Notes under the pieces: generated by a model
Seen by the model: the letters and a program-made list of their open reading frames with translations, nothing else
Database searches by the model: none
Told to the model about the DNA's origin: nothing
Program-made: the position numbers and the translations under genes
IMG/VR virus record: IMGVR_UViG_3300021478_000004
Coordinates: 1-60,503 of that record
Origin: a virus
Taxonomy: Duplodnaviria; Caudoviricetes
Reading direction: 5' to 3' (one strand)
Length of the DNA stretch: 60,503 nucleotides
Shown: one piece after another, positions 1 through 60,503 of the stretch
Layout of the letters: each line of letters opens with the position of its first letter
Numbering within the stretch: the first letter of the stretch is position 1

Positions 1-127
1 TCGCCGGGTCGGGCGCGACGGACGAAACCAGCGCGGCAAGCGTAGGCGGTGGAGGGGCTCCCGGCTGGGGCTGCGGCGGGGCTGGGGAAGGAGCCTGAAC
101 CGGTGCGGAGGGAAGCTGCATAGGCGC
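1..127. repeat. 127-bp terminal direct repeat identical to 60377-60503 (circular-contig overlap)
   Basis: tcgccgggtc...gctgcataggcgc occurs at both ends; it falls inside a continuous ORF and 127 is a common assembler k-mer size. Confidence 0.95.
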
Positions 128-460
128 GGCAGGAGGCGGCGTGGCGGGCTGCCCTGCGCCGCCGCCGAGCAGAGGGCTCATGGTCCCCGGCGCGCCCTGC
201 TGCCATGCCTGCTGCTGCGCCAGTGGCCCCAAGTCCGCCGCCTGGGTCGCTCCTCCGGCTTGCCCGAACTTTTGCATCGCGGCCGCCCAATTCGGCGTGC
301 CGTCCGAGTTCATCGGAAAGCCGCCCTTGAACGCGTTGCTGATGTCGATTTGGGTCTGCTGCTGTTGCGCGTTCCGATAGTCGCCCGGCAGGTTCCCGAT
401 CAGGTTCGATAGGAGCGACGCGTAGTTCGGATAGCTCGGCGACGGGGGGAACTCAGCCAT
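1..460 (-). CDS. 5' part of the lytic-transglycosylase ejection protein; continues across the circular junction into 60376..58551 (761 aa total)
   Basis: ATG at 460 (MAEFPPSPSYPNY...) reads without a stop for 113 codons into MQLPSAP at 121 (=60497). Confidence 0.85.
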   Translation of the reverse strand, partial: MAEFPPSPSYPNYASLLSNLIGNLPGDYRNAQQQQTQIDISNAFKGGFPMNSDGTPNWAAAMQKFGQAGGATQAADLGPLAQQQAWQQGAPGTMSPLLGGGAGQPATPPPAAPMQLPSAPVQAPSPAPPQPQPGAPPPPTLAALVSSVAPDPA

Positions 461-511
461 CAGGAGCTATTACCGCTTGCATTTCGTCTCACCTTTTGCT
501 AATTTCGTCTC

Positions 512-829
512 ATGACCAACAAGAGAAAAACTGGCCGTCCCGCCTCATCGTCATATCCCGGACCGCAATGCGGCGTGTCGCGGGCGACGTGGTATCGTAA
601 GCGAAAACTAACATTTAAGTATGAGGAGCAAAAATCCGCCAAACTAGAGGAACAATGCTCTGATATGAAACGCCAGATAGATGAACTTATCGTTCATAGA
701 GATACACTTATCAAAGAATTGTTTAGGATAAGACAAATGTCCGTACACGAACTAGATAACGATGAATTAGCTAGGTTGAGAAGGGCGACTGATCCGAAAA
801 AACGTCCCTTCAGAGCCGGGGTGAGATAG
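512..829 (+). CDS. Small HTH plus coiled-coil protein, AT-rich, inserted opposite to the late operon (moron-like)
   Basis: CGVSRATWYR HTH-like motif, then heptads; visibly lower GC than flanks. Confidence 0.6.
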   Translation: MTNKRKTGRPASSSYPGPQCGVSRATWYRKRKLTFKYEEQKSAKLEEQCSDMKRQIDELIVHRDTLIKELFRIRQMSVHELDNDELARLRRATDPKKRPFRAGVR

Positions 830-832
830 CCC

Positions 833-1744
833 TCAAGCCGCGTCCAAGAACCTAGCGAGTTCGGCTGCGCGTTCGGTGGCGGCCCCGTAATTTACGGCGA
901 GCCAGCCGCCGATTTCGTGGACCGCGTCGGGATTGTCCACGGCTACTTCCTGAGCCATCAGGCCGATGCGCGGCGTATCGTCGCCGATATAGTTGTATCG
1001 GTAAATCTGCTGACCGTCGTAGAGTTCGCCCACTGGTTCTATGTCTTCTTTCAAGCGCTCGTCGGAGAACAGCGAGCCGAGCGAGCCGAGAATACTGCTT
1101 CCCGGGATCGCCGTGGTGAGGCCCTTTGCCGCGCCGCCGAGCAGCCCGAGACCGAGGCTCTGGTTTGCGAGGTCAGCCGACGCGTTAGCGTTGCCGATGC
1201 CGACGTTCGCGCCCATGTTGAGGCCCGCGAGCGTGTTCTGGTTCGCGTTGAGCCCGCTGCCGAGGCCAGTGTCGACGCCAGCGATTCCCGTCGCTCCTTG
1301 CGTGGAATATCCGAGGTACGGCTGCAACTGCGAGACGTAATTGTTGTAGGTCGTCCCGGCCAAGTTCTGGCCCATGTTCTGGAGCGCGATGGCCTCGTTG
1401 CCCGAGTCGCCTGTTCCGCCGGCCTGCGCGGCGGCCTTGACGGCGTTTTCGCCCGAGCCCAGTTGGAACTGGTATCCCGGCGTCGTCTGAAGCGCGGTGA
1501 GCGCGGATTGCGTGCCCGCCGGCCCGTTGAGGCCCAGCACGTTGCCGAGCGCGCCGACGCCTTGCTGCGCGTTGCCGAAGTTCTGCTGGAATGGCTGAAG
1601 CGCGGCGGCGTAATTCGTCTGAAGGGCCTGATTGCCCGTGGCGATGTTGCCCTGCGCCTGCTGCTGGCCCGCCTGAATGCCTTTGATTTGATCCTGCGCC
1701 GCATTGTCCGCGCCGCCGAACAAGTCCGAAAAAAATGAAGCCAT
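833..1744 (-). CDS. DNA-ejection/pilot protein (P22 gp7-like) with C-terminal Peptidase_S74-like (intramolecular chaperone) domain
   Basis: Gly/Ala/Gln/Asn-rich with TPGYQF motif; C-terminal SDERLKEDIEPVGE...IYRYNY...IGLMAQEV. Confidence 0.75.
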   Translation of the reverse strand: MASFFSDLFGGADNAAQDQIKGIQAGQQQAQGNIATGNQALQTNYAAALQPFQQNFGNAQQGVGALGNVLGLNGPAGTQSALTALQTTPGYQFQLGSGENAVKAAAQAGGTGDSGNEAIALQNMGQNLAGTTYNNYVSQLQPYLGYSTQGATGIAGVDTGLGSGLNANQNTLAGLNMGANVGIGNANASADLANQSLGLGLLGGAAKGLTTAIPGSSILGSLGSLFSDERLKEDIEPVGELYDGQQIYRYNYIGDDTPRIGLMAQEVAVDNPDAVHEIGGWLAVNYGAATERAAELARFLDAA

Positions 1745-1962
1745 CAGATCAACCTCACTCTGAGCGCGCCCGCATTATGATACACACCGCCGACCGCGAC
1801 GCCAGCCTTGGCCGCGGCCGCGTCATTCGCCGCGCTCGGGAACGGCCCGAGGTTGCCCGCCGCAAACAGCGTCATGAACAGGCGGAAAGCCTCCTCGGGG
1901 CGGCCGGTCTTGGTGTCGATCCACGGCAGCGTCGGCGAGGGGAGGTTTGCGACGCGGGTCAT
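1744..1962 (-). CDS. Small hypothetical virion protein
   Basis: Start/stop overlaps with both neighbours in the late operon. Confidence 0.65.
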   Translation of the reverse strand: MTRVANLPSPTLPWIDTKTGRPEEAFRLFMTLFAAGNLGPFPSAANDAAAAKAGVAVGGVYHNAGALRVRLI

Positions 1963-4052
1963 CTCTCGCTCGGCCTCAATTCCGACGACTGCGTCCCGCC
2001 AAAAAACGAGACATAAACGTCATCCGTGACGTCGAGCCGCCAGCGCACGCCCATCGATCCGGCCTGCCCCATGTTCGAAACCGAAACGTACTGGCGTCGA
2101 GAGTGCGCTTGCGCGCCGAGCGAGCGAATCAGAGGGTTGCCCCAATTCAGCCCGCCGTTGCGGCTCATCGAAACCGCGACCTGAGGCGCGACCGAGTTCG
2201 GCGGCGATGTCAGGTCGACAACGGAGCCGCCCGATGTGTAAGCGTTGGTGAAGACTGACCCTTGAAGCCCGATGTGCGTTGCGTCGATCACAGTGATTTG
2301 CCAGACGCCGTTGGCCTCCACCGTGCCGACGACTCCTGACACGCGGGCAACGTCGTTCGTGCGCATGTTCGTCGTCGAGGTGACGGCAAGCGCGATGATC
2401 CCTCCCGCACCGGCCGCGGCTCCAGTGACGCCGGTCGTGACCGACCCTACCGCTTGGCCGACGCCGAACACAAAATCGAAATCTCCGCGAGCTACCCGAA
2501 GTTCGGACGGAAACGCGCGAACCGGCCCCGATTCCATGCGCCAAATCTGAGACGCGCCATTCTCGGTGTAGTTCGTATCGTCGATATAGAGCAGATTGCC
2601 TGATTGCACGTCCCCGAGCATCCACTTCCCGAAAGCCGGATGCCCGCCCGTCGCGCGCCAGCGGCCATAAATTTCAGACGTGGCGAGCGACCAGCGCTCG
2701 TTCCATTTCTTCGTCTGTAGGTTGAATTCCCACGTCCAATTTGGCGACGATAGCGCCCAGAACTTCTTGCCCGCCGTGATGTAAACCCCAGCCTCCAGCG
2801 TGTTCCCGGCGCGTACCTCGGCCTCGATCAGGCGGTCCAGATCGGGAGGGGAAATCTTGATGAAAGCCAAGCCTCCGCTCGTCATCCATTGGACGCCGCA
2901 GCCCTCGTCCACCCATATCAGTTCGGAAAATCCGGTATCCCATCCCGCAATCGCGTTCGGCTGAATGAGACCAGTTTCTAGCACGCCGATGCGCGAGTAT
3001 GGAAAGGCTGGCGCGGGGATCGCCGCGTCCTGCCATACCTCGCAAGAGCCGGTCGTAAACGCGAGCAACAGGCCCGAGAACGCGATGCCCCGGAGCAATT
3101 GCACATCGGCCTTGGCCTGCACGGTGATGAAAGTCAGCGCTGTGACCGTAAGACCATTGATAGTGCTAGCAAAAATCCTTCCGTCGCCGATCGTGAAAAA
3201 GAAATAGCCGTCTTGGAAACAGACCGAATTTGGCTCCGGCAAATTACCAGCGCCATTGAATAGCGTGGGGTTGCCGGTGAACGCTCCGAAAGTTCCCTGC
3301 CCGCCCGCGAGATTGCCTGACACTGGCGCGAAGGTGACGGTTTCGTTCCCGGTCCCGGTGACGCCGGAATCGACCGAGGTTTGATTGCCGATCGATCCCT
3401 GATGATCGAAGGTGATCACCGCTCCGGCCGATGTCGCCGTTAGATTTGCTGCCGCGAGGGCGGAGTTAGCGTTCACTGCAGCGGCCAGTGCTGTCGCTAC
3501 GGTAATCGCCGTCTCTGCCGCGCCGAGCGTGTAGCTAACGGAAATAGGAAAGCTTCCGATGACGCTCAGCGCCGGGTTGAGAAATGTCAGCGCTACGACG
3601 TCGCCCGTGTTGAATGTCGTACCGCCGATCGTCGCCGTGGCGGTGGCGGCTAGGACGGCCGCGCTGCCGAGGACATAGGCCCCGTTGTCGAGGTCGACCG
3701 CGACCACGTCCGGCGTCGGACTCGCCTGATTACGCGCGATCGACACTTTTTTCGTGCCTGGAAAAACTCCGGTCCCGATCGGGGTGAGAGCGCCGGCCGA
3801 ACTCACCGTCGAGGCATCATTCGCCCAGGTTTCATATGAAACACCGCCAACGGTCAGGCCACCGCGATAGCCGCTGTTCGCCGAGACTGCAAACTGCGAC
3901 AGGCCGGGGCTTCGAATCCATTTAAACTTTCCCGGACCGACGTCTCCCAATGGCTCGGCATAGGCATTGATGAGCCGGCCGCCGCTCTCTTGCGGGTTGT
4001 TACCGGGGAATGAACTTGTCGGCCACGAGATGGGCGTTGGCTTGTTGGGCAC
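1959..4052 (-). CDS. Tail hub / packaged-DNA stabilization protein (P22 gp10-like) with inserted domains
   Basis: RLINAYAE N-terminus, QDGYFFFT, TWEFNLQTKKWNER, SMSRNGGLNWG motifs; position after the adaptor. Confidence 0.8.
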   Translation of the reverse strand: MPNKPTPISWPTSSFPGNNPQESGGRLINAYAEPLGDVGPGKFKWIRSPGLSQFAVSANSGYRGGLTVGGVSYETWANDASTVSSAGALTPIGTGVFPGTKKVSIARNQASPTPDVVAVDLDNGAYVLGSAAVLAATATATIGGTTFNTGDVVALTFLNPALSVIGSFPISVSYTLGAAETAITVATALAAAVNANSALAAANLTATSAGAVITFDHQGSIGNQTSVDSGVTGTGNETVTFAPVSGNLAGGQGTFGAFTGNPTLFNGAGNLPEPNSVCFQDGYFFFTIGDGRIFASTINGLTVTALTFITVQAKADVQLLRGIAFSGLLLAFTTGSCEVWQDAAIPAPAFPYSRIGVLETGLIQPNAIAGWDTGFSELIWVDEGCGVQWMTSGGLAFIKISPPDLDRLIEAEVRAGNTLEAGVYITAGKKFWALSSPNWTWEFNLQTKKWNERWSLATSEIYGRWRATGGHPAFGKWMLGDVQSGNLLYIDDTNYTENGASQIWRMESGPVRAFPSELRVARGDFDFVFGVGQAVGSVTTGVTGAAAGAGGIIALAVTSTTNMRTNDVARVSGVVGTVEANGVWQITVIDATHIGLQGSVFTNAYTSGGSVVDLTSPPNSVAPQVAVSMSRNGGLNWGNPLIRSLGAQAHSRRQYVSVSNMGQAGSMGVRWRLDVTDDVYVSFFGGTQSSELRPSER

Positions 4053-4453
4053 TAGAAGCTATCCGTGCGAAGCGGCTCTCCTGTCGGACGGCCCCGCAGC
4101 ATCACCTTGAGGCTCTGCGCAGCCGCGCCAGCCCCGACCGGAACCTGGCCCCAACCGCCGAGACCGCGATTGATGTATTCTCCTGCCTCTTCCCCGCTCG
4201 AGCCCATGGCTCTCGCGCACTCGCCAGCAACGATCAGCACGAGGTCGCTAAACCATTCGCCCGGGATGTTGTTAGGATCGGCGACATAAACGATTTCGTT
4301 CCCCGCCAGCTTACGAAGGATCGAATCCAGCTTGTTGTTGACGGTCGAGAAGTCCTCTGGCGATATGGGCTGGCCTGGACTGAGAACGCCAAGCTCTTCA
4401 AGCGCTCCGAGAACGAGGTCGCTCGACGTGCGGAACGGGTTGTAAGCCGCCAC
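4052..4453 (-). CDS. Head-to-tail adaptor (P22 gp4-like)
   Basis: T..DLVLGALEELGVL..G...SPED N-terminus; position. Confidence 0.7.
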   Translation of the reverse strand: MAAYNPFRTSSDLVLGALEELGVLSPGQPISPEDFSTVNNKLDSILRKLAGNEIVYVADPNNIPGEWFSDLVLIVAGECARAMGSSGEEAGEYINRGLGGWGQVPVGAGAAAQSLKVMLRGRPTGEPLRTDSF

Positions 4454-4461
4454 GGCTCAGA

Positions 4462-5019
4462 TCACTTCGCGCGCCACGGAAGGTCCAGGACCCCATACTT
4501 CACCCAGACCCGGGAGACGTCCATATCGGTCATCCCCTGCTTCATTCGGAGATCGCGAAGCACCGGCTCGGCCATCGTCCCCAGCCATTTTACGTCGTCT
4601 TCTCCGACCTCGCATGTCTGTCGCAGCACGCGATCATCCGCCCAATGCTTGATCAATCCCTCGACGCTGTCGCACGTCTTGAGCCAGGCGACGACGTGCG
4701 CGCGATACTCCATCGCCGTCTTCGGGCCGTCGTTCGGATTGTGATCGGCCGGCTTGCTCGGATCGCCCTTGCCGACGCGGAAAAAGCGGTTCGTGCGCGC
4801 GGCTTCGATGTGCGCCGCGTTCGTGATCCGCTGCGTGACGCCGGCATGGAACTCGACCCCGCGCCATGTGGTTTTGGGAGGATCGCCGGGGCCGGGCAAA
4901 TAAGTGATGTCCTCGCCGTCATCCTTCGCGGGTTCCGGCTTGGGCGGGGCGACCGTATGGGCTTGCACAGGGCGCGGCGGATCGGCAGGCGCAGGCGGTT
5001 TGTTTTTGTCATCGGCCAT
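4462..5019 (-). CDS. Hypothetical protein
   Basis: 185-aa ORF in the late operon with RBS. Confidence 0.7.
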   Translation of the reverse strand: MADDKNKPPAPADPPRPVQAHTVAPPKPEPAKDDGEDITYLPGPGDPPKTTWRGVEFHAGVTQRITNAAHIEAARTNRFFRVGKGDPSKPADHNPNDGPKTAMEYRAHVVAWLKTCDSVEGLIKHWADDRVLRQTCEVGEDDVKWLGTMAEPVLRDLRMKQGMTDMDVSRVWVKYGVLDLPWRAK

Positions 5020-5341
5020 TGTGGCTATCCTTGATCGTTTTCATAAAATCAGTCTCGATCACACGCCCGGTTCTGCGCTCGTATTCGGAAACTTGGTCCG
5101 CCAGTAGCAGCGCCAAGTCCTTGAACGATCCGATACTCATGGCCAAGACCGCAACAGTCTCTTGCGGCATGAACGGCGCAAGATCGCCGTTTTGCAGTTT
5201 GCTTGGCCGCAACTGGTTGGCCAGCAAGACCGCGTCATTGCTGGTACAAGATAACTGGAACCCTGACACATGAAACCTAGGAGCCTCAATCGGAATCGCC
5301 GTTACTATCGCCCCTTGCGGTAGCTTAGGTTCAAATCTCAT
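5009..5341 (-). CDS. Hypothetical protein (DUF3467-like)
   Basis: GAAGGAGAG RBS before MRFEPK; C-terminal MSIGSFKDLALLLADQVSEYERRTG pattern. Confidence 0.55.
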   Translation of the reverse strand: MRFEPKLPQGAIVTAIPIEAPRFHVSGFQLSCTSNDAVLLANQLRPSKLQNGDLAPFMPQETVAVLAMSIGSFKDLALLLADQVSEYERRTGRVIETDFMKTIKDSHNGR

Positions 5342-5351
5342 GCACTCTCCT

Positions 5352-5876
5352 TCACTGATCGTTGTTCTTAGCGAACGTGATAACGATCGTGCAAATGCCA
5401 GTCGTGGCCGCAGTCCCGGTCTGCGTATATTTGACGAAAATAGGGACCGAGCCATTTATCGCCGTCTGAAAGGTCGGGCTGTTGGTGACTTGCATCCCCA
5501 GCCCCGCCGCAGTCGTAAGGTGATAGATTCCCGGAGTTCCCGCGGTGATGCCCGACGCCACGATTTCGTTGGCGCTCGCCGCCGTTGCGCCTACCGTGAT
5601 GACGTTGGTCGTAGCCGCGTTGAACGCTGTGACGACCTGCGCATCGATCGTGAGAATGAAGGCGTTCTTGGGCAGCGTCGCGTACCAGACGCCGGTCGCG
5701 ATACGCGGGTCGTTGAAGTTGATCGTGACGCGAGAGTAGCATACCTGCTGCGACAATTCGCAGGTGCGCTCCGGGATGATCTTGTTCGGATCGGTGACGA
5801 GGGCGGACGCGGGGACGAAGGCGAAGCAGGCGAGGAGGAGAACCGCGAGGGCGGACTTGATGAGTTTCGAAAACAT
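5352..5876 (-). CDS. Capsid cement/decoration-like protein carrying an N-terminal signal peptide
   Basis: Directly after MCP; LPKNAFIL...VVTAFNAATTNVITVG...KYTQTGTAATTG pattern; leader MFSKLIKSALAVLLLACFAFVPASA. Confidence 0.7.
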   Translation of the reverse strand: MFSKLIKSALAVLLLACFAFVPASALVTDPNKIIPERTCELSQQVCYSRVTINFNDPRIATGVWYATLPKNAFILTIDAQVVTAFNAATTNVITVGATAASANEIVASGITAGTPGIYHLTTAAGLGMQVTNSPTFQTAINGSVPIFVKYTQTGTAATTGICTIVITFAKNNDQ

Positions 5877-5900
5877 GGCGGGGATTCCTGTGTGCGAGAT

Positions 5901-5930
5901 GGAAGAAGCCGCCCCTTGATTGGGACGGCT
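5901..5930 (-). terminator. Probable intrinsic terminator/attenuator after the major capsid gene
   Basis: AGCCGTCCC-AATCAA-GGGGCGGCT hairpin followed by TCTTCC. Confidence 0.55.
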
Positions 5931-5941
5931 AGATTTTTCGA

Positions 5942-7105
5942 TCAATCCTTTACGGCGGCCTCGAACATCGTGAAGATGCCCCATTCCTTGAAGTTGCCAG
6001 CCGCATTCAGCTTCGCCAGCTTTCCAAGCCCGTAGCACATCTCAACGCCAGTGCCGCGGACGAACCCGTAGTCGTCTTCCTTGCGGAAGGTAGCCATCGG
6101 CATCTTGCCCCAGCACCAGGCTTGCGCCTGCTGGCCGCAGAGGAACGCGGGCGCTACCTGGGTTGTCGCGGCGGCTCCGGCGGTCGCGTAAAAGGTCGGC
6201 AACCGGAGCGACAATTCCGGGATTTCCCGGATGATCACGCCGTTGTAGAGCAAGTCGCCGTCGACGAAGATCGGGTTCTTGAGATAGCCCTGATTTTCGC
6301 GGGCGCGCGAGTTCTGGTTCGCGGTTTTGATATCCGTGTCGTTCTGAGCGTCACGGAACTGCTCTTGCCCGACGAATAGCACGAACCATTCCGTGCCGTT
6401 TTCCTTCAGCTTGTACGGCCGGATACGCGGATTCGCCAGCTTGGCCGCCCGCTTGGCCCTCATGATCAGGGCTCCTGACATCGTCATCGCCGTCGTGATA
6501 TTCGTCATCGAGGCGGCGAAGTTGCCAGCCGACAGGTTCGCGGCGTTGGACGATCCGATCAGGATGCGGTCGGCGTTGTCGGTGATCCATGTGTTGCGCT
6601 GCGCCGCCGTGGCCGCGTCGAACAGGATGCCGTTGACGCGCTGGCCGTTGGCGCTTCCTAGGCCGGCAGGCGCGGATTGCGAGGGCAGAGCGTAGAACGA
6701 GTCGCAAATCTCGTCGCGCTGTAGTTCCTTGCCCCAATCCACCAGCATCGGCTTGGCTTCGGCGAACAAGTCGATCGAGGATTTGTTCTCCTCGGGCTTG
6801 TTGATTACGACCGCGTTTCGAGCCCAATCGACGTAAAGACGCTGCCCGTAGTTGTCGAGGGCCTCTTCGTTGCCGACCAGAGGGCCGCTAGCGATGGCTT
6901 GAGCATTGAGCCTGGCCATCAGCGGGACGTTGATCTGTTCGCCGCCGTTCTTGCCGCCCTTGTCGAGGTCGGGAATTACGCGAATGATCGTGTTGATGTC
7001 CGTGCCCATGTAGGGGGAGAACAGATTCTCGCGGACATATTCTCGGAAGATCTGCTTCCGGAATTCTATGAGTTTGTTGTTGGCCTGTGTGGCTGTGAAA
7101 GCCAT
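5942..7105 (-). CDS. Major capsid protein (DUF4043/N4-gp56-like)
   Basis: LVGNEEALD, NPIF..G.LLYNGVIIRE, FLCGQQA, EDDYG motifs; downstream of scaffold. Confidence 0.9.
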   Translation of the reverse strand: MAFTATQANNKLIEFRKQIFREYVRENLFSPYMGTDINTIIRVIPDLDKGGKNGGEQINVPLMARLNAQAIASGPLVGNEEALDNYGQRLYVDWARNAVVINKPEENKSSIDLFAEAKPMLVDWGKELQRDEICDSFYALPSQSAPAGLGSANGQRVNGILFDAATAAQRNTWITDNADRILIGSSNAANLSAGNFAASMTNITTAMTMSGALIMRAKRAAKLANPRIRPYKLKENGTEWFVLFVGQEQFRDAQNDTDIKTANQNSRARENQGYLKNPIFVDGDLLYNGVIIREIPELSLRLPTFYATAGAAATTQVAPAFLCGQQAQAWCWGKMPMATFRKEDDYGFVRGTGVEMCYGLGKLAKLNAAGNFKEWGIFTMFEAAVKD

Positions 7106-7161
7106 AGTCGCGCGTCCTTATTCTTGGCCGCGCAAGCGTCGTCGAGACGTAGCGCGGTATT

Positions 7162-8208
7162 TTAAGTGAAAGCGCCGTCGAAGACCGCTCGATCCGATCC
7201 GTCGAGTATTCCGGGATCGATCGGCGCGCGGATGTTGCCGCCGGACGCCCGATTGAGCGACGCGGGCAGGCGGGTTTGAGTTCGCGGGGTTCCGTCATCG
7301 CCCGCCATCGCGTCGGCGCGCATTTCGGCCACGAGTTTTTTCCTGAACTCGGGATCGTTCATGAGCGCCGTGCGCGCGTCTTCGGCGATCCTCGCCTTGT
7401 AGGCGGCCGGATCGTCGCCGACCTCGCGAAGCGTTTCCGTTCGCTTGTGCCAAGCGACGACAGCCTCTCCGGGGTTCAGAGATGAGGTCATTCGCTCGGC
7501 CAGCGCGCGGCCATCCGAGCTGCTTTGGGCGGCGCTCTGCAAAGCTGTGAAGGCTTTGACGAACGTATCGCCGTGGCGATCCTTGGCCATTTGCATGCTC
7601 GCGTTGATGCGCATTTCCTCCATTCGCTGGTCTCGCGCCTGGAGCCGAGCTTCCACCCTCTTGTCGATATAGTCCGAGTACGCTTGCGGACTTTCGTACA
7701 TGTCAGGGGGTGCATCTGGCTTGATCTCGGCTGGCTTTGGCTGCTCGGCGGGCCTTTGCTGCTGACGAAGCGCCGTCAGGAACTCGGCGCGAAGGGCGTC
7801 GATCTTCCTTTGGCTCTCGGCTTCTGCGGCTTCGAGGCGCGCCTTCAGCGCGTTGCGTTCGGTCTCAAAGGCGAGCGTCCGCTCTCGGAGGATGCGAGAG
7901 GGCACACGTCCCTTCGAATCCTCTTCGACATCTGGCTCTGGCTTGGTTTCCGGTTTGGCTTCCGGCTTGGGCTCGGCTTTCGCTTCAACCTTTTCAGGTT
8001 CGCCCTCGCCTTCCTCGCCTTCCTCGTCCGCCTCGTCCTCGTCCTCATCGGGCTCATGCTGACCTTCTAGCCCGTCACCCATCGCTTCGCGCGATCGATC
8101 TCCGGTTTCGTCGAGCGTCAGTTCTTCCTTGCCCCACGCGTCGCCGAAGATTTCCTTGTTAGTCCCGATAATCGCATCCCGAAGGATGTCCTGTTCCGTG
8201 TCCGCCAT
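7162..8208 (-). CDS. Capsid scaffolding protein
   Basis: Acidic N-terminus, RVPSRILRER, coiled coil, PDMYESP; lies between portal and MCP. Confidence 0.8.
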   Translation of the reverse strand: MADTEQDILRDAIIGTNKEIFGDAWGKEELTLDETGDRSREAMGDGLEGQHEPDEDEDEADEEGEEGEGEPEKVEAKAEPKPEAKPETKPEPDVEEDSKGRVPSRILRERTLAFETERNALKARLEAAEAESQRKIDALRAEFLTALRQQQRPAEQPKPAEIKPDAPPDMYESPQAYSDYIDKRVEARLQARDQRMEEMRINASMQMAKDRHGDTFVKAFTALQSAAQSSSDGRALAERMTSSLNPGEAVVAWHKRTETLREVGDDPAAYKARIAEDARTALMNDPEFRKKLVAEMRADAMAGDDGTPRTQTRLPASLNRASGGNIRAPIDPGILDGSDRAVFDGAFT

Positions 8209-8328
8209 TGTAGATTGCTCTCTTCACGTTTCGCTGTGATGCGTTGCGCCTGTCTCGCCGGTCGCGTGCGTTGGAGATTGTCGAGCGGCTCTCCGGGCCG
8301 CGGCTCGTGTCGTGAGCTAGACGAAACT
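8209..8328 (-). promoter_or_regulatory. Structured leader of the scaffold gene: four hairpins with CGANA loops
   Basis: GCTC-ACGACAC-GAGC; GGAGA-GCCGCTCGACAA-TCTCC; GCGACC-GGCGAGACA-GGCGC; CAC-AGCGAAAC-GTG. Confidence 0.45.
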
Positions 8329-10308
8329 CTATGCAGGCCGCTGTTGGCCCTGTTGCTGCCCCTGCGGTTGCGCTGGGGGCTGAAACAACTGTAGCGCCTC
8401 GGTCCACATGCGGTGCTGCAATTCAGCCGCGTCAAGCTGCGTCTGCGTCTCGTGCGCGTTGACCTGATGTTGCAGCCCCGCGGCATCGAGATGCACCTTC
8501 GCGCCCGCGACATGGGCATCGTGGATCGTCTTCTGGGCCATCGCGTCGGCTCGGCGTGCCTCGGCCGCGGTCTTGGCGTTCCTTACCGCTTCGCCTTCGA
8601 GAGCGAGCTTCTTTGCCATCTCCTTCGCTGGGTCGGCCTGCGGCGGCTTCGGCGAAAGCATCTGCAAAATCATGTTCTTGCGCTCGCGCGGCATCGGCGA
8701 GAGTTCGATCAAGACCTGGGGCGGGAATGTGCCGGGCGGATATCCCTTTAACGTGTCGTACGCGTCCTGCATGACGGTCTCGACGTCCGGCCCCTCTTCA
8801 AGGACGATGTTCACGTCGAGTGCGCCCAGAAGATTGACCATCGCTGGTCGCCCCCATTGGTCCTCTCCAAGTGCGTTCAACCAAATTCCTGCCTTTACTG
8901 GGTCGTTGTCGTTGATGATTGGCAACCACCGCTCTTTCGTCCATGACCGTTGTGCGGTCGTCCAAATGTCTCGATAGAGTTGTAGCTTCCATTGCCGATA
9001 CGCGAGTACGAACGGACCCAACTCGGCCATGCCGGGCTGGCGCAGCAGTTCCAACGCGCGCCCGGAAATGTTGGCCAGCGACGCGCCCTGAAGCACGGCA
9101 ATATTGGTTCCTGCGAAACTGTCGATTTCCTGACCAGCCTGTTCAGACATCCCATGGAATGCGGCGAGGTCCGTTGTCTTGTCGTCGGGCTCCCACTTTC
9201 TCCCCGGATTTACTTCGATAATTCCGTCCGGGCGAGCCTGCTCGATGCGAGCCTGCTCGACGTTGTCGACCGCGCCCTTCTCGGTAATCACTCGTCGGGT
9301 GTTCGCAAGATGCAATTCCTTGGACTTTGACTGATTGAACGAATCCTGCGGGCCTTTGAGTGCCCGGGCGAACCCGTAGCGATCCCCCTGTTGGTCGACC
9401 GCTGCCGAGAACATATTGAACGACGAAGCGCTATTTCCATCTTTATCGAAAAACGGAGAAATACCCTCGTCTAGCAAGACTGATGAAACGTAGAACGCCC
9501 AGCACCATTTGCCCTTCCGCTTATACCAGTGCTCTATGAGACGAAGGCTCTGGGTCGACGTCACGACCCACTTGTATTCTCGGTCGGCGTTGGTCGTGAG
9601 GTCCGAATCGCCCTGGATAAGGCCTCTGAGCACGTCCTCCTTATGGGGGAAAAGCTCGATTGCCTCCTCGACGTCTAGCCATTTCGACAAGCCCTCGTAG
9701 CGCCGATCATTGAAGTCGAGGCGGTAGGACCGAGGGTCATAGAAATATTCGTCTCCGATGACCCAATTGAGTTTGATGTCGTTTTCGCCGTTTTTCCCAG
9801 GCACCAGCGTACGCTGGACGCCGGCCACGCCGTCGATGCAGCACTGCAAAAGGCACCATGGATCTATGCCTTTCCAGTCGTTGCCGTCGAGAACCGAGCG
9901 GATGACCTGGGTAGCGATATCAGCCCCGGCTTGGCTTCGCACCGAGGTCGGCAAGGCTTTAGGGTCTGACCGAAGCCGCTCCACAAGGCCGACGATGCCA
10001 TTGATCTTACGATTCACCCGGGGCCAAGTGAGCACCGCCTGATGACGTCGTTTCAGGGTTTCAATCTGCTTCCCGTCCCACTGTATGCAATGGTAGTAGC
10101 AACGCGCAATCTTCTGTTCTTCGATCTCTTCGGATTTCGACCAGAGATAGTCTAGGTATTGCGTGCGCAGCTTACGCACGTCTAGGAACTGATCCTTCTC
10201 GTCGTCGTCCGTCTCGCTCACGGACGCGATCTTGTCGCGCTGTTGTGGGTCGCGAACTAGGCCCGTCAGCCGGGATCGGTCCCGAGATAGAAGCTCAGCT
10301 ACGGGCAT
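8329..10308 (-). CDS. Portal protein (P22 gp1-like)
   Basis: 659 aa; YYH..QW, INGIVGLVER, YFYDPRS, RYG..RAL..PQD..N...SK, SGRA; C-terminal helical barrel region. Confidence 0.9.
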   Translation of the reverse strand: MPVAELLSRDRSRLTGLVRDPQQRDKIASVSETDDDEKDQFLDVRKLRTQYLDYLWSKSEEIEEQKIARCYYHCIQWDGKQIETLKRRHQAVLTWPRVNRKINGIVGLVERLRSDPKALPTSVRSQAGADIATQVIRSVLDGNDWKGIDPWCLLQCCIDGVAGVQRTLVPGKNGENDIKLNWVIGDEYFYDPRSYRLDFNDRRYEGLSKWLDVEEAIELFPHKEDVLRGLIQGDSDLTTNADREYKWVVTSTQSLRLIEHWYKRKGKWCWAFYVSSVLLDEGISPFFDKDGNSASSFNMFSAAVDQQGDRYGFARALKGPQDSFNQSKSKELHLANTRRVITEKGAVDNVEQARIEQARPDGIIEVNPGRKWEPDDKTTDLAAFHGMSEQAGQEIDSFAGTNIAVLQGASLANISGRALELLRQPGMAELGPFVLAYRQWKLQLYRDIWTTAQRSWTKERWLPIINDNDPVKAGIWLNALGEDQWGRPAMVNLLGALDVNIVLEEGPDVETVMQDAYDTLKGYPPGTFPPQVLIELSPMPRERKNMILQMLSPKPPQADPAKEMAKKLALEGEAVRNAKTAAEARRADAMAQKTIHDAHVAGAKVHLDAAGLQHQVNAHETQTQLDAAELQHRMWTEALQLFQPPAQPQGQQQGQQRPA

Positions 10309-10594
10309 GCTTGCGTTCTTCGGCTTTCGCTAGCGCCCTGTCCGAAACCGCCCCCGACTTACGCAAATGCCGAGCCTTCATGGCCAAGCCGTGATGCAGC
10401 TTCGCCTTTTTCTCGTGGTGCTTGGCGATGGCCTCGACGTATTTGCCGTTGGCCTTTATCTTCTCGGCGCGGTCGAGATGGCGGCCGCCTTCGTCCAACT
10501 CGTAATCGTCCCAAGGCCCGTTGGAGCGCTCGTGGGGCTCCTTGTACTCACGGGACGGCGTGGCCGTGGACGATTCGATCGCGGCGCGCGGCAT
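10295..10594 (-). CDS. Small basic protein with shared C-terminal motif KARHLRKSGAVSDRALAK
   Basis: RBS GAGGGAGGG; overlaps the portal start. Confidence 0.7.
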   Translation of the reverse strand: MPRAAIESSTATPSREYKEPHERSNGPWDDYELDEGGRHLDRAEKIKANGKYVEAIAKHHEKKAKLHHGLAMKARHLRKSGAVSDRALAKAEERKHARS

Positions 10595-10596
10595 GG

Positions 10597-10821
10597 TCAG
10601 CCCTCCCTCTTGATAGAGTGCAATTCCCCGCGAGGCTTGCCCTGGATGGTTTCTCGCAGAGCGGTGAGCATTGCTATCCCCTCGACGCGTAACGATCGGT
10701 CCTCGATCAATTCAACTCTGCAAATTAGTTGCGTATATGCGCGAACACGCTCCGCAATCGGATCACGCTGCGGAGGTTCGTAGTTGATGATTTCCTTGTC
10801 GGTCGTCACCGCTACGCCCAC
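10597..10821 (-). CDS. Hypothetical protein
   Basis: Fills the gap in the operon. Confidence 0.55.
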   Translation of the reverse strand: MGVAVTTDKEIINYEPPQRDPIAERVRAYTQLICRVELIEDRSLRVEGIAMLTALRETIQGKPRGELHSIKREG

Positions 10822-12167
10822 CCTTGCTTCTCAGCCAACCGCTCGAACGCTCGCTTAGAGATCACGCCGCTCTTCACCATGTCCTCTGCCTTCGCCTGCT
10901 CTTTCGACACCGGCGCATCTCCGGACGCCCCGAGCGTCTCCTTCAAGTCCGCCAGCGCCGTTTCTAGCGCGTCAGGATTGCTCTTGATCTCCAAGGCATG
11001 CACCGTCTTGGCAATTTCCGTCACCTTGCCGATGGCTTCCTTCGCGGTATCGCCGTAAGCGACGACCGCGCCGAGGAACGGCATCTTGTTGGCCTGCGGA
11101 ATGACGTACTTGCTGCCTTCGTGCTCAGTGAAATACCTGAGCTTGACGTTCTCGTCGTACTCTTTCGGGTATGTCACCTTGACCCACGATTCCGCTAGCT
11201 CCTCGCTCGTCAAGATCAGTTCCGCGCCCCACTTGCCGGAGAATTCCGGCTCTATCAAAACGCCCTCGGCTCCGTACCAGACGATATCTCCTAGGTTGGT
11301 CATCATGATCTGATAGAGTTCGCCCGGAGGCGAAGGCATGCGGCAGCACGGGTCTATGAGATAATCGTGGCCGTCTTCGGTGCTTCTAATTTCGGCCGAA
11401 AGAAAGCCGCGGTAGTTGTATTTCTTGAGTTGCGGCGAGAGCTTGGCGTTGATACTGCTGACCGCCGCGGGAATCTTGCTGTATTTTACCACCTTGGCGA
11501 CGAGCGCCGTATCCTTGGCCTCTACGCCGACGAGGCAATAATCGGTAAATTGGCCGTCGATCGTATAGCCGTCATAGGCCAACTCGATCGCCGGGCCGGT
11601 GTTGTCCTCGACGATGAACTCCATCAAGTCGGCCTTAGGCCCTAGCTTATAGTCGATCTCGTCGAGCTTGCCCTCAACCGCCTCGAAAGTCGGCGCATGG
11701 AATGTCTCCATGTCTCCGCGCGTCCGGCTGATCTTCACGTACTGATCGTCGTTCGCCTTGAGATACCGGCGAAGCTTCTCGATCCCCATCATGGTTTTGT
11801 AGGGGCCGACTTCGATGCCGAGCCGCGTGCTGATTTCCTTCGACTTCGCGCGATCTATTTCTAGTTCGCAGCCGCCGCGACAACCCCATACGCGCTTGCC
11901 GAGGCTGACGAGGTACTTCTGAACGTCGCCCTCGTAGACGTCGGGAAAAACAAATATGTCGACCTCGTCGAGCCGCGTCCATGGGCTGTCGACGCTTTCG
12001 ATTTCCGGCACGCCCATCGCGATCATCTGCAATTGCGACGTTGGAAAGCCGGTCACCCACGGACAGTAGTACAGGACTTTGCCGAACTGCTTGGATAGGG
12101 TGACAGCGAGGGAGACGAAGAGGCCGTTGTCCCAGACCAGCGCCGTCTTGCTTTTCAGGTCCGTCAA
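10812..12167 (-). CDS. ATP-grasp amide ligase, PurD/GAR-synthetase-like (451 aa, TTG start)
   Basis: VWG...CELEIDRAKSKE..RLGI...Y...YVKIS...ETF, FIVED, YRGFLSAE, YLIDPCCR.PSP, GAVVAYGDT.KEAI; TTG overlaps the upstream TGA. Confidence 0.75.
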   Translation of the reverse strand: MTDLKSKTALVWDNGLFVSLAVTLSKQFGKVLYYCPWVTGFPTSQLQMIAMGVPEIESVDSPWTRLDEVDIFVFPDVYEGDVQKYLVSLGKRVWGCRGGCELEIDRAKSKEISTRLGIEVGPYKTMMGIEKLRRYLKANDDQYVKISRTRGDMETFHAPTFEAVEGKLDEIDYKLGPKADLMEFIVEDNTGPAIELAYDGYTIDGQFTDYCLVGVEAKDTALVAKVVKYSKIPAAVSSINAKLSPQLKKYNYRGFLSAEIRSTEDGHDYLIDPCCRMPSPPGELYQIMMTNLGDIVWYGAEGVLIEPEFSGKWGAELILTSEELAESWVKVTYPKEYDENVKLRYFTEHEGSKYVIPQANKMPFLGAVVAYGDTAKEAIGKVTEIAKTVHALEIKSNPDALETALADLKETLGASGDAPVSKEQAKAEDMVKSGVISKRAFERLAEKQGWA

Positions 12168-12580
12168 GATTCCCCCGATCGATATTCCAACCCGTTTACA
12201 GCCGCCTCGTAAGCGTCCCAACTCACTCCTAGCACCATCGCCGCAAACCGCTCGACAAGCGTCGCGAGATGATGTCCCTCGCGATACGGGGCCTTCGGAT
12301 CGTCCCCCGGCTCGCTAAAATCCCCGGGCTTGCGGTTCTTCTCGTAATCCATGTCGAACGCATCCACGTCGGCTTGCTTCACGCCGCGACGCTTGCACCA
12401 CGCGAGTTCGAGCATCTCATGGAACGCGACCAAGAACTGATAGCGCCAGTCGCCGAGTTCAGAGACCCGGATGTGCCAGCCTTCCTCATCCGTCCACCAA
12501 TCTCCGACCGTGTCGTAGCGCTGGCTGTTGTGGGGGATGGTCTTGATCTCGATCATGCCGTCGAAGAGTGACTCTCGCAT
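12164..12580 (-). CDS. Putative zincin-like metalloprotein
   Basis: IPH..QRY.TVGD, LVAFHEMLE (HExxE), distal EPGDDP.APY...H..A..VE. Confidence 0.55.
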   Translation of the reverse strand: MRESLFDGMIEIKTIPHNSQRYDTVGDWWTDEEGWHIRVSELGDWRYQFLVAFHEMLELAWCKRRGVKQADVDAFDMDYEKNRKPGDFSEPGDDPKAPYREGHHLATLVERFAAMVLGVSWDAYEAAVNGLEYRSGES

Positions 12581-12640
12581 ACATGGGTCCTCCGCGGACG
12601 AACCAGCAAAGCAGTTCGATCGCATTGAGTGCGAGGTCGA

Positions 12641-13018
12641 TCAATGCGCCGTCCAATTAGTTCCGTTGCAGAACAGTGGCCCGATGAGAGCGCCTCCCGA
12701 AACATAGGTCGCGTTGTAGGTCATCGTCGTGATGTCGTTCGACCATACGTTCTGTCCCGCGTTGTCCGCATTGCAAGTCGGTATGGGAGTTCCTGCCGCA
12801 CTGTACGGCCCTGGGATAGGAACAGCCGATAGGCCCTTTATCAAGTCCTGCTTGCTGCCGAAGTAGGTATCCCACGTACCTTGTGTCGGCGCTGATCCTG
12901 GATCGAACGGCGGGACGGTCTGGGCGACAGCTTGCGCCACCAGCGCGGCACGCCAGCATGCGGCAAAGAAGGCAATCTCCAGCAGAAGCGCCGCGATGAT
13001 GAGACGGCCTCGCATCAC
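12641..13018 (-). CDS. Secreted protein with C-terminal C...CNGTNW module
   Basis: Hydrophobic leader ending AVA|Q; C-terminus resembles those of the fibre-like proteins at 46623 and 52795. Confidence 0.7.
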   Translation of the reverse strand: MMRGRLIIAALLLEIAFFAACWRAALVAQAVAQTVPPFDPGSAPTQGTWDTYFGSKQDLIKGLSAVPIPGPYSAAGTPIPTCNADNAGQNVWSNDITTMTYNATYVSGGALIGPLFCNGTNWTAH

Positions 13019-13224
13019 TCCTCGCCCTTCATCTTCGCCATCTGTTTTGGCGACACCAGCCCGCGCTTGGCCATCTTGTACGCGTGCTTCGGGAGGCGCT
13101 TGATCTTGCGGCCGTGGTCGGCCTTGACGAACTCGGCTCCCACTTTTTTTGGGATTCCGATCGTCGAGCGGCCTTCTTCAGCCGCATGCATAGCGCGCGA
13201 TTGTGATTGCGATTTTGATGGCAT
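13015..13224 (-). CDS. Small basic phage protein (MPSKSQSQ... type) with shared C-terminal motif KHAYKMAKRGLVSPKQMAK
   Basis: 69 aa; MPS.S..Q...M.AA...GIP.KV..EF..AD pattern common in phage head regions. Confidence 0.75.
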   Translation of the reverse strand: MPSKSQSQSRAMHAAEEGRSTIGIPKKVGAEFVKADHGRKIKRLPKHAYKMAKRGLVSPKQMAKMKGEE

Positions 13225-13282
13225 TTCGCGGGTTGCCTTTCCTCGGTATTCGACGAGGGCGTTGTTAGGTCCGGTGGCGGTT

Positions 13283-14026
13283 TCAGCCACCGTCTTGTTG
13301 CGCTGCCTCGGCGCGAGCCTGCTGCTCGTCATGCCATTTCTTGTACGAAGCCTGATCGCTCTCGGCCTGCGTCTTGGGCTTGACAGCCGCCTGGTTCTTA
13401 GCGGCCGTGGCCCTTGCGTCGGCCGCGTCCTTGTCCGCCTTGACCTTGGCGTCTCTCGCCTGGGCTTCGGTGTCCCACTGCGTCCCCTGTAGCGCTGGAT
13501 TGGGCAATCCCGGCGCGGGCGGGCCGTGGTCCATGTTGTTGCGAGCATCCATAGCCGCTTGCTTGATGCGCCGATCATCCATGTGCTCGCTCTGCCACAT
13601 CGCCACGCGGGCTCTATATCCGTCGTCGCTCTCGCCGGTGGCCCTTGCGGGCATCGCATCCGGCTCGCTCCGCCACTTCTCTACGCGAGCCTTATGGGCT
13701 TCCTCGGTCTCGCCAAAGGCTCGCTTGGGTGCGTTTGCGGCTTCGGCCCGCTTCTCCTCGGCCTCATCGTCTTCCTGCCATCGAGCATACGATCCGCGCT
13801 CCGGCACGTCGCCCTCGCCGTCCCACACATGAACGGACGGGCGTTGCCACAGCGATCCCTCCTTGCCGAACACGGCTAGGTTGACCAGCGGGCTTGCCTT
13901 AGCGTCGACGTGACGATGCGAATGCACATAGGTCACGAACGCCAAAAGCGGCTGGTCCGAGTGCATCACCGTTTCGTGCCCACCGGCATAAAACCACAAC
14001 GGTTGGCCTACTCGTAGGTCTTTCAT
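13283..14026 (-). CDS. Hypothetical protein with SH3-like N-terminus and two 22-aa repeats
   Basis: GGAGG RBS; RVG..LWFY...QPL.A.VTYVH...VNLAVF; repeats PKRAFGETEEAHKARVEKWRSE / PARATGESDDGYRARVAMWQSE. Confidence 0.75.
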   Translation of the reverse strand: MKDLRVGQPLWFYAGGHETVMHSDQPLLAFVTYVHSHRHVDAKASPLVNLAVFGKEGSLWQRPSVHVWDGEGDVPERGSYARWQEDDEAEEKRAEAANAPKRAFGETEEAHKARVEKWRSEPDAMPARATGESDDGYRARVAMWQSEHMDDRRIKQAAMDARNNMDHGPPAPGLPNPALQGTQWDTEAQARDAKVKADKDAADARATAAKNQAAVKPKTQAESDQASYKKWHDEQQARAEAAQQDGG

Positions 14027-14041
14027 TGTTTGAGTCCTCCT

Positions 14042-14335
14042 TCAAAAACCTGATTGCGACCAGAACTTGCCTTCGGGACCGCAACGATCTTCCGCTCCTC
14101 CGGCCCGCTCTCGGTAAGCGTCGCGGCTGTTCGGGACATCTTCGCCTATGACTAGATCGCGATGGGAACCCAATTGCGGCCGCTCGCAAATGTGCTTGAT
14201 CGACGGAGCATAATCTTGTGCCTCATCGATCCGCTCAGGTGAGCGATAATGCGTGCACCGATCACAAGACCGATCGGTCAGCGGTTCGTCGGCGTCGGCG
14301 TATCCGGACTTGTCTTCGCTCATAACTTCCCTCAC
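14042..14335 (-). CDS. Hypothetical Cys-containing protein
   Basis: CDRC...C...CGPEGKFW; coupled to the TerL stop. Confidence 0.6.
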   Translation of the reverse strand: MREVMSEDKSGYADADEPLTDRSCDRCTHYRSPERIDEAQDYAPSIKHICERPQLGSHRDLVIGEDVPNSRDAYRERAGGAEDRCGPEGKFWSQSGF

Positions 14336-15834
14336 ATCGTCAGCGCATCGAGATCGCTATAGTTCGAACCGCTGCCGCGATAGCCGCTGCTCGTGTTCTT
14401 CTCAGGTTGCACCGGCTTCTGCCCATCTATCATCGTGTCGAGCAGTTGCCCGATCAGCCCGCACGCGTCTACCTGATCGTCGTGAACTCCGGCCGGGAAC
14501 CGCAGCAACTCGCTTTCGAACTCGCCCCGCCACGCCGCCGCAACCGGCACACGCAAGCCCCGCGTCGCGATCAAGCCTCGGAACGACTGCGCTCGCACCG
14601 CCTTGTCGCCTCGGGTCGGAAACTGCTCTCGCAGGGTGTAGGCGTGGCGCTCGCGCATCTCGCGCTCCAAGAACGGCCCGACGCCGCTCTTGATCTGGCC
14701 GGATTCCTCGGCCCAACCCATCGGCTTCCACTTCTTGACCAAGTCGCAAAATACCTCGACCCATTCGTCGGATGCGGCTTGCTTCCGCCAGATGTCCAGC
14801 ATCCACGGATTGCTGTCAGGGTCGAGCGCGAGGACCGCGTGGACCGTGAAGTCGCCGCCACTCGATGTGACAGCGTAGTCTGATCCTCCGTATACCCGTA
14901 GGCTTTCCCGCGGCGGGAGATTGTCTACCGGGAGGAGCCATTCGCGCTTGAAATAATCTCCCGTGTCGGGAATAGGTTCTTGCTGATACAGCGCCGAGAA
15001 GTAGCGAGGGATGCTGTTGGCTCTAATTCGCTCTATCGCCGTCAACGGATAGCGATCAGGCCACAACGCCTCGCCAACGTCGCTTACGGCTGGCATTTTG
15101 ACGATTTCGAACTTGTCGCCGCCCGACGCCGCGTGCGAGATGATCTTCCCAGAAAGATCGTCGTCGTGCATGCGATGATTGATCAGGATTACCGCTCCGC
15201 CCGGCTCCAAGCGGTTATACGCGGTTCCGATATACCAGTCCCAGACTTCCTTGCGCTTATTCTCGCTCTGGGCGTCAGCCATCGAGGAAAACGGGTCGTC
15301 GATAAGAAGAAAGTCAGCGCCCTTGCCCATGAAGTGGCCGCCGACGCCGACCGCGTAGTAACCTCCTCCGTCTTGGGTGCGCCACTTGTTCTTGGCCTGG
15401 CTATCTTCCGCGAGGGACGTGTTGAAAATGCACTTGTATTGCGGGCTGTTGATCAAGTTTCTGACGTCGCGTCCGAAATCTGTCGCCAGATCGGCGCTAG
15501 CCGAAACAGAGATGAACTCTTTGTCGGGTTGACGCCCTAAAATATAAGCCGGCAAGCGACGAGAAGCCAATTCCGACTTGCCGTGCCGAGGAGGGAGCAG
15601 CAGCATCAAACGATCGACTTCGCCCCGCTCGACCCTCTCCAACTGTTCCGCTACCTTCCGATGAAATTCCGCGGCACGGTACTTCGGCAGCGTGTATTCA
15701 GTGAATGGAATCAGAGCCTTCCTCGCCATCCTGCGCTTGAGAAGCTCCTCGGCTGCGTCCAATGGCGATAAAGGCGGCAAGTTCTTCGTCTGCGTATTCG
15801 GTAATGTGTTTGCGATGCTCGACACGCATTTCAA
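14332..15834 (-). CDS. terL: Terminase large subunit (true start may be ~20 codons downstream)
   Basis: Walker A PPRHGKS, Walker B LLIDDP, LYQQEP, SDYA, nuclease HDDQVDA. Confidence 0.95.
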   Translation of the reverse strand: MKCVSSIANTLPNTQTKNLPPLSPLDAAEELLKRRMARKALIPFTEYTLPKYRAAEFHRKVAEQLERVERGEVDRLMLLLPPRHGKSELASRRLPAYILGRQPDKEFISVSASADLATDFGRDVRNLINSPQYKCIFNTSLAEDSQAKNKWRTQDGGGYYAVGVGGHFMGKGADFLLIDDPFSSMADAQSENKRKEVWDWYIGTAYNRLEPGGAVILINHRMHDDDLSGKIISHAASGGDKFEIVKMPAVSDVGEALWPDRYPLTAIERIRANSIPRYFSALYQQEPIPDTGDYFKREWLLPVDNLPPRESLRVYGGSDYAVTSSGGDFTVHAVLALDPDSNPWMLDIWRKQAASDEWVEVFCDLVKKWKPMGWAEESGQIKSGVGPFLEREMRERHAYTLREQFPTRGDKAVRAQSFRGLIATRGLRVPVAAAWRGEFESELLRFPAGVHDDQVDACGLIGQLLDTMIDGQKPVQPEKNTSSGYRGSGSNYSDLDALTM

Positions 15835-16363
15835 CCTTGGTCGGGAACATCCCCAAGTGCTTGCCGATATCGACTAGCGCCGCCCGCTTGTCGTGGAGCT
15901 TGACCGTCACGCCGCCGTTGATGTTCTGAGTGACTTGCGAAATAGCAGCGGCCGTTGCGTCGTCGAGTTCATCGCTGGGGACGATCTCGACCAGGTTCGT
16001 CACGACGGTTTTGATGACCAGAACCTCGCCGCCGTCCGGATTATCCTCCTCGGTGACTAGCGCACTCTTCCACCGAACAGCTTTACGGATGTCGGAGAAT
16101 CCGATTTTAGCGAGTTCAGCTAGAACACGCTCCTTTGATATTGCTAGTCTTTCTATCGCGCGCTCGGTTGCGATGACCTCTATCGATCGCGCTCGCTCTA
16201 GGAGTTCAGCGACCCGTACTACAATGTGCTCTTTTCGCGCCATAGCGGCAGCATTCGACCTATGTTCGTGATATCCAGCAATGACATAGGACGCATCTGC
16301 GCTCTTTCCCTTGGCGAGTTCTTGCGCGAACCGCTCGTGCTTCGGGTTGGGCAGAACCGGCAT
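15698..16363 (-). CDS. terS: Terminase small subunit
   Basis: L.NPKHERFAQELAKG...AGY, ERVLAELAKIGFSD, VKLHDKRAAL..IGKHLGMF. Confidence 0.9.
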   Translation of the reverse strand: MPVLPNPKHERFAQELAKGKSADASYVIAGYHEHRSNAAAMARKEHIVVRVAELLERARSIEVIATERAIERLAISKERVLAELAKIGFSDIRKAVRWKSALVTEEDNPDGGEVLVIKTVVTNLVEIVPSDELDDATAAAISQVTQNINGGVTVKLHDKRAALVDIGKHLGMFPTKVEMRVEHRKHITEYADEELAAFIAIGRSRGASQAQDGEEGSDSIH

Positions 16364-16746
16364 TACTGGCTCGCCTTGACGGCGGCCTGGGCTTGCTGAG
16401 TGGCAACAGCCGGAGGATTGGCGTCGAGCGCGGCCTGAACCTTCGTCGCATTGTTGGTCACTCCATCAAATACCGCGTCGATCTTGGCCTGAACAGCCGG
16501 CGGGATGGTCGCTCCCGCTAGCGCGTCCTTGAGTTGCTGCTCGACGCCATTCATGAGCGCTATCAGGCTGTCGGTCTTGGTGCCTTCGTCCGCAACATTG
16601 GCGAGGACTTCGTCGATCGTATGGGCCATGGTCGTCATCTTTCCTTGAATCGCCGCTAGTTGCGCGGATTGCGCGGTCAGAACGGTGGCGATGGCGTTCA
16701 GACGGTAGAGGATTTGGTTGACGTCGCCATTGGAGAACCAAGGCAT
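16363..16746 (-). CDS. Hypothetical coiled-coil protein
   Basis: RBS GGGGAG; coupled to terS. Confidence 0.7.
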   Translation of the reverse strand: MPWFSNGDVNQILYRLNAIATVLTAQSAQLAAIQGKMTTMAHTIDEVLANVADEGTKTDSLIALMNGVEQQLKDALAGATIPPAVQAKIDAVFDGVTNNATKVQAALDANPPAVATQQAQAAVKASQ

Positions 16747-16910
16747 TTCGGCTCCCCTTCCGGGTTGCGATGCGAGGCTTATGACACGGGATTATGACAG
16801 GCTTGTAACATTTCGTGATAGTCAATCAACCATATCTCTCTGATGGCCAATTGCCTGGTATGGCTAGTTCCTCTAATATTATATTCTTAGAATTAATAGA
16901 AGGTAATCAC

Positions 16911-17447
16911 ATGAACATTTACATCATCGGCATGGATTCCGGCGCTCCATACAAGGTCGGTGTTGCTAAAGATTCATATAGGCGGTTGATAGCCATGCAA
17001 ACTGCTCACCCCGATAAATTGCGACTTTACGCGACTGCGGAGGCTGAAACTTTCAATGAAGCCGTAGCGTTAGAACGACGCGTTCACAAACTTCTATCAG
17101 AACATTCGAGACGGGGAGAATGGTTCGACGCTACCTTTGAAGTGATTTGCTCGGCGTTTGAAAACTGCGGTTTGAGACCAAAAACCTTCCAAAAAGGGGA
17201 TATGGACCACGAGTTGGCCATTCTTCCCCCAGGAATGACACCTGATGAGTTTCAGGCATGGATTGATCACATGCGAGTCACGCGGGGTTGGCTTCAGCAC
17301 GATTGCGCATGCGCTCTTGGGGTCCAGCCTAGGCAGATAAGTCGTTGGAAACAAGATGGAACATGGGCTTACGTCAACTTGGCATGCGCTGCCATCGCGG
17401 CAGATATCGACGTATGGACGAGAAACTTTCCAAAAGAAAGCACTTGA
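16911..17447 (+). CDS. GIY-YIG (T5orf172/MUG113-like) nuclease with C-terminal HTH
   Basis: IYII...YKVG...RRL..MQT..P...LE..VH..L...RRGEWF; C-terminal ALGVQPRQISRW. Confidence 0.8.
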   Translation: MNIYIIGMDSGAPYKVGVAKDSYRRLIAMQTAHPDKLRLYATAEAETFNEAVALERRVHKLLSEHSRRGEWFDATFEVICSAFENCGLRPKTFQKGDMDHELAILPPGMTPDEFQAWIDHMRVTRGWLQHDCACALGVQPRQISRWKQDGTWAYVNLACAAIAADIDVWTRNFPKEST

Positions 17448-17491
17448 CTTCCTATCGCCAATTGGCTATTCCATCGAAACGGAGCAAGCAA

Positions 17492-17737
17492 ATGAAATTC
17501 CCGATCACAGACACGCGGACCTCGCATCCCTCGCTACTCGGATCGGACACCGATCGCGCCATCGCAATTATCGACGGGACTCTGAAGGGAGTTACCTACG
17601 ACGATCCATGTTCGGATATTGTCATCGCCATCATGACGCGGGCTCGATCTTTTGGATTTCCTGATCCAGCAAATACCGCTCGCGAGAAGGGCATCTCTCT
17701 GAAAGATTTCCTTCGTAGCGAGGCAATCATCGCTTGA
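17492..17737 (+). CDS. Hypothetical protein
   Basis: GGAG RBS; TTGACT-N17-TATTCC promoter-like element upstream. Confidence 0.55.
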   Translation: MKFPITDTRTSHPSLLGSDTDRAIAIIDGTLKGVTYDDPCSDIVIAIMTRARSFGFPDPANTAREKGISLKDFLRSEAIIA

Positions 17738-17761
17738 CGGGAATGTGACGGTCCCGAAAGC

Positions 17762-17791
17762 AAAAACCCGGCAACCATTCCTGGCTCCGGG
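17762..17791 (-). terminator. tR'-like intrinsic terminator downstream of the late promoter
   Basis: CCCGG...CCGGG stem followed by TTTTT on the minus strand. Confidence 0.6.
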
Positions 17792-17795
17792 CGCA

Positions 17796-17847
17796 ATTAT
17801 AGCAACACTTCAAAAGTGCATTTAGCGGATAGGTTTTGGGATGTCAA
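17796..17847 (-). promoter_or_regulatory. PR'-like late promoter with downstream -10-like pause element
   Basis: TTGACA (17847-17842), 17 bp, TAAATG, then TATAAT at 17801-17796. Confidence 0.6.
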
Positions 17848-18467
17848 GCCGGCTTCCCCTCGTTTATTCCGAGATTCAGCAGCCCGAAATGACGCGCGAG
17901 GGCATACAACCCGGATTTCAGCATCCTTGTTTCCGAAGCTGGCGGATCGAGGTCGTCGTAGGTCAGCCGCAGCATGGCATCGATGCGCTGGCGATTGTGT
18001 AGCGCTTTGTCGGCACTGGTGCGGGCCATGGAGGCCAATTCTCTTCTCGCGGCTACCTCAGCACCAGAAAGTTCAGAATTGCCGCCAGGACCCCACGGCT
18101 GGCCCGGCACGGGCAATCCTAGCGAGAGGCGATCCTCTCGGACGGTCTCAGCGTACTCCATCCCGGCCTGATGCAGCGCGCCTCGCAGGCAATGGTCATC
18201 CACAAAACGACCTAGTGCATATCCTCTGATCGAGCTTCGGCGGCCGTCCCGATGCTTCTGGGCGAGCACGACCGACATAGTTTCGCGCTCTTCGGCGTCG
18301 CCGCGAATTCGCTCGGCCGCGATTTGGCGCTCCGATTTGGCGGCGCGCATCGCCACGACGGTCGTGATCGGAAAACGCAGCGCTTGCGGCTGGCGATGGA
18401 CGATGGCTGACCGCTTGCCGGGTTTGCAGACCGTGATCGTGGCGGCGTCGAGGGTGGCGTGCATCAT
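17844..18467 (-). CDS. Putative late-gene activator/antiterminator (Q-like by position)
   Basis: Last early gene, directly followed by the PR'/tR' architecture; C-terminal GL.ALA.HFG. Confidence 0.55.
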   Translation of the reverse strand: MMHATLDAATITVCKPGKRSAIVHRQPQALRFPITTVVAMRAAKSERQIAAERIRGDAEERETMSVVLAQKHRDGRRSSIRGYALGRFVDDHCLRGALHQAGMEYAETVREDRLSLGLPVPGQPWGPGGNSELSGAEVAARRELASMARTSADKALHNRQRIDAMLRLTYDDLDPPASETRMLKSGLYALARHFGLLNLGINEGKPA

Positions 18468-18793
18468 GCTGGCTGCCTCGCAAGGGAAGCGTCGATGCGA
18501 TCGGCGATTTCGGTCGGAGTGGTCGTGCCATACTTCGGGTCGATATAGCCGCGATGGAAAATGTCCACGACGGTACTGTAGGATATATCGAAGGCTGCCA
18601 TCATGGCCGTTCCGTATGGTTTGTCGGCCATTCCCAGCTTGCAGGCCAATCCCATCGCGCATTTGTTCGGAATGTGAAAATCCCACTCCCCGAAGTCGTC
18701 AGGCCACGTCTCGGGGTGACGAAGCGCATGGCTGAGGCGGCGCAAGGGCTCATCGGCCTCGGCCACGAATGACTTGACGGGTTCCATTTTCAT
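18464..18793 (-). CDS. Hypothetical protein
   Basis: ATGA-coupled in the operon. Confidence 0.6.
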   Translation of the reverse strand: MKMEPVKSFVAEADEPLRRLSHALRHPETWPDDFGEWDFHIPNKCAMGLACKLGMADKPYGTAMMAAFDISYSTVVDIFHRGYIDPKYGTTTPTEIADRIDASLARQPA

Positions 18794-19011
18794 CGCAAAA
18801 TCCCTGCGTATCGTTTGATCACCGGCCTGTTTTCCTGCCGGTCGAAAATCTCGGTGCTGACGCATCCGGGCGCGAGACGGATTGCGGCAGCGACTTTATC
18901 AGCGCCGTCGAGGTCGTCGGTCCACCCGATCACAGATGTTCCGCCGCTCGGATATTCCGTCGCGCGGACCTCGTACCGCTGGCTTCGCGGCTTGCCGCCG
19001 GAGTGCGTCAT
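18790..19011 (-). CDS. Hypothetical protein
   Basis: ATGA-coupled. Confidence 0.55.
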   Translation of the reverse strand: MTHSGGKPRSQRYEVRATEYPSGGTSVIGWTDDLDGADKVAAAIRLAPGCVSTEIFDRQENRPVIKRYAGILR

Positions 19012-19253
19012 TTCTTGAACGCCTGATTGGGGGGATCATCAAATACGCGAACCGACACATTCGTCCCTGGAATTGCGGACAGGTCCGGCTCCGGCGGCGA
19101 GAACCGCCCCAAGGTGAAATCCTCGAACCGACGTTCCAGCGCGCTGAGCTTGCCTTGCGTGTCGATCAGGTCGCCCCGCAGGGCGCTGACGGTGTCCTCT
19201 AGCGTGGCGATACGATTTGAGGTGCGGAGGGATTCGCCCATGGTGGATGTCAT
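19008..19253 (-). CDS. Hypothetical coiled-coil protein
   Basis: ATGA-coupled. Confidence 0.55.
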   Translation of the reverse strand: MTSTMGESLRTSNRIATLEDTVSALRGDLIDTQGKLSALERRFEDFTLGRFSPPEPDLSAIPGTNVSVRVFDDPPNQAFKK

Positions 19254-20803
19254 TTTGCCATTCCCGTCGTTGCGGCTTTCTTCGCCTTCCAAATCGGCAT
19301 TAGCCCGTTAAGGGACAGATATCCCTCTGTCTCCGCGTCGTAGCGCAGCGTGACTTCGGCTTTCTTGCCGGACCATCCGAAGCGAACCTTCTTGACCGCG
19401 ATCACAGTTTCGCCCGCATCCGCGTCAGGAACGAACACGACTATTCCATGATCCGGCTTGTTGAACCATGCGGCCGACCCGGCGATGTCGTAAAGCCCTG
19501 GCATTCGCGTTGCGCCATCCTTGCCTACTTCCTTGGTAGGGTGGGCGATCACGATTGCGATCACCTGATAGCGCGTAGCGAAGCGGCGGATCATGCGGAG
19601 CGCACGGTTATGATATTCGGTCTCGGTCTCGCCTCGGGGCTTGGCGTGTTCGACCTCGTTCCACGGATCGATAACCAGGACGCGAATCCCGTCGCGGATC
19701 ACGGCGTCGGAGGCGCGTTCCAATAACCATTCGAGCGTCAATTCCTCCTCGCCATCGCCGGTAGGGTCGTCGTCGATGAATAGAAAATAATCGTTTATCC
19801 AGCGGTCGGCTGCCGCCTTCATGTCGGGGCGCCAGTGCTCCGAAGCTAACTTAGTCGCTGCGAGCCTGAGTTTGTGGCGAAGCGCCGGCACGGTCTGGAT
19901 TTCGAAGGAGGCCATTGCCGTGATCCAGCCGTAGGCACCCGCGAGATTGACGCACAGGTTGATGATGAACGAACTCTTCCCGTGTCCGGGGATTCCCGTC
20001 ACGACCATCATTTCTCCGAGCCACAACTTCAGGCATTCATCGAGGTCGGCGAAGCCCGTGGAGAACGTTTCAGGGTCCGCCACATCGGGATAGTCGCTAA
20101 GCCGATAAAGGCCTCGCACGGGGTACGGACGGGCCGCGTTGAGGCATCCCGCCACAGCTTCGGCGCCATGCTTGACGCGGACGTCGCTGAGGTCTTTGCA
20201 GTCGTCGGGATAGACGATCGAGAGGCACTTCGACGGCGCGAGACGACGCAGCAGTTCGGCCTCTAGCCGCTTGCCGGGATCGTCGTTGTCGACCGCCAGA
20301 ATGAACCGCTTTATCCGCTTCAGCCGATCTCTATTGACCCAAACGTATTCGAACTTTCCTCCGCTCTCAGCGCTGCGGTCGATCGGATCGAGCTCGTCCG
20401 GAGCTTTGCCTTTTGGAACCGCTGGAGCCCCGTCGGGAACAGAAACCGTGAACGGGAACCCGCAATCGATCGCGGTCAAGGCGTCCAGTTCGCCCTCGGT
20501 GATGATCAGCGGGGAGATGCCATGTTCCAGGCTCGGATCGTCGAGGATGTCGGCATTCCAGAACGTTTTTTTCCCGCCCTTGCGCTGCCAGAACTTCTTG
20601 CCGGGCGCGCGGTATTTCTCGGCCACGACGCGACCGTGATCAAAATACGGAAAAGCGACGACGTTACCGGCGGGGTCGGGCTCGACCTCCCCGTCAGCGA
20701 TGGCTAGGGAAGTATAAATCCCGAAACGAACCGCTGTTTCCTCGCTTATACCCCGTTGGTCGAACGCTTTTTGCCCGATCGGACCAAGTATCTGCGCGTT
20801 CAT
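19250..20803 (-). CDS. Toprim primase plus SF4 helicase (Twinkle/T7 gp4-like) lacking its Zn-binding domain
   Basis: RGISEET, ITEGELDAL, VSVPDGA, AVDNDDPG, CKD, Walker A GIPGHGKS, VIDPWN, IAHPTK; own RBS GGAGG. Confidence 0.9.
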   Translation of the reverse strand: MNAQILGPIGQKAFDQRGISEETAVRFGIYTSLAIADGEVEPDPAGNVVAFPYFDHGRVVAEKYRAPGKKFWQRKGGKKTFWNADILDDPSLEHGISPLIITEGELDALTAIDCGFPFTVSVPDGAPAVPKGKAPDELDPIDRSAESGGKFEYVWVNRDRLKRIKRFILAVDNDDPGKRLEAELLRRLAPSKCLSIVYPDDCKDLSDVRVKHGAEAVAGCLNAARPYPVRGLYRLSDYPDVADPETFSTGFADLDECLKLWLGEMMVVTGIPGHGKSSFIINLCVNLAGAYGWITAMASFEIQTVPALRHKLRLAATKLASEHWRPDMKAAADRWINDYFLFIDDDPTGDGEEELTLEWLLERASDAVIRDGIRVLVIDPWNEVEHAKPRGETETEYHNRALRMIRRFATRYQVIAIVIAHPTKEVGKDGATRMPGLYDIAGSAAWFNKPDHGIVVFVPDADAGETVIAVKKVRFGWSGKKAEVTLRYDAETEGYLSLNGLMPIWKAKKAATTGMAK

Positions 20804-20993
20804 AGTCGCGACCTCCCTTCCATTCGCAGTGGTGACAAAAGAACGCAAACCCCGCCCCTGTGGATTTTACTGACAAACATGGCTGACTTTTCTTTTTCCT
20901 GGCGTCGCTGCATTGAGGACATCGAAAGTATTTCGTCCCCTGGAATGACCTCGGGTAGCAGTTTACGCTGGCAAGTTCTTGCTCGAAGTCCAT
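20694..20993 (-). CDS. Stand-alone primase zinc-binding domain
   Basis: CPQCS..RKKK..PCLSV...CHHCEWKG; RBS GGAG. Confidence 0.8.
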   Translation of the reverse strand: MDFEQELASVNCYPRSFQGTKYFRCPQCSDARKKKSQPCLSVKSTGAGFAFFCHHCEWKGGRDYERADTWSDRAKSVRPTGYKRGNSGSFRDLYFPSHR

Positions 20994-21005
20994 TGAGCGC
21001 CTCCA

Positions 21006-21785
21006 TCAATCCCGGCTCCACAGCGTTCCTGGCGGAAATGGGGACCTCGGATCATGTTCCACGACCTTGGCAGGTTGGTCTTCCCATCGGCGTCCGTTCA
21101 GGAACGTGGCCGGGTGCATCCACGCCCGATCGGCGGGTTTCGCGGCGATGTAGCGCTCTACGCCCCTCATTATCTCGGTAAATTCCAAGTGGACCTTTGC
21201 AAACGCCTTGCTCGCCGCGGCTTTGGCCTCCTTGTTCGGCCACTTATCCCAGAATTCCTCGAAGTCATGGTCGAGTGCTGAGCCGTTGGCTTCTTTTTTT
21301 TCTTTTGATTCTTTTTTTTCTTCTTGTGACGAAGGCGGTAGAGACGAAGGCGGCCCGCGTGGGGCTATATTTTGGCTAGCCGGTTGGATAGCCGGTCGGC
21401 CCTCATTTTCGTTGATTTTATTGCGTAATTGCTCCCATTTCTTTTTTGTCGTCTTGCCACCGTTTAATGAATTCTCAACGTTTTTTCGAATTCTCTGCGA
21501 AATTTTTCCTAATTCCTTCTCGGTTCGAGGGATGGATAATGCCCCGTCGACGCAAACGAGCTTCCCGATCCTATCGAGGTTTCCAATAGCCTTTGAGAGC
21601 CTACCTTTCGGAAGGCCGGAACGAACCGATAGCTCGTGCTCACGCCCTACATAAATCACCGGGACACCTCTGTCATATTGCAACATCATGATTATCGTGT
21701 ATGCGGCTATTTCATCTCCAGTCAGTCCTATTACGCCATTGAGAAAATCCGATGGGTAGCAGTCGAATCTCGAGACGCCCGGCAT
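21006..21785 (-). CDS. DUF1376/YdaU-type replication protein
   Basis: YPSDFL....L...E..AY N-terminus; FEEFW..WP.K..K..A..AF...HPATFLNG.RWED. Confidence 0.85.
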   Translation of the reverse strand: MPGVSRFDCYPSDFLNGVIGLTGDEIAAYTIIMMLQYDRGVPVIYVGREHELSVRSGLPKGRLSKAIGNLDRIGKLVCVDGALSIPRTEKELGKISQRIRKNVENSLNGGKTTKKKWEQLRNKINENEGRPAIQPASQNIAPRGPPSSLPPSSQEEKKESKEKKEANGSALDHDFEEFWDKWPNKEAKAAASKAFAKVHLEFTEIMRGVERYIAAKPADRAWMHPATFLNGRRWEDQPAKVVEHDPRSPFPPGTLWSRD

Positions 21786-21791
21786 TGCATG

Positions 21792-22259
21792 TTAGCCTTC
21801 CTCGCGTTGCTTGGATCGAAGCGACGACCGACGCCCAGCGCCAATCTCGACGCATTCGGTATGAAACGTCATGATCATGCTGATTACGTCCTCGGCGCAC
21901 CGCGCGGCCGACGCGTTTATCTCGGCGCCCGTGAACCGCAGCAGGCGATAGCCTTGCGCCGTCAGGAACCGATCTCGTTTCTTGTCGCGCGCCGCCTGAT
22001 GCTTCGTGCGCTCGTGGAAATCGTGGCCATCGCACTCCACGACGAGGTCGCTCTCCGCGCCGAAGAACGCATAGGCGACGACGAAATCAACGCGATAGTT
22101 GCCGACTCGCTGCTGTGGACGGATCGCGATCGTGCCGGACCCGGTAGGAACCTTGCCGACGCGATAGCCGTGAGCATGGGCTTCCTCGACGATCGCTGTG
22201 AGCAGCGCGCTTTCGATCGGGCTTTCGGTGGCGCCGAGGAGCGCTTCCCAGCGCGTCAT
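21792..22259 (-). CDS. DUF559 (Vsr-like) endonuclease domain protein
   Basis: ESPIE, YRVDF, VECDGHDFH, D..RDR.L...GY.LLRFTG. Confidence 0.85.
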   Translation of the reverse strand: MTRWEALLGATESPIESALLTAIVEEAHAHGYRVGKVPTGSGTIAIRPQQRVGNYRVDFVVAYAFFGAESDLVVECDGHDFHERTKHQAARDKKRDRFLTAQGYRLLRFTGAEINASAARCAEDVISMIMTFHTECVEIGAGRRSSLRSKQREEG

Positions 22260-22693
22260 ACCGCCCCCTCCGCATCCCCACTCGCCAGAACTGCCTTGAA
22301 CACGTCCGGCAGGATCACATTCCCCGTCGCATCACGAAACATCGGCGCTATCTGCGCGGGCGTGAATCCAGCGAGTCCGCATCCGACTGGGGTGACGCGA
22401 AACGTCAACTCAGGGTGCGCTGCGGCAAAAACCAGAAATGTCTGGACGCCCGTCTCGATTGTCTCAAGTTGTAGGGGACGAAGCCTCTTGTCCTTCGTCG
22501 GGATAGCGTAGGAGCGGCCCTGCATCCCCTCGCCTTGGCCATAGATCGCGCCGTGATGATAGCGAGCGTCGAGCGCCGCGCCTCTGCCGTGTCGGCCCGC
22601 ATCGTTTGAGCCGAACACGAAAATATCCGCACCCGCGCTTCCCGGCACCGGACGCGTATCGGCCGGCGATTGCTTGACGGCGACGACGGTCAT
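22256..22693 (-). CDS. A1S_2505-family phage protein (macrodomain-like)
   Basis: IFVFGSN.AG.HG.GAA, G.G.QG.SYAIPT, VT.VGCGLAG. Confidence 0.8.
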   Translation of the reverse strand: MTVVAVKQSPADTRPVPGSAGADIFVFGSNDAGRHGRGAALDARYHHGAIYGQGEGMQGRSYAIPTKDKRLRPLQLETIETGVQTFLVFAAAHPELTFRVTPVGCGLAGFTPAQIAPMFRDATGNVILPDVFKAVLASGDAEGAV

Positions 22694-22989
22694 GACGTCC
22701 ACCCCTTCAAGAAAGCCCTCGCCCGCCGTTCCCAGTCGGCCAAATCCTTTTCGTACTGATCCTGGACCCACAACGGAATCGTCGCCGACCGTGTCAGCAT
22801 TGGCTGATCGGGAAACATCGCGTTATGGATAGCAGCGCGACGACCTATATTTTCCTTCCACCATTCCGGCGGCGCCAATGACGCCTCGACCTGCGTATTT
22901 GTTCGTTCCTGCGCATCTAGCGCGCGGGCTCTGACGCAAAGATCGAGCCCTTCGGAAAGTAGGAGTCGGCAAGGGTCGATCTCGGTCAT
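22690..22989 (-). CDS. Hypothetical protein
   Basis: ATGA-coupled. Confidence 0.6.
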   Translation of the reverse strand: MTEIDPCRLLLSEGLDLCVRARALDAQERTNTQVEASLAPPEWWKENIGRRAAIHNAMFPDQPMLTRSATIPLWVQDQYEKDLADWERRARAFLKGWTS

Positions 22990-23258
22990 GTCGATTTTTG
23001 CTCCCTACTAGAGCGAAAAAATCGACTCGGCGCGCGAACGCCCACGCCTAACCCGGGACCTCGCGCCGCTAGCCCATTCTCGCCTAGCCACCGCGCATGC
23101 GCAGCAACCCGCCGAGCCTTCCACGCCCGGAAATAGTCCCCCGTACACTCGCGGCAGAGATACCGAAGGCCGTCGCGAGTCTGGGTGGACGAGGAAAACG
23201 CCTCTAGCGGGCGAGGCTTGTGGCAGGCCGCGCATGTCTTGGTCGGAAGGGGCTTCAT
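22986..23258 (-). CDS. Zn-finger protein
   Basis: K.C..C...PL..F......DGL...CREC. Confidence 0.65.
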   Translation of the reverse strand: MKPLPTKTCAACHKPRPLEAFSSSTQTRDGLRYLCRECTGDYFRAWKARRVAAHARWLGENGLAARGPGLGVGVRAPSRFFRSSREQKST

Positions 23259-23479
23259 GCGCTCGCCCCCTCAAACAAATCCGGCTCCCTTGCCCGCTCC
23301 CGTTCGGCCATAACCGCAACCGCCTTCGCCAACCTCCGCGCGTCTAGTTCGATCCCACTCCACTCGCCTCGGTCGCGGATATGCTCGGCCAGAGTCTGCG
23401 CCTCGGCGACCGCCCGCACTTCCGCCGCGAGTTCGTCGGCCAGGCGCGCGAGCGCGGCGGTGCGGGTCATAGCGCTCAT
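23255..23479 (-). CDS. Hypothetical protein
   Basis: ATGA-coupled. Confidence 0.55.
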   Translation of the reverse strand: MSAMTRTAALARLADELAAEVRAVAEAQTLAEHIRDRGEWSGIELDARRLAKAVAVMAERERAREPDLFEGASA

Positions 23480-23718
23480 ATTTCCGACAGGCGCTTCATA
23501 TCTGCGGTTATCAGCGCTAGTTGTTTGGCGATGCGCAGAAGTTTCCTGCCTACCGAAATGGGGGAAGCGCTGATCCTTACTGTCTCGCCATCAAAGAAAC
23601 ACTTGATTTCATTACTGTGAACTTCTACGCGGCACACCTTGCGGCGGTGCGTATCTTCGCCTGCGAGAATAAATCCTGTGCAAGCGGTTTCGGCCTTGGA
23701 AGGAACAATCAGTTTCAT
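23476..23718 (-). CDS. Hypothetical protein
   Basis: GGAGAG RBS. Confidence 0.55.
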   Translation of the reverse strand: MKLIVPSKAETACTGFILAGEDTHRRKVCRVEVHSNEIKCFFDGETVRISASPISVGRKLLRIAKQLALITADMKRLSEI

Positions 23719-23936
23719 TTTATCTCTCCGTTTAGCCCATGCGATGGATCGCGGCGATGCGGGGTAGGGCGGTCATCGCAACGGCTCCACGGGCTCGCTG
23801 CAGGTACAGAGCCATTCTAGGATGACGGCGTAGTCGTCGTGATGAGATCGGAATGTGCCAGCGAAATACCAGCCGCAGGCGATGAACGCGTCGATGCGTC
23901 TGATCTGGACGTAGCGGAAGATGCGGATGCGCGGTG

Positions 23937-24626
23937 TCATAACGACATCTCCATCTGCTCGATCTTGCGGGGCTCTTCGAACGGGAGGCGCGGGCGGCGG
24001 AGGGCTTCGGAGAGGCGGCGGCAGGCGATGTCGAAGTATTTTGGCTCTATCTCTATGCCGATGAATGAGCGATCAAGATTAATGCACGAAACTCCAGTCG
24101 TGCCTGAACCCATCAGTGGATCAAGGACGATCTCGCCATAGAAAGACACGCGGTTAACGATCCAATCCATGATTCCCTGCGGCTTGGAACAAGGATGCCC
24201 GTTCGTCTCACGCAGAAATCTTCTAATGATAGAATCGCTTCGACGCCCAAGACCCCTCTGGAGGAAGGGGTCCTTTCCCCAAACAAGAATTGGTTGCCAA
24301 GAGGGAAAGCCCCACACGCATCCACCCTCCCCACTTGGGTCTGTCCAGTTAAGCACCCAATCATCGGCAGGGTACTTCCACATATTTGGAACTCCGCAGG
24401 TCAGTGCTATTCTTGAAGACGCAGCTAGCAGCGGCGGCATGATGTCGGCAATCAAACTAGCAAGGTTGTCTTTAGTGTCATCAAATTCGCCGTACTCTGT
24501 CCCGTTTCCATACGGCGGGTCAGTCACGACAGCATCAACGCGCCCGATTATCGGCAGAACGTCCCGGCAATCTCCGCAATACAGCGTCACGCCGTCCGCC
24601 AATTGTTCCTTGCGAGGCGTGGTCAT
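23937..24626 (-). CDS. Orphan N6-A/N4-C DNA methyltransferase (beta class)
   Basis: TDPPYG, HPCSKP, VLDPLMGSGTTG, FIGIE. Confidence 0.9.
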   Translation of the reverse strand: MTTPRKEQLADGVTLYCGDCRDVLPIIGRVDAVVTDPPYGNGTEYGEFDDTKDNLASLIADIMPPLLAASSRIALTCGVPNMWKYPADDWVLNWTDPSGEGGCVWGFPSWQPILVWGKDPFLQRGLGRRSDSIIRRFLRETNGHPCSKPQGIMDWIVNRVSFYGEIVLDPLMGSGTTGVSCINLDRSFIGIEIEPKYFDIACRRLSEALRRPRLPFEEPRKIEQMEMSL

Positions 24627-25225
24627 TCTGCCGCCTTCATGACTGGATCGAACTTCGTCGCCTCGTTGCCCCAGGTCGCCCAACAGGGCCGCGATTGGCG
24701 GGCGAACAGTTCTAGGTACGGCCCTTCGACGAGGCGCTCGATCCGTTCGTGTACGCAATCGGGCTTGCGGCTGTGTTGCCTGATCGGCTCAATGATCGCT
24801 TGCCTAACCCCCGCGTCGCGTCGCTTTGGCTTTCCCCGAGTGGCCAGCAGGCAGACTTCGCTGTTTGCGCGGGTCCAGTATCCCAGACCCATGCGAAGGT
24901 CTTCCTGCAAAGCAAACAACCTATACTGATCAGCCTTAACCCAAGCGAACGCGCATGTCTTGTATGTGAACCCCCATGACTTAATCAGATCGAGAGCTTC
25001 GGGCATCGTTGGCCAGACAATCCAGACAAATAGGGCGCATGTGTCGGCTGCTATATCGCCGATAGGAAGAGAGGAAAGATCACCCATTTCCATCGTTTCG
25101 TACGGCGTGACGCTGCCTCGGCTGGCGACGCGCTTGTCTTTGCCATCCCAGCATTTAAATCCCCACGGCGGGTCAGCCAAGATCGCCTTGAAGCCTCCCG
25201 GCGTAGTTGGCAGCGGTTCGCTCAC
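24623..25225 (-). CDS. MT-A70 family adenine methyltransferase
   Basis: ILADPPW, MGLGYWTRANSE.CLL, HSRKP, YLELFAR, WGNE. Confidence 0.9.
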   Translation of the reverse strand: MSEPLPTTPGGFKAILADPPWGFKCWDGKDKRVASRGSVTPYETMEMGDLSSLPIGDIAADTCALFVWIVWPTMPEALDLIKSWGFTYKTCAFAWVKADQYRLFALQEDLRMGLGYWTRANSEVCLLATRGKPKRRDAGVRQAIIEPIRQHSRKPDCVHERIERLVEGPYLELFARQSRPCWATWGNEATKFDPVMKAAE

Positions 25226-25692
25226 GACCCCGCCTCCGCCCGCTCGCCGAACAGCACAAGATCGCGCTTGGCGATCTTAATCCGAAGTACCCCAAAGCGC
25301 TCTAGCGCAGCCATAGCGTCATCGACCGTCCACGCGGTTGCGTACGGAATAGCGTGACCGAAACACCACGAACGAAAATCTCTCTGCTCCTCGGTCAAGT
25401 CCTCGCCCCCTCGCTTCAATTCGAGAGCATGGAGTTGCCCGATGACAGGCGAGAATAGGACGAAATCTGGCCACCCGCGCGCGAGCCCCATCGCCCGAAG
25501 CTTCGCCCCCGTGCGCACGTCCCGATGCTCGCCGGCCGGGAAGTGCGACCAGCGCCAATCGGGCTTGGCAAACCGCCGCAGCACGTCGGCGACGGCCATG
25601 TGCAACTCGATCTCCTTCGGCCGCGGGGCTTTCGCCTTGCGCGGCCGGGCGCGGATGCCTTGCGAAATAGCGAGGAGCGGGGGAATGGTCAT
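25222..25692 (-). CDS. VRR-NUC (PD-(D/E)xK) nuclease
   Basis: E..LH, H.P.G, MG...GWPD, LELK...LT.EQ. Confidence 0.8.
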   Translation of the reverse strand: MTIPPLLAISQGIRARPRKAKAPRPKEIELHMAVADVLRRFAKPDWRWSHFPAGEHRDVRTGAKLRAMGLARGWPDFVLFSPVIGQLHALELKRGGEDLTEEQRDFRSWCFGHAIPYATAWTVDDAMAALERFGVLRIKIAKRDLVLFGERAEAGS

Positions 25693-25700
25693 AATGCCCA

Positions 25701-25889
25701 TCACCGGAGAGGTCTCGGTCGACGCCACTCTTTCTCGAATGATCGCCGCACCGCTCCACAGCGGCGGCAATATTTTACCTCAGTCTCGCCTTCCCCCTCC
25801 ATGAGGTCGGCCATCACGTCGCCTCGGTCATGCGGGCAACGCGCCATCCACCAGTCAACAACCCAATCCAACATGCGCATGGTGATCAA
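25701..25889 (-). CDS. Small Zn-finger hypothetical protein
   Basis: CPH...CRRCG; RBS AAGGA. Confidence 0.5.
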   Translation of the reverse strand: MITMRMLDWVVDWWMARCPHDRGDVMADLMEGEGETEVKYCRRCGAVRRSFEKEWRRPRPLR

Positions 25890-25892
25890 TCC

Positions 25893-26297
25893 TTAGTACT
25901 GGCCTTGGATTTGGCGAGCAACCCAATCCCTAACGCGATAAAATCGGTCCTCTGGCGTCTCGACCATGCATGTCGCCTCATCGTTTTCCCACATGACCTC
26001 GGCCGCAAGCGCGCCGGCAATACCGAACGTCCCCGCGATGCTCTCGCGGTCATGTGGGTCGATCTTGTCCATATCGATGCCGCGAGCCCTACCGACACTA
26101 CCAAGTGCGCAAACTTGGCCAGAGAATTCCAGAACGCCCGCGATCAGCCGCTTCTCGGGCATCGCGTCCAGAGCCGACAGCATTTCGTTTAGGAATGCCT
26201 GCCCGCGCTTACCCCTGATGGCGCTCGTCACCGCGCCACGCCAGCGGATCATCGCCCACTCGTTTTCGCAATTATCGGTGTAGCCGGATCGTCCCAC
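25893..26297 (-). CDS. Conserved phage hypothetical protein
   Basis: GTG start after GGAG; RSGY...WRGAV.SAIRGKRGQAFL...ETPE.R. Confidence 0.7.
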   Translation of the reverse strand: MGRSGYTDNCENEWAMIRWRGAVTSAIRGKRGQAFLNEMLSALDAMPEKRLIAGVLEFSGQVCALGSVGRARGIDMDKIDPHDRESIAGTFGIAGALAAEVMWENDEATCMVETPEDRFYRVRDWVARQIQGQY

Positions 26298-26311
26298 TGG
26301 CGTACTCCCAC

Positions 26312-26896
26312 CTATTTGACGTGAGTCCATAACTTTCTATTTACAATTAAACTGATAGTAGATTGATCAACGACAAATTTCTTCGCGAGTACAGATTGCC
26401 GGCATCTAGGCCACAGATTTCTTATCTCAATAACATCAGCATCGCACAATTTGGCATGAGGTTGCATTTCCCCGCGTCTAAGCGTCCCGTGAAGCGCCAT
26501 ATCGCGATGATTTTCTAATGGAGTCGCCCACCGCAAATGTTTTCTAGTTACACACCCGTCGCGGCCTCTCCCACATGAGTGGGCCGCTTCCATACGCTCT
26601 GATGGCGGCGCACCGTTGGCGTGCTCGCAAATAATTCTTGAAACGAATGCAATATTGCCAAATATACGCATCCTAGGACGCCTATCGTCATCGCCGTAAG
26701 GTCCGTATGGCCACATTAAGCATTCATCACCAAAATATTCCTTGGCCATTTCTAAGAATGTGTGTGGACTCCCTTTTGGAGTCCCGCCCGCTAACGGGTC
26801 GCCGTGGCGGCAAACTCTTTGATAATGCGCGCTGCAGAAGCCTCGAGTAATCTTTTTCTCGCTGCCACATCCATCAACGGAACAAACCCTGCTCAT
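26312..26896 (-). CDS. HNH homing endonuclease
   Basis: CSVDGC...CSAHY, C..WP, AHSCG...C....HLRWAT..EN..D...HG, C-terminal HTH. Confidence 0.85.
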   Translation of the reverse strand: MSRVCSVDGCGSEKKITRGFCSAHYQRVCRHGDPLAGGTPKGSPHTFLEMAKEYFGDECLMWPYGPYGDDDRRPRMRIFGNIAFVSRIICEHANGAPPSERMEAAHSCGRGRDGCVTRKHLRWATPLENHRDMALHGTLRRGEMQPHAKLCDADVIEIRNLWPRCRQSVLAKKFVVDQSTISLIVNRKLWTHVK

Positions 26897-26909
26897 TGCT
26901 TTCTCCCGC

Positions 26910-27512
26910 CTACCGCGACAGCGCGGCGATTGCGTCGTGAAAACCCTTGTCGGTCCTCATATGCTGATAGAGATCGACCGGCTTCTCCCACGCGACGAAC
27001 GTCGGGTTCGCGATCATCGAGAGTCCAACCCGCGAGACGGCTGCCGAAGGCCGATAACGCTTCTTTGGCGCGCCGCGCTGCGACGGCTCTTGCAGCGTCC
27101 GCTTCTGATGCGGAAGCGCCTTGCCATATCTTCGATCAGAGGCTGCGGCATGCTCGCTCTTCGCCTCCTCCGCGAATGCCCCCCGGCTCCGGTTCACGAT
27201 GCCGATCGGCGTATTCCTCGTCATCCCGCCGCCGAACCGGATAGCGATATCGGCGGCCGTCCAGCCGTCGGCCCACAGCCTCAACACGCGCGCCTCGCGA
27301 TCGAGGTTCTCCGGGCTCATGAATCTTCGAACCTCTCGCAGCGCCTTGTTGCGAAAGTGCTCGCGAATGGTCTCGTCGTCTGCGCCGTATTTGATGATTC
27401 CATTCGCCTTGCTTTCGGTGATCCCTTGTTCTCTCCCGATCTCTGAGGCGAACTTGCCCTTCGCCCACTCGGCGATGATGCGGGATTTCAACTCAGGAGG
27501 GTTAGCGCTCAT
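26910..27512 (-). CDS. GcrA-like cell-cycle regulator (two HTH units)
   Basis: LRLWADGWTAADIA.RFGGGMTRNTPIG.VNR matches the GcrA N-terminal HTH; an extra N-terminal W.KG..ASEIG repeat. Confidence 0.7.
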   Translation of the reverse strand: MSANPPELKSRIIAEWAKGKFASEIGREQGITESKANGIIKYGADDETIREHFRNKALREVRRFMSPENLDREARVLRLWADGWTAADIAIRFGGGMTRNTPIGIVNRSRGAFAEEAKSEHAAASDRRYGKALPHQKRTLQEPSQRGAPKKRYRPSAAVSRVGLSMIANPTFVAWEKPVDLYQHMRTDKGFHDAIAALSR

Positions 27513-27727
27513 GGGCGATCCTTTCGCGCTCGGCTTTCGATCCTCGGCGGCGCAATGCGGGGAACGATCGGCAACTCGACCCCGCCCATCACGAAAAGCG
27601 GGGGTACGAAATCAAATCCGCGCGTCTTGTGCATCTTCCAGCGGAAGGCCTGGCGGCACGCTTCGTCCGTGATTTCGTCGATCTGGATGGCGATGCGTAG
27701 CACTCGCCTAGTTTCCGGACTAATCAT
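27509..27727 (-). CDS. Hypothetical protein
   Basis: Coupled start/stop. Confidence 0.5.
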   Translation of the reverse strand: MISPETRRVLRIAIQIDEITDEACRQAFRWKMHKTRGFDFVPPLFVMGGVELPIVPRIAPPRIESRARKDRP

Positions 27728-28086
27728 CGTGAGACCCTTCCGAGTGCCCTGTTCGCCGCATCAATCGCAGCTTCCACCGCTGAAAAATCAACGTCGCGCT
27801 CAAGCAGGCGAGCCATAGCAAGCTCGGCTTCGGCTTTGACGACTTGTCGCTCGAGGAAGGCGACGAATGCGGCTCTGATTTTTGAACGAATGGCCTCGAC
27901 ATTTTTCAAACGTCCTCGTTTTAAATTCTGAAGAGTGAATGGCGAGAGACCAGCGCGGCGCGCGACAGTGCTCTCAGCTTCATGGCGTTTGACATGCGCC
28001 TCCATCATCTCTGATCGGACCAACCGATCTGCGATCAACGCAACAGTCATAGGCATGGCTCTATCAGCCTCTTTTTTTGGCTCCAT
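27724..28086 (-). CDS. Putative HTH regulator (CII-like position)
   Basis: VARRAGLSPFTLQNLKRGRLK; RBS AAAGGA. Confidence 0.6.
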   Translation of the reverse strand: MEPKKEADRAMPMTVALIADRLVRSEMMEAHVKRHEAESTVARRAGLSPFTLQNLKRGRLKNVEAIRSKIRAAFVAFLERQVVKAEAELAMARLLERDVDFSAVEAAIDAANRALGRVSR

Positions 28087-28441
28087 TGACTTTTCCTTTC
28101 GTGGTTCATGGGTTCACGGAAGGAAACAGAGATGGAGCAGGACACACAAAACACACGCTACAAACAAACCCGCACCAGCCCCGGCAAGGGCCGCGCAGGA
28201 ACCGATCAGGCGAAAGAAAGAGGCGCGACCGTCATCCAGACAGCCGCGTCAGTTGCCCCGCCTCGTCCGGGGGAGGGCTGGAGGGCGGGAACCTCAGAAG
28301 TGCCGTTCACGCGGCGCGAAAAATCAAAACGGACACTCGCCTCGCCGCATACGCAGCATGCGAAAAGCCGCGCCCCATCGTCATCGGCGATGTAGTCGGC
28401 CGAGACAGAAGCGGCACAATTGGTGCAAGCTATGAGTAAGG

Positions 28442-28753
28442 TCATGCGTCGACGACCTCGCGCTTCGGAAGGCGATCCAGAATGGATTGGAACACGGAAA
28501 TGTCGGCTTTGGGCTCGACGACAGGGCGGAAGCGCCACGAAAAGAAAGCGGTCTCGATACCGCTGCCATCCCAACACACTCGAGCCGTAACCTCTTTCAG
28601 GTAGATCGCGATTCCAGGCTCACCGATCGCTGGTCTGACCGACCTTATGGTGTAGACAGCGCCTAGATCAAGGCTTCCCTCTACGATCCAATAAGGGTTG
28701 ATGTCATCTGCATCCACGCAAACGACTTTCTGACCTATGTGCCAATCAGTCAT
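28442..28753 (-). CDS. Hypothetical protein
   Basis: GQKVVCV...G.VYTI...RFRP pattern; RBS GGGGG. Confidence 0.65.
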   Translation of the reverse strand: MTDWHIGQKVVCVDADDINPYWIVEGSLDLGAVYTIRSVRPAIGEPGIAIYLKEVTARVCWDGSGIETAFFSWRFRPVVEPKADISVFQSILDRLPKREVVDA

Positions 28754-28853
28754 CGCTCATCCCCCCGACGGATTCCGGCCCCAATCAAACACCCCAACGC
28801 CGTGGATAGCGATGCCCAAACGATTAGGTCTGCGAGAATGTGAAGGATGAGTG

Positions 28854-29072
28854 TCATTCTGCGGCGACCTTCCTCGCATGCGCGAACATGAGAATTTCGG
28901 CCGTCAGACCTATCTCTCGGCCTTTTTCGCTTGCGAGAATGGTAGGCCAGTATGCCGGGGGAATAGACCCGCGCCGCTTCATTTCCGAAGCCGTGGAGGG
29001 TCCTACGGACAGGATGCGCGCTACGTTCGCGCCCCCGCCCAGCTTCTCGACAATTTCAGCGACCGTGTTCAT
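28854..29072 (-). CDS. Cro-like repressor
   Basis: I...LGG...VAR.L.V..ST.SEMKRRGSIP..YW; divergent from CI. Confidence 0.8.
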   Translation of the reverse strand: MNTVAEIVEKLGGGANVARILSVGPSTASEMKRRGSIPPAYWPTILASEKGREIGLTAEILMFAHARKVAAE

Positions 29073-29085
29073 GCCTACACGGCCT

Positions 29086-29122
29086 ACACTACTCATGTTG
29101 GCTTTGTCAACATGATTTATGT
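29086..29122. promoter_or_regulatory. OR-like operators and cro promoter
   Basis: ACACTACTCATGT (29086-29098) and ACATGATTTATGT (29110-29122) flank TTGACA on the minus strand (29110-29105). Confidence 0.65.
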
Positions 29123-29148
29123 GCACCAGCCGAAATATCTTCCAGCCC

Positions 29149-29640
29149 ATGGATGAGACGATGGGAGAACGGCTGAAAAGCGCGCGGATCGCCTTGGGCA
29201 TTCCATCGGCGAGAAAGGCGGCAAAGCGATTCGGCTGGACGATATCCACCTATGCCGCTCACGAGAACGGCCAAAATAATTTCGATTCGGCAACCGCGGC
29301 TATTTACGCCAAGACGTACAATGTTTCTGCGGCGTGGCTGCTCACTGGCGAGGGGTATCGCTCCGCTAAGGCTCTTTCTCGGACCAATCCGACGCAGCCG
29401 GACGCGCCACATGCGGCACGGGCGCCAACGGGCATTTCGTTGACGGGCAGGCTTCGCAGCATAGAGCCAGACGAAACACCTGAGTTACAGAACGTGTGGG
29501 AACTGGTCGAGGCGACAGTTCGCAAGGTCTTTCCGTTCGCCGCAGATAGGCTTCCCACGGAGGATGAAGTTCTCGCTCTGGTAAGGTCAGTGATAGCAGA
29601 CTTCGAAGCCCGGAGAGTTCTGCCGCCTCGTGGTAAGTGA
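29149..29640 (+). CDS. CI-like XRE repressor without a recognisable S24 peptidase domain
   Basis: ERLK.AR...G..SA..AA..FGW..STY.AHENG...WLLTGEG. Confidence 0.8.
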   Translation: MDETMGERLKSARIALGIPSARKAAKRFGWTISTYAAHENGQNNFDSATAAIYAKTYNVSAAWLLTGEGYRSAKALSRTNPTQPDAPHAARAPTGISLTGRLRSIEPDETPELQNVWELVEATVRKVFPFAADRLPTEDEVLALVRSVIADFEARRVLPPRGK

Positions 29641-29880
29641 GCGGATAGCCGAATTCGTCCTTCAGCATAAGATCGCAAAGACGACATAGCAGCTGCGCGC
29701 GCGTCAAGTCTGCGCTACACATTGGCATTTCCCCACTGGATAATTTACTTATCTACATTTCACGCGATAGCCGTCATAAACCGTTAACATATAATATGAA
29801 TATATTGTGACCGTTTGGAAAGTCAAATCGGCGTGTGCGCGCCGCTCACGCGGACGCCGCGAAAATAAATTCGCCCGTCT

Positions 29881-29921
29881 ACATTTTCCATGTTGACATG
29901 ATTTGTGTTCGCGTGTACGCC
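29881..29921 (+). promoter_or_regulatory. OL/PL-like operator pair and promoter
   Basis: ACATTTTCCATGT (29881-29893) and ACATGATTTGTGT (29896-29908) overlap TTGACA (29893-29898); TACGCC 17 bp downstream. Confidence 0.65.
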
Positions 29922-29969
29922 TCTCCCCACGCCGAAGCACGGAGCGCGGCGAACCCGGGGAAAGATGCA

Positions 29970-30506
29970 GTGCTAACCGATCTCACTGTCGAACGCGTAA
30001 GGCAGGTTTTGGATTACGATCCTGAGACCGGCATCTTCACGTGGATTGTACGCCTGAGTAACCGGGCATGTGAGGGGCATGCTACCAAGGGCAGTCTGGA
30101 CGGAAAGGGCTATTACCGCCTGATGATTGATCGGCGGACGTATCAAGCCCATCGCATCGCGTGGCTCCATGCCTATGGAGTGTGGCCGACCATGGTGATC
30201 GATCACATCGATCGCGATCCTGCCAATAATCGTCTGAGCAACCTACGCGATGTCTCCTATGCCGTGAATAGCACTAACTGCTCGCCGTCGCACGGAGGTC
30301 ACGCGCGGGACACCGACGCACGTGGATGCACGTTCGTAGCGAGAACGCAGAGGTGGCAGGCGCAAATATCAATCAACGGAGTCAACAAATATCTAGGTTA
30401 TTTCAAAGAACTAGCCGACGCTAGGGCTGCGTATAAGCGGGCCAAACTTGAGCACGAGCAATCCACCGACGCCAAATTCGCCGCCCTCCGCGCCGCGCTG
30501 GCCTGA
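29970..30506 (+). CDS. HNH-AP2 homing endonuclease
   Basis: YDPETG.F.W, AHRIAW, IDHID....NN..SNLR, W.AQI......YLG.F...A..AY. Confidence 0.9.
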   Translation: MLTDLTVERVRQVLDYDPETGIFTWIVRLSNRACEGHATKGSLDGKGYYRLMIDRRTYQAHRIAWLHAYGVWPTMVIDHIDRDPANNRLSNLRDVSYAVNSTNCSPSHGGHARDTDARGCTFVARTQRWQAQISINGVNKYLGYFKELADARAAYKRAKLEHEQSTDAKFAALRAALA

Positions 30507-30547
30507 CACGAGGGGCGAAGGCCCCTCACTTTTTCCGGGAGCAATCC

Positions 30548-30769
30548 ATGACCAACGAAGCCATCGTCGAAGCCGCCGCGCGCCTCTGTATCAAACCGAC
30601 CCGCGCGCCCGTGGGGTCGCATGTCTGGGAGTGCTGGGCGGATAGGGTCCAGCAAGCCGACATGTATAGCCGGGCAGCAAGAGGTCGCGAAGTTGGTTCC
30701 GACTGGTGGAACGAAATGATTTTCGCGTGCTCGATTGCCGTCAGCGAAGCCAACTCCTCCGCCGTCTGA
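30548..30769 (+). CDS. Hypothetical protein
   Basis: GGGAG RBS. Confidence 0.55.
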   Translation: MTNEAIVEAAARLCIKPTRAPVGSHVWECWADRVQQADMYSRAARGREVGSDWWNEMIFACSIAVSEANSSAV

Positions 30770-30783
30770 TCGAGGATCACGCC

Positions 30784-31044
30784 ATGAACGCAATCATCAC
30801 ACAAACCCGCACCGCCTTCGACGACGAAATCAAAACCGCAATGTACGACGCCGTCTGCGACGGCGAGGGGCATTCGACCGCGTTCTATCTCAAGCGCCAT
30901 CTCGCCAAGCACGGCCTCGTCATCGTCGAGGCGCGTGAATATGACCGAATGCTGACGGCGCTGCAATTTATCGGGTCGTGCGCAGATACGCGATTCGCGG
31001 CGGTTGCCAGCGCAGCCCGCAACGCCCTCGCGAAAGGAGCATGA
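30784..31044 (+). CDS. Hypothetical protein
   Basis: GAGG RBS. Confidence 0.55.
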   Translation: MNAIITQTRTAFDDEIKTAMYDAVCDGEGHSTAFYLKRHLAKHGLVIVEAREYDRMLTALQFIGSCADTRFAAVASAARNALAKGA

Positions 31045-31047
31045 CCG

Positions 31048-31323
31048 ATGAAACACGAATTCGCCCGCAGTCCTATCAAGCCCAGCCTGGCGATTGAGCA
31101 GATAGACGCCGCCGTAGACCGTAGCTGGACCGAGATGGCGTCATGGATGCCCGACCAGCGCCGCGAGAACCTTCCTATGCTTCTCAATGCGATCGGCAGA
31201 CTTGAAACTCGCCTGATGGTGCTGCGGCAGGGCGTAAAGCGAGAGATCGCGGTCTGGAACGACCTCGTCAAGCCGTCGCGGGTCGGGGTTGTGCCTGACG
31301 AAGACGAGAATGAAGGGGATTGA
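31048..31323 (+). CDS. Hypothetical protein
   Basis: AAGGAG RBS. Confidence 0.6.
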   Translation: MKHEFARSPIKPSLAIEQIDAAVDRSWTEMASWMPDQRRENLPMLLNAIGRLETRLMVLRQGVKREIAVWNDLVKPSRVGVVPDEDENEGD

Positions 31324-31553
31324 ACGTGAAGATCGAGGAAGCGATAGAGCAGATCAAAGCTCGCCACTATGAGTGCTTCATTGAGGATCACGAGTCGATC
31401 CCTTGGACGCCAGGGCGATGCGCTGGGTATCTCGGCCGGTCGCTATATCTCATTCGATGCACACGGCGCGACGGCCACGGTATCGGCGGATTGTTTTGTC
31501 GTCAACACGCCGAGAAGGATTGGACAGCAACGCATTGGGAGACGATGGAATGA
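31320..31553 (+). CDS. Hypothetical Cys/His protein
   Basis: C...RC.R..G.G..GLFCRQHA. Confidence 0.55.
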   Translation: MNVKIEEAIEQIKARHYECFIEDHESIPWTPGRCAGYLGRSLYLIRCTRRDGHGIGGLFCRQHAEKDWTATHWETME

Positions 31554-31644
31554 CCGAAACCTCAATCCTAGCCCTCGCCGTGATCGTCAACGCCATCAGC
31601 GTCGCGATCGTGGCCATCAGTGTCGCGATTCAAGGCTGGCGTCT

Positions 31645-31869
31645 ATGAAAGTCACCAAATACCCCCACCGCGTCACAATCAGCCTTTCGCAATCCGAGTA
31701 TGCCGCGCTGCTCGCAGTCGTCGACAACGGGATGAAAGACTTTGGCGACGGTTCCGCTTTCGCGTCGGTGAAGGCGAATTCCGTCCGACGCGTTCTAGAT
31801 ATCTGGGCTCGCAGCTTGCCGTTCAGGGTCTACGTCGAGAAGCCCGGCCGTGGAGGGTCTGCCAAATGA
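31645..31869 (+). CDS. Hypothetical protein
   Basis: ATGA-coupled. Confidence 0.55.
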   Translation: MKVTKYPHRVTISLSQSEYAALLAVVDNGMKDFGDGSAFASVKANSVRRVLDIWARSLPFRVYVEKPGRGGSAK

Positions 31870-32066
31870 AATGGCTCGCTATCGTCTGCGCAACGCTGAT
31901 CCCGACCGCCGACATGGACCGCGACCCCCGCCCGGCGCCGACACGCTGGCCCGGAATGCGCGACGACCGCGTCCCGCTGCCGCACAACGGCGCTTGCCCG
32001 GGATCATTCGAGACGCCGTGGAACTACGATAGGAAACATGGCCAGATTTGCGTCAGGAGGGCGTGA
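31866..32066 (+). CDS. Small protein with hydrophobic N-terminus
   Basis: MKWLAIVCATLIPTA; GGAGG RBS. Confidence 0.5.
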   Translation: MKWLAIVCATLIPTADMDRDPRPAPTRWPGMRDDRVPLPHNGACPGSFETPWNYDRKHGQICVRRA

Positions 32067-33085
32067 TGATCGAGGATAATTTTCAGCAACTAGGCGACAT
32101 CGCCGCCGGCATCGTCGCTGGCCTCAAGCCGACTCGCGCCGATGTGCCCAGCGAGTGGTTTTGGTGGGAACGGGCGTTGGAGTCGGGAAAGCCGGCCGAG
32201 ACTGAGGTCGGCAATCCGCGCTCTGGATTTTGGCGCGTCAGAGACCGCAATGCCGATCGCAGCCTGCGGTGGGACGCTGTGGCTATCTGGCGCGAGGATG
32301 GCGAGGTCTACTGCTCGCGAACCGGCCCGCGCCCCGCGCCCGAAGGAATCGACGCGATTGACGAATTGTTCGCCTATTGTGCCGCCAACCCGATTAGCCA
32401 CGAACTTTATATAGCGATCGAGAACGGCGAGGCGTGGCCGGAGGATGTCGCGCCGGCTACGGAGGCCCCCGTCGCCCTCTTGCCTCACGAGGAGGTCGCT
32501 GACGCGCTCGCCAAGCAACAGTTAGCGGCCAAAGCGTGGTTCACAGTGCTTGGCCATAAGCCGGCCTCGCAGGGGGAGGCTGACAAGGCCGCCAACTTCG
32601 GGACCGAATTCGACAAGATCAGGAAAAAGGCCGTTGCGCTGCATACGATCGAGAAGGAGCCATTTCTGGCCGGAGGTCGCGAAGTCGATTCACGATATTT
32701 CCCGACGCGCGACGCGGCGATAATCGCAGCCAAATGGGCAAAGGGTCTGTCCGACGATTACGTGAAGGCCGAGAATGCGAGGCGCGCTGAAGAGGCTAGG
32801 ATCGCCAATGAGGCCGCCCGTAAGAGGGCTGACGGTGCACTACCGGAGCCAAAGACGATCGTAGCCGAGCCCGTGCGCGTCGGAACAGCCGGGCGCCGGC
32901 AATCGCTGCGAACGATAGAAACGTGGGAGTTGGAATCTATCGGGCAATTGCTGCTGTTTCTATCGGAGCGAAACCACTTCAGCCAAGACTTGGTCGACGC
33001 CGCGACCAGAGAGGGACGCTCGCTCGCGAAATCCGGGGCTGACGTTCCGGGGATGAAAAAGGTCATAACGGAGGAAGTGAGATGA
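32066..33085 (+). CDS. Hypothetical protein upstream of the recombinase
   Basis: AGGAGG RBS; EKEPFL..GR.VD..Y and VPG motifs typical of genes beside SSAPs. Confidence 0.7.
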   Translation: MIEDNFQQLGDIAAGIVAGLKPTRADVPSEWFWWERALESGKPAETEVGNPRSGFWRVRDRNADRSLRWDAVAIWREDGEVYCSRTGPRPAPEGIDAIDELFAYCAANPISHELYIAIENGEAWPEDVAPATEAPVALLPHEEVADALAKQQLAAKAWFTVLGHKPASQGEADKAANFGTEFDKIRKKAVALHTIEKEPFLAGGREVDSRYFPTRDAAIIAAKWAKGLSDDYVKAENARRAEEARIANEAARKRADGALPEPKTIVAEPVRVGTAGRRQSLRTIETWELESIGQLLLFLSERNHFSQDLVDAATREGRSLAKSGADVPGMKKVITEEVR

Positions 33086-34071
33086 ACGAGATTGCCACCA
33101 TAGAACCCCGCGCCAAATCGGTAACCGCCGCGATGGCCGATAAGTTCGGAATGGACCCGGGGCCATTTGAACAGACATTGCGCGCCACCGTATTTCCCAG
33201 CGTCGGCACGCGCGAGCAATTCGCAGCGTTTCTCCTGGTAGCAAAGGAATACGACCTCAATCCGCTGACGAAGGAGATTTACGCCTTCCCCGGGAAGGGC
33301 GGCGGGATTGTTCCCGTTGTCAGTATCGACGGCTGGGTGACGATGATCAATCGCCATCCCAAATTCGACGGGATGGATTTTCAAGACAACCTCGATAGCG
33401 AGGATCAACTCCTTTCGATCGAATGCTCGATCTGGCGCTCAGATCGCTCGCGGCCCATCGTCGTTACGGAATATCTGTCGGAATGCTACCGGGCGACAGA
33501 CGCATGGAAAATGAAACACCGCATGCTGCGGCACAAGGCGCTGATCCAATGCGCCCGATACGCCTTCGGGTTCTCCGGTATCTATGATCCGGACGAGGGC
33601 GAGCGAATCGTGGAAGCCCAGGGCGGAAATGGACTGCCACGCTTGACGATGCCTTCCCGCCGGACCCCTCCGGCCCCGCCCAAGAGGCGCGCCGAAACTG
33701 TCGATCCCGAGACGGGCGAAATCATCGAACACGAGCAAGACAGCCCCGCCCCCGGCGCGGCCACGGAACCCGCGGGCGGCGTACCCCCAGGCCCGGCGGA
33801 GGCGTCCCCGCAAGGGCCGCTGGAAGGCGCTGCGGTCTCTCCCAGCAGCGGGGCTGCGGTGCCTTCCGATCCGGAGGCCGCCCTGGAAGCCGGTCGCAAG
33901 GCCGAAATCCTTGCGACCGGCAACGCGCGGACGCAGGGCGGGACAAAGGCTGTGACTGCGTATCTCCTGGAATTGCAGAAGGACGGCGAAATCGACCTAA
34001 TTTCCAACATTCAGCGGTCCGCGTGGCATGACGCGGCTAAGGCGGCGGATGTGGAGCGGGGGAGGAAGTGA
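33082..34071 (+). CDS. bet: Bet/RecT-family single-strand annealing protein
   Basis: LNPLTKEIYAFP.K.GGIVPVVSIDGW, EY..EC, RMLRHKALIQCARYAFGFSGIYDPDE. Confidence 0.92.
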   Translation: MNEIATIEPRAKSVTAAMADKFGMDPGPFEQTLRATVFPSVGTREQFAAFLLVAKEYDLNPLTKEIYAFPGKGGGIVPVVSIDGWVTMINRHPKFDGMDFQDNLDSEDQLLSIECSIWRSDRSRPIVVTEYLSECYRATDAWKMKHRMLRHKALIQCARYAFGFSGIYDPDEGERIVEAQGGNGLPRLTMPSRRTPPAPPKRRAETVDPETGEIIEHEQDSPAPGAATEPAGGVPPGPAEASPQGPLEGAAVSPSSGAAVPSDPEAALEAGRKAEILATGNARTQGGTKAVTAYLLELQKDGEIDLISNIQRSAWHDAAKAADVERGRK

Positions 34072-34517
34072 TGGGAGAAAAGGACACAATGAAAATGGAA
34101 AAGCCGATTCTATGCGTCGATTTCGATGGCGTAATCCACAGCTACACGAGCGGATGGAAAGGCGAAACCGTCATTCCCGACCCGCCCGTGAGGGGCGCTA
34201 TCAAATGGCTATGGAAAGCCACCGAATGGTTCGACGTCCAAATCTATTCGTCGCGATCGAAAAGCCCGAATGCGATTATTGAAATGAAGCGGTGGCTGAT
34301 CCAGCACTCGGTAGACCAACTAGGACTTGATCATCCGATGGCCGGGGCCGGAGGCTCTGTCGACGGCTTTAATATCCCCTACCCGATCAAATTCGCATCC
34401 GAAAAACCTGCTGCATTCCTAACGATTGACGACCGCGCCATCTGCTTCGAAGGCGAGTGGGATGATCTGGAGCCCGCAGACCTATTGAACTTCAAGCCCT
34501 GGAATAAGCGCTCATGA
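34068..34517 (+). CDS. HAD-superfamily phosphatase
   Basis: VDFDGVIHSY, SSR, KP.A...IDDRA. Confidence 0.85.
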   Translation: MMGEKDTMKMEKPILCVDFDGVIHSYTSGWKGETVIPDPPVRGAIKWLWKATEWFDVQIYSSRSKSPNAIIEMKRWLIQHSVDQLGLDHPMAGAGGSVDGFNIPYPIKFASEKPAAFLTIDDRAICFEGEWDDLEPADLLNFKPWNKRS

Positions 34518-34798
34518 AAATCACTTGGCACGACTCCGCCCGAGAGCCGCAATGCGCCCCGAATCCCGCCTACCCAGACGGGGTCGACCTCGATGCCTCC
34601 GATGGGGCGAAAACATCCTGCAAAGCCGTGCTGCCCTACCCCGCTAAGCGCTGTGGGTATTTCCTCGTGATTTGCGAGGCATGCGGCGTATCGGCCGCTA
34701 TCACGACGGCCGGACGGCGAGATGATCCGCGATCGGTGAAGCTGCCATGTAAGTTGGCGGATGCGGAGCGGGGACGTGCCGCGGGAGGGCGGGGATGA
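34514..34798 (+). CDS. Hypothetical Cys-rich protein
   Basis: P.C.PNP.YP.G.D.D...C...LPYPA..CG...C..CG. Confidence 0.65.
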   Translation: MKITWHDSAREPQCAPNPAYPDGVDLDASDGAKTSCKAVLPYPAKRCGYFLVICEACGVSAAITTAGRRDDPRSVKLPCKLADAERGRAAGGRG

Positions 34799-35199
34799 GC
34801 GACATGCGCCGTTTGTTATTCACGACGAAACTGTTGTTCGCCAATTCCGAGGCGTGCGTGGCCAATCATCACGGCTTCAAACTCGGCGATCAATATCCCG
34901 GATGGTTGGCCGACTGCCGCAAGAATATCGAGATCGCCGAGGCGTCCCTCCAGCTTCCCGATCCGGCGCCAGACCCACACGAGGCCACGATCGCCCGCCT
35001 ATCCGCCGAGCTGGACGCAGCGCGCGTCGAGACTGAGCGGATGTTGGAGACGTGGAACAAGGCGAATCACGAAGCAAACGCTTCTATGGCCGCGTACGAA
35101 GCCGAGTTAGCACTGACCCGCGAGGCGCTGGACCTTTTCACCGCGCTCGACCCTGACGGAGCCCGCGCCGTGCTGGCCAAGATCGCTAAGTGGACATGA
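34795..35199 (+). CDS. Hypothetical protein
   Basis: ATGA-coupled; coiled coil. Confidence 0.6.
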   Translation: MSDMRRLLFTTKLLFANSEACVANHHGFKLGDQYPGWLADCRKNIEIAEASLQLPDPAPDPHEATIARLSAELDAARVETERMLETWNKANHEANASMAAYEAELALTREALDLFTALDPDGARAVLAKIAKWT

Positions 35200-35203
35200 G
35201 CAG

Positions 35204-35470
35204 ATGCGGTTGATCGATCCGTGGCCGGAGATACTCCTCGTCCTCGTTTCTTTCTGGATGAGCGGAATGCTCTGGATGGCGTCGCCAGACGCGCCAGGCC
35301 CCGAAATGAAGTGGTGTGATCAGCGCGGCTGGTCTGGAATGCTCGACGGAAAGTGCATGGGGGTCACGATGGACCCGATTCCGCTGCCGTCCGCAGGAAC
35401 TTGCCCCGGAGCGTATGTGCTCTGGACTTACGATCCTAACAAGCCGGCAATTTGCGTGAGGAAAGCGTGA
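35204..35470 (+). CDS. Small membrane-anchored Cys-containing protein
   Basis: N-terminal hydrophobic helix; 4 Cys. Confidence 0.55.
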   Translation: MRLIDPWPEILLVLVSFWMSGMLWMASPDAPGPEMKWCDQRGWSGMLDGKCMGVTMDPIPLPSAGTCPGAYVLWTYDPNKPAICVRKA

Positions 35471-35673
35471 TGCCCAGGCGAACCGAGCTAGTCGCTCCGA
35501 TGCGCTACGAACGCCGCGCCTTGCGCCCCAAAGATGCCGCAACGGCATATGGAATCTCCCGCTCTCTGCTATACGAGTGGATTAAAGCCGGCCGCCTTGC
35601 GAGCGTTCGCATCGGCGGCGCTCGTTTGATCTCGGTCGATGCCCTGGAGGCTCTCATCTCGGGGTCCAAATGA
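35470..35673 (+). CDS. xis: Excisionase (HTH_17/MerR-like)
   Basis: AA...GISRS.LYE.I..GRL.SV.IGG.RLI...L; abuts attP. Confidence 0.8.
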   Translation: MPRRTELVAPMRYERRALRPKDAATAYGISRSLLYEWIKAGRLASVRIGGARLISVDALEALISGSK

Positions 35674-35686
35674 ACCCGCGCGCAAG

Positions 35687-35917
35687 TTGGGGCAAATGTT
35701 GGGGCAAAGCTTTCGTGCTGAAAAATATCTCTATTAAATCAGATGCTTGGGCCGGGCATATGGCGGAAGCCCGCTCCGCCAATCTATTGTCCATCCGAGT
35801 CCACGTGAGTCCACAAATAGCCGTTAATTCAGTGGATTAGACGGCTTAGTTGTCCAGATACGTCCATCGGCGTACACCCCGAGCCAGGACCTTAATTAGG
35901 GCAAATGTTAGGGCAAA
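35687..35917. mobile_element. attP of a P4-type tyrosine-integrase system, probably targeting a tRNA (Ser-like) 3' end
   Basis: Arm repeats TTGGGGCAAA x2 (35687, 35699) and TTAGGGCAAA x2 (35896, 35908); core TGGCGGA-N7-TCCGCCA (35761-35781); IHF-consensus AATCAGATGCTTG (35737-35749); GTCCA repeats at 10-bp spacing. Confidence 0.8.
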
Positions 35918-35935
35918 AATCGGGCGCAATAGGAG

Positions 35936-36223
35936 ATGAAAGGGATCATCAGCATGAGTGGAGAAATGATAGAACGCGTCGCGAAGGCCATTATCGACAC
36001 AATGTTCGAGGAGCACGAACTACCGCTTGAAGACGCAATTTACGAGAAGTATCTGGTAACGGCTGATGCTGGAATGTCGGCGCTTCACCAGCCTACCGAG
36101 GCAATGCTTGACGCCGCGCGCGACTGGTCGGCGAAGAAATACGGGGTAGGCATCGGGAATAAGGATGCAATCGGCTGCTGGCAAGCCATGCTCGCCGCCG
36201 CGCGCGGGAACCCGCCGACATGA
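35936..36223 (+). CDS. Hypothetical protein
   Basis: MIERVAKAI...PTEAM..A...WQAM..AA pattern common in alphaproteobacterial phages. Confidence 0.7.
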   Translation: MKGIISMSGEMIERVAKAIIDTMFEEHELPLEDAIYEKYLVTADAGMSALHQPTEAMLDAARDWSAKKYGVGIGNKDAIGCWQAMLAAARGNPPT

Positions 36224-36432
36224 AAACAACTCCGCCCGCCCCACCGTCCCAACGGGATAGCCGAGATGGAACTTATGGCTCTGCTAGTAATAATCCTGCC
36301 GCTGTTGGTGTGGGCTATTTTGCAAACTCAAATCAATTCTCTCGAAAAACGCATAATGGAACTCGAGAAGACCAGCTACCGCCTGAGCCTGCCCAAGGGC
36401 GCGGGCGGGGCGGCCTGATGAAAGGAACCGAC

Positions 36433-36930
36433 ATGCTAAAATTAATCATAGCCGCTGCCATACTGGCGATGGCGTCTCCGGCTTGGGCAGACGATGGCGG
36501 CGTTCCCCCGCTCATGTGCGGAGAAAAACCCTGTCTAATTGAATGCGGTGACGCTCATTGCTGGCGTTCTGGTGGTATCCCTACGGAAAGTCCGCAAGTC
36601 GATCGCTCCTGGCATCTCCTGACCCAGAGCGAAGGCGGAACGGTCTCGCTGCTGAAAGACTTGACCAAGCACGAATGCGAGTTCGCTATGCACCGAGCGA
36701 AAGGCGAGCCGGCAACTGATCAGGAAGTGCAAAAGGCGATTCAGGACAAAATAGACGAAGAAGCCCTCCTAGCACAGGCGAGGGAATTCTGCGCTAATCC
36801 AGAAACACCTGAGCCTAGGCGACAAAAGAATTGTTACCAAGGCGTGCCATTGTTTTACTTCATGAACCATAACCATGGCGGCAACTCGACTCAGCCCGGG
36901 GACATCAGGTCAGCGGAGTGCTTCCAATGA
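36433..36930 (+). CDS. Secreted Cys-rich protein
   Basis: AAAGGA RBS; MLKLIIAAAILAMASPAWA| leader; 8 Cys. Confidence 0.7.
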   Translation: MLKLIIAAAILAMASPAWADDGGVPPLMCGEKPCLIECGDAHCWRSGGIPTESPQVDRSWHLLTQSEGGTVSLLKDLTKHECEFAMHRAKGEPATDQEVQKAIQDKIDEEALLAQAREFCANPETPEPRRQKNCYQGVPLFYFMNHNHGGNSTQPGDIRSAECFQ

Positions 36931-36979
36931 AAGCCATCGTTGTGTGCGCCCTACTGGCGATGGCGTCTCCGGCTTGGGC
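36461..36979 (+). repeat. 28-bp direct repeat (36461-36488, 36952-36979) encoding LAMASPAWA
   Basis: TACTGGCGATGGCGTCTCCGGCTTGGGC occurs twice. Confidence 0.9.
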
Positions 36980-37562
36980 TGTCGACTGCGAGACGGGTTA
37001 TCTTTGGCGACCGGGGGATGGATGCGTCAAGAGCGATGCGGGCGGCGTTGGGATGGATTCCGCATGGTGCTCGGCCGATAATGCTCATTGGTTTCCCCCA
37101 CGCGATGACGGACTATGCCACGCAGAGGACGTCCCCACTACTTCCGGGCGATGGGTCGATATCCCGACCACCACTATCTGGCCTGATAGGCACGGAGGCG
37201 GCTGGCCTGACATGCGCGGCGGAGGCGCTGGGGGTGTTGGTGGTGGCCCATTCCAGAGAGTCATCGAAGACGCCCCAGGCTTAACCGGAGGCGGCGTAGG
37301 AACGCAGGCCGATTGTGGTTCAGGCTGGATTCTCATGAGCGACCATCCCCACTTGTGCTGGAAGGATGGCCTAGTGAAGAGATTTCCCCCAGGCTCGGTA
37401 TGGAGTGATAAATGCTCGGGTGACGGATGCGTGGGTGTTGGACATGGAACTATAGAATGGTCAAATCCAGTAGCGCCAATCTGCCCCGCCGGCGACGCCC
37501 TTCTTGCCTATCCCGGAACATGGACGCTTGTCTGCGCGCGAGATTTGCAGATTCCGAAATGA
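36927..37562 (+). CDS. Secreted Cys/Gly/Trp-rich protein
   Basis: MKAIVVCALLAMASPAWA| leader; 10 Cys in the mature part, in apparent pairs. Confidence 0.7.
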   Translation: MKAIVVCALLAMASPAWAVDCETGYLWRPGDGCVKSDAGGVGMDSAWCSADNAHWFPPRDDGLCHAEDVPTTSGRWVDIPTTTIWPDRHGGGWPDMRGGGAGGVGGGPFQRVIEDAPGLTGGGVGTQADCGSGWILMSDHPHLCWKDGLVKRFPPGSVWSDKCSGDGCVGVGHGTIEWSNPVAPICPAGDALLAYPGTWTLVCARDLQIPK

Positions 37563-37696
37563 GTGACTCTTGCGGACTAGTTCACGCCTTCGAATGGCAA
37601 CAATCCATATCATTAATAATTTGCTGTAACTTTGTCGCGACGGCGATGGTCATCATCATATTAACTCGGAGACGGAAGCGGGCGGGATAGGAGAGG

Positions 37697-37888
37697 GTGA
37701 AAATGAAGCTGGCAATTATTATCGCCTGTACACTGGCATCGGGGGCTTTCGCTGGTATCGCCGTGGTCATCGGCGTTAGCACCACAAAATCTAACCCACT
37801 TCTGGCAATCCCGTTCGCTTTCGTGTTCATGGTGGGATTAGCGGGGTCGGCTTGGCTTTTTTCGCCCGATGGACCGTTGGCTCGATGA
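37697..37888 (+). CDS. Small two-TM membrane protein
   Basis: AGGAG RBS; two hydrophobic helices. Confidence 0.55.
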   Translation: MKMKLAIIIACTLASGAFAGIAVVIGVSTTKSNPLLAIPFAFVFMVGLAGSAWLFSPDGPLAR

Positions 37889-37910
37889 TGCGACGGGAGA
37901 GGAGATAGCG

Positions 37911-38093
37911 ATGGAAAGCCAGGAATATCGCGATGGGATTGACGCCTTTAGCGCGGGGAAGCCGATTGAAGCCAACCCTTATGAGAACTACGAATGGAGC
38001 GGTTCTTACAACGATTGGAACCGCGGATGGCGAGACGCCAAAGAACAAGCCTCAGACGACCAGGATACTCGGGAAGGGCGCTATATTTCCTAA
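37911..38093 (+). CDS. RMF-like small protein
   Basis: GAGGAG RBS; Y.DG..AF..G....NPY.......W..GW. Confidence 0.55.
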   Translation: MESQEYRDGIDAFSAGKPIEANPYENYEWSGSYNDWNRGWRDAKEQASDDQDTREGRYIS

Positions 38094-38135
38094 CCTCCCC
38101 GCCACGCCTGCCAATGCGCCGCATGGGAGAGAGCG

Positions 38136-38249
38136 ATGGATCGATTGACTGACCGTCAGCTTAGATTGCTGCTAGTCGCGGCGATATGCCTCTGCATAGC
38201 CTGCATTACCGCGATGCTGGGTCCGCTGCCGAAGTTAGTACTGCCCTAA
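38136..38249 (+). CDS. 37-aa hydrophobic peptide
   Basis: GGGAG RBS; MDRLTDRQLRLLLVAAICLCIACITAMLGPLPKLVLP. Confidence 0.45.
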   Translation: MDRLTDRQLRLLLVAAICLCIACITAMLGPLPKLVLP

Positions 38250-38341
38250 CCCCGCACCGCCCACCACATCGCCGCCGCGAACAACAGCGTGCCCGTAATC
38301 GCTATGATCGCGGCGATGTGCGGAGAAGGGTGGGGGGTCAT
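38246..38341 (-). CDS. 31-aa hydrophobic peptide
   Basis: ATGA-coupled to the upstream gene; MTPHPSPHIAAIIAITGTLLFAAAMWWAVRG. Confidence 0.45.
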   Translation of the reverse strand: MTPHPSPHIAAIIAITGTLLFAAAMWWAVRG

Positions 38342-39201
38342 ACCTGACGAGTGTCGTTGTTAGGATGATAATAATTATTCGCTATATGTCCTCGTTGAAA
38401 GAACCCTATTATCGCAATGATGCCTGCACCAGTCGCGATGATGCCAAATATCCACGTTACCGTCTGATCTGTTCCTCCTTTATTACCTTCTATCCGATCC
38501 AACCGAGACTTAGTGTCTATGAGTTGTGCTTGCATCGAAGCGATCGTGTTCTGTGAGATAGCCAGCGGACCTTCAGACTTGTCTAGCCGAGATTTCAAAT
38601 CGGTAATCTGCGCCGTTTGCGCCGATATTTCAGATGACGCCAGCGTCCGTAGCTGTGCAAGCTGTTCTGTGGTCTGTGTCTGTGCTTTTTCGATTGCACT
38701 GGCGCTGCTCTTGTTCTGTTCGCCCACCGCCTCCTTCGCAGCTTGGAGGGCCGCCGCGATAGCGGTTGAGCTCGCCGCGGTTCGCTCTTGGAATTGTATC
38801 GCGAGGACGGAGAGCTTACCGCTCACTTCCTCGAGTTTTCCGCTCAACTCCTCTCGTTTTGTGGCCGCCTCCGATGAGATGACGGCGAGCTTGCTATCGA
38901 ATAGCGCTTGCACCCCATTGATGGCGCGGTCGACAATCGTCGGCACCCGAACCGAGTCTTCATGCGCAAGCTGGATCGCCTTTTCGATCGCGTCAAACCG
39001 GACGCCGTTCTGCAGGAGAACCGATGCAATCGCCCGATCCACGTCCAAGCGAGAAACTTTGTCGGTGTCGTTGGAATACTGATTGAACTGCGGTTGCGTG
39101 CTCGGCGGCGTGACCTTCCCGATAACAGGCGGATTGACATCCTGCGCCCACGCGCTGCCGGAGAGCACGACGATACATGCGGCGAAGACAAGCGCTCTCA
39201 T
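38338..39201 (-). CDS. Signal peptide, long coiled coil and C-terminal TM protein
   Basis: MRALVFAACIVVLSGSAWA|Q; heptads; WIFGIIATGAGIIAIIGFF. Confidence 0.75.
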   Translation of the reverse strand: MRALVFAACIVVLSGSAWAQDVNPPVIGKVTPPSTQPQFNQYSNDTDKVSRLDVDRAIASVLLQNGVRFDAIEKAIQLAHEDSVRVPTIVDRAINGVQALFDSKLAVISSEAATKREELSGKLEEVSGKLSVLAIQFQERTAASSTAIAAALQAAKEAVGEQNKSSASAIEKAQTQTTEQLAQLRTLASSEISAQTAQITDLKSRLDKSEGPLAISQNTIASMQAQLIDTKSRLDRIEGNKGGTDQTVTWIFGIIATGAGIIAIIGFFQRGHIANNYYHPNNDTRQV

Positions 39202-39587
39202 ATCGAAGGCAACCTACAGCCTCGGACGAACGCGACGATCTGCTTCGATGCGTCCTCGGTAATGATGCCAGAAAACGTGACGTGGCCGTACTGAGTGACC
39301 GTGATCGTCGTCTGGAACACCTGGATCGTCAGCCCTCCGCCCATTAGAGCCTTTCCGTCCTTCCTCGCTCGACTATCGTCGAGGTGATGCTCGTGACCGT
39401 CAATCCATGCGATGACCGTTAGCGGATGCGCCCGGTCCTGGTCCAATGTCACTTGATGGGATTCCGACGCATTGCTAACCGAGAACGTGACCGGCATCGG
39501 CATGTGGTGGCGACCTCGCAAGGCGATGGCGTCTGTTAGGCACGCGACCACGACCAGGATGCACGCGGCGAGGACGAGCGGCTTCAT
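39198..39587 (-). CDS. Secreted hypothetical protein
   Basis: MKPLVLAACILVVVACLTDAIA leader. Confidence 0.6.
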   Translation of the reverse strand: MKPLVLAACILVVVACLTDAIALRGRHHMPMPVTFSVSNASESHQVTLDQDRAHPLTVIAWIDGHEHHLDDSRARKDGKALMGGGLTIQVFQTTITVTQYGHVTFSGIITEDASKQIVAFVRGCRLPSI

Positions 39588-39596
39588 GCGGCTAGG

Positions 39597-39944
39597 TCAC
39601 GCCGCGAGGTCTGGCAGCCCACAGGCCTTGATGAAGGCCGCTAGCGCCGCGGATTGACTGGCAGGAACCGTACCTGCGTAGTGGACACCGGCTTGGGAAA
39701 TATCCAGCGCCACCGCATGATTGACTACATCGACGGTCAGGTTGACCTTGTCGCCCTTCCACACCCATATATCCACGAGGCCGCTGAGCGCATCGCCCGC
39801 GCCGTTAGCGGTGCACTCGTAGACGACATGTGGGCGGCCATCGACAGACGAATTGATCGTGCGCTTGTTGTTCGCGTCCTGCTTCACGACAATCCTATGT
39901 GTGCCAGCAGGAGATGTAACGTTGAGGATAACTTGGTTTGACAT
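39597..39944 (-). CDS. Hypothetical protein
   Basis: AAAGGA RBS; C-terminal FI..C.LP shared with 39198..39587. Confidence 0.6.
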   Translation of the reverse strand: MSNQVILNVTSPAGTHRIVVKQDANNKRTINSSVDGRPHVVYECTANGAGDALSGLVDIWVWKGDKVNLTVDVVNHAVALDISQAGVHYAGTVPASQSAALAAFIKACGLPDLAA

Positions 39945-40253
39945 GGAGAGGTTTCCTTTGGGTTGATGGATTATACTTACCGCGTAGAACCGATGGTCCG
40001 TGACGCCTTCGCCTCAAGCATGCGGACGCGCATCTCCAGCGCGTCGATCATCCTCACCAGGGTCGGAACCCAGACGCGTGCGTCCGACACGTCGCTGACC
40101 AAAACGCCGCAGGCATCTGCGGACGGGTCGGCGGAGCGCTGGTCCCGCACGCGGTCGCGCTCCTGGTAATCGGATGTCATAGTCGGGGCTCCCACTACTG
40201 CTATGCTCGCTCGCGTCTATTCGGTGTCTCACGAGGCGGGGGAGCCCCTTCTC

Positions 40254-40583
40254 TCAGTTCGGTGTGGGCGTAGGTGTCGGCTTAGGCGTCACGGTTGCTG
40301 CCTGCACGACCGTCCATACCTGCAACAGCGTTGCGAACGCCGAAGCTATGTCGGTCGGTGGATTGGCGCAGATCGCCTTGCCTTCCGCCTCGGCGGTGGC
40401 CACGGCTGCAGTCGGCGTCCCGACGATCATCGCGAAATAGCTCTCAGCCTTGTCGACGATGGCGCAGGCGGTCGGGATATCGTTTTTTGCCAATGTGGCG
40501 AGCGTATTGTTGATTGCGGTCACTGGCTGGCACCCCGCGAGTAGCGGGAGAGCGAGGCAAGCGGCGAGGGCGTATTTTTTCAT
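40254..40583 (-). CDS. Lipoprotein (possible spanin component)
   Basis: MKKYALAACLALPLLAG|C lipobox; near the lysis genes. Confidence 0.7.
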   Translation of the reverse strand: MKKYALAACLALPLLAGCQPVTAINNTLATLAKNDIPTACAIVDKAESYFAMIVGTPTAAVATAEAEGKAICANPPTDIASAFATLLQVWTVVQAATVTPKPTPTPTPN

Positions 40584-40804
40584 GTGAGGCTTCCTTTTGT
40601 CGGGCGTCGTGCCCCTAGCGTTCTGGATTATCTGGAGCAGTAAAAAGCGTAGGCCCACCAATCAATTCCACGGACCATATTTCTACTCCCAAAGACCCAA
40701 CCTCGATATTTGTCGGCCATAGGAGTATTGCTGCCGCCTTGGCTTCGTCTAAGCTATTCGCTTCAACAATAACGGTATAGAATTGTTGCTTGCGTAGCGT
40801 ACAT

Positions 40805-41017
40805 TCATATGTGGTCATGATACGTGGTCCCACGTGCGCGCCGATCGATCTCGGCGTTGATGTGACTAATAGCGACGTCAAACATTGTGGCGGCGGCGTA
40901 GTCGTGATGCTCCCGCGACCACGCGCGGAGCTTTATGCAATCGGCGAGGACGAGCGCGAGCAGTTGGCAACTCATCGACGCGGCAGTCTGGTCGAGAAGA
41001 TGAGCAAAATCTCTCAA
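40805..41017 (-). CDS. Hypothetical protein
   Basis: Coupled ORF. Confidence 0.4.
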   Translation of the reverse strand: MRDFAHLLDQTAASMSCQLLALVLADCIKLRAWSREHHDYAAATMFDVAISHINAEIDRRARGTTYHDHI

Positions 41018-41178
41018 AGCCGACCCATCAGGAGCAGGACAACGAGGATGATCAGGATCACGCCGACGATCCCGATCCCGCCGTGGCCCATGCCATAGCC
41101 GTAAGGAATGCCGATTCCGCCGCCGCCGATCCCTCCAAACAGAATCAGAACAAGGATGACGATTAGGATCAGCATCAT
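41014..41178 (-). CDS. DUF3309-like small membrane protein
   Basis: AGGAG RBS; ILIVILVLILFGG...YGYG..GGIG.V..IL..L.L.GRL. Confidence 0.7.
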   Translation of the reverse strand: MMLILIVILVLILFGGIGGGGIGIPYGYGMGHGGIGIVGVILIILVVLLLMGRL

Positions 41179-41191
41179 TGGCTCATATCTC

Positions 41192-41521
41192 CTAGTACGA
41201 CAGCGGGATAAAGAAGCAGCGGACGTCGCCGATCTTAGGCGGCGCGTCATGTTCCTGCCAAACAGTAACTCCGAAGAGCCAGTAATCGCCGTCCTGGCTC
41301 GGGTCCGTCTGTGAAAGCGGGATCACGCCATCGTGGCCGTCGACCAGATATCCGCCGTCAACGCGATGGACTTGCTCGGGCTTTAGGTGGTGGACGTCGT
41401 TTATACCACAACATCTCTGTGCGACCCACGCGGGAACCGGTTCCCCGTTGGCCCAGAATTTATGCGCAAAGGCACTTGAACAATTTAGAATAAGGATCGC
41501 AGCGACCATCATGTTGCGCAT
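41192..41521 (-). CDS. Secreted Cys-containing protein
   Basis: Leader ...SSAFA|H; CC..D, S.DG.YW, CFF.P. Confidence 0.7.
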   Translation of the reverse strand: MRNMMVAAILILNCSSAFAHKFWANGEPVPAWVAQRCCGINDVHHLKPEQVHRVDGGYLVDGHDGVIPLSQTDPSQDGDYWLFGVTVWQEHDAPPKIGDVRCFFIPLSY

Positions 41522-42129
41522 CGTCGTGCCTTTCCATTCACAATCCTGCAAACGTGGCTCGGAGATATCCCGTATTCGGATGCCAATCCTCTAATGGTCT
41601 TGCCGCCGCGGGAATGAGCGGCAATCACAGATGACATCACTTCATCGGAAAATCTTACCGCTCCGTAATAATTTGCCGTTCCATGAAGTATCTTGTCTTG
41701 TTCGTTCTCTACGGGCGTCGCCCAGCGGAGATGGCGGGGATTGACACACTTTCTGTTGCCGCACGAATGGGCGCTTTGATGTTGTTCAGTCGGGGCCAGC
41801 CCGTATGTTCTTTCGCATACAATGTGATTGGCCGTGCTTGTTGATCTGTTTCTGCTCCAAACTCCATATCCCTTGTCGCCGAGTGCGAAAGGCCACGGCA
41901 AGCATTCATCGGAATCGTGCGCTAGGATCGTTTTTGTCCAAAACTCCTCGATCGGACCTTCGCCAATGCGACATGTCGTCTTTCGCCCCAGACGAAACCG
42001 CTCATAGTGAGCGTGACACATCATTCTAGCGTAAAACGGTCTTTGGCAGTCGCCTACCGTGCAATGCTCGGGCGGCGATCTATTAGGCTTGCTAACGCGC
42101 GCGATTTCGGGCTTGCTCTGAGCAGCCAT
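41509..42129 (-). CDS. HNH homing endonuclease (paralogous to 26312..26896)
   Basis: C....C...CHAHY, C.PWP, AHSCGNRKCVNP.HLRWAT..EN..D...HGT. Confidence 0.85.
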   Translation of the reverse strand: MAAQSKPEIARVSKPNRSPPEHCTVGDCQRPFYARMMCHAHYERFRLGRKTTCRIGEGPIEEFWTKTILAHDSDECLPWPFALGDKGYGVWSRNRSTSTANHIVCERTYGLAPTEQHQSAHSCGNRKCVNPRHLRWATPVENEQDKILHGTANYYGAVRFSDEVMSSVIAAHSRGGKTIRGLASEYGISPSHVCRIVNGKARRCAT

Positions 42130-42251
42130 GACGGTCTCCAATCCAGATCGTTGTGGTTAGCGCCGTCGAACGTGTTGCAAGCACTTCGGCGGCGCGCCTT
42201 TCAGCGAAGTAACAATACGAGAATCGACCAACGTTTGCAAGGGATTCCGCC

Positions 42252-42596
42252 TCATCGCCCTCGCGAAGTTGACGGCACGCCAGGATCGGGCGTGAACACG
42301 ATCTGCACCGCGACTGCTGCGGGAATGCCGGCCTTGGCGCTGACGGCCACCGCGGCAACCTGAATGGTTTTATTTGCATAGAAACTATTCGCGATGTCTG
42401 ACATGATCGCCACGGCGGCCGTTATGTCGAGCAGCGGATTCGTCCCCTCGGCAAGCGCTGCGGCCAAAACCTGCTGAAATGGAAATGCGTCGAGAAACTG
42501 AAGGAACTCGTTGGCTGGCTTCGTTTGGCCCGACGCAGGTTTGATGCCGGCTATGATCGCCTGGAGGTATTGGCCGATCGTCGAGAGGATCGTCAT
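42252..42596 (-). CDS. Hypothetical protein in the lysis cassette
   Basis: ATGA-coupled to the holin. Confidence 0.6.
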   Translation of the reverse strand: MTILSTIGQYLQAIIAGIKPASGQTKPANEFLQFLDAFPFQQVLAAALAEGTNPLLDITAAVAIMSDIANSFYANKTIQVAAVAVSAKAGIPAAVAVQIVFTPDPGVPSTSRGR

Positions 42597-42889
42597 GCTG
42601 GTCCCTTTAACGGGTGATCGATTGCCGGAGTCATCGCCGTCGCCGGAACGACTTTGACCCCATTATTTGCGGTGTTGACGGCGGCAATCTGAGCGGTTGG
42701 CGTATGCGACCGCGTCTTGTACCAAGCCAAGCCTGCGGCTACGGCTCCGGCCCCTATCATGACAATGTCGTTCGCGAACGATGATTGATCGGCGGAAGGT
42801 ATCAGTCCTTTGCTGGCCGCCCATGCCGCAATGCCTGTCGCGGCATAGCCGGCAACCGTGGTCAAAATGCTCTTGAGTTGCGGGTCCAT
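42593..42889 (-). CDS. Putative holin (2 TM)
   Basis: Two hydrophobic helices; directly downstream of the endolysin. Confidence 0.7.
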   Translation of the reverse strand: MDPQLKSILTTVAGYAATGIAAWAASKGLIPSADQSSFANDIVMIGAGAVAAGLAWYKTRSHTPTAQIAAVNTANNGVKVVPATAMTPAIDHPLKGPA

Positions 42890-42977
42890 TCTCTTATCCC
42901 CTTCCCGGCCTGTTCCAGTGCGCCCGATCTAAGCCGGGATTGCTCACTTCTTCTCTGGAAGCGTGTAAGTCTCGCTG

Positions 42978-43433
42978 TCAGTCATATTGTTCAAGACCGT
43001 TGTGGTTGATCACCGCCATCAGCGCCGCGGGGTAGTTCGGAGCCGTGGCGTAGCCGCATGCGTGCAGGGCTTGGGCGTAGGCGTCGGGGGACTTGGCATC
43101 GATGCAACGCTGATAATGCGGGGACGTGAGAAGCGCGGCATGGGCGTCGAAAGCAGCTTCAAGGGAAGGGTAATTGGCGAACCATTGTTGCTCGGCGACG
43201 TAGCGATGACCGATATACTCGTGGGTCAGGACCAGCCGAGCTTGCCCTGACGCGCGCTGCGCCTGGGTTGCCTTTATGCCAAAAGGATTGTTCACCCCCG
43301 ACAAATGCGCGCCATAGCCTGATTCTACAGCCCACTGAGCGAGCGAGATGGACACGAACGGCCCGCGCGGTGAAAACTTGGCGTGGCTCGCGCGGGCGAT
43401 TGGGATGATGGGGAGAAAGCGGGAATCGGTCAT
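42978..43433 (-). CDS. Endolysin, glucosaminidase (GH73/FlgJ-like)
   Basis: LAQWAVESGYG, NNPFGIKA, T.EY, F..Y.S, GYATAPNY, L..YD. Confidence 0.9.
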   Translation of the reverse strand: MTDSRFLPIIPIARASHAKFSPRGPFVSISLAQWAVESGYGAHLSGVNNPFGIKATQAQRASGQARLVLTHEYIGHRYVAEQQWFANYPSLEAAFDAHAALLTSPHYQRCIDAKSPDAYAQALHACGYATAPNYPAALMAVINHNGLEQYD

Positions 43434-43648
43434 GGCTGTAGATTCCACCGCAGGATGTATGTCGTCTTGTCTTCGCGAACGCACTCATAATGCGGCAGCG
43501 TGCCGTTGCAGTCTCGCGCTGGCTCCTGCTCGCAAAATTCGCGCACAGTGTGAGCTGCAAGATCGGCCACCGGACGACAAATTGTCGGGCCGGGGAGGCA
43601 ACCCATCGCCGTCACCATCGTCGGAACGACCAGCGTGCAGATATCCAT
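43430..43648 (-). CDS. Small Cys-rich protein
   Basis: AAAGGA RBS; 6 Cys. Confidence 0.5.
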   Translation of the reverse strand: MDICTLVVPTMVTAMGCLPGPTICRPVADLAAHTVREFCEQEPARDCNGTLPHYECVREDKTTYILRWNLQP

Positions 43649-43658
43649 TATCCGTCCT

Positions 43659-45944
43659 TTACGGTAGCGCACACGTCGGCATTTTGCCTTGCTGAAAGCA
43701 GTACATCGCAGGCAACAGAACCGACGTCCCGCCACTTCCGCCAGAAGTCGCCCCCGTCGTCGGGCTGACCCACGGCCAAGGATGCGTGCCGAAAAAAGAT
43801 GGCTTGGAGGCTAAGTAGAACGAGTTCGGCAGCGCTGTCGCCGCCCCGGTGCATGCCGTCGTCGCCGCGGAACCGAACGTATAGCAACTCTCAGCGCTAG
43901 ACACCCAATCCCAGTTAGCCAGCCTAGTTATTGTGTTGACTGTGGTCGGGTCGTACGAATTGATTCCGCCTGGAGCCGTGTACTCGCCGAGAATCCACAT
44001 CGGCACATCGTTTCCAGCAATCATAGCGTTATAATCAGTATTAGTCGTGACCTGGACCATAAAGGCGGTCTGCGTCTGGGTACAGGTATAGCCGGGTCGG
44101 CCTGACTCATTGATGAGCGTCTGCCCGCTATATCCTAAAACGTTGCCGACGAAACCGTTGTAGAAACTCGCCTTCTGAACCTGGATTGGAGCTCGGCTAT
44201 CCCCGCGATAATCGCCGTAGTAGATCGTGCCGCAACCGGTGCCGCTAGCCGAATACGTATTAAGCGGCGCGTATCCAGCATTCGGAGGCGATGATGCGCG
44301 AAGTCCCGAGAACCAATTGCGATACGCCGAAATAAAGATTGCTGAACCCCAGTAGGAATCGCCAGCGAAGTTAGCCCCGTAGTTTCCCTCCATAAGTCCT
44401 AGATGCGTCGAGTAGTTGTGGGCGTCGTTCCAACCAGACTCGGGCTCGTCTGGGTAAGTGAAACCGAAGCTATCGTCGCCATAGTTGTACGCTAGAACAT
44501 TGCCGCCACCAGCCGTCTGCATGACGTCATATTTGTTACCATACCACATGACATTGTTCTCAATTAAAGTTTCGGTCGAACCACTGCTGATCGCGGTAAG
44601 ATAGCCCGCGCCGCCGTTTTCCGGCACGGCAGCTTCGTGGATGAATGAATCGCGAATGACGTCGTGATAGCCCCAGGCGATGCAAATGGCGCAACCTGTC
44701 GACCACATCGTCTCGACGTTCTTTACCCAGCAGTAGGCGCACGGATTGCCGCCGCCGTTGCCAAGTCCAATGTTGGTATTGACCCCGCCCCACACGAACA
44801 TGTTCTCGATGCCGCCGCCATGCTGCGGCGTCTGGCTCCAGGTCGTCACCTGCGCGTCGCAACCGCTGCAAGTCGAGGATGTGTGATATGGGTACATGAT
44901 TGGGGTCACGAACGTAATTGTGGCCCCGCTGACGGAAGCAACCTCCTTTTGCTCAGTGATGTTTCTTCCTGTTGCCCTGGTAAAGCCGCTGAAATTATTT
45001 CCGACATAGGTGTTAGGATCGTTGGCGGAATTCTCATCAAGAATTATCAAATCCCCTTGATTGATAGCCGGGCTCGGCGTGGCCGTAAGCGTGACGCTGA
45101 AGGCCCCCTGCACGGCGTCGGCCGCGAGGTCATAGGACGTCCCATAGAAAGTGTTGTTGCGCCACATCGTAAAGAGGCTGTTTGAGCCCGTGCGCGTGGT
45201 CTGGACGAGTTGGGTCGCGGTCGAATCGGTGCAATAATTTCCACCATTGATTGTGACGAGCGTGCCGCCGACGCAGGCACGGATCGCGGTCCCGCCATTG
45301 ACTGGATTGAGGCTCGTGCTCTTTTGAGCACCTGCGCCCGAGCCGCGCATCGTGCATCCGGAGACATCCATGTGGATGCCGCCGTTAACACTGTCGATCT
45401 TGAATACGCCGAGCGAAAGCAGCACGACCTGACCGGCGGGGCAGGCGGCAAGCGCGTTGTTGATCTGCGCCGTGTCGTCACCGCCGCTCGGCGTTAGCGT
45501 CGTGGAGATTGTAGAACGGTTCGGGATGCCGTTTGCCGTCATCGCTATGGGCGAACCTGAACTACCGACCGTCTGTGAGGGGCTGATGGTGTAGGTTCCC
45601 GTGTCTCCCGCGCCGCTCCCCATGGCCGTTATCGTCGTGCCGCTCGTCACCCCTGGCCCGGTGATGGCCTGACTTGGCCCCAGAGCATTGGAATGCGAGG
45701 TCGTGACGGTCAGCGTGGTCCCGGCGATATAGCCCGAGAGCGGGATCGCCTGGAGCCCCGCTGTTTGCCAATTCGCCCATCCGTCTGCCGCAGTCGGGAG
45801 CAGCCCTGCAGTCGGATCGCCGCCTCCACCACCGCCGCCGCCCTGGAGAGTGATGCCTGGGATGAGGAATTGCGCCGCCGCCGAAGCTGCGACGAGCAGC
45901 CCACTAACGAGTGCGGCGCATAGCAGTTTGACGAACGCCCTCAT
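43659..45944 (-). CDS. Beta-helix tailspike/depolymerase-like protein (pectate-lyase-like fold) with signal peptide, 761 aa
   Basis: MRAFVKLLCAALVSGLLVAASAAA|Q; GGDDTAQINNALAACPAGQVVLL..G.F, T.RG.G, CAYCWVKNVE, LIENN. Confidence 0.8.
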   Translation of the reverse strand: MRAFVKLLCAALVSGLLVAASAAAQFLIPGITLQGGGGGGGGDPTAGLLPTAADGWANWQTAGLQAIPLSGYIAGTTLTVTTSHSNALGPSQAITGPGVTSGTTITAMGSGAGDTGTYTISPSQTVGSSGSPIAMTANGIPNRSTISTTLTPSGGDDTAQINNALAACPAGQVVLLSLGVFKIDSVNGGIHMDVSGCTMRGSGAGAQKSTSLNPVNGGTAIRACVGGTLVTINGGNYCTDSTATQLVQTTRTGSNSLFTMWRNNTFYGTSYDLAADAVQGAFSVTLTATPSPAINQGDLIILDENSANDPNTYVGNNFSGFTRATGRNITEQKEVASVSGATITFVTPIMYPYHTSSTCSGCDAQVTTWSQTPQHGGGIENMFVWGGVNTNIGLGNGGGNPCAYCWVKNVETMWSTGCAICIAWGYHDVIRDSFIHEAAVPENGGAGYLTAISSGSTETLIENNVMWYGNKYDVMQTAGGGNVLAYNYGDDSFGFTYPDEPESGWNDAHNYSTHLGLMEGNYGANFAGDSYWGSAIFISAYRNWFSGLRASSPPNAGYAPLNTYSASGTGCGTIYYGDYRGDSRAPIQVQKASFYNGFVGNVLGYSGQTLINESGRPGYTCTQTQTAFMVQVTTNTDYNAMIAGNDVPMWILGEYTAPGGINSYDPTTVNTITRLANWDWVSSAESCYTFGSAATTACTGAATALPNSFYLASKPSFFGTHPWPWVSPTTGATSGGSGGTSVLLPAMYCFQQGKMPTCALP

Positions 45945-46300
45945 GGAAGGGTCGTCCCGCTCCCTGCCGGATAGGTTTGAGCCACCCCGGCCGAGATCAA
46001 CGACAAATTGAACTTGTTGCTGGCCAGCCCGACGACTTGGAGGGCCGCGTCGCTGATGGACACGGCACCAGCCCAATTTGACGGGGAAACGACGCAATTA
46101 AACATCACTGTCCCCGCAGGCGCGGCAGAAGCCAAGCCGGACGCCGCCGCCGTTGGCGTGCATACGGTCCCCGTGGATGCAGGCCCCGACAAGGTAAAAC
46201 TCGGGATAGTCAGCGATGCGGCATGCGCTTTGAAGCGACCTGCGGTAGGAACTGACAGCAGTGCGAGTAGCGCGGTCGACAGAAGGAGCTTTCTCATCAC
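45941..46300 (-). CDS. Secreted beta-rich protein
   Basis: MRKLLLSTALLALLSVPT...AHA| leader. Confidence 0.7.
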   Translation of the reverse strand: MMRKLLLSTALLALLSVPTAGRFKAHAASLTIPSFTLSGPASTGTVCTPTAAASGLASAAPAGTVMFNCVVSPSNWAGAVSISDAALQVVGLASNKFNLSLISAGVAQTYPAGSGTTLP

Positions 46301-46605
46301 TTCGGCCCCGGGACTGGCGCGGGCGCTGGCGGTGCAGGCGGGGCAGGCGGGGCAGGCGGGGGATTCTTCGCCTTCTCCAATTCGTCTTTCAGCTTGACGA
46401 CTTCCGCTTGGGCGCGTGCCAACAGGATCGCCTGTCCGGCTTCTCGCTCGTGTTCTGCTGCAAGCTGGTCCTCGAAGCTCTGCTTCATCGCTGTGATATC
46501 TTCGCCCGTCTGCACGGCTATCATCCCATTTGGCGCGGCGTGCGCGTAGTTCGCGGCAAGGATGATGCCGACTGCGCCGTATTTGATTGCGTGTTTCATT
46601 TGCAT
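46297..46605 (-). CDS. Secreted coiled-coil protein with Pro-rich tail (possible fibre chaperone)
   Basis: AGGAG RBS; MKHAIKYGAVGIILAANYAHA| leader. Confidence 0.65.
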   Translation of the reverse strand: MQMKHAIKYGAVGIILAANYAHAAPNGMIAVQTGEDITAMKQSFEDQLAAEHEREAGQAILLARAQAEVVKLKDELEKAKNPPPAPPAPPAPPAPAPVPGPK

Positions 46606-46622
46606 TTTTCCAGTTCTCCTAG

Positions 46623-49157
46623 TCACATCCCCATTACGGTCCAGTTGCCTAGCTCATTACAGTGAGCCAGCGTGGCGTGAGTTCCATTGGCCGAGATCGT
46701 CACACCAGCATTGCTCGGCGTATTCGCTAGATTGGTCAGCATATTAGCAAAAGCTCCGGAGAGACCAGCGGTTGAGCATGGGGGGAACGTCGTGAAATTG
46801 GCCGGGGGGTTGCCGAAGATGCCGGGCCATTTCAACTCGGCTATGGCTGCGGCTCCCCCGACATTGGTTGAGTTGATTCCTTGCAGAAGACCGCTGCCGC
46901 TGTTGACCATTTGGAATTCAAATCCACCAATAGCGGTATTGGTCTTGATATATTCCGGACCCCACAATATTTCACTACAAAGGTCGGTGGCGCAGCCTGC
47001 ATTCGTTCCTGCAACCATCTTTATAGCGGGACCAGTCACATGATTGCCAACAAGCAGAGCCGTCACAGCGAAATCAATGTTGAGTGCGTTCAACCATGCC
47101 GGGGTTTCCAGCGCTCCGGCCGGCTGCTGGCTTGATATGCGAAGACCATACTGACCCTGTGTCGATCCGAGATTCTCAATGTCGTCAAACCCGGCGAATG
47201 TGCCTCCAGGGGTATAGACAGCTATATGATGCTGATAAGCCACCACATAAGGGTAAGGAACAACCGCGTACTCGATGGCGTCACTGACGGCCCAGGCAGA
47301 AGGCGTGCCGACACTTTCGAAAACGATTTGTCCGGTGATAGTCCCGAAGTTCATTATCAAAGCGCAGGGGGCTATCGTGTAGGTTTTAATAGTTCCGACG
47401 CCAATACCCGAGTAACCGCCCCCTCCAGAAGTATTAGGAGAATTGACGGTCAAATGGGTTGGGTCATCATTGCTGATGATTTGATACCACGATTTCAGCG
47501 GGCCAAGGGTCGTCCCCGGCGTACCATTGAACGGCGCACCCGTATATGTGTCCGCGTCGAGCGCAATGCAGCCAATATTACCATCATTGCCACCAACCAT
47601 GTTATGGGTCCAAGTCGTGCCTGACCCAGTAAAAGTGGCCCCGGAAATGGATGTGACTGTTCCCGTGGTATAAGTTGGCTGTGTGAGGTCGACAGCCCAT
47701 CGCCCCTGACCAGATTGATTGGCCGTGTTCATCTGAATTAGAAGAGCTGGTGTGACGGTGACGCCTGTGGTGGCGGCGACAAGAACAGAGAAACCGGTAT
47801 AAGAGCCCCCGGGAGTCGCGATAGTTGCAGATAGGGAGTCGCCAGCGGTGTAGTTCTTGCCAGGGGTTTGGACGCTGTTTGGTTCTATGAAGGACACAGA
47901 GGTCACAACGCCGCTAGCAATGATGATGGTGGCTTTTGCCAGGGTGCCCGTACCGCCGGCGAGGGCGACATTGGTGTAAGTTCCGTCGCACGTTGATCCT
48001 CCACCTGCGCAGGTTCCCGAAGTGATCGCCCCGAACGTCGCAATTATTCCGTTGTTGTAATTCGCGCGAACGATGCCTGAAATCGTGTTCGTTCCGCAGG
48101 CAGTGATTTGCATCGCCGTTTTGGTATCTTGCGAAGACGCGAATTGCTGAGCAAAAATGACCCAGTCTCCGACGTTACACCCTGTGTTGTCGACGACCGT
48201 GACCGTCTGAACGGTTTTTGCTCCAACTATAGCCTGCGTTGTGACGGTGTTCACGGTCGATTGTGTCGGTACGACAGTTATCGTGGCTAGTGTCAACGCG
48301 CCCAGGGTTTGCTGGAGCAGGTTGACGTCAGTAAATCCTTCGCCCTCGTCTCCAGCTATCGGGCCGTTATAAAAATACACGAACGTCGTGTTGGCTGCAC
48401 AATCGCTTTTTCCGCCGTAACACGTTATCTGATCACCCGTAAGCAACCTCTGCCCGGAGGCGAGATAAGTGCCCTGAATCAGCAATGCCTGCATCGTGGT
48501 TTTAACTGAATTGGTTCCATAATATAATGATGAGAAAATTGCATCTCCTTGAGTTACTGATTGCTGGTCCCAAATACAAACATTATCATGGAATCCGGAT
48601 GTAGGGAGGAGAACATTGTTGCCTACACAACTGAATTCGTTGGAAAATATGTCAGTGGTAAGTCCTGACGCGTTGGCATTTGGCCCCTGCGTAAAAATAC
48701 CCCCGGGCAGAGTCCCTGTCCCCAGCGTAAGAATGCCGGCCCCATATTTGATCTGGTTGTTGTCGCCAAGAAGGAGGTTTCCGCTAGACGAAAGCAGGCC
48801 GCTGTTAGCGCTCACGTTGAGGAAAGCGACATTGCCGATCGTCCCCGTGGTCGCTGGAAACGTGATCGTCTTCGAGCCCAGCGCGCCTGTGGTCGGCTGC
48901 AATACAATCGTACCGCTCGTCGCATTCCCCATCGTGATCGAGCCGAGCGTGCCGCTCTTGCCGAGTTGCAGGCCTCCGGGAGAGGTATAGACGACATTGC
49001 CGCTATCGCCTCCGAGGGAGAACGCGCCGCCCGTAGCCGTGAGACCTCCCGTAGGGGAGGCCGTAGCGGGGCTACCGCCGTTCCGCACCGACTGCGCAAG
49101 CGTCGGCGACGCCAGCAACAGGCATACGACCATGGCGAATAGAGGCTTCATCATCAT
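46623..49157 (-). CDS. Tail fibre/adhesin-like protein with signal peptide (844 aa), paralog of 52795..54852
   Basis: MKPLFAMVVCLLLASPTLA|Q; GNATSGTI.LQP..GALG...IT.PATTGT fibre motif; Thr/Gly-rich. Confidence 0.75.
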   Translation of the reverse strand: MMMKPLFAMVVCLLLASPTLAQSVRNGGSPATASPTGGLTATGGAFSLGGDSGNVVYTSPGGLQLGKSGTLGSITMGNATSGTIVLQPTTGALGSKTITFPATTGTIGNVAFLNVSANSGLLSSSGNLLLGDNNQIKYGAGILTLGTGTLPGGIFTQGPNANASGLTTDIFSNEFSCVGNNVLLPTSGFHDNVCIWDQQSVTQGDAIFSSLYYGTNSVKTTMQALLIQGTYLASGQRLLTGDQITCYGGKSDCAANTTFVYFYNGPIAGDEGEGFTDVNLLQQTLGALTLATITVVPTQSTVNTVTTQAIVGAKTVQTVTVVDNTGCNVGDWVIFAQQFASSQDTKTAMQITACGTNTISGIVRANYNNGIIATFGAITSGTCAGGGSTCDGTYTNVALAGGTGTLAKATIIIASGVVTSVSFIEPNSVQTPGKNYTAGDSLSATIATPGGSYTGFSVLVAATTGVTVTPALLIQMNTANQSGQGRWAVDLTQPTYTTGTVTSISGATFTGSGTTWTHNMVGGNDGNIGCIALDADTYTGAPFNGTPGTTLGPLKSWYQIISNDDPTHLTVNSPNTSGGGGYSGIGVGTIKTYTIAPCALIMNFGTITGQIVFESVGTPSAWAVSDAIEYAVVPYPYVVAYQHHIAVYTPGGTFAGFDDIENLGSTQGQYGLRISSQQPAGALETPAWLNALNIDFAVTALLVGNHVTGPAIKMVAGTNAGCATDLCSEILWGPEYIKTNTAIGGFEFQMVNSGSGLLQGINSTNVGGAAAIAELKWPGIFGNPPANFTTFPPCSTAGLSGAFANMLTNLANTPSNAGVTISANGTHATLAHCNELGNWTVMGM

Positions 49158-49912
49158 TGATAATCCGCGCTTATGTAGGCCGTGTCCGTGCCGGTGGTGA
49201 ACGTGAACGGATTCGCAGCCGTCGACACCAGGATCACGATCCCGGTTCCGTATTGTCTGGGGAATGGAATGCGATCCAGCGAACAACCCATCGCACCAGC
49301 GGCGAACTGGCAACTATCAAGCACCTGCGCTCCTGTGAGCGAGCTACCGGGGACGGTCGTAGAGTTGTACGCGATACACCATCCCGCCGCGCCACCCACC
49401 ACGTTGCAGTAGAATCCGTAGAGGTTCCCGGCCGAGGCCTTGCAGATGTGCGAGGCCTCCATCGCCGTGCTCGAACATGTGCTCGTCGCCGCGGACGATG
49501 CGCTCGATGGCAGTTGATTGGCCGCCGTAGCAGCGCCATTCAGCGTTCCAAGATTAAATGTCGGAGTCGCGGCAAACGCCGGAAGAGTGCTACCAGCCAG
49601 AGAGGCAAAGATCGGATTGCTGGACGAAAGGACCGACCCGCCCTGCATCAGCACGACGGCGAGCGGGACGCCTCCGGTCAGTCCTTGGACTGCGAGGCCG
49701 TTTGTTCCCGGGGTTCCGGCTGGATTTACTGACGCCAGGACGGCACATGCTGCACCGTCACAGATAGCGCCGTTACCAAATAACTTGCTCGCCCCGTCCG
49801 TCCCAAATCTAAATGGGGTAGTCGAGCCGGGATTGGCTAAAAATGTCGTCTGTGCTAGCGCTGGCGAACTCAGCCCTAGCGCCAACAGAATCGCGGCGAC
49901 CTTCAGTCTCAT
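49154..49912 (-). CDS. Secreted virion-type protein (252 aa)
   Basis: MRLKVAAILLALGLSSPALA|Q; TLPAFAATPTFN, GAATAANQ, KASAGNLYG motifs. Confidence 0.7.
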   Translation of the reverse strand: MRLKVAAILLALGLSSPALAQTTFLANPGSTTPFRFGTDGASKLFGNGAICDGAACAVLASVNPAGTPGTNGLAVQGLTGGVPLAVVLMQGGSVLSSSNPIFASLAGSTLPAFAATPTFNLGTLNGAATAANQLPSSASSAATSTCSSTAMEASHICKASAGNLYGFYCNVVGGAAGWCIAYNSTTVPGSSLTGAQVLDSCQFAAGAMGCSLDRIPFPRQYGTGIVILVSTAANPFTFTTGTDTAYISADYQ

Positions 49913-50106
49913 TGAAACGGCTCCGCTAGTATGAAGATATATTGGCTGTTGCAAGGGTCGCTGAAATCAAACGAGTTCGAGCACGCAGGAGGCGTTCCTC
50001 CCGTCGCGACGATTCCTTGGAGCAGAAATTGCGCGATGGTGTCCGTGCTCCCGAGGATCGAGGCGCAGACGCCGATCAGCAGGGCGGCGATAAAATTTCT
50101 CTGCAT
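49909..50106 (-). CDS. Small secreted protein
   Basis: Leader ...DTIA|QFLLQGI; CSNSFDFS..CNSQY. Confidence 0.6.
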   Translation of the reverse strand: MQRNFIAALLIGVCASILGSTDTIAQFLLQGIVATGGTPPACSNSFDFSDPCNSQYIFILAEPFQ

Positions 50107-52352
50107 CAGAAGAACTCGACGACGATTATCAAGCCAGGCCCGCCGTTGCCGCCCGCGCCGGGAACACCGCCGTTGGTCATGGAACCGCCACCGCCACCGC
50201 CGGACGCGATCCCTCCGAGACCGCCGTTGCCGGCCGTTCCAGATATTCCCGAACCGCCGCCACCCGCGCCCGTACCGGCGGCAAACAACGCGGTTCCCGC
50301 TCCGGTAATCCCAGGATTCCCGGAAGAACCGGCCGCGCCGCCAGTTGCGCCAGACTGGTTTGCACCCGTGCCAAAGAGCGCGCCGCCGTTGCCACCGGCA
50401 GTGGCGGCATTAGCCGCTGAAACTCCGCCGCCAGCACCGCCGCCAGCACCGCCGTTGTAGGCGAGGAATCCGACCCCTCCGAGGGCTCCATTAGCGCCGA
50501 TGCCGCCCGCCGACCCGGAGTATGTGGTGGTCGCACTAGCGCCGCTGCCGCCTCCGGGAGCCCCGGCGGTGCCGTTGGTTGCGCTGGTGGCATTTCCACC
50601 TTGGCCGGAAAGACCCGCGCCACCACCACCGCCTGCGGCCGCAGCTAGTTGTCCTCCAGCGCCACCGCCACCGCGTATCCCTGCGAGTATTATGGGGCCA
50701 GGTGCGCCGAATGAGCTATTGCCTACCGCTGAAACGCCGTTGCCTCCGGCCGTCGTATTGGCCGTAGCCGCTAGGCCACCCGTGCCACTGATGCCGACGG
50801 TCATGGTTTGCGAGGCTCCAATTACGGCCGCCGTGAACCTGCCGACGTTCAGGCTTCCGCCGCCACCACCGCCAGCGCCCGAAACTGCTGTCGAAGCAAC
50901 TTGCAGAGCTCCACCGCCGCCCCCGCCGCCGCCTCCATAGGCATAAACATCACAGATCACCATTCCAGCGGTCGGCGTATAGGTCTGAGTGATAGCCGCC
51001 CAAGTGATGACGAACGTGCCGCCCGTTCCCACCCCTGACGTGCTTCCCTGCGTCGATGGATTGCTCGTGGGGAGAACCGTGCAGCTTCCCGCTGTCGTAA
51101 CGGCTAGCGCTGTGATCGCTCCGGCGCTGGCGGTGACGGTCAGGACGGGCGCAGTCGAACACGTCCCGCCCGTCGTCGACACGGTGATCGTATCGTTGGT
51201 GACGTAGCCAGACCCCACTGCCGCGACGGCGGCCGATCCGACTTTCGCGAGCTGCGAAAAGGTTTGGATGTTTGGCGCGTGATGAATGACGCTCGATGCC
51301 AGTATGCCGGAATCCTGAAGCGTCTGTCCGCCCGTGCCGTTGAACGACACGAGGTTGCCGCTTACCGAGGAGCCTGGGCCTGACGCCGTACCCAGCGTCA
51401 CGGAGGCGGAAGGGAATGTGTATGTGAAGCCCGCCGCTCCAAAGGCAAGCGTGGTAGTCCCCGCGCCCGTGGTCGTCAGCGGGCCGCCGAGCGTCAGCGC
51501 CTTGCCGTTGATCGACGTGCAGGTGATGTTCGGGGCCGTGAACGTGCAATCGCCGCCGAGGGTAAAGGTGCTCGGCGCTGCGCCAGCCCCTCCGCCCTCC
51601 ACGAGAGAGCCCGCGGCAAGCGCGGCGCTCGACGCCCATGTGGTGGCCGAACTGAAATAGGAAATACCGCCGCTCGTGCCTGCCACTGTGAAGGCTGGGG
51701 TCGTGGTGGGCGTCGCGACGCTGATCAATCCACCAGCGAAGCTGGCGCTGGTGACGGTTCCTGTTCCTCCGGGAGCTCCGCCGTCTTGCAGCAGTTGCCC
51801 CGTCGCCCCGCTGAACGTTGCGATATGCCCGCTCGTCGCGCTCGGTGGCCCGCGCACATAAGGACCACCCCCGCATTGCCAGTTAGTTCCGTCGAACGCG
51901 ATACCGACCCCTTGGTTCTGTTGCAGCACGACCGTCGCCGAACCGCAAATCGTTCCCGTCGTGGGGGTGATCGTTTCAGCGCCTGCGCCGGTATTTACAA
52001 TGTTGATGAAATTGTTGGCGACGAAAGACGCTGTTGGCAGGCTCGGCGCGCGAGGGGTTCCGTCAGAAAGGATGACCAACTTGCCACAATCGGAGGCAAG
52101 GAACGTGTACGCGCTCCCGGCCGCCGGGGCATTGGGGACGACGGCCCCGCTAACCGTCCCGCTCGTGGTGATCGGTCCGCCGGAGACGCCGCAGGACGTG
52201 GCGACCGAGGTGACGGTGCCTGTTCCGCCGCCGCCTCCCCCGCCGCCGCTGCCCCCACTGCCCTGCCCGAGGGGAACCGGCGGCCAGTTCTGGGCGAGCG
52301 CCGATGTGGCGAACAGCGCAGCCGCGAAGAGAGCGGCGATTATCCGCTTCAT
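50106..52352 (-). CDS. Glycine-rich tail fibre-like protein with signal peptide (748 aa)
   Basis: MKRIIAALFAAALFATSALA|Q; GTGTVTSV repeats, GP.S..SG....F.G.TG..LQD repeats, TYTPTAGM...GGGGGG to G.GGPG.IIV.EF glycine-rich domain. Confidence 0.8.
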   Translation of the reverse strand: MKRIIAALFAAALFATSALAQNWPPVPLGQGSGGSGGGGGGGGTGTVTSVATSCGVSGGPITTSGTVSGAVVPNAPAAGSAYTFLASDCGKLVILSDGTPRAPSLPTASFVANNFINIVNTGAGAETITPTTGTICGSATVVLQQNQGVGIAFDGTNWQCGGGPYVRGPPSATSGHIATFSGATGQLLQDGGAPGGTGTVTSASFAGGLISVATPTTTPAFTVAGTSGGISYFSSATTWASSAALAAGSLVEGGGAGAAPSTFTLGGDCTFTAPNITCTSINGKALTLGGPLTTTGAGTTTLAFGAAGFTYTFPSASVTLGTASGPGSSVSGNLVSFNGTGGQTLQDSGILASSVIHHAPNIQTFSQLAKVGSAAVAAVGSGYVTNDTITVSTTGGTCSTAPVLTVTASAGAITALAVTTAGSCTVLPTSNPSTQGSTSGVGTGGTFVITWAAITQTYTPTAGMVICDVYAYGGGGGGGGGALQVASTAVSGAGGGGGGSLNVGRFTAAVIGASQTMTVGISGTGGLAATANTTAGGNGVSAVGNSSFGAPGPIILAGIRGGGGAGGQLAAAAGGGGGAGLSGQGGNATSATNGTAGAPGGGSGASATTTYSGSAGGIGANGALGGVGFLAYNGGAGGGAGGGVSAANAATAGGNGGALFGTGANQSGATGGAAGSSGNPGITGAGTALFAAGTGAGGGGSGISGTAGNGGLGGIASGGGGGGSMTNGGVPGAGGNGGPGLIIVVEFF

Positions 52353-52362
52353 GAACTCAGCC

Positions 52363-52767
52363 TCAGTTGTTGGTGTAATAGAGTACGTCTAGCGTCGCGC
52401 TCCCGCTGACGGCGATGAACCGCATAGCCTGGAGTTGGACGAGCGATCCTCCGTAAACAGCAGGTCCGATAGTCCAGAGGTTACCTAACGTCGTCGTCGG
52501 ATTGGTCCCGTCATCCAACATTCTGATGGACGCAGTTTCGACCGTAAACTCCGCTATCGTCGCCGTAGGAGGAACTGTTAGCGCCACTACGGCTCCCGAT
52601 GTGATCGTCAGTTGCTGATGGGTGTTCGGCCCAGCCGACTTGAACATATTGATAGGCGCGGTAGCTATGAGACCTCCACCGCCCGCGCCAGTGTTGTTTT
52701 GCGCTGCGGACGGCGCGGCGGAGATCGCAAGCAAGATCACCGCGAGAAGCGGCTTGCGGAGTTTCAT
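52363..52767 (-). CDS. Secreted small beta protein
   Basis: MKLRKPLLAVILLAISAAPSAA|Q; LTVP..A...E...IR..DDGT.PT...G. Confidence 0.75.
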   Translation of the reverse strand: MKLRKPLLAVILLAISAAPSAAQNNTGAGGGGLIATAPINMFKSAGPNTHQQLTITSGAVVALTVPPTATIAEFTVETASIRMLDDGTNPTTTLGNLWTIGPAVYGGSLVQLQAMRFIAVSGSATLDVLYYTNN

Positions 52768-52794
52768 GTCTTGGATTCCTTCAGTCGGAGGCCC

Positions 52795-54852
52795 CTAGTT
52801 GGCCATCACAGTCCAATTGGTCCCGTTGCAATGCGCCTTGACGGGTAGGAAGGCTCCATTGCTGGAAATCGTCGCGCCAAAGGGGGTGTTTACGTTCGCG
52901 AGCATCTCGGCCGTCGATCCTGAGAGCGCGCTGGAGCAAGCCGGGAATGTGGAGAAATTCGTCGGCGTCGTCGTGACAATTCCCGGCCATAGCAGTTCGG
53001 ACTTGACTGTCGCACCGCCTGCGACGACGCCCGAACCGATCGCCTGCAAGAGACTATTTGACCCTTCAGTCATGTTGAAGTCCATACCCTGATTGGCGGT
53101 ATTCGGCCGAATATAAGCTGCACTCCACTGTATTTCACCGCAATTATCCGAGGCGCAACCATCAAATATCCCCTGCGCCATCTTGATCGCTGGCCCGGTC
53201 ACATGGGTTCCGACGAGTAGCGCCGTGACGGAAAAATCAATGTTCAACGCATCCAGCCAAGCCGGAGTCTGCAGTGCGCCCGCAGGCTGTCGCCCGTTTA
53301 TCCTGATGCCGTATTCGCCTTGCGCGGAACCAGTATTTTCAATATCCTCAAATCCCTCGAATGTTCCGCCAGGCGTCCAGCTTTGGATGTGATATTGACT
53401 GGCGACAATGTAGGGAAACGGAACAATTGCCGTCTCTACGAGATCACCCACAGCCCATGTTGAGGTCGAGGTTTCGAGGACAACAAGACCAGTTACGGAG
53501 CCATTGGTGTTTCCTAGGTATAGTATTTCGGCGCATGGATAAATTTTGTAGGTGTGCGTGGTTCCGACGCCAATGCCGGAATAATTTCCGGCCCCGGCGG
53601 TGTTTGGAGAGTTCACGCCAAGATGCGTCGCGTCGGTGAAATTGATAATTTGGTAGTAAGAATGCAGGGGTCCGTTTGCTGCCGGAGCCACACCATTGAA
53701 CGGAGAACCCGTGTATGTATCTGCATCGAGCGCGATGCAGCCGATATTGGTGGCATTGCCGCCTACCATATTGGCGGCCCAAGTCGTTCCTGATCCGGTG
53801 AAGATATTGCCGGCAATCGAAGCAACCGTACCCGTCGCGTATGTCGGCTGGCTCAGGTCTACCATGACCCGGTTCTGACCTGTCTGGAATGTAGAGTTGA
53901 AGGTGAGAACCTTGGCCGGGGTAACGGTGACGCCACTAACGTAATTGGCCCTGACAATGCCTTGAATCGTGTTCGTCCCGCATGCGGTGATCTGCATCGC
54001 GGTCTTGGAATCCTGCGCGGAAGGAAGCTGCTGGGCCAGCACAACCCACTGCCCGACGACGCAGCCGGTGGAACTGGCTACCGTAATCGTCTGGGCAGTT
54101 TTAGACGCCGCGATGATCTGAGTGGTGGTCGTGTTGACGGTAGATTGCGCGGGTTGCGTGCCGGTAATTGTCGACAGCGACAGGAATCCTTGCTGCGAGA
54201 GCAGATTTACGTCGGTAAATCCGCTTCCCTCATCACCCGCAATTGGCCCGCTCGCAAAGGTGACAAAGGTCGTTTTGGCGGCGCAGTCGCTGGACCCTCC
54301 GTAGCAAGTTATTATCTCCCCCGTCAGAAGCCGCTGTCCGGACGCGAGATAGGTTCCATTAATGTCCAACGCCTTCATTGTCGACTTGGCTTGCGTCGTT
54401 CCGAACGACAGCGACGAAAATATCGCATCCCCATTAATTGCGTTGATGTTGATCTCTGCGCAGTTGGCATCCGTAAACCCAGGGGTCAGCGTCGCGTTGG
54501 TGACGCCACAGGTAGCGCTGATTGATGTATGGTTGGTTGGTTGAGCAAGAACGTCGGAATCGAACCCGACGACATTCACACCCGCTCCTATGGATGAACT
54601 TCCCAAATTGAGATACGCGGCCGTGCCGCCGATTATGACGAACGGCGATGGCGCGGCTATGGTGGCTCCCCAGCCAGCGCCGAGGCCGCTCCCGGTCTGC
54701 TGCGCGACCGACAACAGCGACGCATCGGTCGCCGAACGCTCTGCCGACGTGCCGTTGCCGATGACGTGGCCGGACTTTATCGTCTGCGCATGCGCGGAAC
54801 AGACAAATAGGATCGCGAAGATAGCGGCGGCGATGCGTGTGATTGAGGTCAT
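52795..54852 (-). CDS. Tail fibre/adhesin-like protein with signal peptide, paralog of 46623..49157
   Basis: MTSITRIAAAIFAILFVCSAHA|Q; long collinear similarity to the 844-aa protein. Confidence 0.75.
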   Translation of the reverse strand: MTSITRIAAAIFAILFVCSAHAQTIKSGHVIGNGTSAERSATDASLLSVAQQTGSGLGAGWGATIAAPSPFVIIGGTAAYLNLGSSSIGAGVNVVGFDSDVLAQPTNHTSISATCGVTNATLTPGFTDANCAEININAINGDAIFSSLSFGTTQAKSTMKALDINGTYLASGQRLLTGEIITCYGGSSDCAAKTTFVTFASGPIAGDEGSGFTDVNLLSQQGFLSLSTITGTQPAQSTVNTTTTQIIAASKTAQTITVASSTGCVVGQWVVLAQQLPSAQDSKTAMQITACGTNTIQGIVRANYVSGVTVTPAKVLTFNSTFQTGQNRVMVDLSQPTYATGTVASIAGNIFTGSGTTWAANMVGGNATNIGCIALDADTYTGSPFNGVAPAANGPLHSYYQIINFTDATHLGVNSPNTAGAGNYSGIGVGTTHTYKIYPCAEILYLGNTNGSVTGLVVLETSTSTWAVGDLVETAIVPFPYIVASQYHIQSWTPGGTFEGFEDIENTGSAQGEYGIRINGRQPAGALQTPAWLDALNIDFSVTALLVGTHVTGPAIKMAQGIFDGCASDNCGEIQWSAAYIRPNTANQGMDFNMTEGSNSLLQAIGSGVVAGGATVKSELLWPGIVTTTPTNFSTFPACSSALSGSTAEMLANVNTPFGATISSNGAFLPVKAHCNGTNWTVMAN

Positions 54853-55430
54853 CTCTGATACCATCCACCGCTAGTTAGCGGATAGAACGTCTTCGCGCCG
54901 CCATCCACATCGATCAGCGCCACGCCGTTCGCGACCGCCGCCGCCGCGGAAAAGCCGTCGAGCGTTTCTCCGGAAGACGGGACGAATGTTATGTTGTTCG
55001 TATTGGCGTCATAGGTCAGGTCTTTGACGGTAATCGGCAGTCCGTTGCCGTAGCGCAAGGACGATGCAGGAAGATTGATCGTGGACGGTCCGGAAGGCGA
55101 TTTCTGAAGCAAGATGGTGGGGACATCGGTCGGTGTTACCGCTACAGCCCCTGCCGCCGTCACCGTCCTATAAGCGATGTTGCCGCCGCCTCCGCCTCCC
55201 CCGCTACCGGCCAGAGACGCAGCAGTTACGTAGTTCCAACCTCCGCTAGCGGTATCGTAAACCGCGACAATTTGCGTTGGCGTTTGTCCGGGAGCCAGCG
55301 CGAGCAACTGATAGTTAGGCTTGATCGTCCAAATGCCGTTCGCTTTGGCGACGGTGATGAACGCGCCGCCCTGCACCAGCGCCGGGAAGGGAATGCGGAC
55401 GTTGACGCGGATGTTGGCGGGAAGGGTCAC
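54849..55430 (-). CDS. Tail-associated adaptor protein (no signal peptide), GTG start
   Basis: VTLPANIRVN..FPA.V.G; C-terminal TINLP...TVKD....A..NNIT....GET.DG fibre-junction module. Confidence 0.65.
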   Translation of the reverse strand: MTLPANIRVNVRIPFPALVQGGAFITVAKANGIWTIKPNYQLLALAPGQTPTQIVAVYDTASGGWNYVTAASLAGSGGGGGGGNIAYRTVTAAGAVAVTPTDVPTILLQKSPSGPSTINLPASSLRYGNGLPITVKDLTYDANTNNITFVPSSGETLDGFSAAAAVANGVALIDVDGGAKTFYPLTSGGWYQR

Positions 55431-55852
55431 GGGCCATGCCCTCCGAAATGAACCGGCAGATTCCCGATCAGGATTTGTCGCGCGTCTTGGCCCGCGACGT
55501 CCTCCAGCCTCATAAACACGTCGTAAGTTTCGGCTCGGCGCAGCGTTTGCATGATGGTGTAGGGGATTTGCACCTGGATCGTGCCCACGTCGATGATCGC
55601 GAGATAGTTTGACAGCGTCGCTAAAATACGCGGCTCTCCGGTATCGTTGTCGTAATATGGCGAGGAAAATTGTCCATTGTGGCCATGACGATGCCTCGGC
55701 GGGGATATTTCCAAATAGATCGAATACAGAGGATTCCCCGATCCATCGGTTAGCGTGATCAGGTCGCCCGTCTGGTCGTCGGCAATCTGTGCCGTCCAAA
55801 CCCAGCTTTCTCGGTTGCTGATCGCGGGGAAGTTTACAGGGTACTCATACAT
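55427..55852 (-). CDS. Tail-associated protein (no signal peptide)
   Basis: SNRESW...G.I...IP...M..L...TYDV; resembles BppU-type N-terminal domains. Confidence 0.6.
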   Translation of the reverse strand: MYEYPVNFPAISNRESWVWTAQIADDQTGDLITLTDGSGNPLYSIYLEISPPRHRHGHNGQFSSPYYDNDTGEPRILATLSNYLAIIDVGTIQVQIPYTIMQTLRRAETYDVFMRLEDVAGQDARQILIGNLPVHFGGHGP

Positions 55853-55858
55853 CGATGG

Positions 55859-56851
55859 TCACAACTTTATATGCCATGTGCCCAACACGAATGCGGCCAT
55901 ATTGTTGTGCGCCCCGTTGCCTGCGTGATCGGTGAGTGTGAGTCCGGTTGTAGCCGTAGCGGTGGTCGCGTCGAATGTGATGATCGTGCCGCCTGGGAAG
56001 GCGTTGGCTCCCCCCGATGGGACGGCGACCGCAAATCCTGTGGCGGGGCTCAGCGGCGCGTGAGAATGCGGAACCTCCGCGTTCATCGTCAACTGGCCCG
56101 CAGGGGCCTCGGCGACCACGAGTCGATGGTTGCTCTCCCCGCCCGAAGCCGCGGGCGTAGTCGGCCCGTCACCGCCACCTGACGTGACATTGCCGGCGAG
56201 GATGATCCCGGCCGCGCTGGCCCCCATGTCGTCGAGGCCGGTGAGAACTCTCGCGCGCCAGTCCGGAAGCTGTATCGTCTTGTTAGCCGAGAAATCGGCC
56301 AGCGCGCTCGCGCCTCGCGCTCCGGCTACGGGGCAATGCGCGTTCGTGAAATTGTTCCACAGATAGACGTAAAGGTTCTGGGTGTCCGCGTTGGCTCTCT
56401 GGGACGCCCCCGAACTCGCCGAGCCGATCGTCTGGCCATTGACCTTTACCCAGCCCGTCAGAACCTCGCTAGTCGCGCGGAATTTGACGTCGCCGGTCGC
56501 GGCTACCGTCGTCGGATCGACCGAACCGCCTCCCCCGCCGCCACCGCCGCCACCGCCGGAGGAAGGGCCGATCACTTGCATGGTGGGGTAGTCGAAGACG
56601 ACGACGCCGCTAGAGTCGGTGAGTCGGACGTGTATTTGCCCGTCCGCCAAATAGAACATCGGAATGCGGCCGAACTGATCCGCCGCCAGCGGGTTCGGGT
56701 TTTTAAGCGTCAGGCCGAAGTCCTGAAAAGAATCCTGCGGCGTGCCCACCGTACCGGCCTGGAAGAAATATAGCAGCGCGCCAGCCATCGGTTGCGCGGG
56801 GCTCGTGGCCGTGAATTGCTGCGTCAGGGCGATCGGCAAAGTCCCTGCCAT
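55859..56851 (-). CDS. Proximal tail fibre with head-binding-like N-terminus and tail-collar domain (no signal peptide)
   Basis: P.AG.LYFF.AGT..TPQ...D......NP..AD..GR; TGDVK...GWV..NGQTI, LPD.R.RV..G.D, GGE..H.L...E.P, G.AHNN. Confidence 0.8.
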   Translation of the reverse strand: MAGTLPIALTQQFTATSPAQPMAGALLYFFQAGTVGTPQDSFQDFGLTLKNPNPLAADQFGRIPMFYLADGQIHVRLTDSSGVVVFDYPTMQVIGPSSGGGGGGGGGGGSVDPTTVAATGDVKFRATSEVLTGWVKVNGQTIGSASSGASQRANADTQNLYVYLWNNFTNAHCPVAGARGASALADFSANKTIQLPDWRARVLTGLDDMGASAAGIILAGNVTSGGGDGPTTPAASGGESNHRLVVAEAPAGQLTMNAEVPHSHAPLSPATGFAVAVPSGGANAFPGGTIITFDATTATATTGLTLTDHAGNGAHNNMAAFVLGTWHIKL

Positions 56852-58551
56852 CAGTTTGGCCTCTGGGGTTTTTGGTCATCACTCCCGAGAGAACCTACGA
56901 TGTCGTCTGGCGAGGCCGTTATCCCGGCGTCAGCTAGATTGCTCGAAAGGTTCCTCGACGCGAGCATGAGCCGCGCGATATTCTTCGGGACCGGCGATCC
57001 ACGGGCGGCCGTGGCGGCCTGACCGAACTTTCCGAGCGAGGATTGCATTTGACTGCCTAGCGGCGACCTAGAACGTACAAGTTCTTCCAGCCTGTGGACG
57101 TCAGCCTTCGCCATTGCCCCGCTCAGCTTCTTGAGCGCGTATCCAGCGGCCGGCAACATGACAAAGGAAGCTACCGCTGCTGCAGGATTATGTGAAAAGG
57201 CGGCCACCCCCTCGTGCCCGAGCGCACCCGTGAGCATCGCACCAAGTCCGCCTCCGCCTCCGAGCAGATTGCCTAGCCGTCGAGAGATATTCTCCGGCGT
57301 GCTACCCGACACGATGGCTTCCATCGCTGTGATCTCCTCCTTGGAAAAACCACTGCGAAGCTTTTGGTTCTTTAGGATCGGCGCGATGCGTTGGCGGATC
57401 GCGTTGTCGAGGTTCATGCCGCTGTTGGCGCGGCTAGCGTTTATGCCCGCACCGTAGAGTTCTTGTTCCAACTTGGTGCTTCGCTTAGCCGCCGCGTAAT
57501 TCCCCCTGGCCTCGGCGAGGGCGGCGGCGACAGCCTTGTTATCGCCTCGCAGCACATCAACTTTCGGAATTCTGGACATATAAGCATCTAGCGACCGGAT
57601 CGCGTGCTCGGCTGCTGCGCCTTCCGTCTTGCCAAGATTGTCATGGGCGATGTGTCCAAGGACGATGCGAAGCGTATTGAACTCCTGCCCGGTGAAAAAA
57701 GCTCCCTTGGGGGCATTGTCCAAATCTTTCAGTGTCGAAAAAGTCAACGGGGCGAGCTTGTCGTTGAAGCCCTTGGAATTCATCCCGACTACGGTCTGAT
57801 CCTTCCATAGCTTGCCGCTTTTTTGCGTGACGGCAAGGTCTTTGATGACCGGGTCTTTGTACGCCGCAGTGGCCGCGTCGAAGAGTTCTTGCGTCGTCGG
57901 CGCTTGGATCGGGGTGCGCAATCTTACCGCTTCGTCGAATGCGGCTTGCGCGCCTCTCGCGGGAACCATCGCGGGGTTCATCACATCACCGGCTACCTTG
58001 GCCGCCTCTCCGACCTTGCCGATGATGCCGGGCGCACGCGCGGCGAGGCCTCCGCCTAATGTGAGAGGTAGGCTCACGTCAGTAAGCGTGCCTATTGGAT
58101 CGCTCCCGAGGGATTTCTTGAAGCCTTCGACGCTCCCGAACTCATCGCCAAAATGCTGGCCGACCGCCTGTGCGGCTCCCTCATGCCCTGTCTGCTGCGT
58201 CAATCCGTGCTTGTAACGTTCGTCGAACGTCGCCTCTGGGAGGCCGGATTGCATGAATTTCGGGACGTACGGCTCTATCGCGGCGTTGGTCTTGGCATTG
58301 GCCATGTCGAGCGCGCCGGCCCCGACGTTGTAGAGGCCCTTCGCGGTGTCAATCGGGTGCGCAACGATACGGACGGCGTCGCCTACGGCCTTACCGGCGC
58401 TAGGGACGAAGTTGCTGATCACATTCCCCGCCACGGTCGACCATGGCGTGCTCGGCGCAGTCGGCGGGGCTTGATCCCACCAGTTGCCGCCATCCCCTGC
58501 CGGTTGCGCTGCTGGCGCGATTGGCGGTGCGTTGGCCCACCAGTCTGCCAT
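56851..58551 (-). CDS. Internal virion/ejection protein
   Basis: MADWW..AP N-terminus; Ala/Gly-rich, helical, 566 aa; follows the SLT ejection protein. Confidence 0.65.
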   Translation of the reverse strand: MADWWANAPPIAPAAQPAGDGGNWWDQAPPTAPSTPWSTVAGNVISNFVPSAGKAVGDAVRIVAHPIDTAKGLYNVGAGALDMANAKTNAAIEPYVPKFMQSGLPEATFDERYKHGLTQQTGHEGAAQAVGQHFGDEFGSVEGFKKSLGSDPIGTLTDVSLPLTLGGGLAARAPGIIGKVGEAAKVAGDVMNPAMVPARGAQAAFDEAVRLRTPIQAPTTQELFDAATAAYKDPVIKDLAVTQKSGKLWKDQTVVGMNSKGFNDKLAPLTFSTLKDLDNAPKGAFFTGQEFNTLRIVLGHIAHDNLGKTEGAAAEHAIRSLDAYMSRIPKVDVLRGDNKAVAAALAEARGNYAAAKRSTKLEQELYGAGINASRANSGMNLDNAIRQRIAPILKNQKLRSGFSKEEITAMEAIVSGSTPENISRRLGNLLGGGGGLGAMLTGALGHEGVAAFSHNPAAAVASFVMLPAAGYALKKLSGAMAKADVHRLEELVRSRSPLGSQMQSSLGKFGQAATAARGSPVPKNIARLMLASRNLSSNLADAGITASPDDIVGSLGSDDQKPQRPN

Positions 58552-60503
58552 TACGGTTTTGTCCTAGGGGTTTGGGTCGGATCGTCAACGGCGATAAATG
58601 GCGCTCCCTTCGGCAAGGCGTCGTATTGCTCCTTTGTGACCCTAGCCGGCTGGCCAGCGCCGCCTGTCGCGCTCTGAGCCGGAGCCGCCGCCGTCGGCGA
58701 TGCGCCACCCTGCGGTGCAAACCCCGCGCCGGGGATATCGCTCATCGAAAGTCCGAACTCGCTCAGCGTATCGTTGACGCCTCCCTTGGCCGATTGCAGT
58801 TCGATGTTGATCTGATCCAGCGCCGCTTCGATTTGTCCTTTGGACCACGCCTCATCCAAGAGGCCTAGCGCGTGGTCTGTTTCTCCGCCGGTCGGCGTCC
58901 CGCCGCCCTTGAGGACGCGGGCGTAGACGTTCGCCAGCGACGCGGCCGAAATGTGGAATTTGACGATATTCGGATCGCCGGTCTGTTTCGCATAGGCGTT
59001 GATGGCTGCATTGAGCGTCGGATAGTCCGTGTGGTTGAGTTTCGGCAGTAGATCACGCACTCTCGGGAGGAGACGGTTGGCCTCGTTTTCGACCAGAGTT
59101 AGCCCGGTCGCGCGCTGGAATACCGATCGGAGGCCCGCCGGCCTAGCGTTGAACCCTTGCTGCAAATCCGCGAGTTTCTGCGGGTCGATGCCTCGTTCTG
59201 CGGCAAGTTCGGCCGCACGATTGTAGACCGCCGCAAGGTTTTGCGCGCCCTGTACGCCGCGTCCGATATTCGCGGGCGGCTTGCCGGTTTTCAGCGCGGT
59301 TTCGGCAGCATCGTCGAGTGCGGCGGGAGATAGCGTGCCTTGCCCAGACGCAAACGGACCCTGAGCAAGCGGCGGGCCTCCCTGAGCCGGGAGTATCGTT
59401 TCGGTCGGACCCAGCTTGACGGGGGCAACCGATTCGGCGATCCGGTTGCGCCAGTCGGAGAGCGCCGCGACTTGCCCTTGCGCGTAGGGGTTCGGGTTCG
59501 TCGAGGCCTTCGCGATTTCGCGATCAATCGCGAGGATAGCCTGTTGCGGGTCCGTGATGCCCGGCGGGAGGGGGACTTGCGGGACGATCGGGCGATTGCC
59601 CTGCGCTCCGCCTTGGCCCCGTGCCACGGGCGCACCGCCGCCACCCGTCACCTTCGCCACATAGTCCCGCGTCTCGGCGGGCATGTAGCTGAGCCAATCG
59701 CCGCCACGCTTAGAGGCTTTGGCTTGCGCCGCTAGCACCGCGTTAGGGCCGGCGTTGTATGCAGCGGCGGCAACGTCGGGGGAGCCGAATGCCTGTACCT
59801 GCTGCGCGAAGTAGGCGCGCCCGAGCGCGAGGTTGTAGTTCGGATCGTTTTTGAACCGAACCGGGTCCCATGGCAGGCCCGCCAGCTTAGCCGCCGCCGG
59901 CCCGGTTCCCGGCTCGACCTGAGCAATCCCGATCGCGCCCGTGGGGCTCGTGACTACGGAGCCATCGGCGTTGAATTGCTTGCCGCCTGATTCCTGCGGA
60001 ACCATCCGCTGCCAGACGGCCTCGGCGGCGGGCGGAAGGCCGAAGGGAGTCCCCGCACCACCGCCGGTCCCCGGGGAGTTTCCGGTCGCAATTGCGGTCG
60101 CTTCGGCTTGCGTGAGATTCCGCTGCGGAGCGCCATAGGCGACCGTTTCTTTCGTTGCGATATCTCGCGCCGCCTCGGGTTGCGGAGTTCCTACCGTCGC
60201 CGCTTGATCCGGCATCAAATCCCAGCGAACCGGCGCGGATAGCTGGCCCGGCGCGCTCGGTCCTAGTTTCGCCGCCGACATGATGCGTTGCGCTCGCGCC
60301 ACCTGAGCCGGCGTCAGCGGCGCGGTCGGGTCGACGCCGAGGATGTTCGCGAGCATCTTCATCACGGCCGCGCCCTTCGCCGGGTCGGGCGCGACGGACG
60401 AAACCAGCGCGGCAAGCGTAGGCGGTGGAGGGGCTCCCGGCTGGGGCTGCGGCGGGGCTGGGGAAGGAGCCTGAACCGGTGCGGAGGGAAGCTGCATAGG
60501 CGC
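58551..60503 (-). CDS. Ejection protein with soluble lytic transglycosylase domain (3' part; start at 460 across the junction)
   Basis: QESGG, SPTGAIGIAQV.P.T, DP..N...G..Y, AAAAYNAGP, P.ETRDYV. Confidence 0.85.
   Translation of the reverse strand, partial: APMQLPSAPVQAPSPAPPQPQPGAPPPPTLAALVSSVAPDPAKGAAVMKMLANILGVDPTAPLTPAQVARAQRIMSAAKLGPSAPGQLSAPVRWDLMPDQAATVGTPQPEAARDIATKETVAYGAPQRNLTQAEATAIATGNSPGTGGGAGTPFGLPPAAEAVWQRMVPQESGGKQFNADGSVVTSPTGAIGIAQVEPGTGPAAAKLAGLPWDPVRFKNDPNYNLALGRAYFAQQVQAFGSPDVAAAAYNAGPNAVLAAQAKASKRGGDWLSYMPAETRDYVAKVTGGGGAPVARGQGGAQGNRPIVPQVPLPPGITDPQQAILAIDREIAKASTNPNPYAQGQVAALSDWRNRIAESVAPVKLGPTETILPAQGGPPLAQGPFASGQGTLSPAALDDAAETALKTGKPPANIGRGVQGAQNLAAVYNRAAELAAERGIDPQKLADLQQGFNARPAGLRSVFQRATGLTLVENEANRLLPRVRDLLPKLNHTDYPTLNAAINAYAKQTGDPNIVKFHISAASLANVYARVLKGGGTPTGGETDHALGLLDEAWSKGQIEAALDQINIELQSAKGGVNDTLSEFGLSMSDIPGAGFAPQGGASPTAAAPAQSATGGAGQPARVTKEQYDALPKGAPFIAVDDPTQTPRTKP
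60377..60503. repeat. Terminal repeat copy of 1-127
   Basis: Identical to the window start. Confidence 0.95.

Follow-up and report, generated by a model that had tools for sequence, protein, structure and literature searches.

A candidate capsid cement protein with a predicted Sec-type leader that comes and goes among related tailed phages

Results

The gene that follows the major capsid gene

At 60,503 bp, the stretch of DNA analyzed here (the window) corresponds to a complete virus record; it has direct terminal repeats, and its completeness is estimated at 100%. The genes of its head module, and the parts of the gene under study, were assigned as follows, in the order in which they are read.

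10812-12221, minus strand (12221 to 10812): terminase-position gene, upstream of the portal gene
8329-10308, minus strand (10308 to 8329): P22-like portal gene (PF16510, E 3.3e-70; phrog_156, E 2e-70)
7162-8208, minus strand (8208 to 7162): scaffold-position gene, 348 aa, assigned by position only (the scaffolding site of phage Pam1)
5942-7105, minus strand (7105 to 5942): major capsid protein (MCP) gene, 387 aa (PF13252, E 1.4e-38; phrog_334, E 4.6e-73)
5877-5941, minus strand: spacer of 65 nt between the MCP gene and the cement gene, with a 9-bp G+C-rich hairpin and an AGGAA motif
5352-5876, minus strand (5876 to 5352): putative cement-protein precursor gene, 174 codons and a stop, based on its translation and 443 homologues
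5802-5876, minus strand: predicted Sec/signal peptidase I-type leader, codons 1-25, based on direct reading and family statistics
5745-5801, minus strand: extended N-terminal arm of the predicted mature protein, codons 26-44, based on alignments and unstructured in the models
5355-5744, minus strand: predicted beta-sandwich body (jelly-roll or Ig-like), codons 45-174, based on the AlphaFold2 model of the mature protein and Foldseek
4462-5019, minus strand: adaptor-position gene, 185 aa, assigned by position only (the adaptor site of Pam1)

The preliminary description of this DNA had placed a 174-aa open reading frame with a signal-peptide leader directly after the MCP gene, and this reading frame proved to be real, on the minus strand. 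The plus-strand translation of 5352-5876 is meaningless and does not represent the gene. An AGGAA ribosome-binding motif is located 7-8 nt 5′ of the ATG at 5876, alignments of close homologues begin at residue 1, and the gene is present as a single copy in the 60,503-bp record. A longer plus-strand reading frame (5340-6035) overlaps it, and overlaps of this kind between opposite strands are common in G+C-rich DNA. The hairpin in the spacer had a minimum free energy of -19.7 kcal/mol (z -2.03), with 6 of 200 shuffled sequences folding equally well, and a terminator scan of 4300-7300 flagged nothing on the minus strand, the spacer hairpin included.

Searches with the 174-aa protein recovered 443 protein matches at E ≤ 1e-3, all of them named 'hypothetical protein' and none with a named function, and its relatives were encoded on 386 viral contigs. 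An exhaustive profile search matched 1534 representative clusters (50% identity) at E ≤ 1e-3. Together with the position next to the MCP gene, these numbers indicate that the reading frame is more than a chance occurrence. The protein belonged to no Pfam family, its ESM Atlas matches were to unnamed viral clusters only, and tblastn searches of 50,697 cultured-phage records, for which the window protein and a distantly related leaderless member served as queries, detected no relative.

We retained 80 viral loci, out of the 386 contigs with a relative, for a survey of gene order. An MCP-gene match was present upstream of the relative in 67 of the 80 loci, at a gap of less than 200 nt in 58 of the 67 (median 74 nt), and the post-MCP position held even where MCP identity had fallen to 22-29%. 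A homologue of the adaptor-position gene followed the cement gene in 52 of the 80 loci, and the scaffold-position gene was kept in 41; neither of these two genes had a family match in Pfam or PHROG. In the window, the adaptor-position gene is followed by genes for an Hc3-like protein (phrog_578) and for a protein of 303 aa that carries an S74 chaperone domain. Among cultured phages, those of Pseudanabaena (Pam1, Pan3, and Pam5) had the MCPs closest to that of the window, with 30-31% identity (Pam1, 31%). The order in the window, terminase-portal-scaffold-MCP-X-adaptor, matched that of Pam1 (TerS-TerL-portal-scaffold-MCP-cement-adaptor), in which X, directly after the MCP gene, is gp6, an annotated and structurally solved cement protein (7EEL chain H). 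We presume that the MCP is the binding partner of the window protein.

Predicted fold, trimer, and relation to known cement proteins

The full-length AlphaFold model (pLDDT 75.7) comprised an N-terminal helix at residues 3-19, an unstructured arm, and a beta-sandwich, while an AlphaFold2 model of the mature protein only, built on a 68-sequence alignment, reached a pLDDT of 89.0 and a pTM of 0.85. Both models had the beta-rich pattern that had been noted from the sequence. When compared with 350,542 PDB chains using Foldseek, the top three matches for both models were phage cement proteins, namely those of Pam1 (7eel_H), GP4 (8h89_J), and KHP30 (7dn2_1), all at a probability of 1.00 and with moderate TM-scores of 0.5-0.65. 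For the mature model, Pam1 gave the best match (E 1.7e-5, TM 0.54/0.57), GP4 the highest TM-score (0.65/0.63, rmsd 4.0 Å), and KHP30 a TM-score of 0.51/0.59; the 'trimeric cement protein' of KHP40 (7DOU) was just behind (TM 0.48/0.56). Among predicted viral structures in BFVD, 42 matches at E ≤ 1e-3 were mostly to small phage proteins, one of which is the BcepMigl 'virion associated protein'.

A modelled homotrimer of residues 26-174 had an ipSAE of 0.92, whereas the best of three controls scored 0.00, with a contact agreement of at least 87% and a partner pLDDT of at least 88 across runs. In calibration, 20 of 30 proteins solved as one-chain pairs reached the mark that it passed, as did 1 of 23 proteins with a single-chain structure; because trimeric cement proteins have been solved, the pass may mirror likeness to known structures. 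Residues 34-49, which include part of the N-terminal arm, were within the modelled trimer interface.

Sequence comparisons gave no significant similarity to the Pam1 cement protein (hhalign E 0.54 and 0.099), and a profile search of the PDB had no cement match, its sole weak match being to the signal-peptide end of PmoB (E 0.033). This lack of similarity to solved cement proteins is not disqualifying, since the Foldseek matches to Pam1, GP4, and KHP30 themselves show only 9-19% identity. A PHROG match to an Rz-like spanin family (phrog_20969) was at chance level (E 0.0025, 18.9 bits), with no stretch passing, and the gene is far from the lysis genes at 42.6-43.5 kb; we rejected this assignment.

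The preliminary description had proposed BPP-1 Bbp16 and epsilon15 gp10, the genes of which adjoin the capsid gene, as structural comparators. Neither was present in the Foldseek lists of either model, in which the cement matches were those of Pam1, GP4, KHP30, and KHP40. According to the available text of PMC9698820, the BPP-1 and epsilon15 cement proteins share their topology with those of GP4, KHP30, and Pam1, and the latter three form trimers at three-fold and quasi-three-fold axes. In the same text, the Pam1 trimer is described as having a long N-terminal loop that passes beneath the adjacent subunit to contact the E-loop of the MCP, and the protein of Ralstonia phage GP4 (gp1, 8H89 chain J; trimers on quasi-three-fold axes of a T=9 head) as having termini that are not extended and residues 2-156 of 157 traced in the virion. 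Hence nothing is cleaved off the GP4 protein, in contrast to the leader removal predicted for the window protein. Pam1 gp6 differs in being 140 aa long and leaderless, with the arm itself as its N-terminus, in lacking significant sequence similarity, and in coming from a phage of a cyanobacterium. The trimeric Helicobacter phage KHP30 and KHP40 proteins (7DN2, 7DOU), which share the fold, belong to another phage group, and their PDB titles and the available text of PMC9698820 mention no leader on them.

Collectively, the modelled fold, the synteny with Pam1, and the modelled trimer support the identification of the 174-aa protein as a cement (decoration) protein of a Pam1/GP4/KHP30-type head, in keeping with the identity first proposed for it.

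A predicted leader with a conserved cleavage site

The first 25 residues of the window protein comprise an n-region that contains two lysines, a hydrophobic core of 13 residues, and the c-region P-A-S-A; the predicted cut falls after A25. Leaders were called by rule-based scoring of the n-, h-, and c-regions rather than by a trained predictor, and 139 of 143 distinct leaders could be parsed in this way. Among the 139, position -1 was alanine in 135, position -3 was A, S, V, G, or T in 136, and the n-region had a net charge of at least +1 in 137; the median length of the uncharged run was 18 residues. Across an alignment of 38 sequences the leader varied freely in sequence, h-region included, and in length, while its leader properties were kept. 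By these family statistics residues 1-25 have all the features of a Sec/signal peptidase I leader, and we consider the predicted leader genuine, conserved, and separable, in support of the signal peptide noted in the first reading of the sequence.

Other readings of this segment were rejected. The L-L-A-C17 string resembles a lipobox; however, most of the 38 aligned members lack C17, while the A-x-A site is conserved, so that the string is incidental. No twin-arginine occurs in the n-region, which argues against a Tat signal. After M1, the only in-frame canonical starts are a TTG at L41, a GTG at V106, and an ATG at M128, and the predicted cleavage site itself has CTC and GTC codons. With no start near residue 26, the leader cannot be bypassed by internal initiation; the earlier statement that no internal Met lies near the mature start is therefore correct and extends to GTG and TTG.

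Beyond the predicted cleavage site, the N-terminal arm contained a near-invariant D29, an invariant R37 (68 of 68 aligned members), and C39, with C46 just past its end (5739-5741). The core motifs were common to leader-bearing and leaderless members.

Cysteines and the leader

The preliminary description had drawn attention to a C-x6-C pair near the mature N-terminus. This pair is present (C39 and C46), but it is not a family feature, and a third cysteine, C162, had gone unmentioned, giving the mature window protein an odd number (three). By lineage, cysteine pairs occupied at least five alternative position pairs (39-46, 79-164, 48-66, 79-110, and 109-insert). For residues 79 and 164, the strand register and the contact list of the modelled trimer, in which residues 78/80 of one chain contact the same neighbour residues as do 163/165, suggest that they are cross-strand neighbours. 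In the same contact list, C39 and C46 make contacts close to the three-fold axis, so that links between subunits are conceivable.

Paired cysteines typify proteins whose folding takes place in an oxidising compartment. We counted cysteines in 175 distinct cores, of which the 143 leader-bearing ones had 0, 2, 3, or 4 cysteines in 39, 82, 4, and 18 cases, and never a single one, while the 32 leaderless ones had 0, 1, or 2 in 26, 4, and 2 cases. Representatives at 50% identity gave 0, 1, or 2 cysteines in 8, 3, and 15 of 26 leader-bearing sequences, and 0, 1, 2, or 3 in 63, 39, 10, and 1 of 113 leaderless sequences. Even versus odd counts among the cysteine-holding representatives differed between the leader-bearing and leaderless sets (Fisher p 3.3e-6), in a test that relatedness inflates, and phylogenetic contrasts of leader against cysteine pair provided only 2-3 independent contrasts (sign test p 0.5-1). 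The presence of a pair changed at least 12 times on the family tree. Across these sequences, then, the predicted leader is linked with paired cysteines, at several alternative positions. Disulfides do not appear to be required, given that 39 of 143 leader-bearing cores have no cysteine and two leaderless members have two.

Leaderless relatives and the gain and loss of the leader

Five leaderless loci (L038, L044, L046, L061, and L077) had an MCP 57-82% identical to that of the window. Their cement reading frames begin M-[YL]-[LF]-D-P (M-Q-T-L-D-P in L077), in register with L26-V-T-D-P of the window protein, and their short spacers and upstream frames contained no leader remnant and no room for a leader. 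The preliminary description had asked whether the leader might be retained in the virion as a structural helix; leaderless orthologues that start at the predicted cleavage site, as recovered here by aligning homologues with and without it, argue against this. More leader/leaderless pairs in register were found in P0148/P0204, P0135/P0230, and P0188/P0133, and between the window protein and P0189.

In the MCP tree, 13 distant phages were all leaderless, and the near clade contained 42 leader-bearing phages and 5 leaderless ones, the latter nested in two places. This topology requires a minimum of three leader-state changes and fits one gain and two losses. In the wider family, 27 of the best 150 of the 1534 representative clusters carried the leader, and a weakly resolved FastTree reconstruction of 140 of these best 150 gave at least 12 changes of leader state, of which well-supported branches force at least 4. 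As read from these alignments and trees, leaders are gained and lost in the cement family, with the junction invariably at the predicted cleavage site, as would be expected of a leader that is removed and of an N-terminal arm whose exact length is important. The existence of close relatives without a leader further implies that export is not essential to the job of the cement protein.

Among 35 loci from species-representative genomes, a leader was present in 2, both from Hyphomicrobiales metagenome-assembled genomes (MAGs), while 30 read as leaderless, among them the prophage copies in Firmicutes (10 of 10), and 3 were unparsed. The named hosts of leader-bearing members were all diderm Hyphomicrobiales, namely Bradyrhizobium betae, Bradyrhizobium sp., Pseudolabrys, and Rhizobiales MAGs. 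The leader-bearing member P0095 is encoded by a prophage of Bradyrhizobium betae (L024/G005).

Further leader-bearing late proteins

Three genes outside the head module bear on whether export extends to other virion proteins and on lysis.

42593-42889: holin-like gene, below the Pfam cut-off
42978-43484: endolysin gene (PF01832)
55859-56851: 'tail protein' gene, 330 aa (phrog_8763, E 1.2e-33), without a leader in the window

The late region at 43659-54864, between the internal-virion-type genes and the lysis cassette, had seven leader-bearing reading frames (685, 134, 748, 252, 842, 118, and 761 aa), the large ones of which were cysteine-rich (8-16 cysteines). No Pfam family was found for these large proteins, and their only PHROG matches, 'tail fiber' phrog_38233 and the unnamed phrog_21413, fell within 70 residues of the 761-aa protein. 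ESM Atlas searches gave low-confidence leads, and tblastn searches with three of them had no match among cultured phages. The 'tail protein' had a predicted leader in all three full-length relatives seen (G001, G005, and L131), and the window copy starts at the predicted cleavage site of these relatives, two of which have a cysteine pair where the window has Gly and Ala. The earlier proposal that outer virion parts are exported thus gained some independent help from the 'tail protein' family, yet the window copy of that protein has no leader and the reading frames at 43.6-54.9 kb were not identified as fibres. Relatives with leaderless cement still encode large leader-bearing late proteins.

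Discussion

The usual view of tailed phages is that their virions are completed in the cytoplasm, and that signal peptides encoded in late regions belong to lysis proteins or to accessory 'morons'. We infer that the window encodes an exported, often disulfide-stapled cement trimer that would be added to heads at or after lysis, and assign a probability of roughly 0.55 to this reading as a whole, in which export, cleavage, disulfides, presence in the virion, and timing are all deduced rather than observed. The cement protein of the clade to which the window phage belongs would have acquired a cleavable Sec signal peptide. Its precursor would be made late, together with the capsid protein, would cross the inner membrane via Sec, and would be cut after A25 by signal peptidase I. 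The resulting subunit of about 150 aa would fold in the oxidising periplasm, where C39 and C46 could form a disulfide, as other cysteine pairs might in relatives, and the trimer would wait there while DNA-filled heads form in the cytoplasm without cement. Once holin and endolysin open the envelope, heads would meet the cement and the shell would be decorated, the trimer, by analogy with known cement proteins, clamping the three-fold and quasi-three-fold junctions of the HK97-fold shell via its N-terminal arm. A T=7 head has about 420 cement sites, and dilution at lysis would work against their efficient decoration.

Lambda gpD, phage L Dec, and T4 Soc and Hoc bind expanded heads after assembly, and do so in vitro on finished heads, which makes decoration after packaging mechanistically possible. 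To our knowledge, these proteins are cytoplasmic and have no signal peptide. Virion coat proteins with Sec signal peptides that are cut by signal peptidase occur in the Ff filamentous phages (pVIII and pIII); unlike the window phage, which is tailed, of lytic type, and has an HK97-fold head, Ff virions are put together at the membrane and leave the cell by extrusion, without lysis. The lambda, L, and T4 decoration proteins also differ from the cement type in fold, being described in the available text of PMC9698820 as tulip, OB, and beta-tadpole folds.

The exported protein might act mainly or additionally in the cell envelope, for instance in superinfection exclusion, receptor masking, or lysis timing, with heads left undecorated or only incidentally decorated. 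Export would place it where heads do not come before lysis, the phage encodes many further signal-bearing late proteins, and relatives with an MCP about 80% identical use a cytoplasmic form, so that the two forms must differ in biology; the spanin match would point the same way, were it not at chance level. Yet with the gene in single copy the head would lack cement, and neither R37, the core motifs, nor the modelled trimer interface change between leader-bearing and leaderless members, and the gene stays inside the head module and far from the lysis cassette. We regard an envelope role as unlikely, if conceivable. We give very little credence to an unrelated secreted 'moron' that merely happens to be located after the capsid gene. 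Its appeal is that the protein lacks a Pfam family and that database names are uniformly uninformative, but the post-MCP position is kept across MCPs as little as 22-29% identical, fold and trimer match those of cement proteins, and the leader is missing from most of the family.

Somewhat less probable to us than an envelope role is that productive export does not take place during infection, with Sec saturated or the membrane de-energised, so that the protein acts on the cytoplasmic side and the leader serves as a tether or an assembly delay, or is cut by another protease. Export itself is a prediction from sequence features, 39 of 143 leader-bearing cores have no cysteine, and the leader has been lost at least twice with the gene retained. 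However, the positively charged n-region, the long hydrophobic core, and the nearly invariant A-x-A site, which conforms to the von Heijne -3,-1 rule, together constitute the signature of Sec/signal peptidase I substrates, and with positive charge at the N-terminus the body would face the periplasm even if left uncleaved. An excess of paired cysteines at alternative positions is hard to explain in a cytoplasmic protein, and the start of leaderless forms coincides exactly with the predicted cleavage site, which also speaks against this alternative. Natural leader/leaderless pairs in near-identical capsid backgrounds render the idea of an exported cement trimer directly testable.

In a literature search, we found no tailed phage for which a signal peptide had been described on the cement or decoration protein; the text available from two of the matches (PMC12633290 and PMC3765740) concerns lysis proteins. 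Relative to that literature, the protein is of a recognisable cement kind; what is new is that it bears an export signal, that this signal has repeatedly been gained and lost, and that an extracytoplasmic step is implied.

If the proposal is true, the export signal on a core head protein would imply that one step of assembly takes place in the periplasm or once contact with it has been made. The leader-bearing protein occurs in hundreds of environmental phages, along with prophages of relatives of Bradyrhizobium, and export would give the phage access to disulfide bonds and hence to a tougher shell. For annotation, signal-bearing reading frames in structural modules should not be dismissed as non-structural, and the arrangement suggests a possible route to the capsid display of periplasm-folded, disulfide-containing proteins. 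More tentatively, and at slightly less than even odds in our estimation, a podophage clade of Hyphomicrobiales may finish its virions outside the cytoplasm, with the cement trimer and probably some tail or fibre proteins, the homologues of which likewise gain and lose leaders, exported via Sec, disulfide-stapled by the periplasmic oxidation machinery of the host, and added to DNA-filled particles only when lysis merges the two compartments; the repeated gain and loss of signal peptides would make export a tunable assembly trait.

Surroundings of the cement gene

The intervals on either side of the cement gene, downstream towards the adaptor-position gene and upstream towards the major capsid gene, held the following features:

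5009-5341, minus strand: ORF of 110 aa, preceded by a strong AAGGAG ribosome-binding site and starting 11 nt past the cement stop codon
5877-5941, minus strand: 9-bp G+C-rich hairpin (MFE -19.7 kcal/mol, z -2.0), located after the capsid gene

The ORF, located between the cement gene and the adaptor-position gene, returned no family match, and the region that holds it varies in length among relatives. The hairpin, which was not flagged by the terminator scan, may attenuate or stabilize the transcript.

Cement relatives with extensions or in Firmicutes

Two cement relatives, P0134 (332 aa) and P0152 (731 aa), combined a leader and a cement domain carrying the C-x6-C pair with a long C-terminal extension, and could be capsid decorations bearing an outward-facing domain. 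The family was also present in Firmicutes prophages (L108-L122, genome contigs) of Blautia, Lachnospiraceae, Oscillospiraceae, Ruminococcus, and Eubacterium. All ten of these copies were leaderless, and several carried a conserved Cys in the N-terminal arm.

Late genes and their leaders

Late and neighboring genes comprised:

36220-37562, plus strand: two adjoining ORFs with a common c-region, S-P-A-W-A
40254-40583: small ORF with the lipobox L-L-A-G-C in a signal-like leader
41509-42141, minus strand: HNH endonuclease gene (phrog_59, E 3.4e-21; PF13392), closely following the lysis genes
43659-54864, minus strand: unbroken run of seven ORFs (685, 134, 748, 252, 842, 118, and 761 aa), each opening with a signal-peptide-like leader
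55859-56851, minus strand: 330-aa 'tail protein' (phrog_8763), leaderless
56851-58551 and 58551-60497, minus strand: 566-aa and 648-aa proteins

The seven-ORF run has the internal-virion-type genes on one side and the lysis cassette on the other, a position expected of tailspikes or fibers. Its large ORFs encode 8-16 Cys each; almost no family matches were obtained for the run, and tblastn with three of the large ORFs found no cultured-phage relatives. Gly-rich linkers follow the leader in several of the seven. Additional small ORFs with signal-like leaders were observed at 36220-41551.

The 648-aa protein contains an SLT lytic transglycosylase domain and so probably serves in ejection or as an internal virion protein. 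For the 566-aa protein, a match to a PHROG named 'major head protein' was obtained (E 4.9e-17), even though the true capsid gene occupies another position in the window.

Three full-length relatives of the 330-aa tail protein were found, in:

G001, 8608-9777
G005 (Bradyrhizobium betae prophage), 45505-46614
L131

All three carried a leader, whose predicted cleavage site coincides with the start of the window protein. A Cys pair was present in two of the three, with Gly and Ala at those places in the window. The situation in this tail protein mirrors that of the cement protein.

Follow-up and report, generated by a model that had tools for sequence, protein, structure and literature searches.

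The window, by which we mean the whole 60,503-nt stretch of viral DNA analysed here, carries its head genes on the minus strand (Table 1). Three otherwise unrelated proteins encoded on that strand, in the interval between the terminase and portal genes, share a common ending, A-x-x-[LM]-x-K-x-G-x-[IV]-S-x-[KR]-[AQ]-h-x-[KR]-h. The bearers of this tail are a PurD-like ATP-grasp enzyme, a 99-aa helical protein (orf99) and a 91-aa basic protein (orf69L). Their genes are part of the late head operon, in a block that has the large terminase gene as its boundary; the end of orf99 and the start of the portal gene share 14 nt, and orf138 occupies the slot where most relatives have an AdoMetDC-like gene. 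Going by its homologues, TTG 12167 is the most likely start of the enzyme. The first-pass annotation of this DNA had started orf69L at ATG 13224; homologues begin MAETxxxPNNK, and their N-termini make GTG 13290, which overlaps the stop of an upstream 247-aa ORF, the most likely start. For orf99 no Pfam or PHROG family was matched; we collected 29 distinct homologues from related loci, and the full-length alignment has 34 rows (the window protein, 25 locus homologues and 8 library proteins). We looked for a cultured relative of this phage lineage and found none.

Table 1. Head-module features, tailed genes and tail segments of the window.
Feature	Coordinates	Strand	Basis or sequence
Major capsid protein	5942..7105	-	phrog_334, E 4.6e-73
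Presumed scaffolding protein	7162..8208	-	Presumed from position between portal and capsid protein
Poly-acidic run of presumed scaffold, residues 51-70 (14 D/E in 20)	7999..8058	-	
P22-like portal protein, candidate partner	8329..10308	-	Pfam PF16510, E 3.3e-70
orf99, 99-aa helical basic protein, 'EVRDAMHT' family	10295..10594	-	ORF; GC3 0.80
orf99 tail, 32-aa segment, Gly at residue 81, Ser at 84	10310..10405	-	Tail alignment
19-aa motif of orf99	10325-10381	-	MKARHLRKSGAVSDRALAK
PurD-like ATP-grasp ligase, 451 aa	10812..12167	-	AF2 pLDDT 92.9, Foldseek
Enzyme linker end and tail: predicted helix 422-432, turn, helix 438-448	10824..10919	-	AF2 and alignment
19-aa motif of ATP-grasp enzyme	10839-10895	-	AKAEDMVKSGVISKRAFER
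orf138, viral family, directly upstream of ATP-grasp gene	12164..12580	-	
orf69L, 91-aa basic protein: N-terminal 'PNNK' motif, phrog_16759-like core and tail	13015..13290	-	
orf69L tail, 32-aa segment, ends at last residue	13018..13113	-	Tail alignment
19-aa motif of orf69L	13033-13089	-	KHAYKMAKRGLVSPKQMAK
Large terminase	14332..15834	-	Named from position and sequence features

All three motifs lie on the minus strand where the first-pass annotation had placed them, although the distance from the 19-aa motif to the stop, given there as 5-8 residues, is 9, 8 and 5 residues. Four regular expressions of decreasing strictness each match just these three sites in a six-frame translation of the 60.5-kb window, with the matches ending 5-13 residues ahead of the stop. 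The core pattern K[SR]G[AVL][VI]S.[RK] occurs three times in the window against 0.01 times per shuffle, and none of 200 dinucleotide-preserving shuffles reaches three; the loosest pattern is not significant by itself (shuffle mean 0.92; 17 of 200 shuffles reach three). Because the patterns were derived from the same three window sites, independent support comes from related loci. The claim that the motif is conserved at the protein level holds: in pairwise comparisons, 28 of 57 nucleotides of the motif segments are identical and 8-9 of 19 third positions are shared, with 5-8 of 19 residues identical. Stripped of their tails, the three window proteins have no mutual BLASTP match (best E 4.3).

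Our survey of related loci covered 81 sources, the window and 80 enzyme-anchored loci, with 1816 called genes. A tail HMM gave 125 matches at E<0.05 in these sources and none in reversed sequences; every match is on the same strand as the enzyme gene, and 113 of the 125 are no more than 12 residues from the C-terminus. The tail is present in about 60 related viral contigs, with one to five tails per tagged locus and two to five per genome, and is borne by at least six different N-terminal modules, also in relatives without the enzyme. Two pairs of sister contigs (L132/L136 and L142/L145) carry near-identical tails on two different N-terminal modules. It had been proposed that such a search would find C-terminal matches on diverse domains in head-gene neighbourhoods, and it does so in many related phages. 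Each tagged family keeps its own tail flavour, a pattern that points to long-standing selection and not to recent copying. Searched against 1.84 billion proteins, a profile of 66 tails matched 71, 58 of them no more than 12 residues from the C-terminus.

The tail is independent of the enzyme, since portal loci without the enzyme are still tagged: 8 of the 11 with at least 3 kb of upstream sequence carry a tagged protein. Thirty-five of the 81 loci have the enzyme and no tail match, through complete tail-less genes in 32 and a gene cut by the contig end in three. Of the 24 tail-less enzyme loci flanked by 3 kb or more on each side, 20 are also without this portal and capsid family. The P22-like portal family is present in 41 of the 46 tailed loci.

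The enzyme had been called an ATP-grasp ligase, and its predicted structure supports that fold. The top Foldseek match in the PDB, over the whole length, is the GAR synthetase 2yw2_A (E 9.8e-19, TM 0.70/0.75), with PurD, biotin carboxylase and PurK chains matched at E 1e-13 to 1e-18; a profile of the enzyme family finds PurD among PDB sequences at E 7e-4. Although the fold resembles PurD (GAR synthetase) throughout, sequence identity is 13-16%, and the phage enzyme differs from the PurD branch in being encoded in a head operon, usually beside an AdoMetDC-like gene (the two are paired in most relatives), and in having an extra linker and tail. The charged columns invariant in 65 homologues (K110, K145, R150, D152, E187, E259, R261, D272, R276, E283 and N291) are compatible with a candidate active enzyme. 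We found 586 homologues. The tail is kept in 115 of the best 120, and the other five, of 418 aa, stop before the linker, indicating that the tail is dispensable for the enzyme fold. More distant homologues, 42-53% identical and mostly outside this head module, are without linker and tail. The flexible linker noted earlier ahead of the enzyme tail coincides with block 411-420, where the model has its lowest confidence (pLDDT 66).

The 66 diverse tails align without gaps over 32 columns, save for ragged C-terminal ends. The turn Gly is present in 66 of 66, the Ser is invariant, and the position between them is Ile or Val in 100%; counted from the Gly, positions -2, +5 and +9 are each Lys or Arg in 91%. 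AlphaFold2 (AF2) predicts the same helix-Gly-turn-helix hairpin in the enzyme, behind its linker, and in orf99, where helices span residues 30-48, 50-79 and 85-98 and residues 80-84 form the turn between two of them. The tail is thus predicted to be a portable C-terminal two-helix hairpin of ~20-25 residues. Judging from residue conservation and general helix-capping rules, the hairpin would be held by the helix-ending Gly, an Ile/Val 'staple' and the Ser capping the second helix, with small hydrophobic residues at -7, -4, +7 and +10 forming its core, and would display the three conserved Lys/Arg. The flexible linker on the enzyme, the predicted helix-turn-helix and the diverse N-terminal domains bear out the idea of a transferable protein-level module.

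The tail is probably a divergent SHOCT-like bi-helical module, this being the nearest known kind, because the sole non-phage-type proteins among the 71 library matches, three in number, are tandem SHOCT or SHOCT-like repeats; the matched repeats belong to PF22746 (E 5e-33 and 6e-50) or PF09851 (25.2 bits). Aligned with hhalign to 18 such repeat units, the tails give 96% probability and E 4.4e-9, a circular result in that the units were found with the same profile; aligned to six independently fetched SHOCT domains they give the same register but a probability of only 2.7% (P 0.006), which speaks against the kinship. No Pfam SHOCT-family model reaches the window's tails, and PF09851, PF22746 and PF20612 have no match in the window at E<=10; across the 66 tails, PF09851 touches two (best E 0.013) and PF20612 one. 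SHOCT and SHOCT-like domains (PF09851, PF22746, PF20612 and PF08044) are like the tail in comprising ~28-32 residues in two short amphipathic helices with no indels, in their invariant turn Gly, and in lying mostly at the C-termini of many unrelated domains, sometimes at N-termini or in tandem. The register is also alike: position -4 is hydrophobic, 0 is Gly, +2 is aliphatic, +3 is Ser or Thr, and +7 is hydrophobic or aromatic. By alignment, and by AF2 for two proteins, the tail has the about 30 residues, two alpha-helices and freedom from insertions and deletions that define SHOCT. SHOCT is also described as having a strongly conserved glutamate in addition to the glycine (PMC3581485), and Glu stands at +6 in five of the six fetched instances, with Gln in L159; by contrast, the tail column +6 holds Ala 34 times, Gln 31, Arg once and Glu never. 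The tail further differs from SHOCT in the extra conserved Lys/Arg at -2, +5 and +9, in a shorter second helix, in its confinement to one phage lineage and in being common to several proteins of one operon.

This probable kinship at the profile level would suit a tag that keeps the enzyme and small proteins on the cytoplasmic membrane, at its inner face. SHOCT-like domains have been predicted to anchor disparate domains to the inner leaflet (Ravi et al., 2024; PMC11237479), and the basic residues of the tail could bind anionic lipid head groups. We consider a membrane role very unlikely, since the published one is itself predicted from gene context, the Eisenberg mean hydrophobicity of the two tail helices is strongly negative (-0.46 and -0.31) with moderate hydrophobic moments (0.53 and 0.42), and their few hydrophobic residues are those needed for the hairpin's own core. 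Moreover, SHOCT-like hairpins occur as tandem repeats after the transmembrane helix of TrbI-like conjugation proteins. In VirB10-type proteins the region after this helix is periplasmic, a topology that would place these repeats in the periplasm.

Because SHOCT-like hairpins recur as such tandem repeats, structure alone may account for much of what is conserved. Hairpin geometry alone explains most conserved positions, and the same pattern is a repeat unit in unrelated proteins, as would be expected if the bearers had no shared partner and the tail were a generic C-terminal stabilising cap, or targeted a host factor such as a chaperone or protease, its spread within the block being due to local recombination. 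We see little prospect for this explanation, given that the three surface Lys/Arg are conserved across all N-terminal modules, that the enzyme tail stands behind a flexible linker and is cleanly lost in forms outside the lineage, and that the family-specific flavours speak for selection.

The occurrence of two to five tails per genome and the amphipathic helices could instead reflect mutual association, in which hairpins would pack into four-helix bundles, linking the small proteins with the enzyme or among themselves, whether in a complex or in a carrier-substrate relation. Oligomerisation was also the original hypothesis for SHOCT, although the one published experiment did not support it (PMC3581485). 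The enzyme-less sister clade has one tagged protein per locus, which rules out hetero-association as a general role, and we regard association among tails as highly improbable.

Net charge of the tails ranges from +1 to +12, with a median of +6 for small-protein tails, and the small tagged proteins have more basic residues upstream of the tail. Together with the Lys/Arg conservation at three positions, this charge would fit a basic hairpin that binds dsDNA non-specifically, the small proteins acting as histone-like counter-ions and the enzyme riding the DNA, maybe into the capsid. Nucleic-acid binding is among the hypotheses proposed for SHOCT (PMC3581485). The pairing of enzyme and AdoMetDC-like genes also suggests a polycation link. 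We nonetheless judge DNA binding unlikely: enzyme-type tails are weakly basic (median +3, minimum +1), the two-helix hairpin is without the third helix of classical DNA-binding helix-turn-helix domains, its turn is G-x-I-S rather than the G-[IV]-G of helix-hairpin-helix motifs, and no DNA-binding Pfam family recurs among the 66 tails.

With the module present on several proteins of a single small operon, whatever it binds must be common to the bearers. By analogy with the T4 capsid-targeting sequence (CTS), we tentatively propose, with confidence somewhat short of even, that the tail is a shared docking tag for procapsid loading. Phages of this lineage would attach the hairpin to the ATP-grasp enzyme as well as several small basic proteins produced along with the head genes; the tagged proteins would all dock on one common, probably acidic, head-assembly site on the inside of the procapsid (scaffold, portal or coat), and would be co-assembled and packaged as cargo, as are the small internal proteins of T4 that share the CTS. 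A fuller version, possible but doubtful, is a portable capsid-loading tag of T7/P22-like podoviruses that docks on the poly-acidic N-terminal segment of the scaffold or on the portal, and packages the enzyme and small basic proteins for delivery with the DNA into the next host. As a lead only, the poly-acidic run of the presumed scaffold, a protein with no family match in Pfam or PHROG, might pair electrostatically with the basic tails; 31 of 34 tagged and none of four untagged loci have in this protein a stretch of 20 residues with 11 or more D/E, the loci not being phylogenetically independent. Comparative genomics cannot single out the partner, because the tail is found together with all three families, those of portal, scaffold and capsid. 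The presumed scaffold uses no such hairpin, so the phage itself gives no precedent for a coat site that binds one.

Further observations count against the docking-tag reading, as do the tandem SHOCT-like repeats of TrbI-like proteins. Two loci (L074/L075) are without tails although their portal belongs to the same family (39% identity). The single tagged gene of the enzyme-less clade is not beside the portal but ~2 kb upstream of the large terminase, ahead of the small-terminase position. Lastly, published predictions for SHOCT-like domains point to membrane localisation or nucleic-acid binding and not to capsids.

For SHOCT-like domains, which are widespread and were described in 2013, oligomerisation was not supported, and membrane or nucleic-acid binding is a prediction. 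Here the question of their function becomes tractable by a pull-down or reporter experiment, and a docking role, if true, would be the first experimentally approachable function for such a domain. It would also offer a possible cargo-loading route in podoviruses apparently without a prohead protease, and a second tag comparable to the T4 CTS, but C-terminal and independent of a protease, that could load foreign cargo; if the tag loads capsids, it is small and modular enough for packaging foreign proteins. The same block presents an unexplained PurD-like ATP-grasp enzyme wired into a head module, often beside an AdoMetDC-like decarboxylase.

Among known systems, the T4 CTS is an N-terminal stretch of ~10 residues that the prohead protease removes, and the T4 enzyme Alt also bears it. 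It resembles the tail in its logic, in that one phage equips small basic proteins, diverse in other respects, with the same short peptide, whereas the tail is C-terminal and predicted to be helical and has no sequence relation to the CTS; no protease gene was noticed in reading through the block. The CTS puts its bearers into the scaffolding core (PMC3012670).

The coat-binding helix-turn-helix of the P22 scaffold, to which the first-pass annotation had likened the tail, is similar in predicted fold: both are C-terminal, basic helix-Gly-turn-helix elements of phages with a P22-like portal. Sequence kinship was not borne out, SHOCT-like modules being nearest; the tail HMM scores gp8 at -0.9 bits (best domain) with an alignment off the hairpin, and we rejected it as a relative by sequence. 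The hydrophobic register after the Gly differs, and the P22 hairpin is on the scaffold, whereas here the tail is on non-scaffold proteins: the window holds three tail matches in all, none in the presumed scaffold, which ends differently.

Encapsulin cargo-loading peptides direct unrelated cargo enzymes to an HK97-fold shell from short C-terminal positions behind flexible linkers. These peptides are short and extended, follow a different consensus and form no helical hairpin, and there is no encapsulin context here; what they share with the tail is the short C-terminal tag behind a linker.

A C-terminal motif shared by three otherwise unrelated proteins between the large terminase and the portal, as claimed in the first-pass annotation, proved to be real. 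Four regular expressions of decreasing strictness, applied to a six-frame translation of the window, each matched the same three sites and no others, and every site lies 5-13 residues ahead of a stop codon. In dinucleotide-preserving shuffles the core pattern occurred 0.01 times per shuffle and reached three occurrences in 0 of 200; the loosest pattern reached three in 17 of 200, and is not significant on its own. The coding segments of the tails are identical at 28 of 57 DNA positions, the peptides have 5-8 of 19 residues in common, and with their tails removed the three proteins have no detectable mutual similarity. From these comparisons we rejected a recent DNA duplication as the source of the tails.

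At 60.5 kb, the window represents a complete virus record that has direct terminal repeats. Its head genes lie on the minus strand in the order small and large terminase, eight ORFs, portal, presumed scaffold and major capsid protein, and all three tagged genes (orf99, a PurD-like ATP-grasp ligase, and orf69L) are among the eight ORFs. The stop codon of orf99 overlaps the portal start. An ATG at 13224 had been taken as the start of orf69L; this was revised, the most likely start being the GTG at 13290 (91 aa), which fits the homologue N-termini (MAETxxxPNNK) better. The enzyme most likely starts at the TTG at 12167 (451 aa). Within the tagged block, one ORF of 125 aa begins with a strongly hydrophobic stretch that may be a signal or a membrane anchor; it has neither a tail nor a family match.

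Coordinates of the head genes, the tagged block and associated features in the window
Feature	Coordinates	Strand	Basis
Small terminase	15698-16363	-
Large terminase	14332-15834	-	position and sequence features
orf69L (tagged)	13015-13290	-	most likely start, GTG
Second conserved motif, orf69L N-terminus	13228-13290		MAETxxxPNNKxVxFxGKxxRE
125-aa ORF	12641-13018
138-aa ORF	12164-12580	-	purely viral family
ATP-grasp enzyme (tagged)	10812-12167	-	most likely start, TTG
orf99 (tagged)	10295-10594	-
P22-like portal	8329-10308	-	PF16510, E 3.3e-70
Presumed scaffold	7162-8208	-	position alone
Poly-acidic run in presumed scaffold	7999-8058		14 D/E in 20
Major capsid protein	5942-7105	-	phrog_334

Counted from the glycine as position 0, 66 diverse tails have invariant Gly at 0 and Ser at +3, and only Ile or Val at +2 (100%). 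Hydrophobic residues occupy -7 (98%), -4 (97%), +7 (98%) and +10 (80%), Lys or Arg occupies -2, +5 and +9 (91% each), and +6 is Ala or Gln. Read by general helix-capping rules, the Gly would end a first helix, the Ser would cap a second, and Ile at +2 would form a hydrophobic staple with the residue at +7; the three basic residues would present an exposed surface. For orf99, too, the AF2 prediction is this hairpin, with the first tail helix prolonging a long helix (residues 50-79). Net charge of the tails ranges from +1 to +12, the enzyme-type tails being the least basic (median +3).

In the enzyme the hairpin is an appendage. The AF2 model (pLDDT 92.9, from a 65-sequence alignment) resembles GAR synthetase PurD most closely by Foldseek (2yw2_A, E 9.8e-19, TM 0.70/0.75), with biotin carboxylases and PurK next in rank, and PurD is also reached, weakly, by the sequence profile (E 7e-4). 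A PurD-like C-domain is followed by a low-confidence linker (pLDDT 66), a helix (422-432), a turn and a second helix (438-448; pLDDT 80-84). Linker and tail end 115 of the 120 best homologues, the other five being 418-aa proteins that stop ahead of the linker. Two 799-aa homologues are about 350 residues longer and still end in the tail; the extra part of one has a weak LAGLIDADG-like match (PF14528, E 0.0069), which suggests an intein or homing-endonuclease insertion. In the phage collection the only cultured relatives with the enzyme are two Aquificae viruses at 26-28% identity. A Bradyrhizobium genome and also a Rhizobiales MAG contain related contigs, and the hosts of this phage lineage are therefore probably alphaproteobacteria. 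Enzyme relatives at 45-51% identity lie on a Bradyrhizobium sp. YR681 contig (L150), in a Rhizobiales MAG (L149) and on the Bradyrhizobium oligotrophicum chromosome (L153); these assemblies suggest the host range, and the chromosomal relative suggests either a prophage or capture of the gene.

Most related loci (L005-L064 and others; for example L023:9641-10063 and L039:9580-9996) encode, immediately upstream of the ATP-grasp enzyme, an S-adenosylmethionine-decarboxylase-like (AdoMetDC-like) pyruvoyl enzyme. This BLAST cluster (F1) spans 31 tailed and 16 tail-less loci; PF02675 gave E values of 6e-14 to 4e-3 in the five members tested, two of which pass the cut-off. This pairing is a hint that the substrate of the PurD-like ligase may be an amine produced by the decarboxylase, which would amount to polyamine-type chemistry. 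An ATP-grasp-type partner is not mentioned in the available portions of published work on phage AdoMetDC homologues. The window counterpart of this gene encodes an unrelated 138-aa protein with weak zincin-like structural leads only.

The other bearers are small proteins of several kinds. An upstream family, represented in the window by orf69L, has a 'PNNK' motif at the N-terminus, joined in some members but not in others to a phrog_16759-like core, and a downstream helical 'EVRDAMHT' family, which aligns as a single family from end to end (34-row alignment), includes orf99. Tails also end a small 'NMTRAxITGKVP' family, two kinds of Cys-rich proteins and a 69-aa 'MPWTGKSF' protein, and a 324-aa protein has the motif at both ends. 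In two pairs of sister contigs (L132/L136 and L142/L145), the proteins encoded at one and the same genomic position differ in their N-terminal module and have near-identical tails. The shortest PNNK-family members, of about 50 aa, contain little beyond the N-terminal motif and the tail, and judged from these motifs the combination looks like a two-ended adaptor. Some tagged proteins continue past the tail into 'LDK[MT]xPIA' or 'PRGGxGxGMAGM' (L010, L014, L017, L028, L033 and L037; P0130, P0136, P0152, P0163 and P0189). The only clear N-terminal tail-like instance among the loci is in a 499-aa DUF7178/phrog_3842 protein upstream of the portal (L141:948-2456; 14.5 bits). Searches of the small proteins and their neighbours against Pfam and PHROG gave no match except phrog_16759 on the orf69 core; one homologue matched the 'virion structural protein' family phrog_25121 too weakly to use (E 0.0058). 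In the phage collection orf99 has no cultured relative, and orf69 is represented by its core alone, in two records. A 'DUF3008' label considered for that core has no support in Pfam, is not mentioned in the literature searched, and was dropped.

We surveyed the tail with an HMM in 80 enzyme-anchored loci plus the window. Gene calls were heuristic and GC3-based, failing in low-GC loci, BLAST clustering splits small families, and many loci are fragments, some overlapping on one contig; all comparative counts are phylogenetically non-independent. Among 1816 genes in the 81 sources there were 125 matches at E<0.05, with none in reversed sequences, and all 125 are on the strand of the enzyme. The first-pass annotation had looked to C-terminal matches on diverse domains in head-gene neighbourhoods as support for a tag, and such matches are indeed what we found: 113 of the 125 lie at most 12 residues from the C-terminus, on several N-terminal modules. 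Tails occur in 46 sources, with 1-5 each, single tails being confined to short or truncated contigs. Of the 35 sources with no match, 32 have a complete enzyme gene that ends ahead of the linker and three (L066, L071 and L072) have the gene cut by the contig end; of the 24 tail-less sources flanked on each side by 3 kb or more, 20 are also without this portal and capsid family. In L074 and L075 the portal belongs to the family (39% identity), the enzyme is tail-less, and no other protein has a tail.

A further 67 loci were anchored on the portal. All 31 of these with the enzyme have tails, 29 of them two or more, and a tagged protein is present in 8 of the 11 loci that lack the enzyme and extend 3 kb or more upstream of the portal. 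Tail presence thus does not depend on the enzyme, and because tails persist without it we rejected enzyme-substrate recognition as their general role. In a more distant portal clade (46-49% identity) there is a single tagged gene, located upstream of the terminase genes and away from the portal, which makes a strict tie to the portal gene less convincing. The portal, scaffold and capsid families and two downstream ones all co-travel with the tail, so none is singled out as its partner, and terminase clusters F4 and F6 both co-occur with tails. That the tails have no shared partner, or that their target is a host factor, is improbable in our estimation. Given that the hairpin is portable, dispensable for the enzyme fold, kept on several co-expressed proteins and basic at its surface on all bearers, we propose that it is probably a shared docking or localisation module.

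The P22 scaffold had been named among the precedents for the tag. We discarded it as a sequence relative, since the tail HMM gives a score of -0.9 bits to the C-terminus of gp8 as found in the database record. The 66-tail profile found 71 of 1.84 billion representative proteins at E<=1e-3, with the motif at most 12 residues from the C-terminus in 58; 68 are either small proteins of phage type or fragments of the enzyme, and the remaining three are large and contain tandem copies internally. Pfam assigns these repeats to SHOCT-like PF22746 in two TrbI-like proteins (E 5e-33 and 6e-50) and to SHOCT PF09851 in the third (25.2 bits). The TrbI-like pair (P0128 and P0146; PF03743, conjugation-type) consist of an N-terminal hydrophobic segment, 4-6 tandem PF22746 hairpins and the TrbI domain, and such use in arrays may bear on what the fold does. 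Bona fide SHOCT domains fetched from two genomes have a register identical to that of the tail (hydrophobic -4, Gly, aliphatic +2, Ser/Thr +3), with Glu/Gln at +6 and Phe/Tyr at +7; the conserved Glu of SHOCT is absent from the tails. Profile-profile comparison of the tails gave 96% probability with the repeat units, a circular result as these were found by the tail profile itself, and 2.7% (P 0.006) with six independent SHOCT domains. Because the library matches and the register are shared, yet the window's tails match no SHOCT-family model of Pfam and the Glu is missing, we call the tail, on sequence criteria, a divergent SHOCT-like module that is outside membership by curated Pfam models. 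The tail profile had no meaningful match among PDB sequences (best, a repeat protein at E 0.012; a ribosomal protein S20 segment at E 0.77).

In the parts available to us, the founding SHOCT paper describes about 30 residues in two helices, mostly C-terminal, in 63 architectures and with no known function; its single experiment gave no support to oligomerisation, and it offers nucleic-acid binding or localisation instead (PMC3581485). DNA binding by our tails is unlikely in our judgement, and association of the tails with one another, which genomes with a single tail argue against, is more doubtful still. A later comparative study predicts, in its available part, that SHOCT-like domains tether a variety of unlike domains to the membrane at its inner leaflet (PMC11237479). 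For the phage tails we give membrane anchoring little credence, as their hydrophobicity is very low. Phage head modules are treated in the available portions of neither article, and our literature searches on ATP-grasp proteins with portal or terminase, SHOCT with capsid or phage, and capsid-targeting tags in podoviruses returned no description of this tag.

For a docking module, the target that we tentatively favour is the procapsid interior, because the tagged genes sit in the late head operon and orf99 runs into the portal gene. A weak lead is the poly-acidic run at residues 51-70 of the presumed scaffold, which could receive the basic hairpins: among loci whose tag status could be assessed, which are not phylogenetically independent, scaffold runs of at least 11 D/E in 20 are present in 31 of 34 tagged loci versus none of four untagged loci, whose best runs hold 9 (L074), 9 (L075), 10 (L138) and 7 (L139). 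The procapsid interior is also favoured because of the kind of protein that bears the tail. In phage T4, Alt presumably carries the capsid-targeting sequence (CTS). The proteins that share the CTS are, as far as the available part of the published account goes, the same kind of set as the enzyme and small basic proteins that share the hairpin here (PMC3012670).

Follow-up and report, generated by a model that had tools for sequence, protein, structure and literature searches.

A probable lambda-type attP and an excisionase-like gene in a complete soil phage genome without an integrase

The finding that a complete tailed-phage genome of about 60 kb carries an elaborate phage attachment site and no integrase gene was made in a soil phage, in a stretch of the genome (35687–35917) that is very probably an attP. 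A gene for a likely excisionase, or recombination directionality factor (RDF), ends immediately before it. Since the integrase is missing from a complete genome, both the site and the excisionase-like gene are orphans. The reading that we favour, and consider reasonably probable, is that they were left behind when the integrase gene was replaced by other genes.

The window analysed here is the entire 60503-bp record IMGVR_UViG_3300021478_000004. Its ends share a direct repeat of 127 bp that marks an assembly circle, so that the genome is closed at 60.4 kb. The assignment of the record to class DTR and a CheckV completeness of 100 agree with this, as did an earlier sequence-only reading of the same DNA. 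Virion and lysis genes occupy the minus strand in a stretch that starts at about 43.6 kb, passes over the ends and reaches about 16 kb. Genes assigned on this strand are those for the major head protein (5942–7105), portal (8329–10308), TerL (14332–15834), TerS (15698–16363), a glucosaminidase (42978–43484), a weakly matching holin (42593–42889), a primase/helicase (19250–20848) and a primosomal or initiator-like protein (21006–21785). The plus strand bears a block that begins with an HTH_19 repressor-like ORF (29119–29640; phrog_4 repressor, 1.3e-11) and an HNH endonuclease, and continues with an exonuclease-like gene (32048–33085; phrog_10477 exonuclease, 6.9e-5) and a RecT gene (33082–34071; RecT, 9e-22), which form one operon upstream of the att site. 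Several small ORFs, a 67-aa HTH_17 gene, a gap of 262 bp, a 95-aa ORF and two Cys-rich ORFs complete the block. The sequence-only reading had described a CI/Cro switch. Its repressor side is clear, whereas the proposed Cro-like partner, a 72-aa Cro/YdaS-like ORF that diverges from the HTH_19 ORF on the minus strand (28857–29072), matches only weakly, with an E-value of 0.0033 that falls below the Pfam cut-off.

Of the structural relatives of the phage, two are complete (portal 47–52% identical); both encode an integrase, one being a provirus, and the lineage is therefore temperate. The phage does not have its early region in common with the structural relatives G001 and G003. Its major head protein retrieves six records from the phage collection, all at ≤34% identity, and the DNA of 33000–38000 finds RecT-type matches only in the same collection. 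The ORF at 34795–35199 used as a query leads to one weak locus, and the 280-aa ORF at 17844–18686 matches hypothetical phage clusters only in the ESM Atlas, all under 0.9. ARAGORN finds no tRNA gene in the whole window.

The att region is delimited by arm-type repeats. Within the 60503-bp window, the motif TTRGGGCAAA has exactly four copies, at 35687, 35699, 35896 and 35908, always on the plus strand; when one mismatch is allowed there are seven matches, the remaining three being imperfect and located elsewhere. The four exact copies form two pairs with 12-bp spacing, and the pairs are 209 bp apart. The two copies of the P-arm pair, TTGGGGCAAA-TG-TTGGGGCAAA (35687–35708), precede the core by 74 and 62 bp, and those of the P′-arm pair, TTAGGGCAAA-TG-TTAGGGCAAA (35896–35917), follow the core start by 135 and 147 bp, with a degenerate third copy behind them (35918–35929). 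Thus, the paired arms noticed earlier on both sides of the core are indeed the sole exact copies in the window. The core itself, TGGCGGA-AGCCCGC-TCCGCCA (35761–35781), consists of 7-bp inverted repeats around a 7-bp spacer. It too stands up to a search of the window, having no second match even at one mismatch (shuffle mean 0.03). We presume that the stems are core-type sites and that AGCCCGC is the overlap region. Between the core and the P′ arm there are two plus-strand triplets phased at 10 bp, GTCCA at 35789–35813 and GT(C/A)CA at 35852–35876, the first two repeats of the latter being 44 and 34 bp before the P′ pair. Both had been seen before, and they are the only phased GTMCA triplets in the window, with none in 100 shuffles. 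Judging by position and by what is known of lambda, the triplets may possibly be sites for an accessory protein of the Xis or RDF type, and an integrase would be expected to bind the arms and the core. The A+T-rich DNA that separates the P arm from the core contains, at 35737–35749 on the plus strand, a match to the IHF-type consensus WATCARNNNNTTR. The match reported earlier is thus present and its position would fit a bending site; on its own it is weak evidence, being one of six in the window against 1.57 expected.

The P-arm pair is preceded by the 67-aa HTH_17 gene (35470–35673, plus strand; PF12728, 2.4e-11; phrog_66, 1.2e-6). As stated earlier, its stop codon is at 35673 and the first arm pair begins 13 bp further on. 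The phrog_66 family is labeled 'excisionase and transcriptional regulator', and the domain and the position of the gene suggest that its product is likely an excisionase. Similar associations are seen around related integrases in viral contigs, where HTH_17-like ORFs lie 0.4–3.2 kb from the integrase in 7 of 34 loci (E≤0.1). Relatives of this particular protein were not found in 62 candidate stretches of viral contigs, in the phage collection or in four structurally related records.

The claim that the genome encodes no integrase, ParA or protelomerase held in six-frame HMM searches, of which those for integrases and resolvases had been proposed as its check. The models PF00589 (Phage_integrase), PF00239 (Resolvase) and PF00665 (rve, for DDE transposases) gave no match, nor did the arm-binding domain PF13356 (Arm-DNA-bind_3) at E≤1, and the ParA-type PF13614 (AAA_31), ParB_N (PF02195) and protelomerase (PF16684) models were likewise without a match, so that ParB is absent as well. 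In positive-control genomes each of the searched models (integrase, Resolvase, rve, Arm-DNA-bind_3, AAA_31, ParB_N and protelomerase) found its target. Searches aimed at more divergent enzymes were also negative: a custom HMM built from integrases of the type encoded at locus L118 (described below) reached a best E of 1.1 against 1615 stop-to-stop pieces, tblastn with the integrase of locus L030 reached 4.2, and Pfam and/or PHROG scans of ORFs chosen as long enough for an integrase returned no recombinase. The custom HMM and tblastn revealed no integrase remnant at 35936 or elsewhere in the genome. Thus, an integrase, a partition system and a protelomerase, the means of stable lysogeny considered here, are all absent from the genome.

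The att site of the phage resembles those next to the integrase genes of other elements. In the metagenome contig L118 the stems TGGCGGA...TCCGCC come first, then GTCCG repeats at 44 and 34 bp ahead of the arms TTAGGGCAAA/TTGGGGCAAA, and after these the start codon of an integrase gene, whose 413-aa product combines Arm-DNA-bind_3 (2.4e-20) with Phage_int_M and Phage_integrase domains. A second region of this kind, L170, comes from an alphaproteobacterial metagenome-assembled genome (MAG), G010. The distances from the core start to the arms, 135 and 147 bp, are identical in the phage, L118 and L170. Between the phage and L118 the likeness extends to the DNA sequence. In a blastn comparison, phage positions 35861–35920 are 76.7% identical to L118 over 60 nt (E 7e-9), and a second segment, 72% identical over 36 nt, is collinear at the same offset; the best local alignment has a score of 51, and 200 shuffles reached 30 at most. 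The phage region is thus collinear with att regions adjoining integrase genes, and its earlier identification as an attP gains accordingly in weight. L118 and L170 share with the phage the arm motif, the core stems (TGGCGGA ... CCGCC) and the 135/147-bp spacing; they differ in that they adjoin integrases or integrase remnants, with an ORF 10–20 bp past the arms, and in that they have no distal P arm and so resemble attL or attR junctions. The 7-bp spacers all differ (GACGCAG in L118, GCGGGCG in L170, AGCCCGC in the phage). In L170 the strand of the core opposite to the integrase reads ...CGCCCGCTCCGCCA, of which 13 nt are common with the phage plus strand, and, with respect to the arms, its overlap points the opposite way from that of the phage. 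The P side has a counterpart in the same MAG G010: at locus L099, a tRNA-Ser(GGA) gene has its 3′ end 76 and 64 bp away from a TTGGGGCAAA/TTAGGGCAAA pair, as compared with 74 and 62 bp between the P arm and the core in the phage.

In the viral collection, integrases related to that of L118 were found at 34 loci (39–54% identical). Upstream DNA is available for 20 loci, and in 11 of these a tandem pair with a 12-bp period is found within 130 bp of the integrase gene. Thirteen loci, all but L131 from among those with upstream DNA, were scanned for tRNA genes, and five (L144, L150, L151, L152 and L158) have a complete tRNA-Ser directly upstream of the integrase gene. L131 has a partial tRNA 3′ end containing CCCGCTCCGCCA, and several of the relatives have partial ...TCCGCCA ends. 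Two loci, L136 and L142, possess a second pair 220–221 bp further upstream (209 bp in the phage); this two-pair arrangement is the attP form with the integrase gene present. In L154 and L155 the order is a small DNA-binding gene, a pair, a core, a pair and the integrase gene. The integrase gene begins 10–40 bp past the integrase-proximal arm pair in L118, L170 and the relatives L127–L159. Since it follows these arms in the homologs, the missing gene of the phage belongs at about 35936. The xis-int-attP layout assumed in the sequence-only reading is not borne out, as the homologs place the integrase gene after the P′ arm and not between xis and the site; 35660–35700 is therefore not the junction of interest.

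A scan of 185,579 species genomes for the arm pair, with the 2-nt spacer left free, gave 88 stretches, and 80 loci were read. For the most part they represent generic tandem duplications with a 12-bp unit, scattered over unrelated taxa, and the raw count therefore means little. With 10 near-identical Streptococcus loci left out, a Pfam tally gave Phage_integrase in 5 of the 67 ORFs upstream and in 2 of the 63 downstream. No homolog of any window ORF is encoded at the 80 loci, and the exact arm pattern has no match in viral contigs. Rubrivivax-type MAGs do contain the exact pair with the TG spacer, in two kinds of context. In L085 and L092 about 70 bp of DNA follow it and then a complete gene for tRNA-Arg or tRNA-Pro, encoded on the opposite strand; in L030 and L103 a partial tRNA 3′ end is followed after about 125 bp by the pair and then by a P4-like integrase gene, and by reading the sequence we found in L103 GTCCA repeats at the same 44/34-bp spacing before the arms. 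Among 11 exact-pair loci in metagenome contigs, five have an integrase gene directly downstream, one represents the tRNA-Arg side and five are A+T-rich and unrelated. In these settings the pair adjoins integrase or tRNA genes, and the behavior of the repeats is therefore that of arm-type sites used by integrases that have an arm-binding domain. The P4-like Rubrivivax islands, located at tRNA-Arg or tRNA-Pro genes, carry an identical pair, TTGGGGCAAATGTTGGGGCAAA, on the integrase-proximal and the tRNA-proximal side, and their integrases have the Arm-DNA-bind_3, Phage_int_M and Phage_integrase domains. Unlike the phage, they have an identity block of about 48 bp with the tRNA and use other tRNAs, and their integrases are distant from the L118 type (36% over 47 aa). 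Matches to the phage core pattern in four Rubrivivax-type MAGs were found in one of the four, with three mismatches only, no better than the reversed control.

Could the region be something other than an att site? It might be a terminator–promoter control region, with the HTH_17 protein acting as an AlpA-type regulator, or an iteron-type replication origin. Indeed, the hairpin at 35761–35781 scores as terminator-like, the repeats are located between two co-oriented gene blocks, and HTH_17 proteins include regulators (phrog_66, phrog_1746). The simple scan that flagged the hairpin found one such structure against 1.3 expected in shuffles, and few T residues follow it in the tail, ATCTATTGTC. 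Rfam models returned nothing relevant for the att region. Against these readings, a scan of 35000–36500 yielded no sigma-70-like promoter. None of the 80 genome loci bearing the arm-pair motif has an HTH_17 homolog of the xis-like gene nearby, and the replication genes of the phage (21006–21785 and 19250–20848) are 14 kb away on the other strand. The collinearity with regions that adjoin integrase and tRNA genes, together with the absence of promoter-like sites and the remoteness of the replication genes, makes both of these readings highly improbable.

The right part of the core, GCCCGCTCCGCCA, resembles a tRNA-Ser 3′ end, and the resemblance pointed out earlier proved to be exact over 12 nt: two sphingomonad MAGs (2 of 5 genomes) have tRNA-Ser(GGA) genes whose 3′ ends equal the phage sequence CCCGCTCCGCCA. 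The proposed search of alphaproteobacterial tRNA-Ser 3′ ends matched 11 of 301 sampled Alphaproteobacteria, as compared with 4 for the reversed control, with most but not all of the matches carrying the full 12 nt. On the other hand, the two leftmost bases of the presumed overlap differ from tRNA-Ser(GGA) genes, so that the identity is limited to 12 nt and the search did not lead to an attB. The alphaproteobacterial setting assumed earlier is plausible. Neither in the 80 arm-pair genome loci nor in the contigs of four sequencing runs was an integrated copy of the phage or one of its attL/attR junctions seen; the junction reads suggested as a check were sought at the level of contigs, and no joint at the core is among the loose ends listed.

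What stands at the expected integrase start is a 95-aa ORF (35936–36223, plus strand) with no Pfam domain and a weak match to phrog_5913, a family of unknown function. Its C-terminal 42 aa recur in other phages that have no att site or integrase nearby. It is followed by two Cys-rich ORFs on the same strand (36220–36930 and 36918–37562), which belong to no Pfam or PHROG family and share near-identical stretches resembling signal peptides. We regard the two ORFs as moron-like cargo encoding proteins of a secreted type. Over 35.6–38.8 kb the G+C content drops to 0.52–0.58.

It is at this place that the real phage would have its integrase gene if the circle were only a deletion or replacement variant, or a chimera. 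Two findings could be taken to favour such an artefact. The contigs of runs X3 and X4 part from the phage sequence at 36203 and 36186, respectively, showing that mosaic relatives exist nearby; and contigs drop rare variants, while runs X1 and X2, which yielded the best matching contigs, may be the source samples, in which case their support for the assembly is not independent. Set against this, an independent assembler (Logan contigs) recovered the same sequence twice, as a 60406-bp contig at depth 43 in X2 with 0 differences across the att region and as a 6357-bp contig in X1 that covers 33855–40211, also with 0 differences; mis-assembly near the xis-like gene and the site, raised as a concern in the sequence-only reading, therefore finds no support. 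In X3, a 270-bp contig spans 35430–35699. Among the loose ends listed for the contigs of the four runs there is no joint at 35918–35936, a null result that, as contigs lose rare variants and junctions, applies to common forms. Overall, we regard an artefact as quite unlikely.

We thus return to the replacement of the integrase gene as the preferred explanation. The region 35687–35917 would be a lambda-type attP of tyrosine integrases with an N-terminal arm-binding domain that target tRNA-Ser 3′ ends, with the parts arranged as a P-arm pair, an A+T-rich stretch with an IHF-type site, a core, phased GTCCA repeats and a P′-arm pair. The cognate integrase gene, which follows the P′ arm in related elements, would have been replaced by the 95-aa ORF and the two secreted-protein genes. 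The phage would then be of temperate descent, and its integration would require an integrase from elsewhere. The anatomy of the site, its homology in architecture to att regions of integrase-bearing elements and the absence of the integrase are matters of observation; that the loss was recent and that the site is currently idle is what we infer from them. It should be noted that perfect arm pairs, core stems matching in 7 of 7 positions and an intact xis-like gene fit a site under selection at least as well as a relic.

The same features lend themselves to the opposite view, namely that attP and xis are functional and that the phage enters and leaves tRNA-Ser genes by means of an integrase that a resident element of the same type as L118 and L170 supplies in trans. 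The four arm sites are exact, the core stems perfect and xis intact. L118, L170 and L099, with the same arm and core-type sites, point to potential donors; L118 and L170 have the same arm motif, core stems and 135/147-bp spacing, and a single MAG, G010, bears two such att regions (L099 and L170). Moreover, the phage has kept a repressor-like switch, and no ParA, ParB or protelomerase was found that could serve as another maintenance system. There are also precedents, as far as the accessible parts of the reports describe them: CIMEs and similar att-bounded elements are moved by the integrase of another element (PMC5704250, PMC9376610), as in the mobilization of a CR2-sul2 unit by the GIsul2 integrase (PMC9376610). 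These elements resemble the phage in having recombination sites without an integrase of their own, but they are small chromosomal elements, whereas here we deal with a complete 60-kb tailed-phage genome, for which use of an integrase in trans is a proposal. Against this view, no junction or integrated copy was seen, the spacers of L118 and L170 differ from AGCCCGC, so that neither would be a donor with exactly matching target use, and a recent loss of the integrase accounts for the data just as simply. For these reasons we consider an integrase provided in trans possible but rather doubtful.

Among known systems, the site can be compared with that of lambda, and the phage with others that have lost their integrases. 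The tyrosine integrase of lambda acts on a complex attP that combines arm-type and core-type sites with sites for IHF and Xis. The phage resembles it in the arm-type direct repeats on both sides, the inverted core-type sites around a 7-bp overlap, the IHF-type site in an A+T-rich arm and a small RDF-like gene nearby, and also in the placement of the site downstream of an exo/RecT operon leading away from a repressor/Cro-like switch. It differs in gene order, RDF-attP-(int) as opposed to xis-int-attP in lambda, in the arm motif and the target, a tRNA-Ser 3′ end, and in having no integrase gene. Another parallel is the lactococcal P335 phage C41431, which is derived from temperate phages and has lost its integrase gene, according to the portion of the report available (PMC7693887). 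In both phages the repressor module betrays temperate ancestry and the integrase gene is absent; an intact attP and RDF retained after the loss are not described for C41431 in that portion (PMC7693887).

The implications depend on which of the two fates applies. If the site is a relic, the genome offers a natural snapshot of a temperate phage in the course of losing integration, its integrase gene swapped for cargo at the edge of the P′ arm. It would also call for caution, as the presence of xis, attP or repressor genes alone would be insufficient for deciding the lifestyle of a phage. If the site is in use, integration functions would be pooled in trans between phages and genomic islands, piracy between phages and chromosomal islands would run opposite to its usual direction, and the prediction of lysogeny and host range from genomes would change. 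In that case, as TTRGGGCAAA is common to two distant integrase subfamilies, the recognition code of the arm-binding domain may become approachable by experiment.

Contigs from two sequencing runs match the window only as far as position 36186 (run X4) and 36203 (run X3), with unrelated sequence beyond. Both break points fall close to the end of the 95-aa ORF (35936-36223), which occupies the place where homologous elements have the start of their integrase gene, and they mark a mosaic boundary in related genomes. The adjoining region, 36220-37562, carries two neighbouring Cys-rich ORFs that share a near-identical signal-peptide-like stretch, LAMASPAWA. In the first of them this stretch is internal, suggesting that the true start lies further downstream. 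A third ORF of secreted type, with a coiled coil, is found at 38338-39201 (-), and a family search with these three ORFs returned no family for any of them.

Elsewhere in the window, the number of homing-endonuclease-type genes (16815-17447, 21792-22259, 26312-26896, 29835-30506 and 41509-42141) is unusually high relative to the size of the phage genome; the types represented are HNH, HNH_3, T5orf172/MUG113 and DUF559/MTES_1575. As to the host, an N6_N4 methylase (23937-24758), an MT-A70 methylase (24623-25225) and a weak GcrA-like HTH match (26910-27512; E 4e-4, under the cut-off) jointly hint at an alphaproteobacterium.

A further att region was found in the alphaproteobacterial MAG G010 (locus L170, contig C4, approximately 1250-1700), in which the core and arms are intact and the integrase is apparently disrupted. 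Only its arm-binding domain (residues 26-104) matches the integrase of the metagenome contig L118, at 80% identity; the gene begins in a different frame, and the remainder of the 437-aa frame is unrelated. The disruption could be a MAG error or, alternatively, a second replacement of the integrase gene at the same boundary. On L118 itself, some 50 bp away from the core of the att region, there is a match to the 3′ end of a group II intron (domains V-VI; 1690-1768, minus strand), which at 35 bits (E 1e-4) is under the gathering score of 40.

An arm-like motif also accompanies a tyrosine integrase in mitis-group streptococci (L025, L032, L038, L094 and 10 near-identical Streptococcus loci). Here the 406-aa integrase gene ends 8 bp ahead of TTAGGGCAAATTTTAGGGCAAA, and rplM, which encodes ribosomal protein L13, lies at a distance of roughly 0.5 kb; the arm-like motif in this Gram-positive element is the same.

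The arm pair TTGGGGCAAATGTTGGGGCAAA is identical in two distantly related integrase subfamilies, one comprising L030 and L103 (P4-like integrase loci of Rubrivivax-type MAGs) together with L116, L119, L124 and L126, the other L118 and L170. Between the subfamilies, the arm-binding domain is 36% identical over 47 aa. The L030-type subfamily targets tRNA-Arg or tRNA-Pro, with an identity block of about 48 bp; L118 and L170 target tRNA-Ser with a block of 12-15 nt. An identical arm pair in both subfamilies suggests either that the arm-recognition code is conserved or that arm modules have been exchanged.

What the first reader, a model, noticed from the sequence alone, without database searches (positions are those of the whole stretch)
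43659..54852. Nine consecutive tail fibre/spike-region genes all encode Sec signal peptides: a candidate system for extracytoplasmic virion appendage assembly
Seen: every gene from 54852 down to 43659 starts with a basic-hydrophobic-AxA leader (MTSITRIAAAIFAILFVCSAHA, MKLRKPLLAVILLAISAAPSAA, MKRIIAALFAAALFATSALA, MQRNFIAALLIGVCASILGSTDTIA, MRLKVAAILLALGLSSPALA, MKPLFAMVVCLLLASPTLA, MKHAIKYGAVGIILAANYAHA, MRKLLLSTALLALLSVPT...AHA, MRAFVKLLCAALVSGLLVAASAAA). The larger mature parts carry typical fibre/spike motifs (GTGTVTSV repeats, glycine-rich tip domain, beta-helix) and many closely spaced Cys. The genes are mostly translationally coupled in the late operon. The three upstream tail genes (54849-56851) have no leader. 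Established: tailed-phage virions assemble in the cytoplasm and their fibres normally lack signal peptides; structural disulfides form in the periplasm (DsbA/B). Inference: receptor-binding appendages are exported, folded oxidatively, and dock on cytoplasmically built adaptors at or after lysis. Alternatively they act as a secreted adhesin/depolymerase array.
Basis: partly seen in the sequence, partly recalled or inferred. Interest (0 to 1): 0.9.

Follow-up and report, generated by a model that had tools for sequence, protein, structure and literature searches.

The report
Phage outer virion proteins with export leaders
A complete soil-type phage genome gives nine tail-region proteins in a row, and also its capsid cement protein, the export leaders of secreted proteins, and related phages put the same leader on their tailspike, which suggests that these phages finish building their particles outside the cytoplasm.

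Summary
The window is a complete 60.5-kb podophage genome. Its nine coupled genes from 54852 to 43659 all start with textbook Sec/signal-peptidase-I leaders, seven of them ending AxA|Q. A run of nine by chance has P <= 7e-6. Five more leader genes exist, including the gene after the major capsid gene, whose model matches podophage capsid cement proteins (Z 9-11).

The decisive evidence comes from relatives. The window's leaderless tail protein (55859-56851) has a head-binding domain matching the one solved in the cyanophage Pam1 virion (E 6e-12). In 5 of 15 aligned viral homologs and 5-6 of 17 Bradyrhizobium-family prophage homologs, a 19-25-residue leader is fused exactly in front of the same mature N-terminus (AGT...). 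There is no start codon at the junction. It is the only copy in three complete genomes. Homolog families of g9, g1/g6, g3 and g5 mix leader-bearing and leaderless forms.

Best reading (about 0.5): outer virion parts are exported, folded in the periplasm and dock on filled particles when the holin opens the inner membrane. Export itself is about 0.85 likely. Whether the nine array proteins join the virion is unproven; none has the head-binding domain. Four literature searches found no description of this.

The parts
52795..54852 (-). g1, 685 aa, predicted leader MTSITRIAAAIFAILFVCSAHA|Q, 12 Cys in the mature part. It is a paralog of g6. The start overlaps the stop of the upstream leaderless gene (ATGA).
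52363..52767 (-). g2, 134 aa, predicted leader ...AAPSAA|Q, small and strand-rich, no Cys
50106..52352 (-). g3, 748 aa, predicted leader ...ATSALA|Q. After the leader come a poly-Gly stretch, tail-fibre repeats (GTVTSV type) and a glycine-rich C-terminal half. There is no alternative in-frame start in residues 2-90.
49909..50106 (-). g4, 65 aa, leader, 2 Cys. The mature N-terminus QFLLQG resembles that of g9 (QFLIPG).
49154..49912 (-). g5, 252 aa, predicted leader ...SSPALA|Q, 8 Cys. Its C-terminal ~110-aa beta-sandwich domain belongs to a very large family of mostly leader-bearing proteins.
46623..49151 (-). g6, 842 aa, predicted leader ...ASPTLA|Q, 14 Cys. It is a paralog of g1 (60% identity over the C-terminal 400 aa).
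46297..46599 (-). g7, 100 aa, weaker leader ...ANYAHA|A, then a coiled-coil-like stretch and a PAPP-rich tail. A start further upstream (GTG 46626) is possible.
45941..46297 (-). g8, 118 aa, predicted leader ...RFKAHA|A, 2 Cys. The mature N-terminus SLTIPSFTLSG is shared with some g9 homologs.
43659..45944 (-). g9, 761 aa, predicted leader ...VAASAAA|Q, 16 Cys. It has a small tail-fibre-type domain (aa 66-136) and probably a right-handed beta-helix (aa ~139-753). There is no alternative in-frame start in residues 2-90.
55859..56851 (-). Leaderless tailspike/fibre (called tail330 here). It has an N-terminal head-binding domain, a poly-Gly linker and a tail-collar-like C-terminal part (the tail-collar label is recalled). 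Relatives carry a Sec leader fused in front of the same mature N-terminus.
54849..55430 (-). Leaderless 193-aa protein (GTG start overlapping the upstream stop). Its N-terminal ~75 aa are conserved among relatives. It always lies directly upstream of the first large leader-bearing protein, which makes it a candidate adaptor.
5352..5876 (-). Gene directly after the major capsid gene, 174 aa, predicted leader MFSKLIKSALAVLLLACFAFVPASA|L. The model has the jelly-roll fold of podophage capsid cement proteins.
42978..43484 (-). Endolysin (Glucosaminidase domain) without a leader, which implies holin-dependent release
42593..42889 (-). Holin-like two-TM protein. The Phage_holin_10 match is 24.7 bits, under the 27-bit cut-off.
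41192..41521 (-). Further leader protein, 109 aa, 3 Cys
40254..40583 (-). Lipoprotein-type leader (lipobox LLAGC), 109 aa, Thr/Pro-rich tail. It may be a spanin or an exclusion protein.
39198..39587 (-). Leader or N-terminal anchor protein, 129 aa
38338..39201 (-). Leader protein, 287 aa, with a long coiled-coil-like middle and a C-terminal hydrophobic segment

Best explanation
The window is a complete genome of a Pam1-like podophage whose nearest held relative by capsid protein is a prophage in a Bradyrhizobium chromosome.

In this lineage the proteins that sit on the outside of a finished particle are made as Sec preproteins. These are the capsid cement protein, the tailspike in many relatives, and an array of receptor-binding or depolymerase-like proteins (g1-g9 here).

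Proposed mechanism:
1. Late transcription of one coupled operon produces them.
2. SecYEG exports them, and signal peptidase I removes the leader.
3. They fold, oligomerise and form disulfides in the periplasm.
4. Meanwhile capsids are assembled, packaged and fitted with portal, adaptor and nozzle in the cytoplasm.
5. When the holin opens the inner membrane, or at lysis, the two pools mix. The outer parts then dock, as the last assembly step.

The small leader proteins g2, g4, g7 and g8 may be periplasmic helpers or connectors.

Shown here: the leaders, their conservation, the exact fusion to a head-binding domain, and the cement-like fold. Inferred: export, cleavage, periplasmic folding, docking after membrane breach, and virion membership of g1-g9.
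For: 1. Leaders.
- All 9 of 9 array genes have a canonical n/h/c organisation. They form a run that chance would give with P <= 7e-6. The operon is tightly coupled.
- g3, g4 and g9 have no in-frame ATG, GTG or TTG in residues 2-90.

2. Leaders are kept in the homolog families.
- g9: 83 of 120. g1/g6: 18 of 36. g3: 45 of 120. g5: 122 of 150.

3. The tailspike.
- The profile of the tail330 family matches PDB 7EEQ_A 'Tailspike head-binding domain' from residue 2 (E 6.3e-12). 7EEQ is a Pam1 tail entry (passages in PMC13730344).
- In 5 of 15 aligned viral homologs a 19-23-aa leader sits exactly in front of AGT/QGT, for example ...LWLPARA|AGTLPIALTQQ against leaderless MAGTLPIALTQQ. There is no start codon at the junction.
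- It is the only copy in three complete direct-terminal-repeat genomes.
- Five clear cases and one doubtful case occur among 17 prophage homologs found in 301 genomes of the Bradyrhizobium family. One is in the B. oligotrophicum S58 chromosome, whose prophage capsid protein is 78% identical to the window's.

4. The cement protein.
- The gene after the capsid gene has a leader in 5 of 6 aligned relatives.
- The only four PDB chains with Z >= 8 against its model are podophage capsid cement proteins: GP4 10.8, Pam1 10.1, KHP30 10.0, KHP40 9.1; the next chain scores 7.6. The Foldseek top four are the same.

5. The pattern is coherent.
- No homolog of portal, capsid, scaffold, terminase, nozzle or internal proteins was flagged in any genome examined.

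6. Cys is three times denser in the mature leader proteins.

7. A distant complete relative, G004 (terminase 44% identical), also has nine consecutive leader genes at the same place, although only one of them is homologous to a window gene.

8. g1 shares its leader plus 33 mature residues (71% identity) with a protein that is otherwise unrelated. This is the modular pattern of receptor-binding proteins.

9. The endolysin has no leader, so a holin step that mixes the compartments exists.

Recalled, not tested: P22 tailspikes and T4 fibres can be added to particles in vitro; holin lesions are large.
Against: - No experiment and no SignalP run. The leader calls rest on my own rule, which had at least one false negative (L216 797-aa protein).
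- None of g1-g9 has the head-binding domain, and no docking domain is identified.
- Leaderless g1 relatives start with an extra ~35-aa N-terminal segment (MPYTITH...) that g1 lacks. The leader may therefore have replaced an attachment module.
- The g9 beta-helix family is common in bacterial genomes as leader- or lipoprotein-type proteins that are not visibly in prophages. The g5 family is overwhelmingly leader-bearing, with unknown context for most members. Both facts fit ordinary secreted proteins.
- The window's own tailspike is leaderless, so this phage can build a spike in the normal way.
- The cement model is of middling confidence (pLDDT 63.5).
- Cys counts in leader-bearing and leaderless tailspikes do not clearly differ.
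- Time for docking during lysis is short (inference).
Confidence: 0.5

Rival explanations
1. The nine array proteins are exported but never join the virion. They are a late-expressed set of free periplasmic or released proteins: depolymerases, adhesins, receptor maskers or receptor destroyers. They would clear or block surface polysaccharide so that progeny are not trapped on debris, or exclude superinfecting phages. Only the tailspike and cement protein of relatives would be exported virion parts.
For: - No head-binding domain in g1-g9.
- Leader-bearing g1 relatives lack the N-terminal segment of leaderless ones.
- g9-type beta-helix proteins with leaders or lipoboxes are widespread in bacterial genomes. 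Leader-like N-termini occur in 48 of 71 with an intact 5' end, and no other window gene matched nearby.
- The g5 family is 122 of 150 leader-bearing.
- The window already has a leaderless tailspike.
- The array content is not conserved between relatives.
Against: - The same lineage demonstrably puts leaders on a head-binding tailspike and a cement-like protein, so a leader does not exclude virion membership.
- The array sits where podophage fibre genes sit and is translationally coupled to the tail genes.
- g1's N-terminal module is conserved while its C-terminal part is swapped.
- g3 carries tail-fibre repeats shared with proteins that have the Peptidase_S74 fibre chaperone domain.
- A Sec leader alone only reaches the periplasm of a diderm, so a surface or external role still needs lysis.
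Confidence: 0.3
2. The hydrophobic N-termini are not cleaved export signals. They would be membrane tethers that hold outer parts at the inner membrane, or pro-peptides removed in some other way, and assembly would stay cytoplasmic.
For: - Export is untested.
- Some leaders are atypical (g7 scores 3.6; g8 has a long c-region).
- sp129 and sp287 look like anchors rather than leaders.
Against: - Seven of nine have AxA|Q sites at the usual distance from the h-region.
- In the tailspike the predicted cut reproduces the leaderless mature N-terminus exactly in 5 of 5 viral cases.
- A positive-inside n-region followed by a short h-region gives translocation of the C-terminal part (established topology rules, recalled).
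- Cys enrichment fits the periplasm.
Confidence: 0.1
3. Annotation artefact: the real starts lie downstream and skip the hydrophobic stretch, or the leaders are chance features of GC-rich, Ala/Leu-rich coding sequence.
For: - The genome has 59% G+C with many Ala and Leu codons.
- g2, g6, g7 and g8 have in-frame alternative starts within 90 residues.
Against: - The other 47 called genes in the same genome score below threshold even when every start in the first 70 codons is tried.
- g3, g4 and g9 have no alternative start.
- The starts overlap the upstream stops.
- The leaders are conserved in distant homologs.
- Tailspike junction codons are GCG, GGC or GCC, not start codons.
Confidence: 0.03

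Closest known systems
Pam1/P22-type podophage tailspike with N-terminal head-binding domain, added as the last assembly step
   Same: The window's 55859-56851 protein and its relatives share the head-binding domain with the one solved in the Pam1 tail (7EEQ, E 6e-12). Capsid, portal and nozzle synteny are also podophage-like. Late addition of spikes to finished heads, possible in vitro, is known for P22 (recalled).
   Different: In the known systems the spike is cytoplasmic and has no leader. Here 5 of 15 viral and 5-6 of 17 prophage homologs carry a Sec-type leader in front of that domain.
Podophage capsid cement proteins (Pam1 gp6, GP4 gp1, KHP30 gp15)
   Same: The gene sits directly after the capsid gene. 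The model has the same jelly-roll fold, with Z 9-11 (names from passages in PMC13730344).
   Different: The window's protein and 4 of 5 aligned relatives have a 25-31-aa Sec-type leader. I know of no cement protein with one (recalled, not searched for specifically).
Filamentous phage (Inovirus) coat proteins
   Same: These are virion proteins made with leaders, inserted or exported by host Sec/YidC, and assembled outside the cytoplasm (recalled).
   Different: Those phages extrude without lysis and have no capsid-packaging machinery. This genome has terminase, portal, capsid protein, holin and endolysin.
Sec- or SAR-exported endolysins, spanins, T4 RI antiholin
   Same: These are phage late proteins that use host Sec and signal peptidase (listing only: PMC8385771, PMC8541568).
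   Different: Those are lysis proteins, not virion parts. Here the endolysin is leaderless.
Lambda Lom/Bor-type morons next to tail genes
   Same: Leader-bearing envelope proteins encoded beside tail-fibre genes (recalled).
   Different: Morons are single small genes with their own promoter and terminator (recalled). Here nine genes of up to 842 aa are translationally coupled to tail genes, and promoter-like and terminator-like sites are not above shuffled expectation.
Acidianus two-tailed virus
   Same: A virion structure completed outside the host cytoplasm (recalled).
   Different: It is an archaeal virus. Its tails grow from material already in the released particle, without an export leader.

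Membership tests
Sec-type (signal peptidase I) signal peptide | Positively charged n-region, uncharged hydrophobic h-region of about 7-15 residues, c-region with small residues at -3 and -1 | tested here: met
   All 9 of 9 array genes meet it, as do the cement-like gene and 41192-41521. This is my own rule; SignalP was not available.
Sec-type (signal peptidase I) signal peptide | Actual translocation and cleavage | not testable with these tools
   Needs PhoA/BlaM fusions or N-terminal proteomics.
Podophage tailspike with head-binding domain (Pam1/P22 type) | N-terminal head-binding domain homologous to one solved in a virion | tested here: met
   Met for 55859-56851 and its family: 7EEQ_A E 6.3e-12, query positions 2-66.
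Podophage tailspike with head-binding domain (Pam1/P22 type) | The same domain in g1-g9 | tested here: not met
   An HMM of the domain finds only 55859-56875 in all window ORFs of at least 50 aa at E <= 1e-3.
Right-handed beta-helix depolymerase / pectate-lyase superfamily (g9) | Match to the Beta_helix or Pectate_lyase_3 profiles | tested here: inconclusive
   g9 itself has 0 Pfam hits at E <= 0.01. Distant homologs (27-35% identity) carry PF12708 or PF13229 in precomputed annotation. The family profile gives a 40-residue match to polygalacturonase 1BHE at E 5e-4.
Capsid cement protein (Pam1 gp6-like jelly roll) | Jelly-roll fold like solved cement proteins, and a gene adjacent to the major capsid gene | tested here: met
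   Z 10.8, 10.1, 10.0 and 9.1 to four cement proteins, next chain 7.6. Foldseek E 1.4e-4 to 7EEL_H. The gene lies 66 nt downstream of the capsid gene. The model's pLDDT is only 63.5.
Capsid cement protein (Pam1 gp6-like jelly roll) | Trimer bound on the capsid surface | not testable with these tools
   Needs virion proteomics or cryo-EM.
Phage tail fibre with repeat shaft (g3) | Shares shaft repeats with proteins that carry fibre-specific domains | tested here: met
   747 proteins match the N-terminal 470 aa. The matches cover 7-56% of the query at 34-88% identity. Among the listed ones, several carry PF13884 Peptidase_S74. The GTVTSV-type motif recurs in them.
Lambda-type moron | Autonomous transcription unit (own promoter and terminator) inserted between phage genes | tested here: not met
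   Junctions are -4 to +27 nt through the whole array. Seven promoter-like sites against 6.8 expected, and 11 terminator-like sites against 16.5 expected.
Inovirus-type membrane assembly | No capsid-packaging machinery; extrusion without lysis | tested here: not met
   Terminase, portal, capsid protein, endolysin and a holin-like gene are present.

The most novel reading that the evidence does not exclude
A whole lineage of tailed phages of soil Alphaproteobacteria (Bradyrhizobium and kin) has split virion assembly between two compartments. DNA-filled core particles are built in the cytoplasm. Every externally added part (cement protein, tailspike, fibres or depolymerases) is a Sec-exported, disulfide-bonded periplasmic protein. 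Infectious virions form only in the moments after the holin breaches the inner membrane. Leader gain and loss on the same gene is a frequent evolutionary switch between the two routes.
Probability: 0.4. Interest if true: 0.95.

Novelty: categorically new. Interest (0 to 1): 0.85.

Why it matters
Tailed-phage assembly is taught as wholly cytoplasmic. If outer parts are routinely exported and added after membrane breach, several things follow:
- Holin timing would become an assembly step.
- Host Sec, signal peptidase and Dsb functions would become phage dependency factors.
- Fibre-less intracellular particles would be the norm in these phages.
- Leader-bearing 'hypothetical secreted proteins' in metagenomes and bacterial genomes would need re-reading as possible virion parts.
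- Periplasmic folding would offer a route to disulfide-stabilised receptor-binding proteins.

The idea is directly testable, because a related prophage with a leader-bearing tailspike lies in a cultured, non-pathogenic bacterium, Bradyrhizobium oligotrophicum S58 (record title).

Tried and rejected
- Pfam on the nine proteins gave 0 hits. PHROGs gave only a short g9 hit. PHROGs on homologs of g1 and g9 gave almost nothing.
- Megablast of 43659-60503 and tblastn of g1 against 50,697 deposited phages gave no match. The best deposited capsid relative is 34% identical.
- g1 as a single query found no relative in viral contigs. The two-sequence alignment of the 566-aa protein gave poor search patterns and only 2 loci.
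- The terminase alignment found 454 relatives, too broad to define the lineage.
- PDB sequence searches found nothing for g1 and g3. For the cement-like family they gave only chance-level rows with E >= 0.1.
- The g5 model has a confident C-terminal beta-sandwich (pLDDT > 90) but no PDB match at E <= 0.001. Only generic jelly-roll rows appeared.
- The ESM Atlas gave no usable lead for g1; scores were <= 0.84 and TM <= 0.23.
- An HMM of the g5 domain found no member in the other loci I held at that time.
- Complex prediction of the 193-aa leaderless protein (3 copies) with g1 residues 23-140 (3 copies) gave the verdict 'no answer'. This is no evidence either way.
- I considered morons, spanins as an explanation for the whole array (its members are too large and too many), and a Tat signal (no twin-arginine motif in the nine leaders). 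I rejected all three.
- Four literature searches (titles and abstract starts only) listed no paper on Sec-exported tail fibres, tailspikes or cement proteins. This covers open-access text only, and supplements were closed.
- The sequencing-run tools and the metagenome scan were not used.

Full report
**What the window is.** The window is a whole IMG/VR virus record of 60,503 bp with a 127-bp terminal repeat. The minus strand carries one long late operon. In order it encodes:
- large terminase (15834-14332)
- portal (10308-8329)
- a scaffold-like gene
- major capsid protein (7105-5942)
- a nozzle-like 'Hc3' protein (4052-1959)
- a structural protein (1744-833)
- an SLT-domain internal protein that runs across the record's ends
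- a 566-aa protein
- a tail protein (56851-55859)

After two small genes come the nine genes of the finding. They are followed by a leaderless Glucosaminidase endolysin, a holin-like gene, an HNH endonuclease and four more envelope-type genes. No deposited phage is close. Megablast and a g1 tblastn found nothing. The best capsid matches are 34% (a phage record, CBW1004C-Prop1) and 31% (Pseudanabaena phage Pam1).

**The observation.** All nine ORFs are present, and each starts with a basic residue or two, an uncharged hydrophobic stretch and a small-x-small site. Seven of the predicted sites are followed by Gln. With a simple rule of my own (SignalP is not among the tools) all nine score 3.6-5.7.

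Of the 58 genes my crude caller found, the 47 outside 38338-54852 all score below 3.5, even when every start in the first 70 codons is tried. Five further leader genes exist: 41192-41521, a lipobox gene at 40254-40583, 39198-39587, 38338-39201, and the gene directly after the capsid gene (5876-5352).

Given 14 labelled genes among about 60, a run of nine has P <= 7e-6. The array is coupled, with junctions of -4 to +27 nt, and the first gene's ATG overlaps the stop of the leaderless gene before it. g3, g4 and g9 have no in-frame ATG, GTG or TTG in residues 2-90, so a leaderless isoform cannot arise from those start codons. Mature leader proteins have 1.73 Cys per 100 aa, against 0.55 in the leaderless structural and packaging proteins.

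**What the nine proteins are.** Pfam finds nothing. PHROGs matches only g9 residues 66-136 to a tail-fibre family. The rest comes from homolog families.

- **g9.**
  - It has at least 168 relatives. Distant ones carry Pectate_lyase_3 or Beta_helix in precomputed annotation, and the family profile touches the N-cap of polygalacturonase.
  - 83 of the 120 listed relatives start with a leader.
  - The beta-helix part occurs in 39 viral loci and 79 bacterial genome loci. Leader-like N-termini are found in 23 of 37 and 48 of 71 of them respectively.
  - In a related phage fragment (G002) a leaderless homolog sits inside the structural module.
- **g1 and g6** are paralogs. Of 36 family members, 18 have leaders. 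Many of the others begin with a shared leaderless segment, MPYTITH.... g1 and an otherwise unrelated 564-aa protein share the leader plus 33 mature residues at 71% identity. This is the conserved-N, swapped-C pattern of receptor-binding proteins.
- **g3** shares short shaft repeats with 747 proteins, some carrying the Peptidase_S74 fibre chaperone domain. 45 of the 120 listed have leaders.
- **g5** has a C-terminal domain that defines a family of at least 504 clusters, and 122 of the 150 listed have leaders. The domain folds as a confident beta-sandwich with no significant PDB match. In 9 of the 12 other viral loci where the matching gene was called, it has a leader. It is often followed by another leader gene whose mature end begins Q(I/L)VLP.

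**The evidence that changes the picture.** The leaderless tail protein at 55859-56851 has 22 homolog loci in viral contigs. A profile of 15 of them matches the 'Tailspike head-binding domain' chain of PDB 7EEQ from residue 2 (E 6.3e-12). 7EEQ is a tail entry of cyanophage Pam1 (passages in PMC13730344).

Ten of the 15 start MAGT.., MAGS.. or similar. The other five (L220, L221, L224, L226, L230) carry a 19-23-residue leader whose predicted cut falls exactly before AGT.., AGS.. or QGT... The processed protein therefore begins where the leaderless one begins after Met removal. The junction codons are GCG, GGC or GCC, so no start codon is available there. In three complete terminal-repeat genomes (59.0, 60.6 and 43.1 kb) this leader-bearing gene is the only copy.

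The same holds in cultured bacteria. The chromosome titled Bradyrhizobium oligotrophicum S58 strain E20 holds a prophage with capsid protein 78%, nozzle 63% and portal 53% identical to the window's. Its tailspike reads ...ISALVGCGAPVWA|AGTTPF. In a sample of 301 genomes of that family, 21 have a match. Among 17 distinct open frames with the head-binding domain, five clearly have a leader and one doubtfully does.

**The cement protein.** The gene after the capsid gene has a strong leader in the window and in four of five aligned relatives; G008 lacks it. Its AlphaFold model is of middling confidence (pLDDT 63.5). Even so, the top four Foldseek hits, which are also the only four chains with Z >= 8 in the second look, are all podophage capsid cement proteins: GP4, Pam1 7EEL_H, KHP30 and KHP40. 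Their Z scores are 9.1-10.8, against 7.6 for the next chain.

**The pattern.** In the genomes examined (window, G002, G004, G006-G008, the S58 prophage and the 22 tail loci), no homolog of terminase, portal, scaffold, capsid, nozzle or internal proteins was flagged. The flagged genes are those whose products sit on the outside of a finished particle, plus lysis or envelope genes. G004 is a distant complete relative (terminase 44% identical). It has nine consecutive leader genes at the same position, although only its g9 homolog (29% identity) matches a window gene. The leader property is thus conserved while the content turns over.

**Interpretation.** Export of these proteins is the straightforward reading; I put it at about 0.85. 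A sole-copy tailspike with a virion-attachment domain behind an obligatory leader is hard to explain unless exported protein reaches the particle. The simplest route is docking once the holin has opened the inner membrane or the cell has lysed. Late, even in-vitro, addition of spikes and fibres is known for P22 and T4 (recalled).

For the nine genes of the window, virion membership remains an inference:
- They lack the head-binding domain.
- No docking partner is identified.
- A complex prediction with the upstream 193-aa protein gave no answer.
- The g9 and g5 families look like ordinary secreted proteins in many contexts.

I therefore give 0.5 to the full export-and-dock model and 0.3 to 'exported but free'. 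The rest goes to tether or pro-peptide readings and to artefact.

**Novelty.** Four full-text searches (I saw listings only) returned nothing on Sec-exported tail fibres, tailspikes or cement proteins, and I recall no such case. The nearest known things are filamentous-phage coat proteins, exported endolysins and spanins, lambda morons, and the extracellular tail growth of an archaeal virus. None of them is a tailed phage that adds exported outer parts to cytoplasmic particles.

Noticed in passing
window 2-460 with 58551-60503 (minus strand): The SLT-domain internal virion gene runs across the record's ends. The 3'-open ORF at 2-460 is in frame with 58551-60497 through the 127-bp terminal repeat, giving a product of about 760 aa.
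   Followed up: partly
window 41509-42141 (minus strand): An HNH endonuclease with a C-terminal HTH sits between the lysis genes and the downstream leader genes. HNH homologs also lie near g9 homologs in loci L011, L024 and L222.
   Followed up: no
window 38338-39201 (minus strand): A 287-aa protein with a leader, a long coiled-coil-like middle and a C-terminal hydrophobic segment. It has a weak DUF16 hit and a weak PHROG 'hemolysin' hit. Its role is unknown.
   Followed up: no
window 46297-46599 (g7) and 40254-40583: g7 is a leader followed by a coiled-coil-like stretch and a PAPPAPP tail. The lipobox protein ends in TPKPTPTPTPN. Both look like envelope-spanning linkers. No clear spanin pair was identified.
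   Followed up: no
G001 (loci L128-L131), record positions 19426-27895: An unrelated complete 62.7-kb viral record has three consecutive leader-bearing giants of 1467, 609 and 764 aa. The last is a 49%-identical g9 homolog.
   Followed up: partly
proteins P0008-P0011, P0017, P0029, P0045, P0047, P0061, P0080, P0085 and others: Many g9 homologs from different contigs share a nearly identical leader (MRFIRR.LMAASYVLVFLGSAQAQ) but have different mature N-terminal domains. It looks as if the leader-coding 5' end is a recombination handle.
   Followed up: no
L274-L277 (B. oligotrophicum S58 chromosome, about 5,755,050-5,757,000): In the related prophage the gene after the 193-aa protein's homolog starts with a leader and a g1-like N-terminal module (MINWKSFTAGLVLAALSLTTTHA|QGVGQLKAGQVWGN). 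The reading frame then changes before the rest of the protein. This may be a broken gene or a sequencing error.
   Followed up: partly
L220 and L221, tailspike homologs: Two of the leader-bearing tailspikes have an extra Cys-x(8-9)-Cys insertion inside the head-binding domain that all the leaderless ones lack. It may be a disulfide gained after the switch to export.
   Followed up: partly
L253, L254, L257, L259, L260, L264, L265: In other viral contigs that share few or no other genes with the window, a leader-bearing g5-like gene is followed by a leader gene whose mature N-terminus begins Q(I/L/V/T)(V/I)LP. This recurring two-gene module lies inside what look like structural regions.
   Followed up: partly
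G008 (L250-L252), record positions 37605-38378: A 257-aa ORF with 37 Cys in a related 43-kb phage genome.
   Followed up: no
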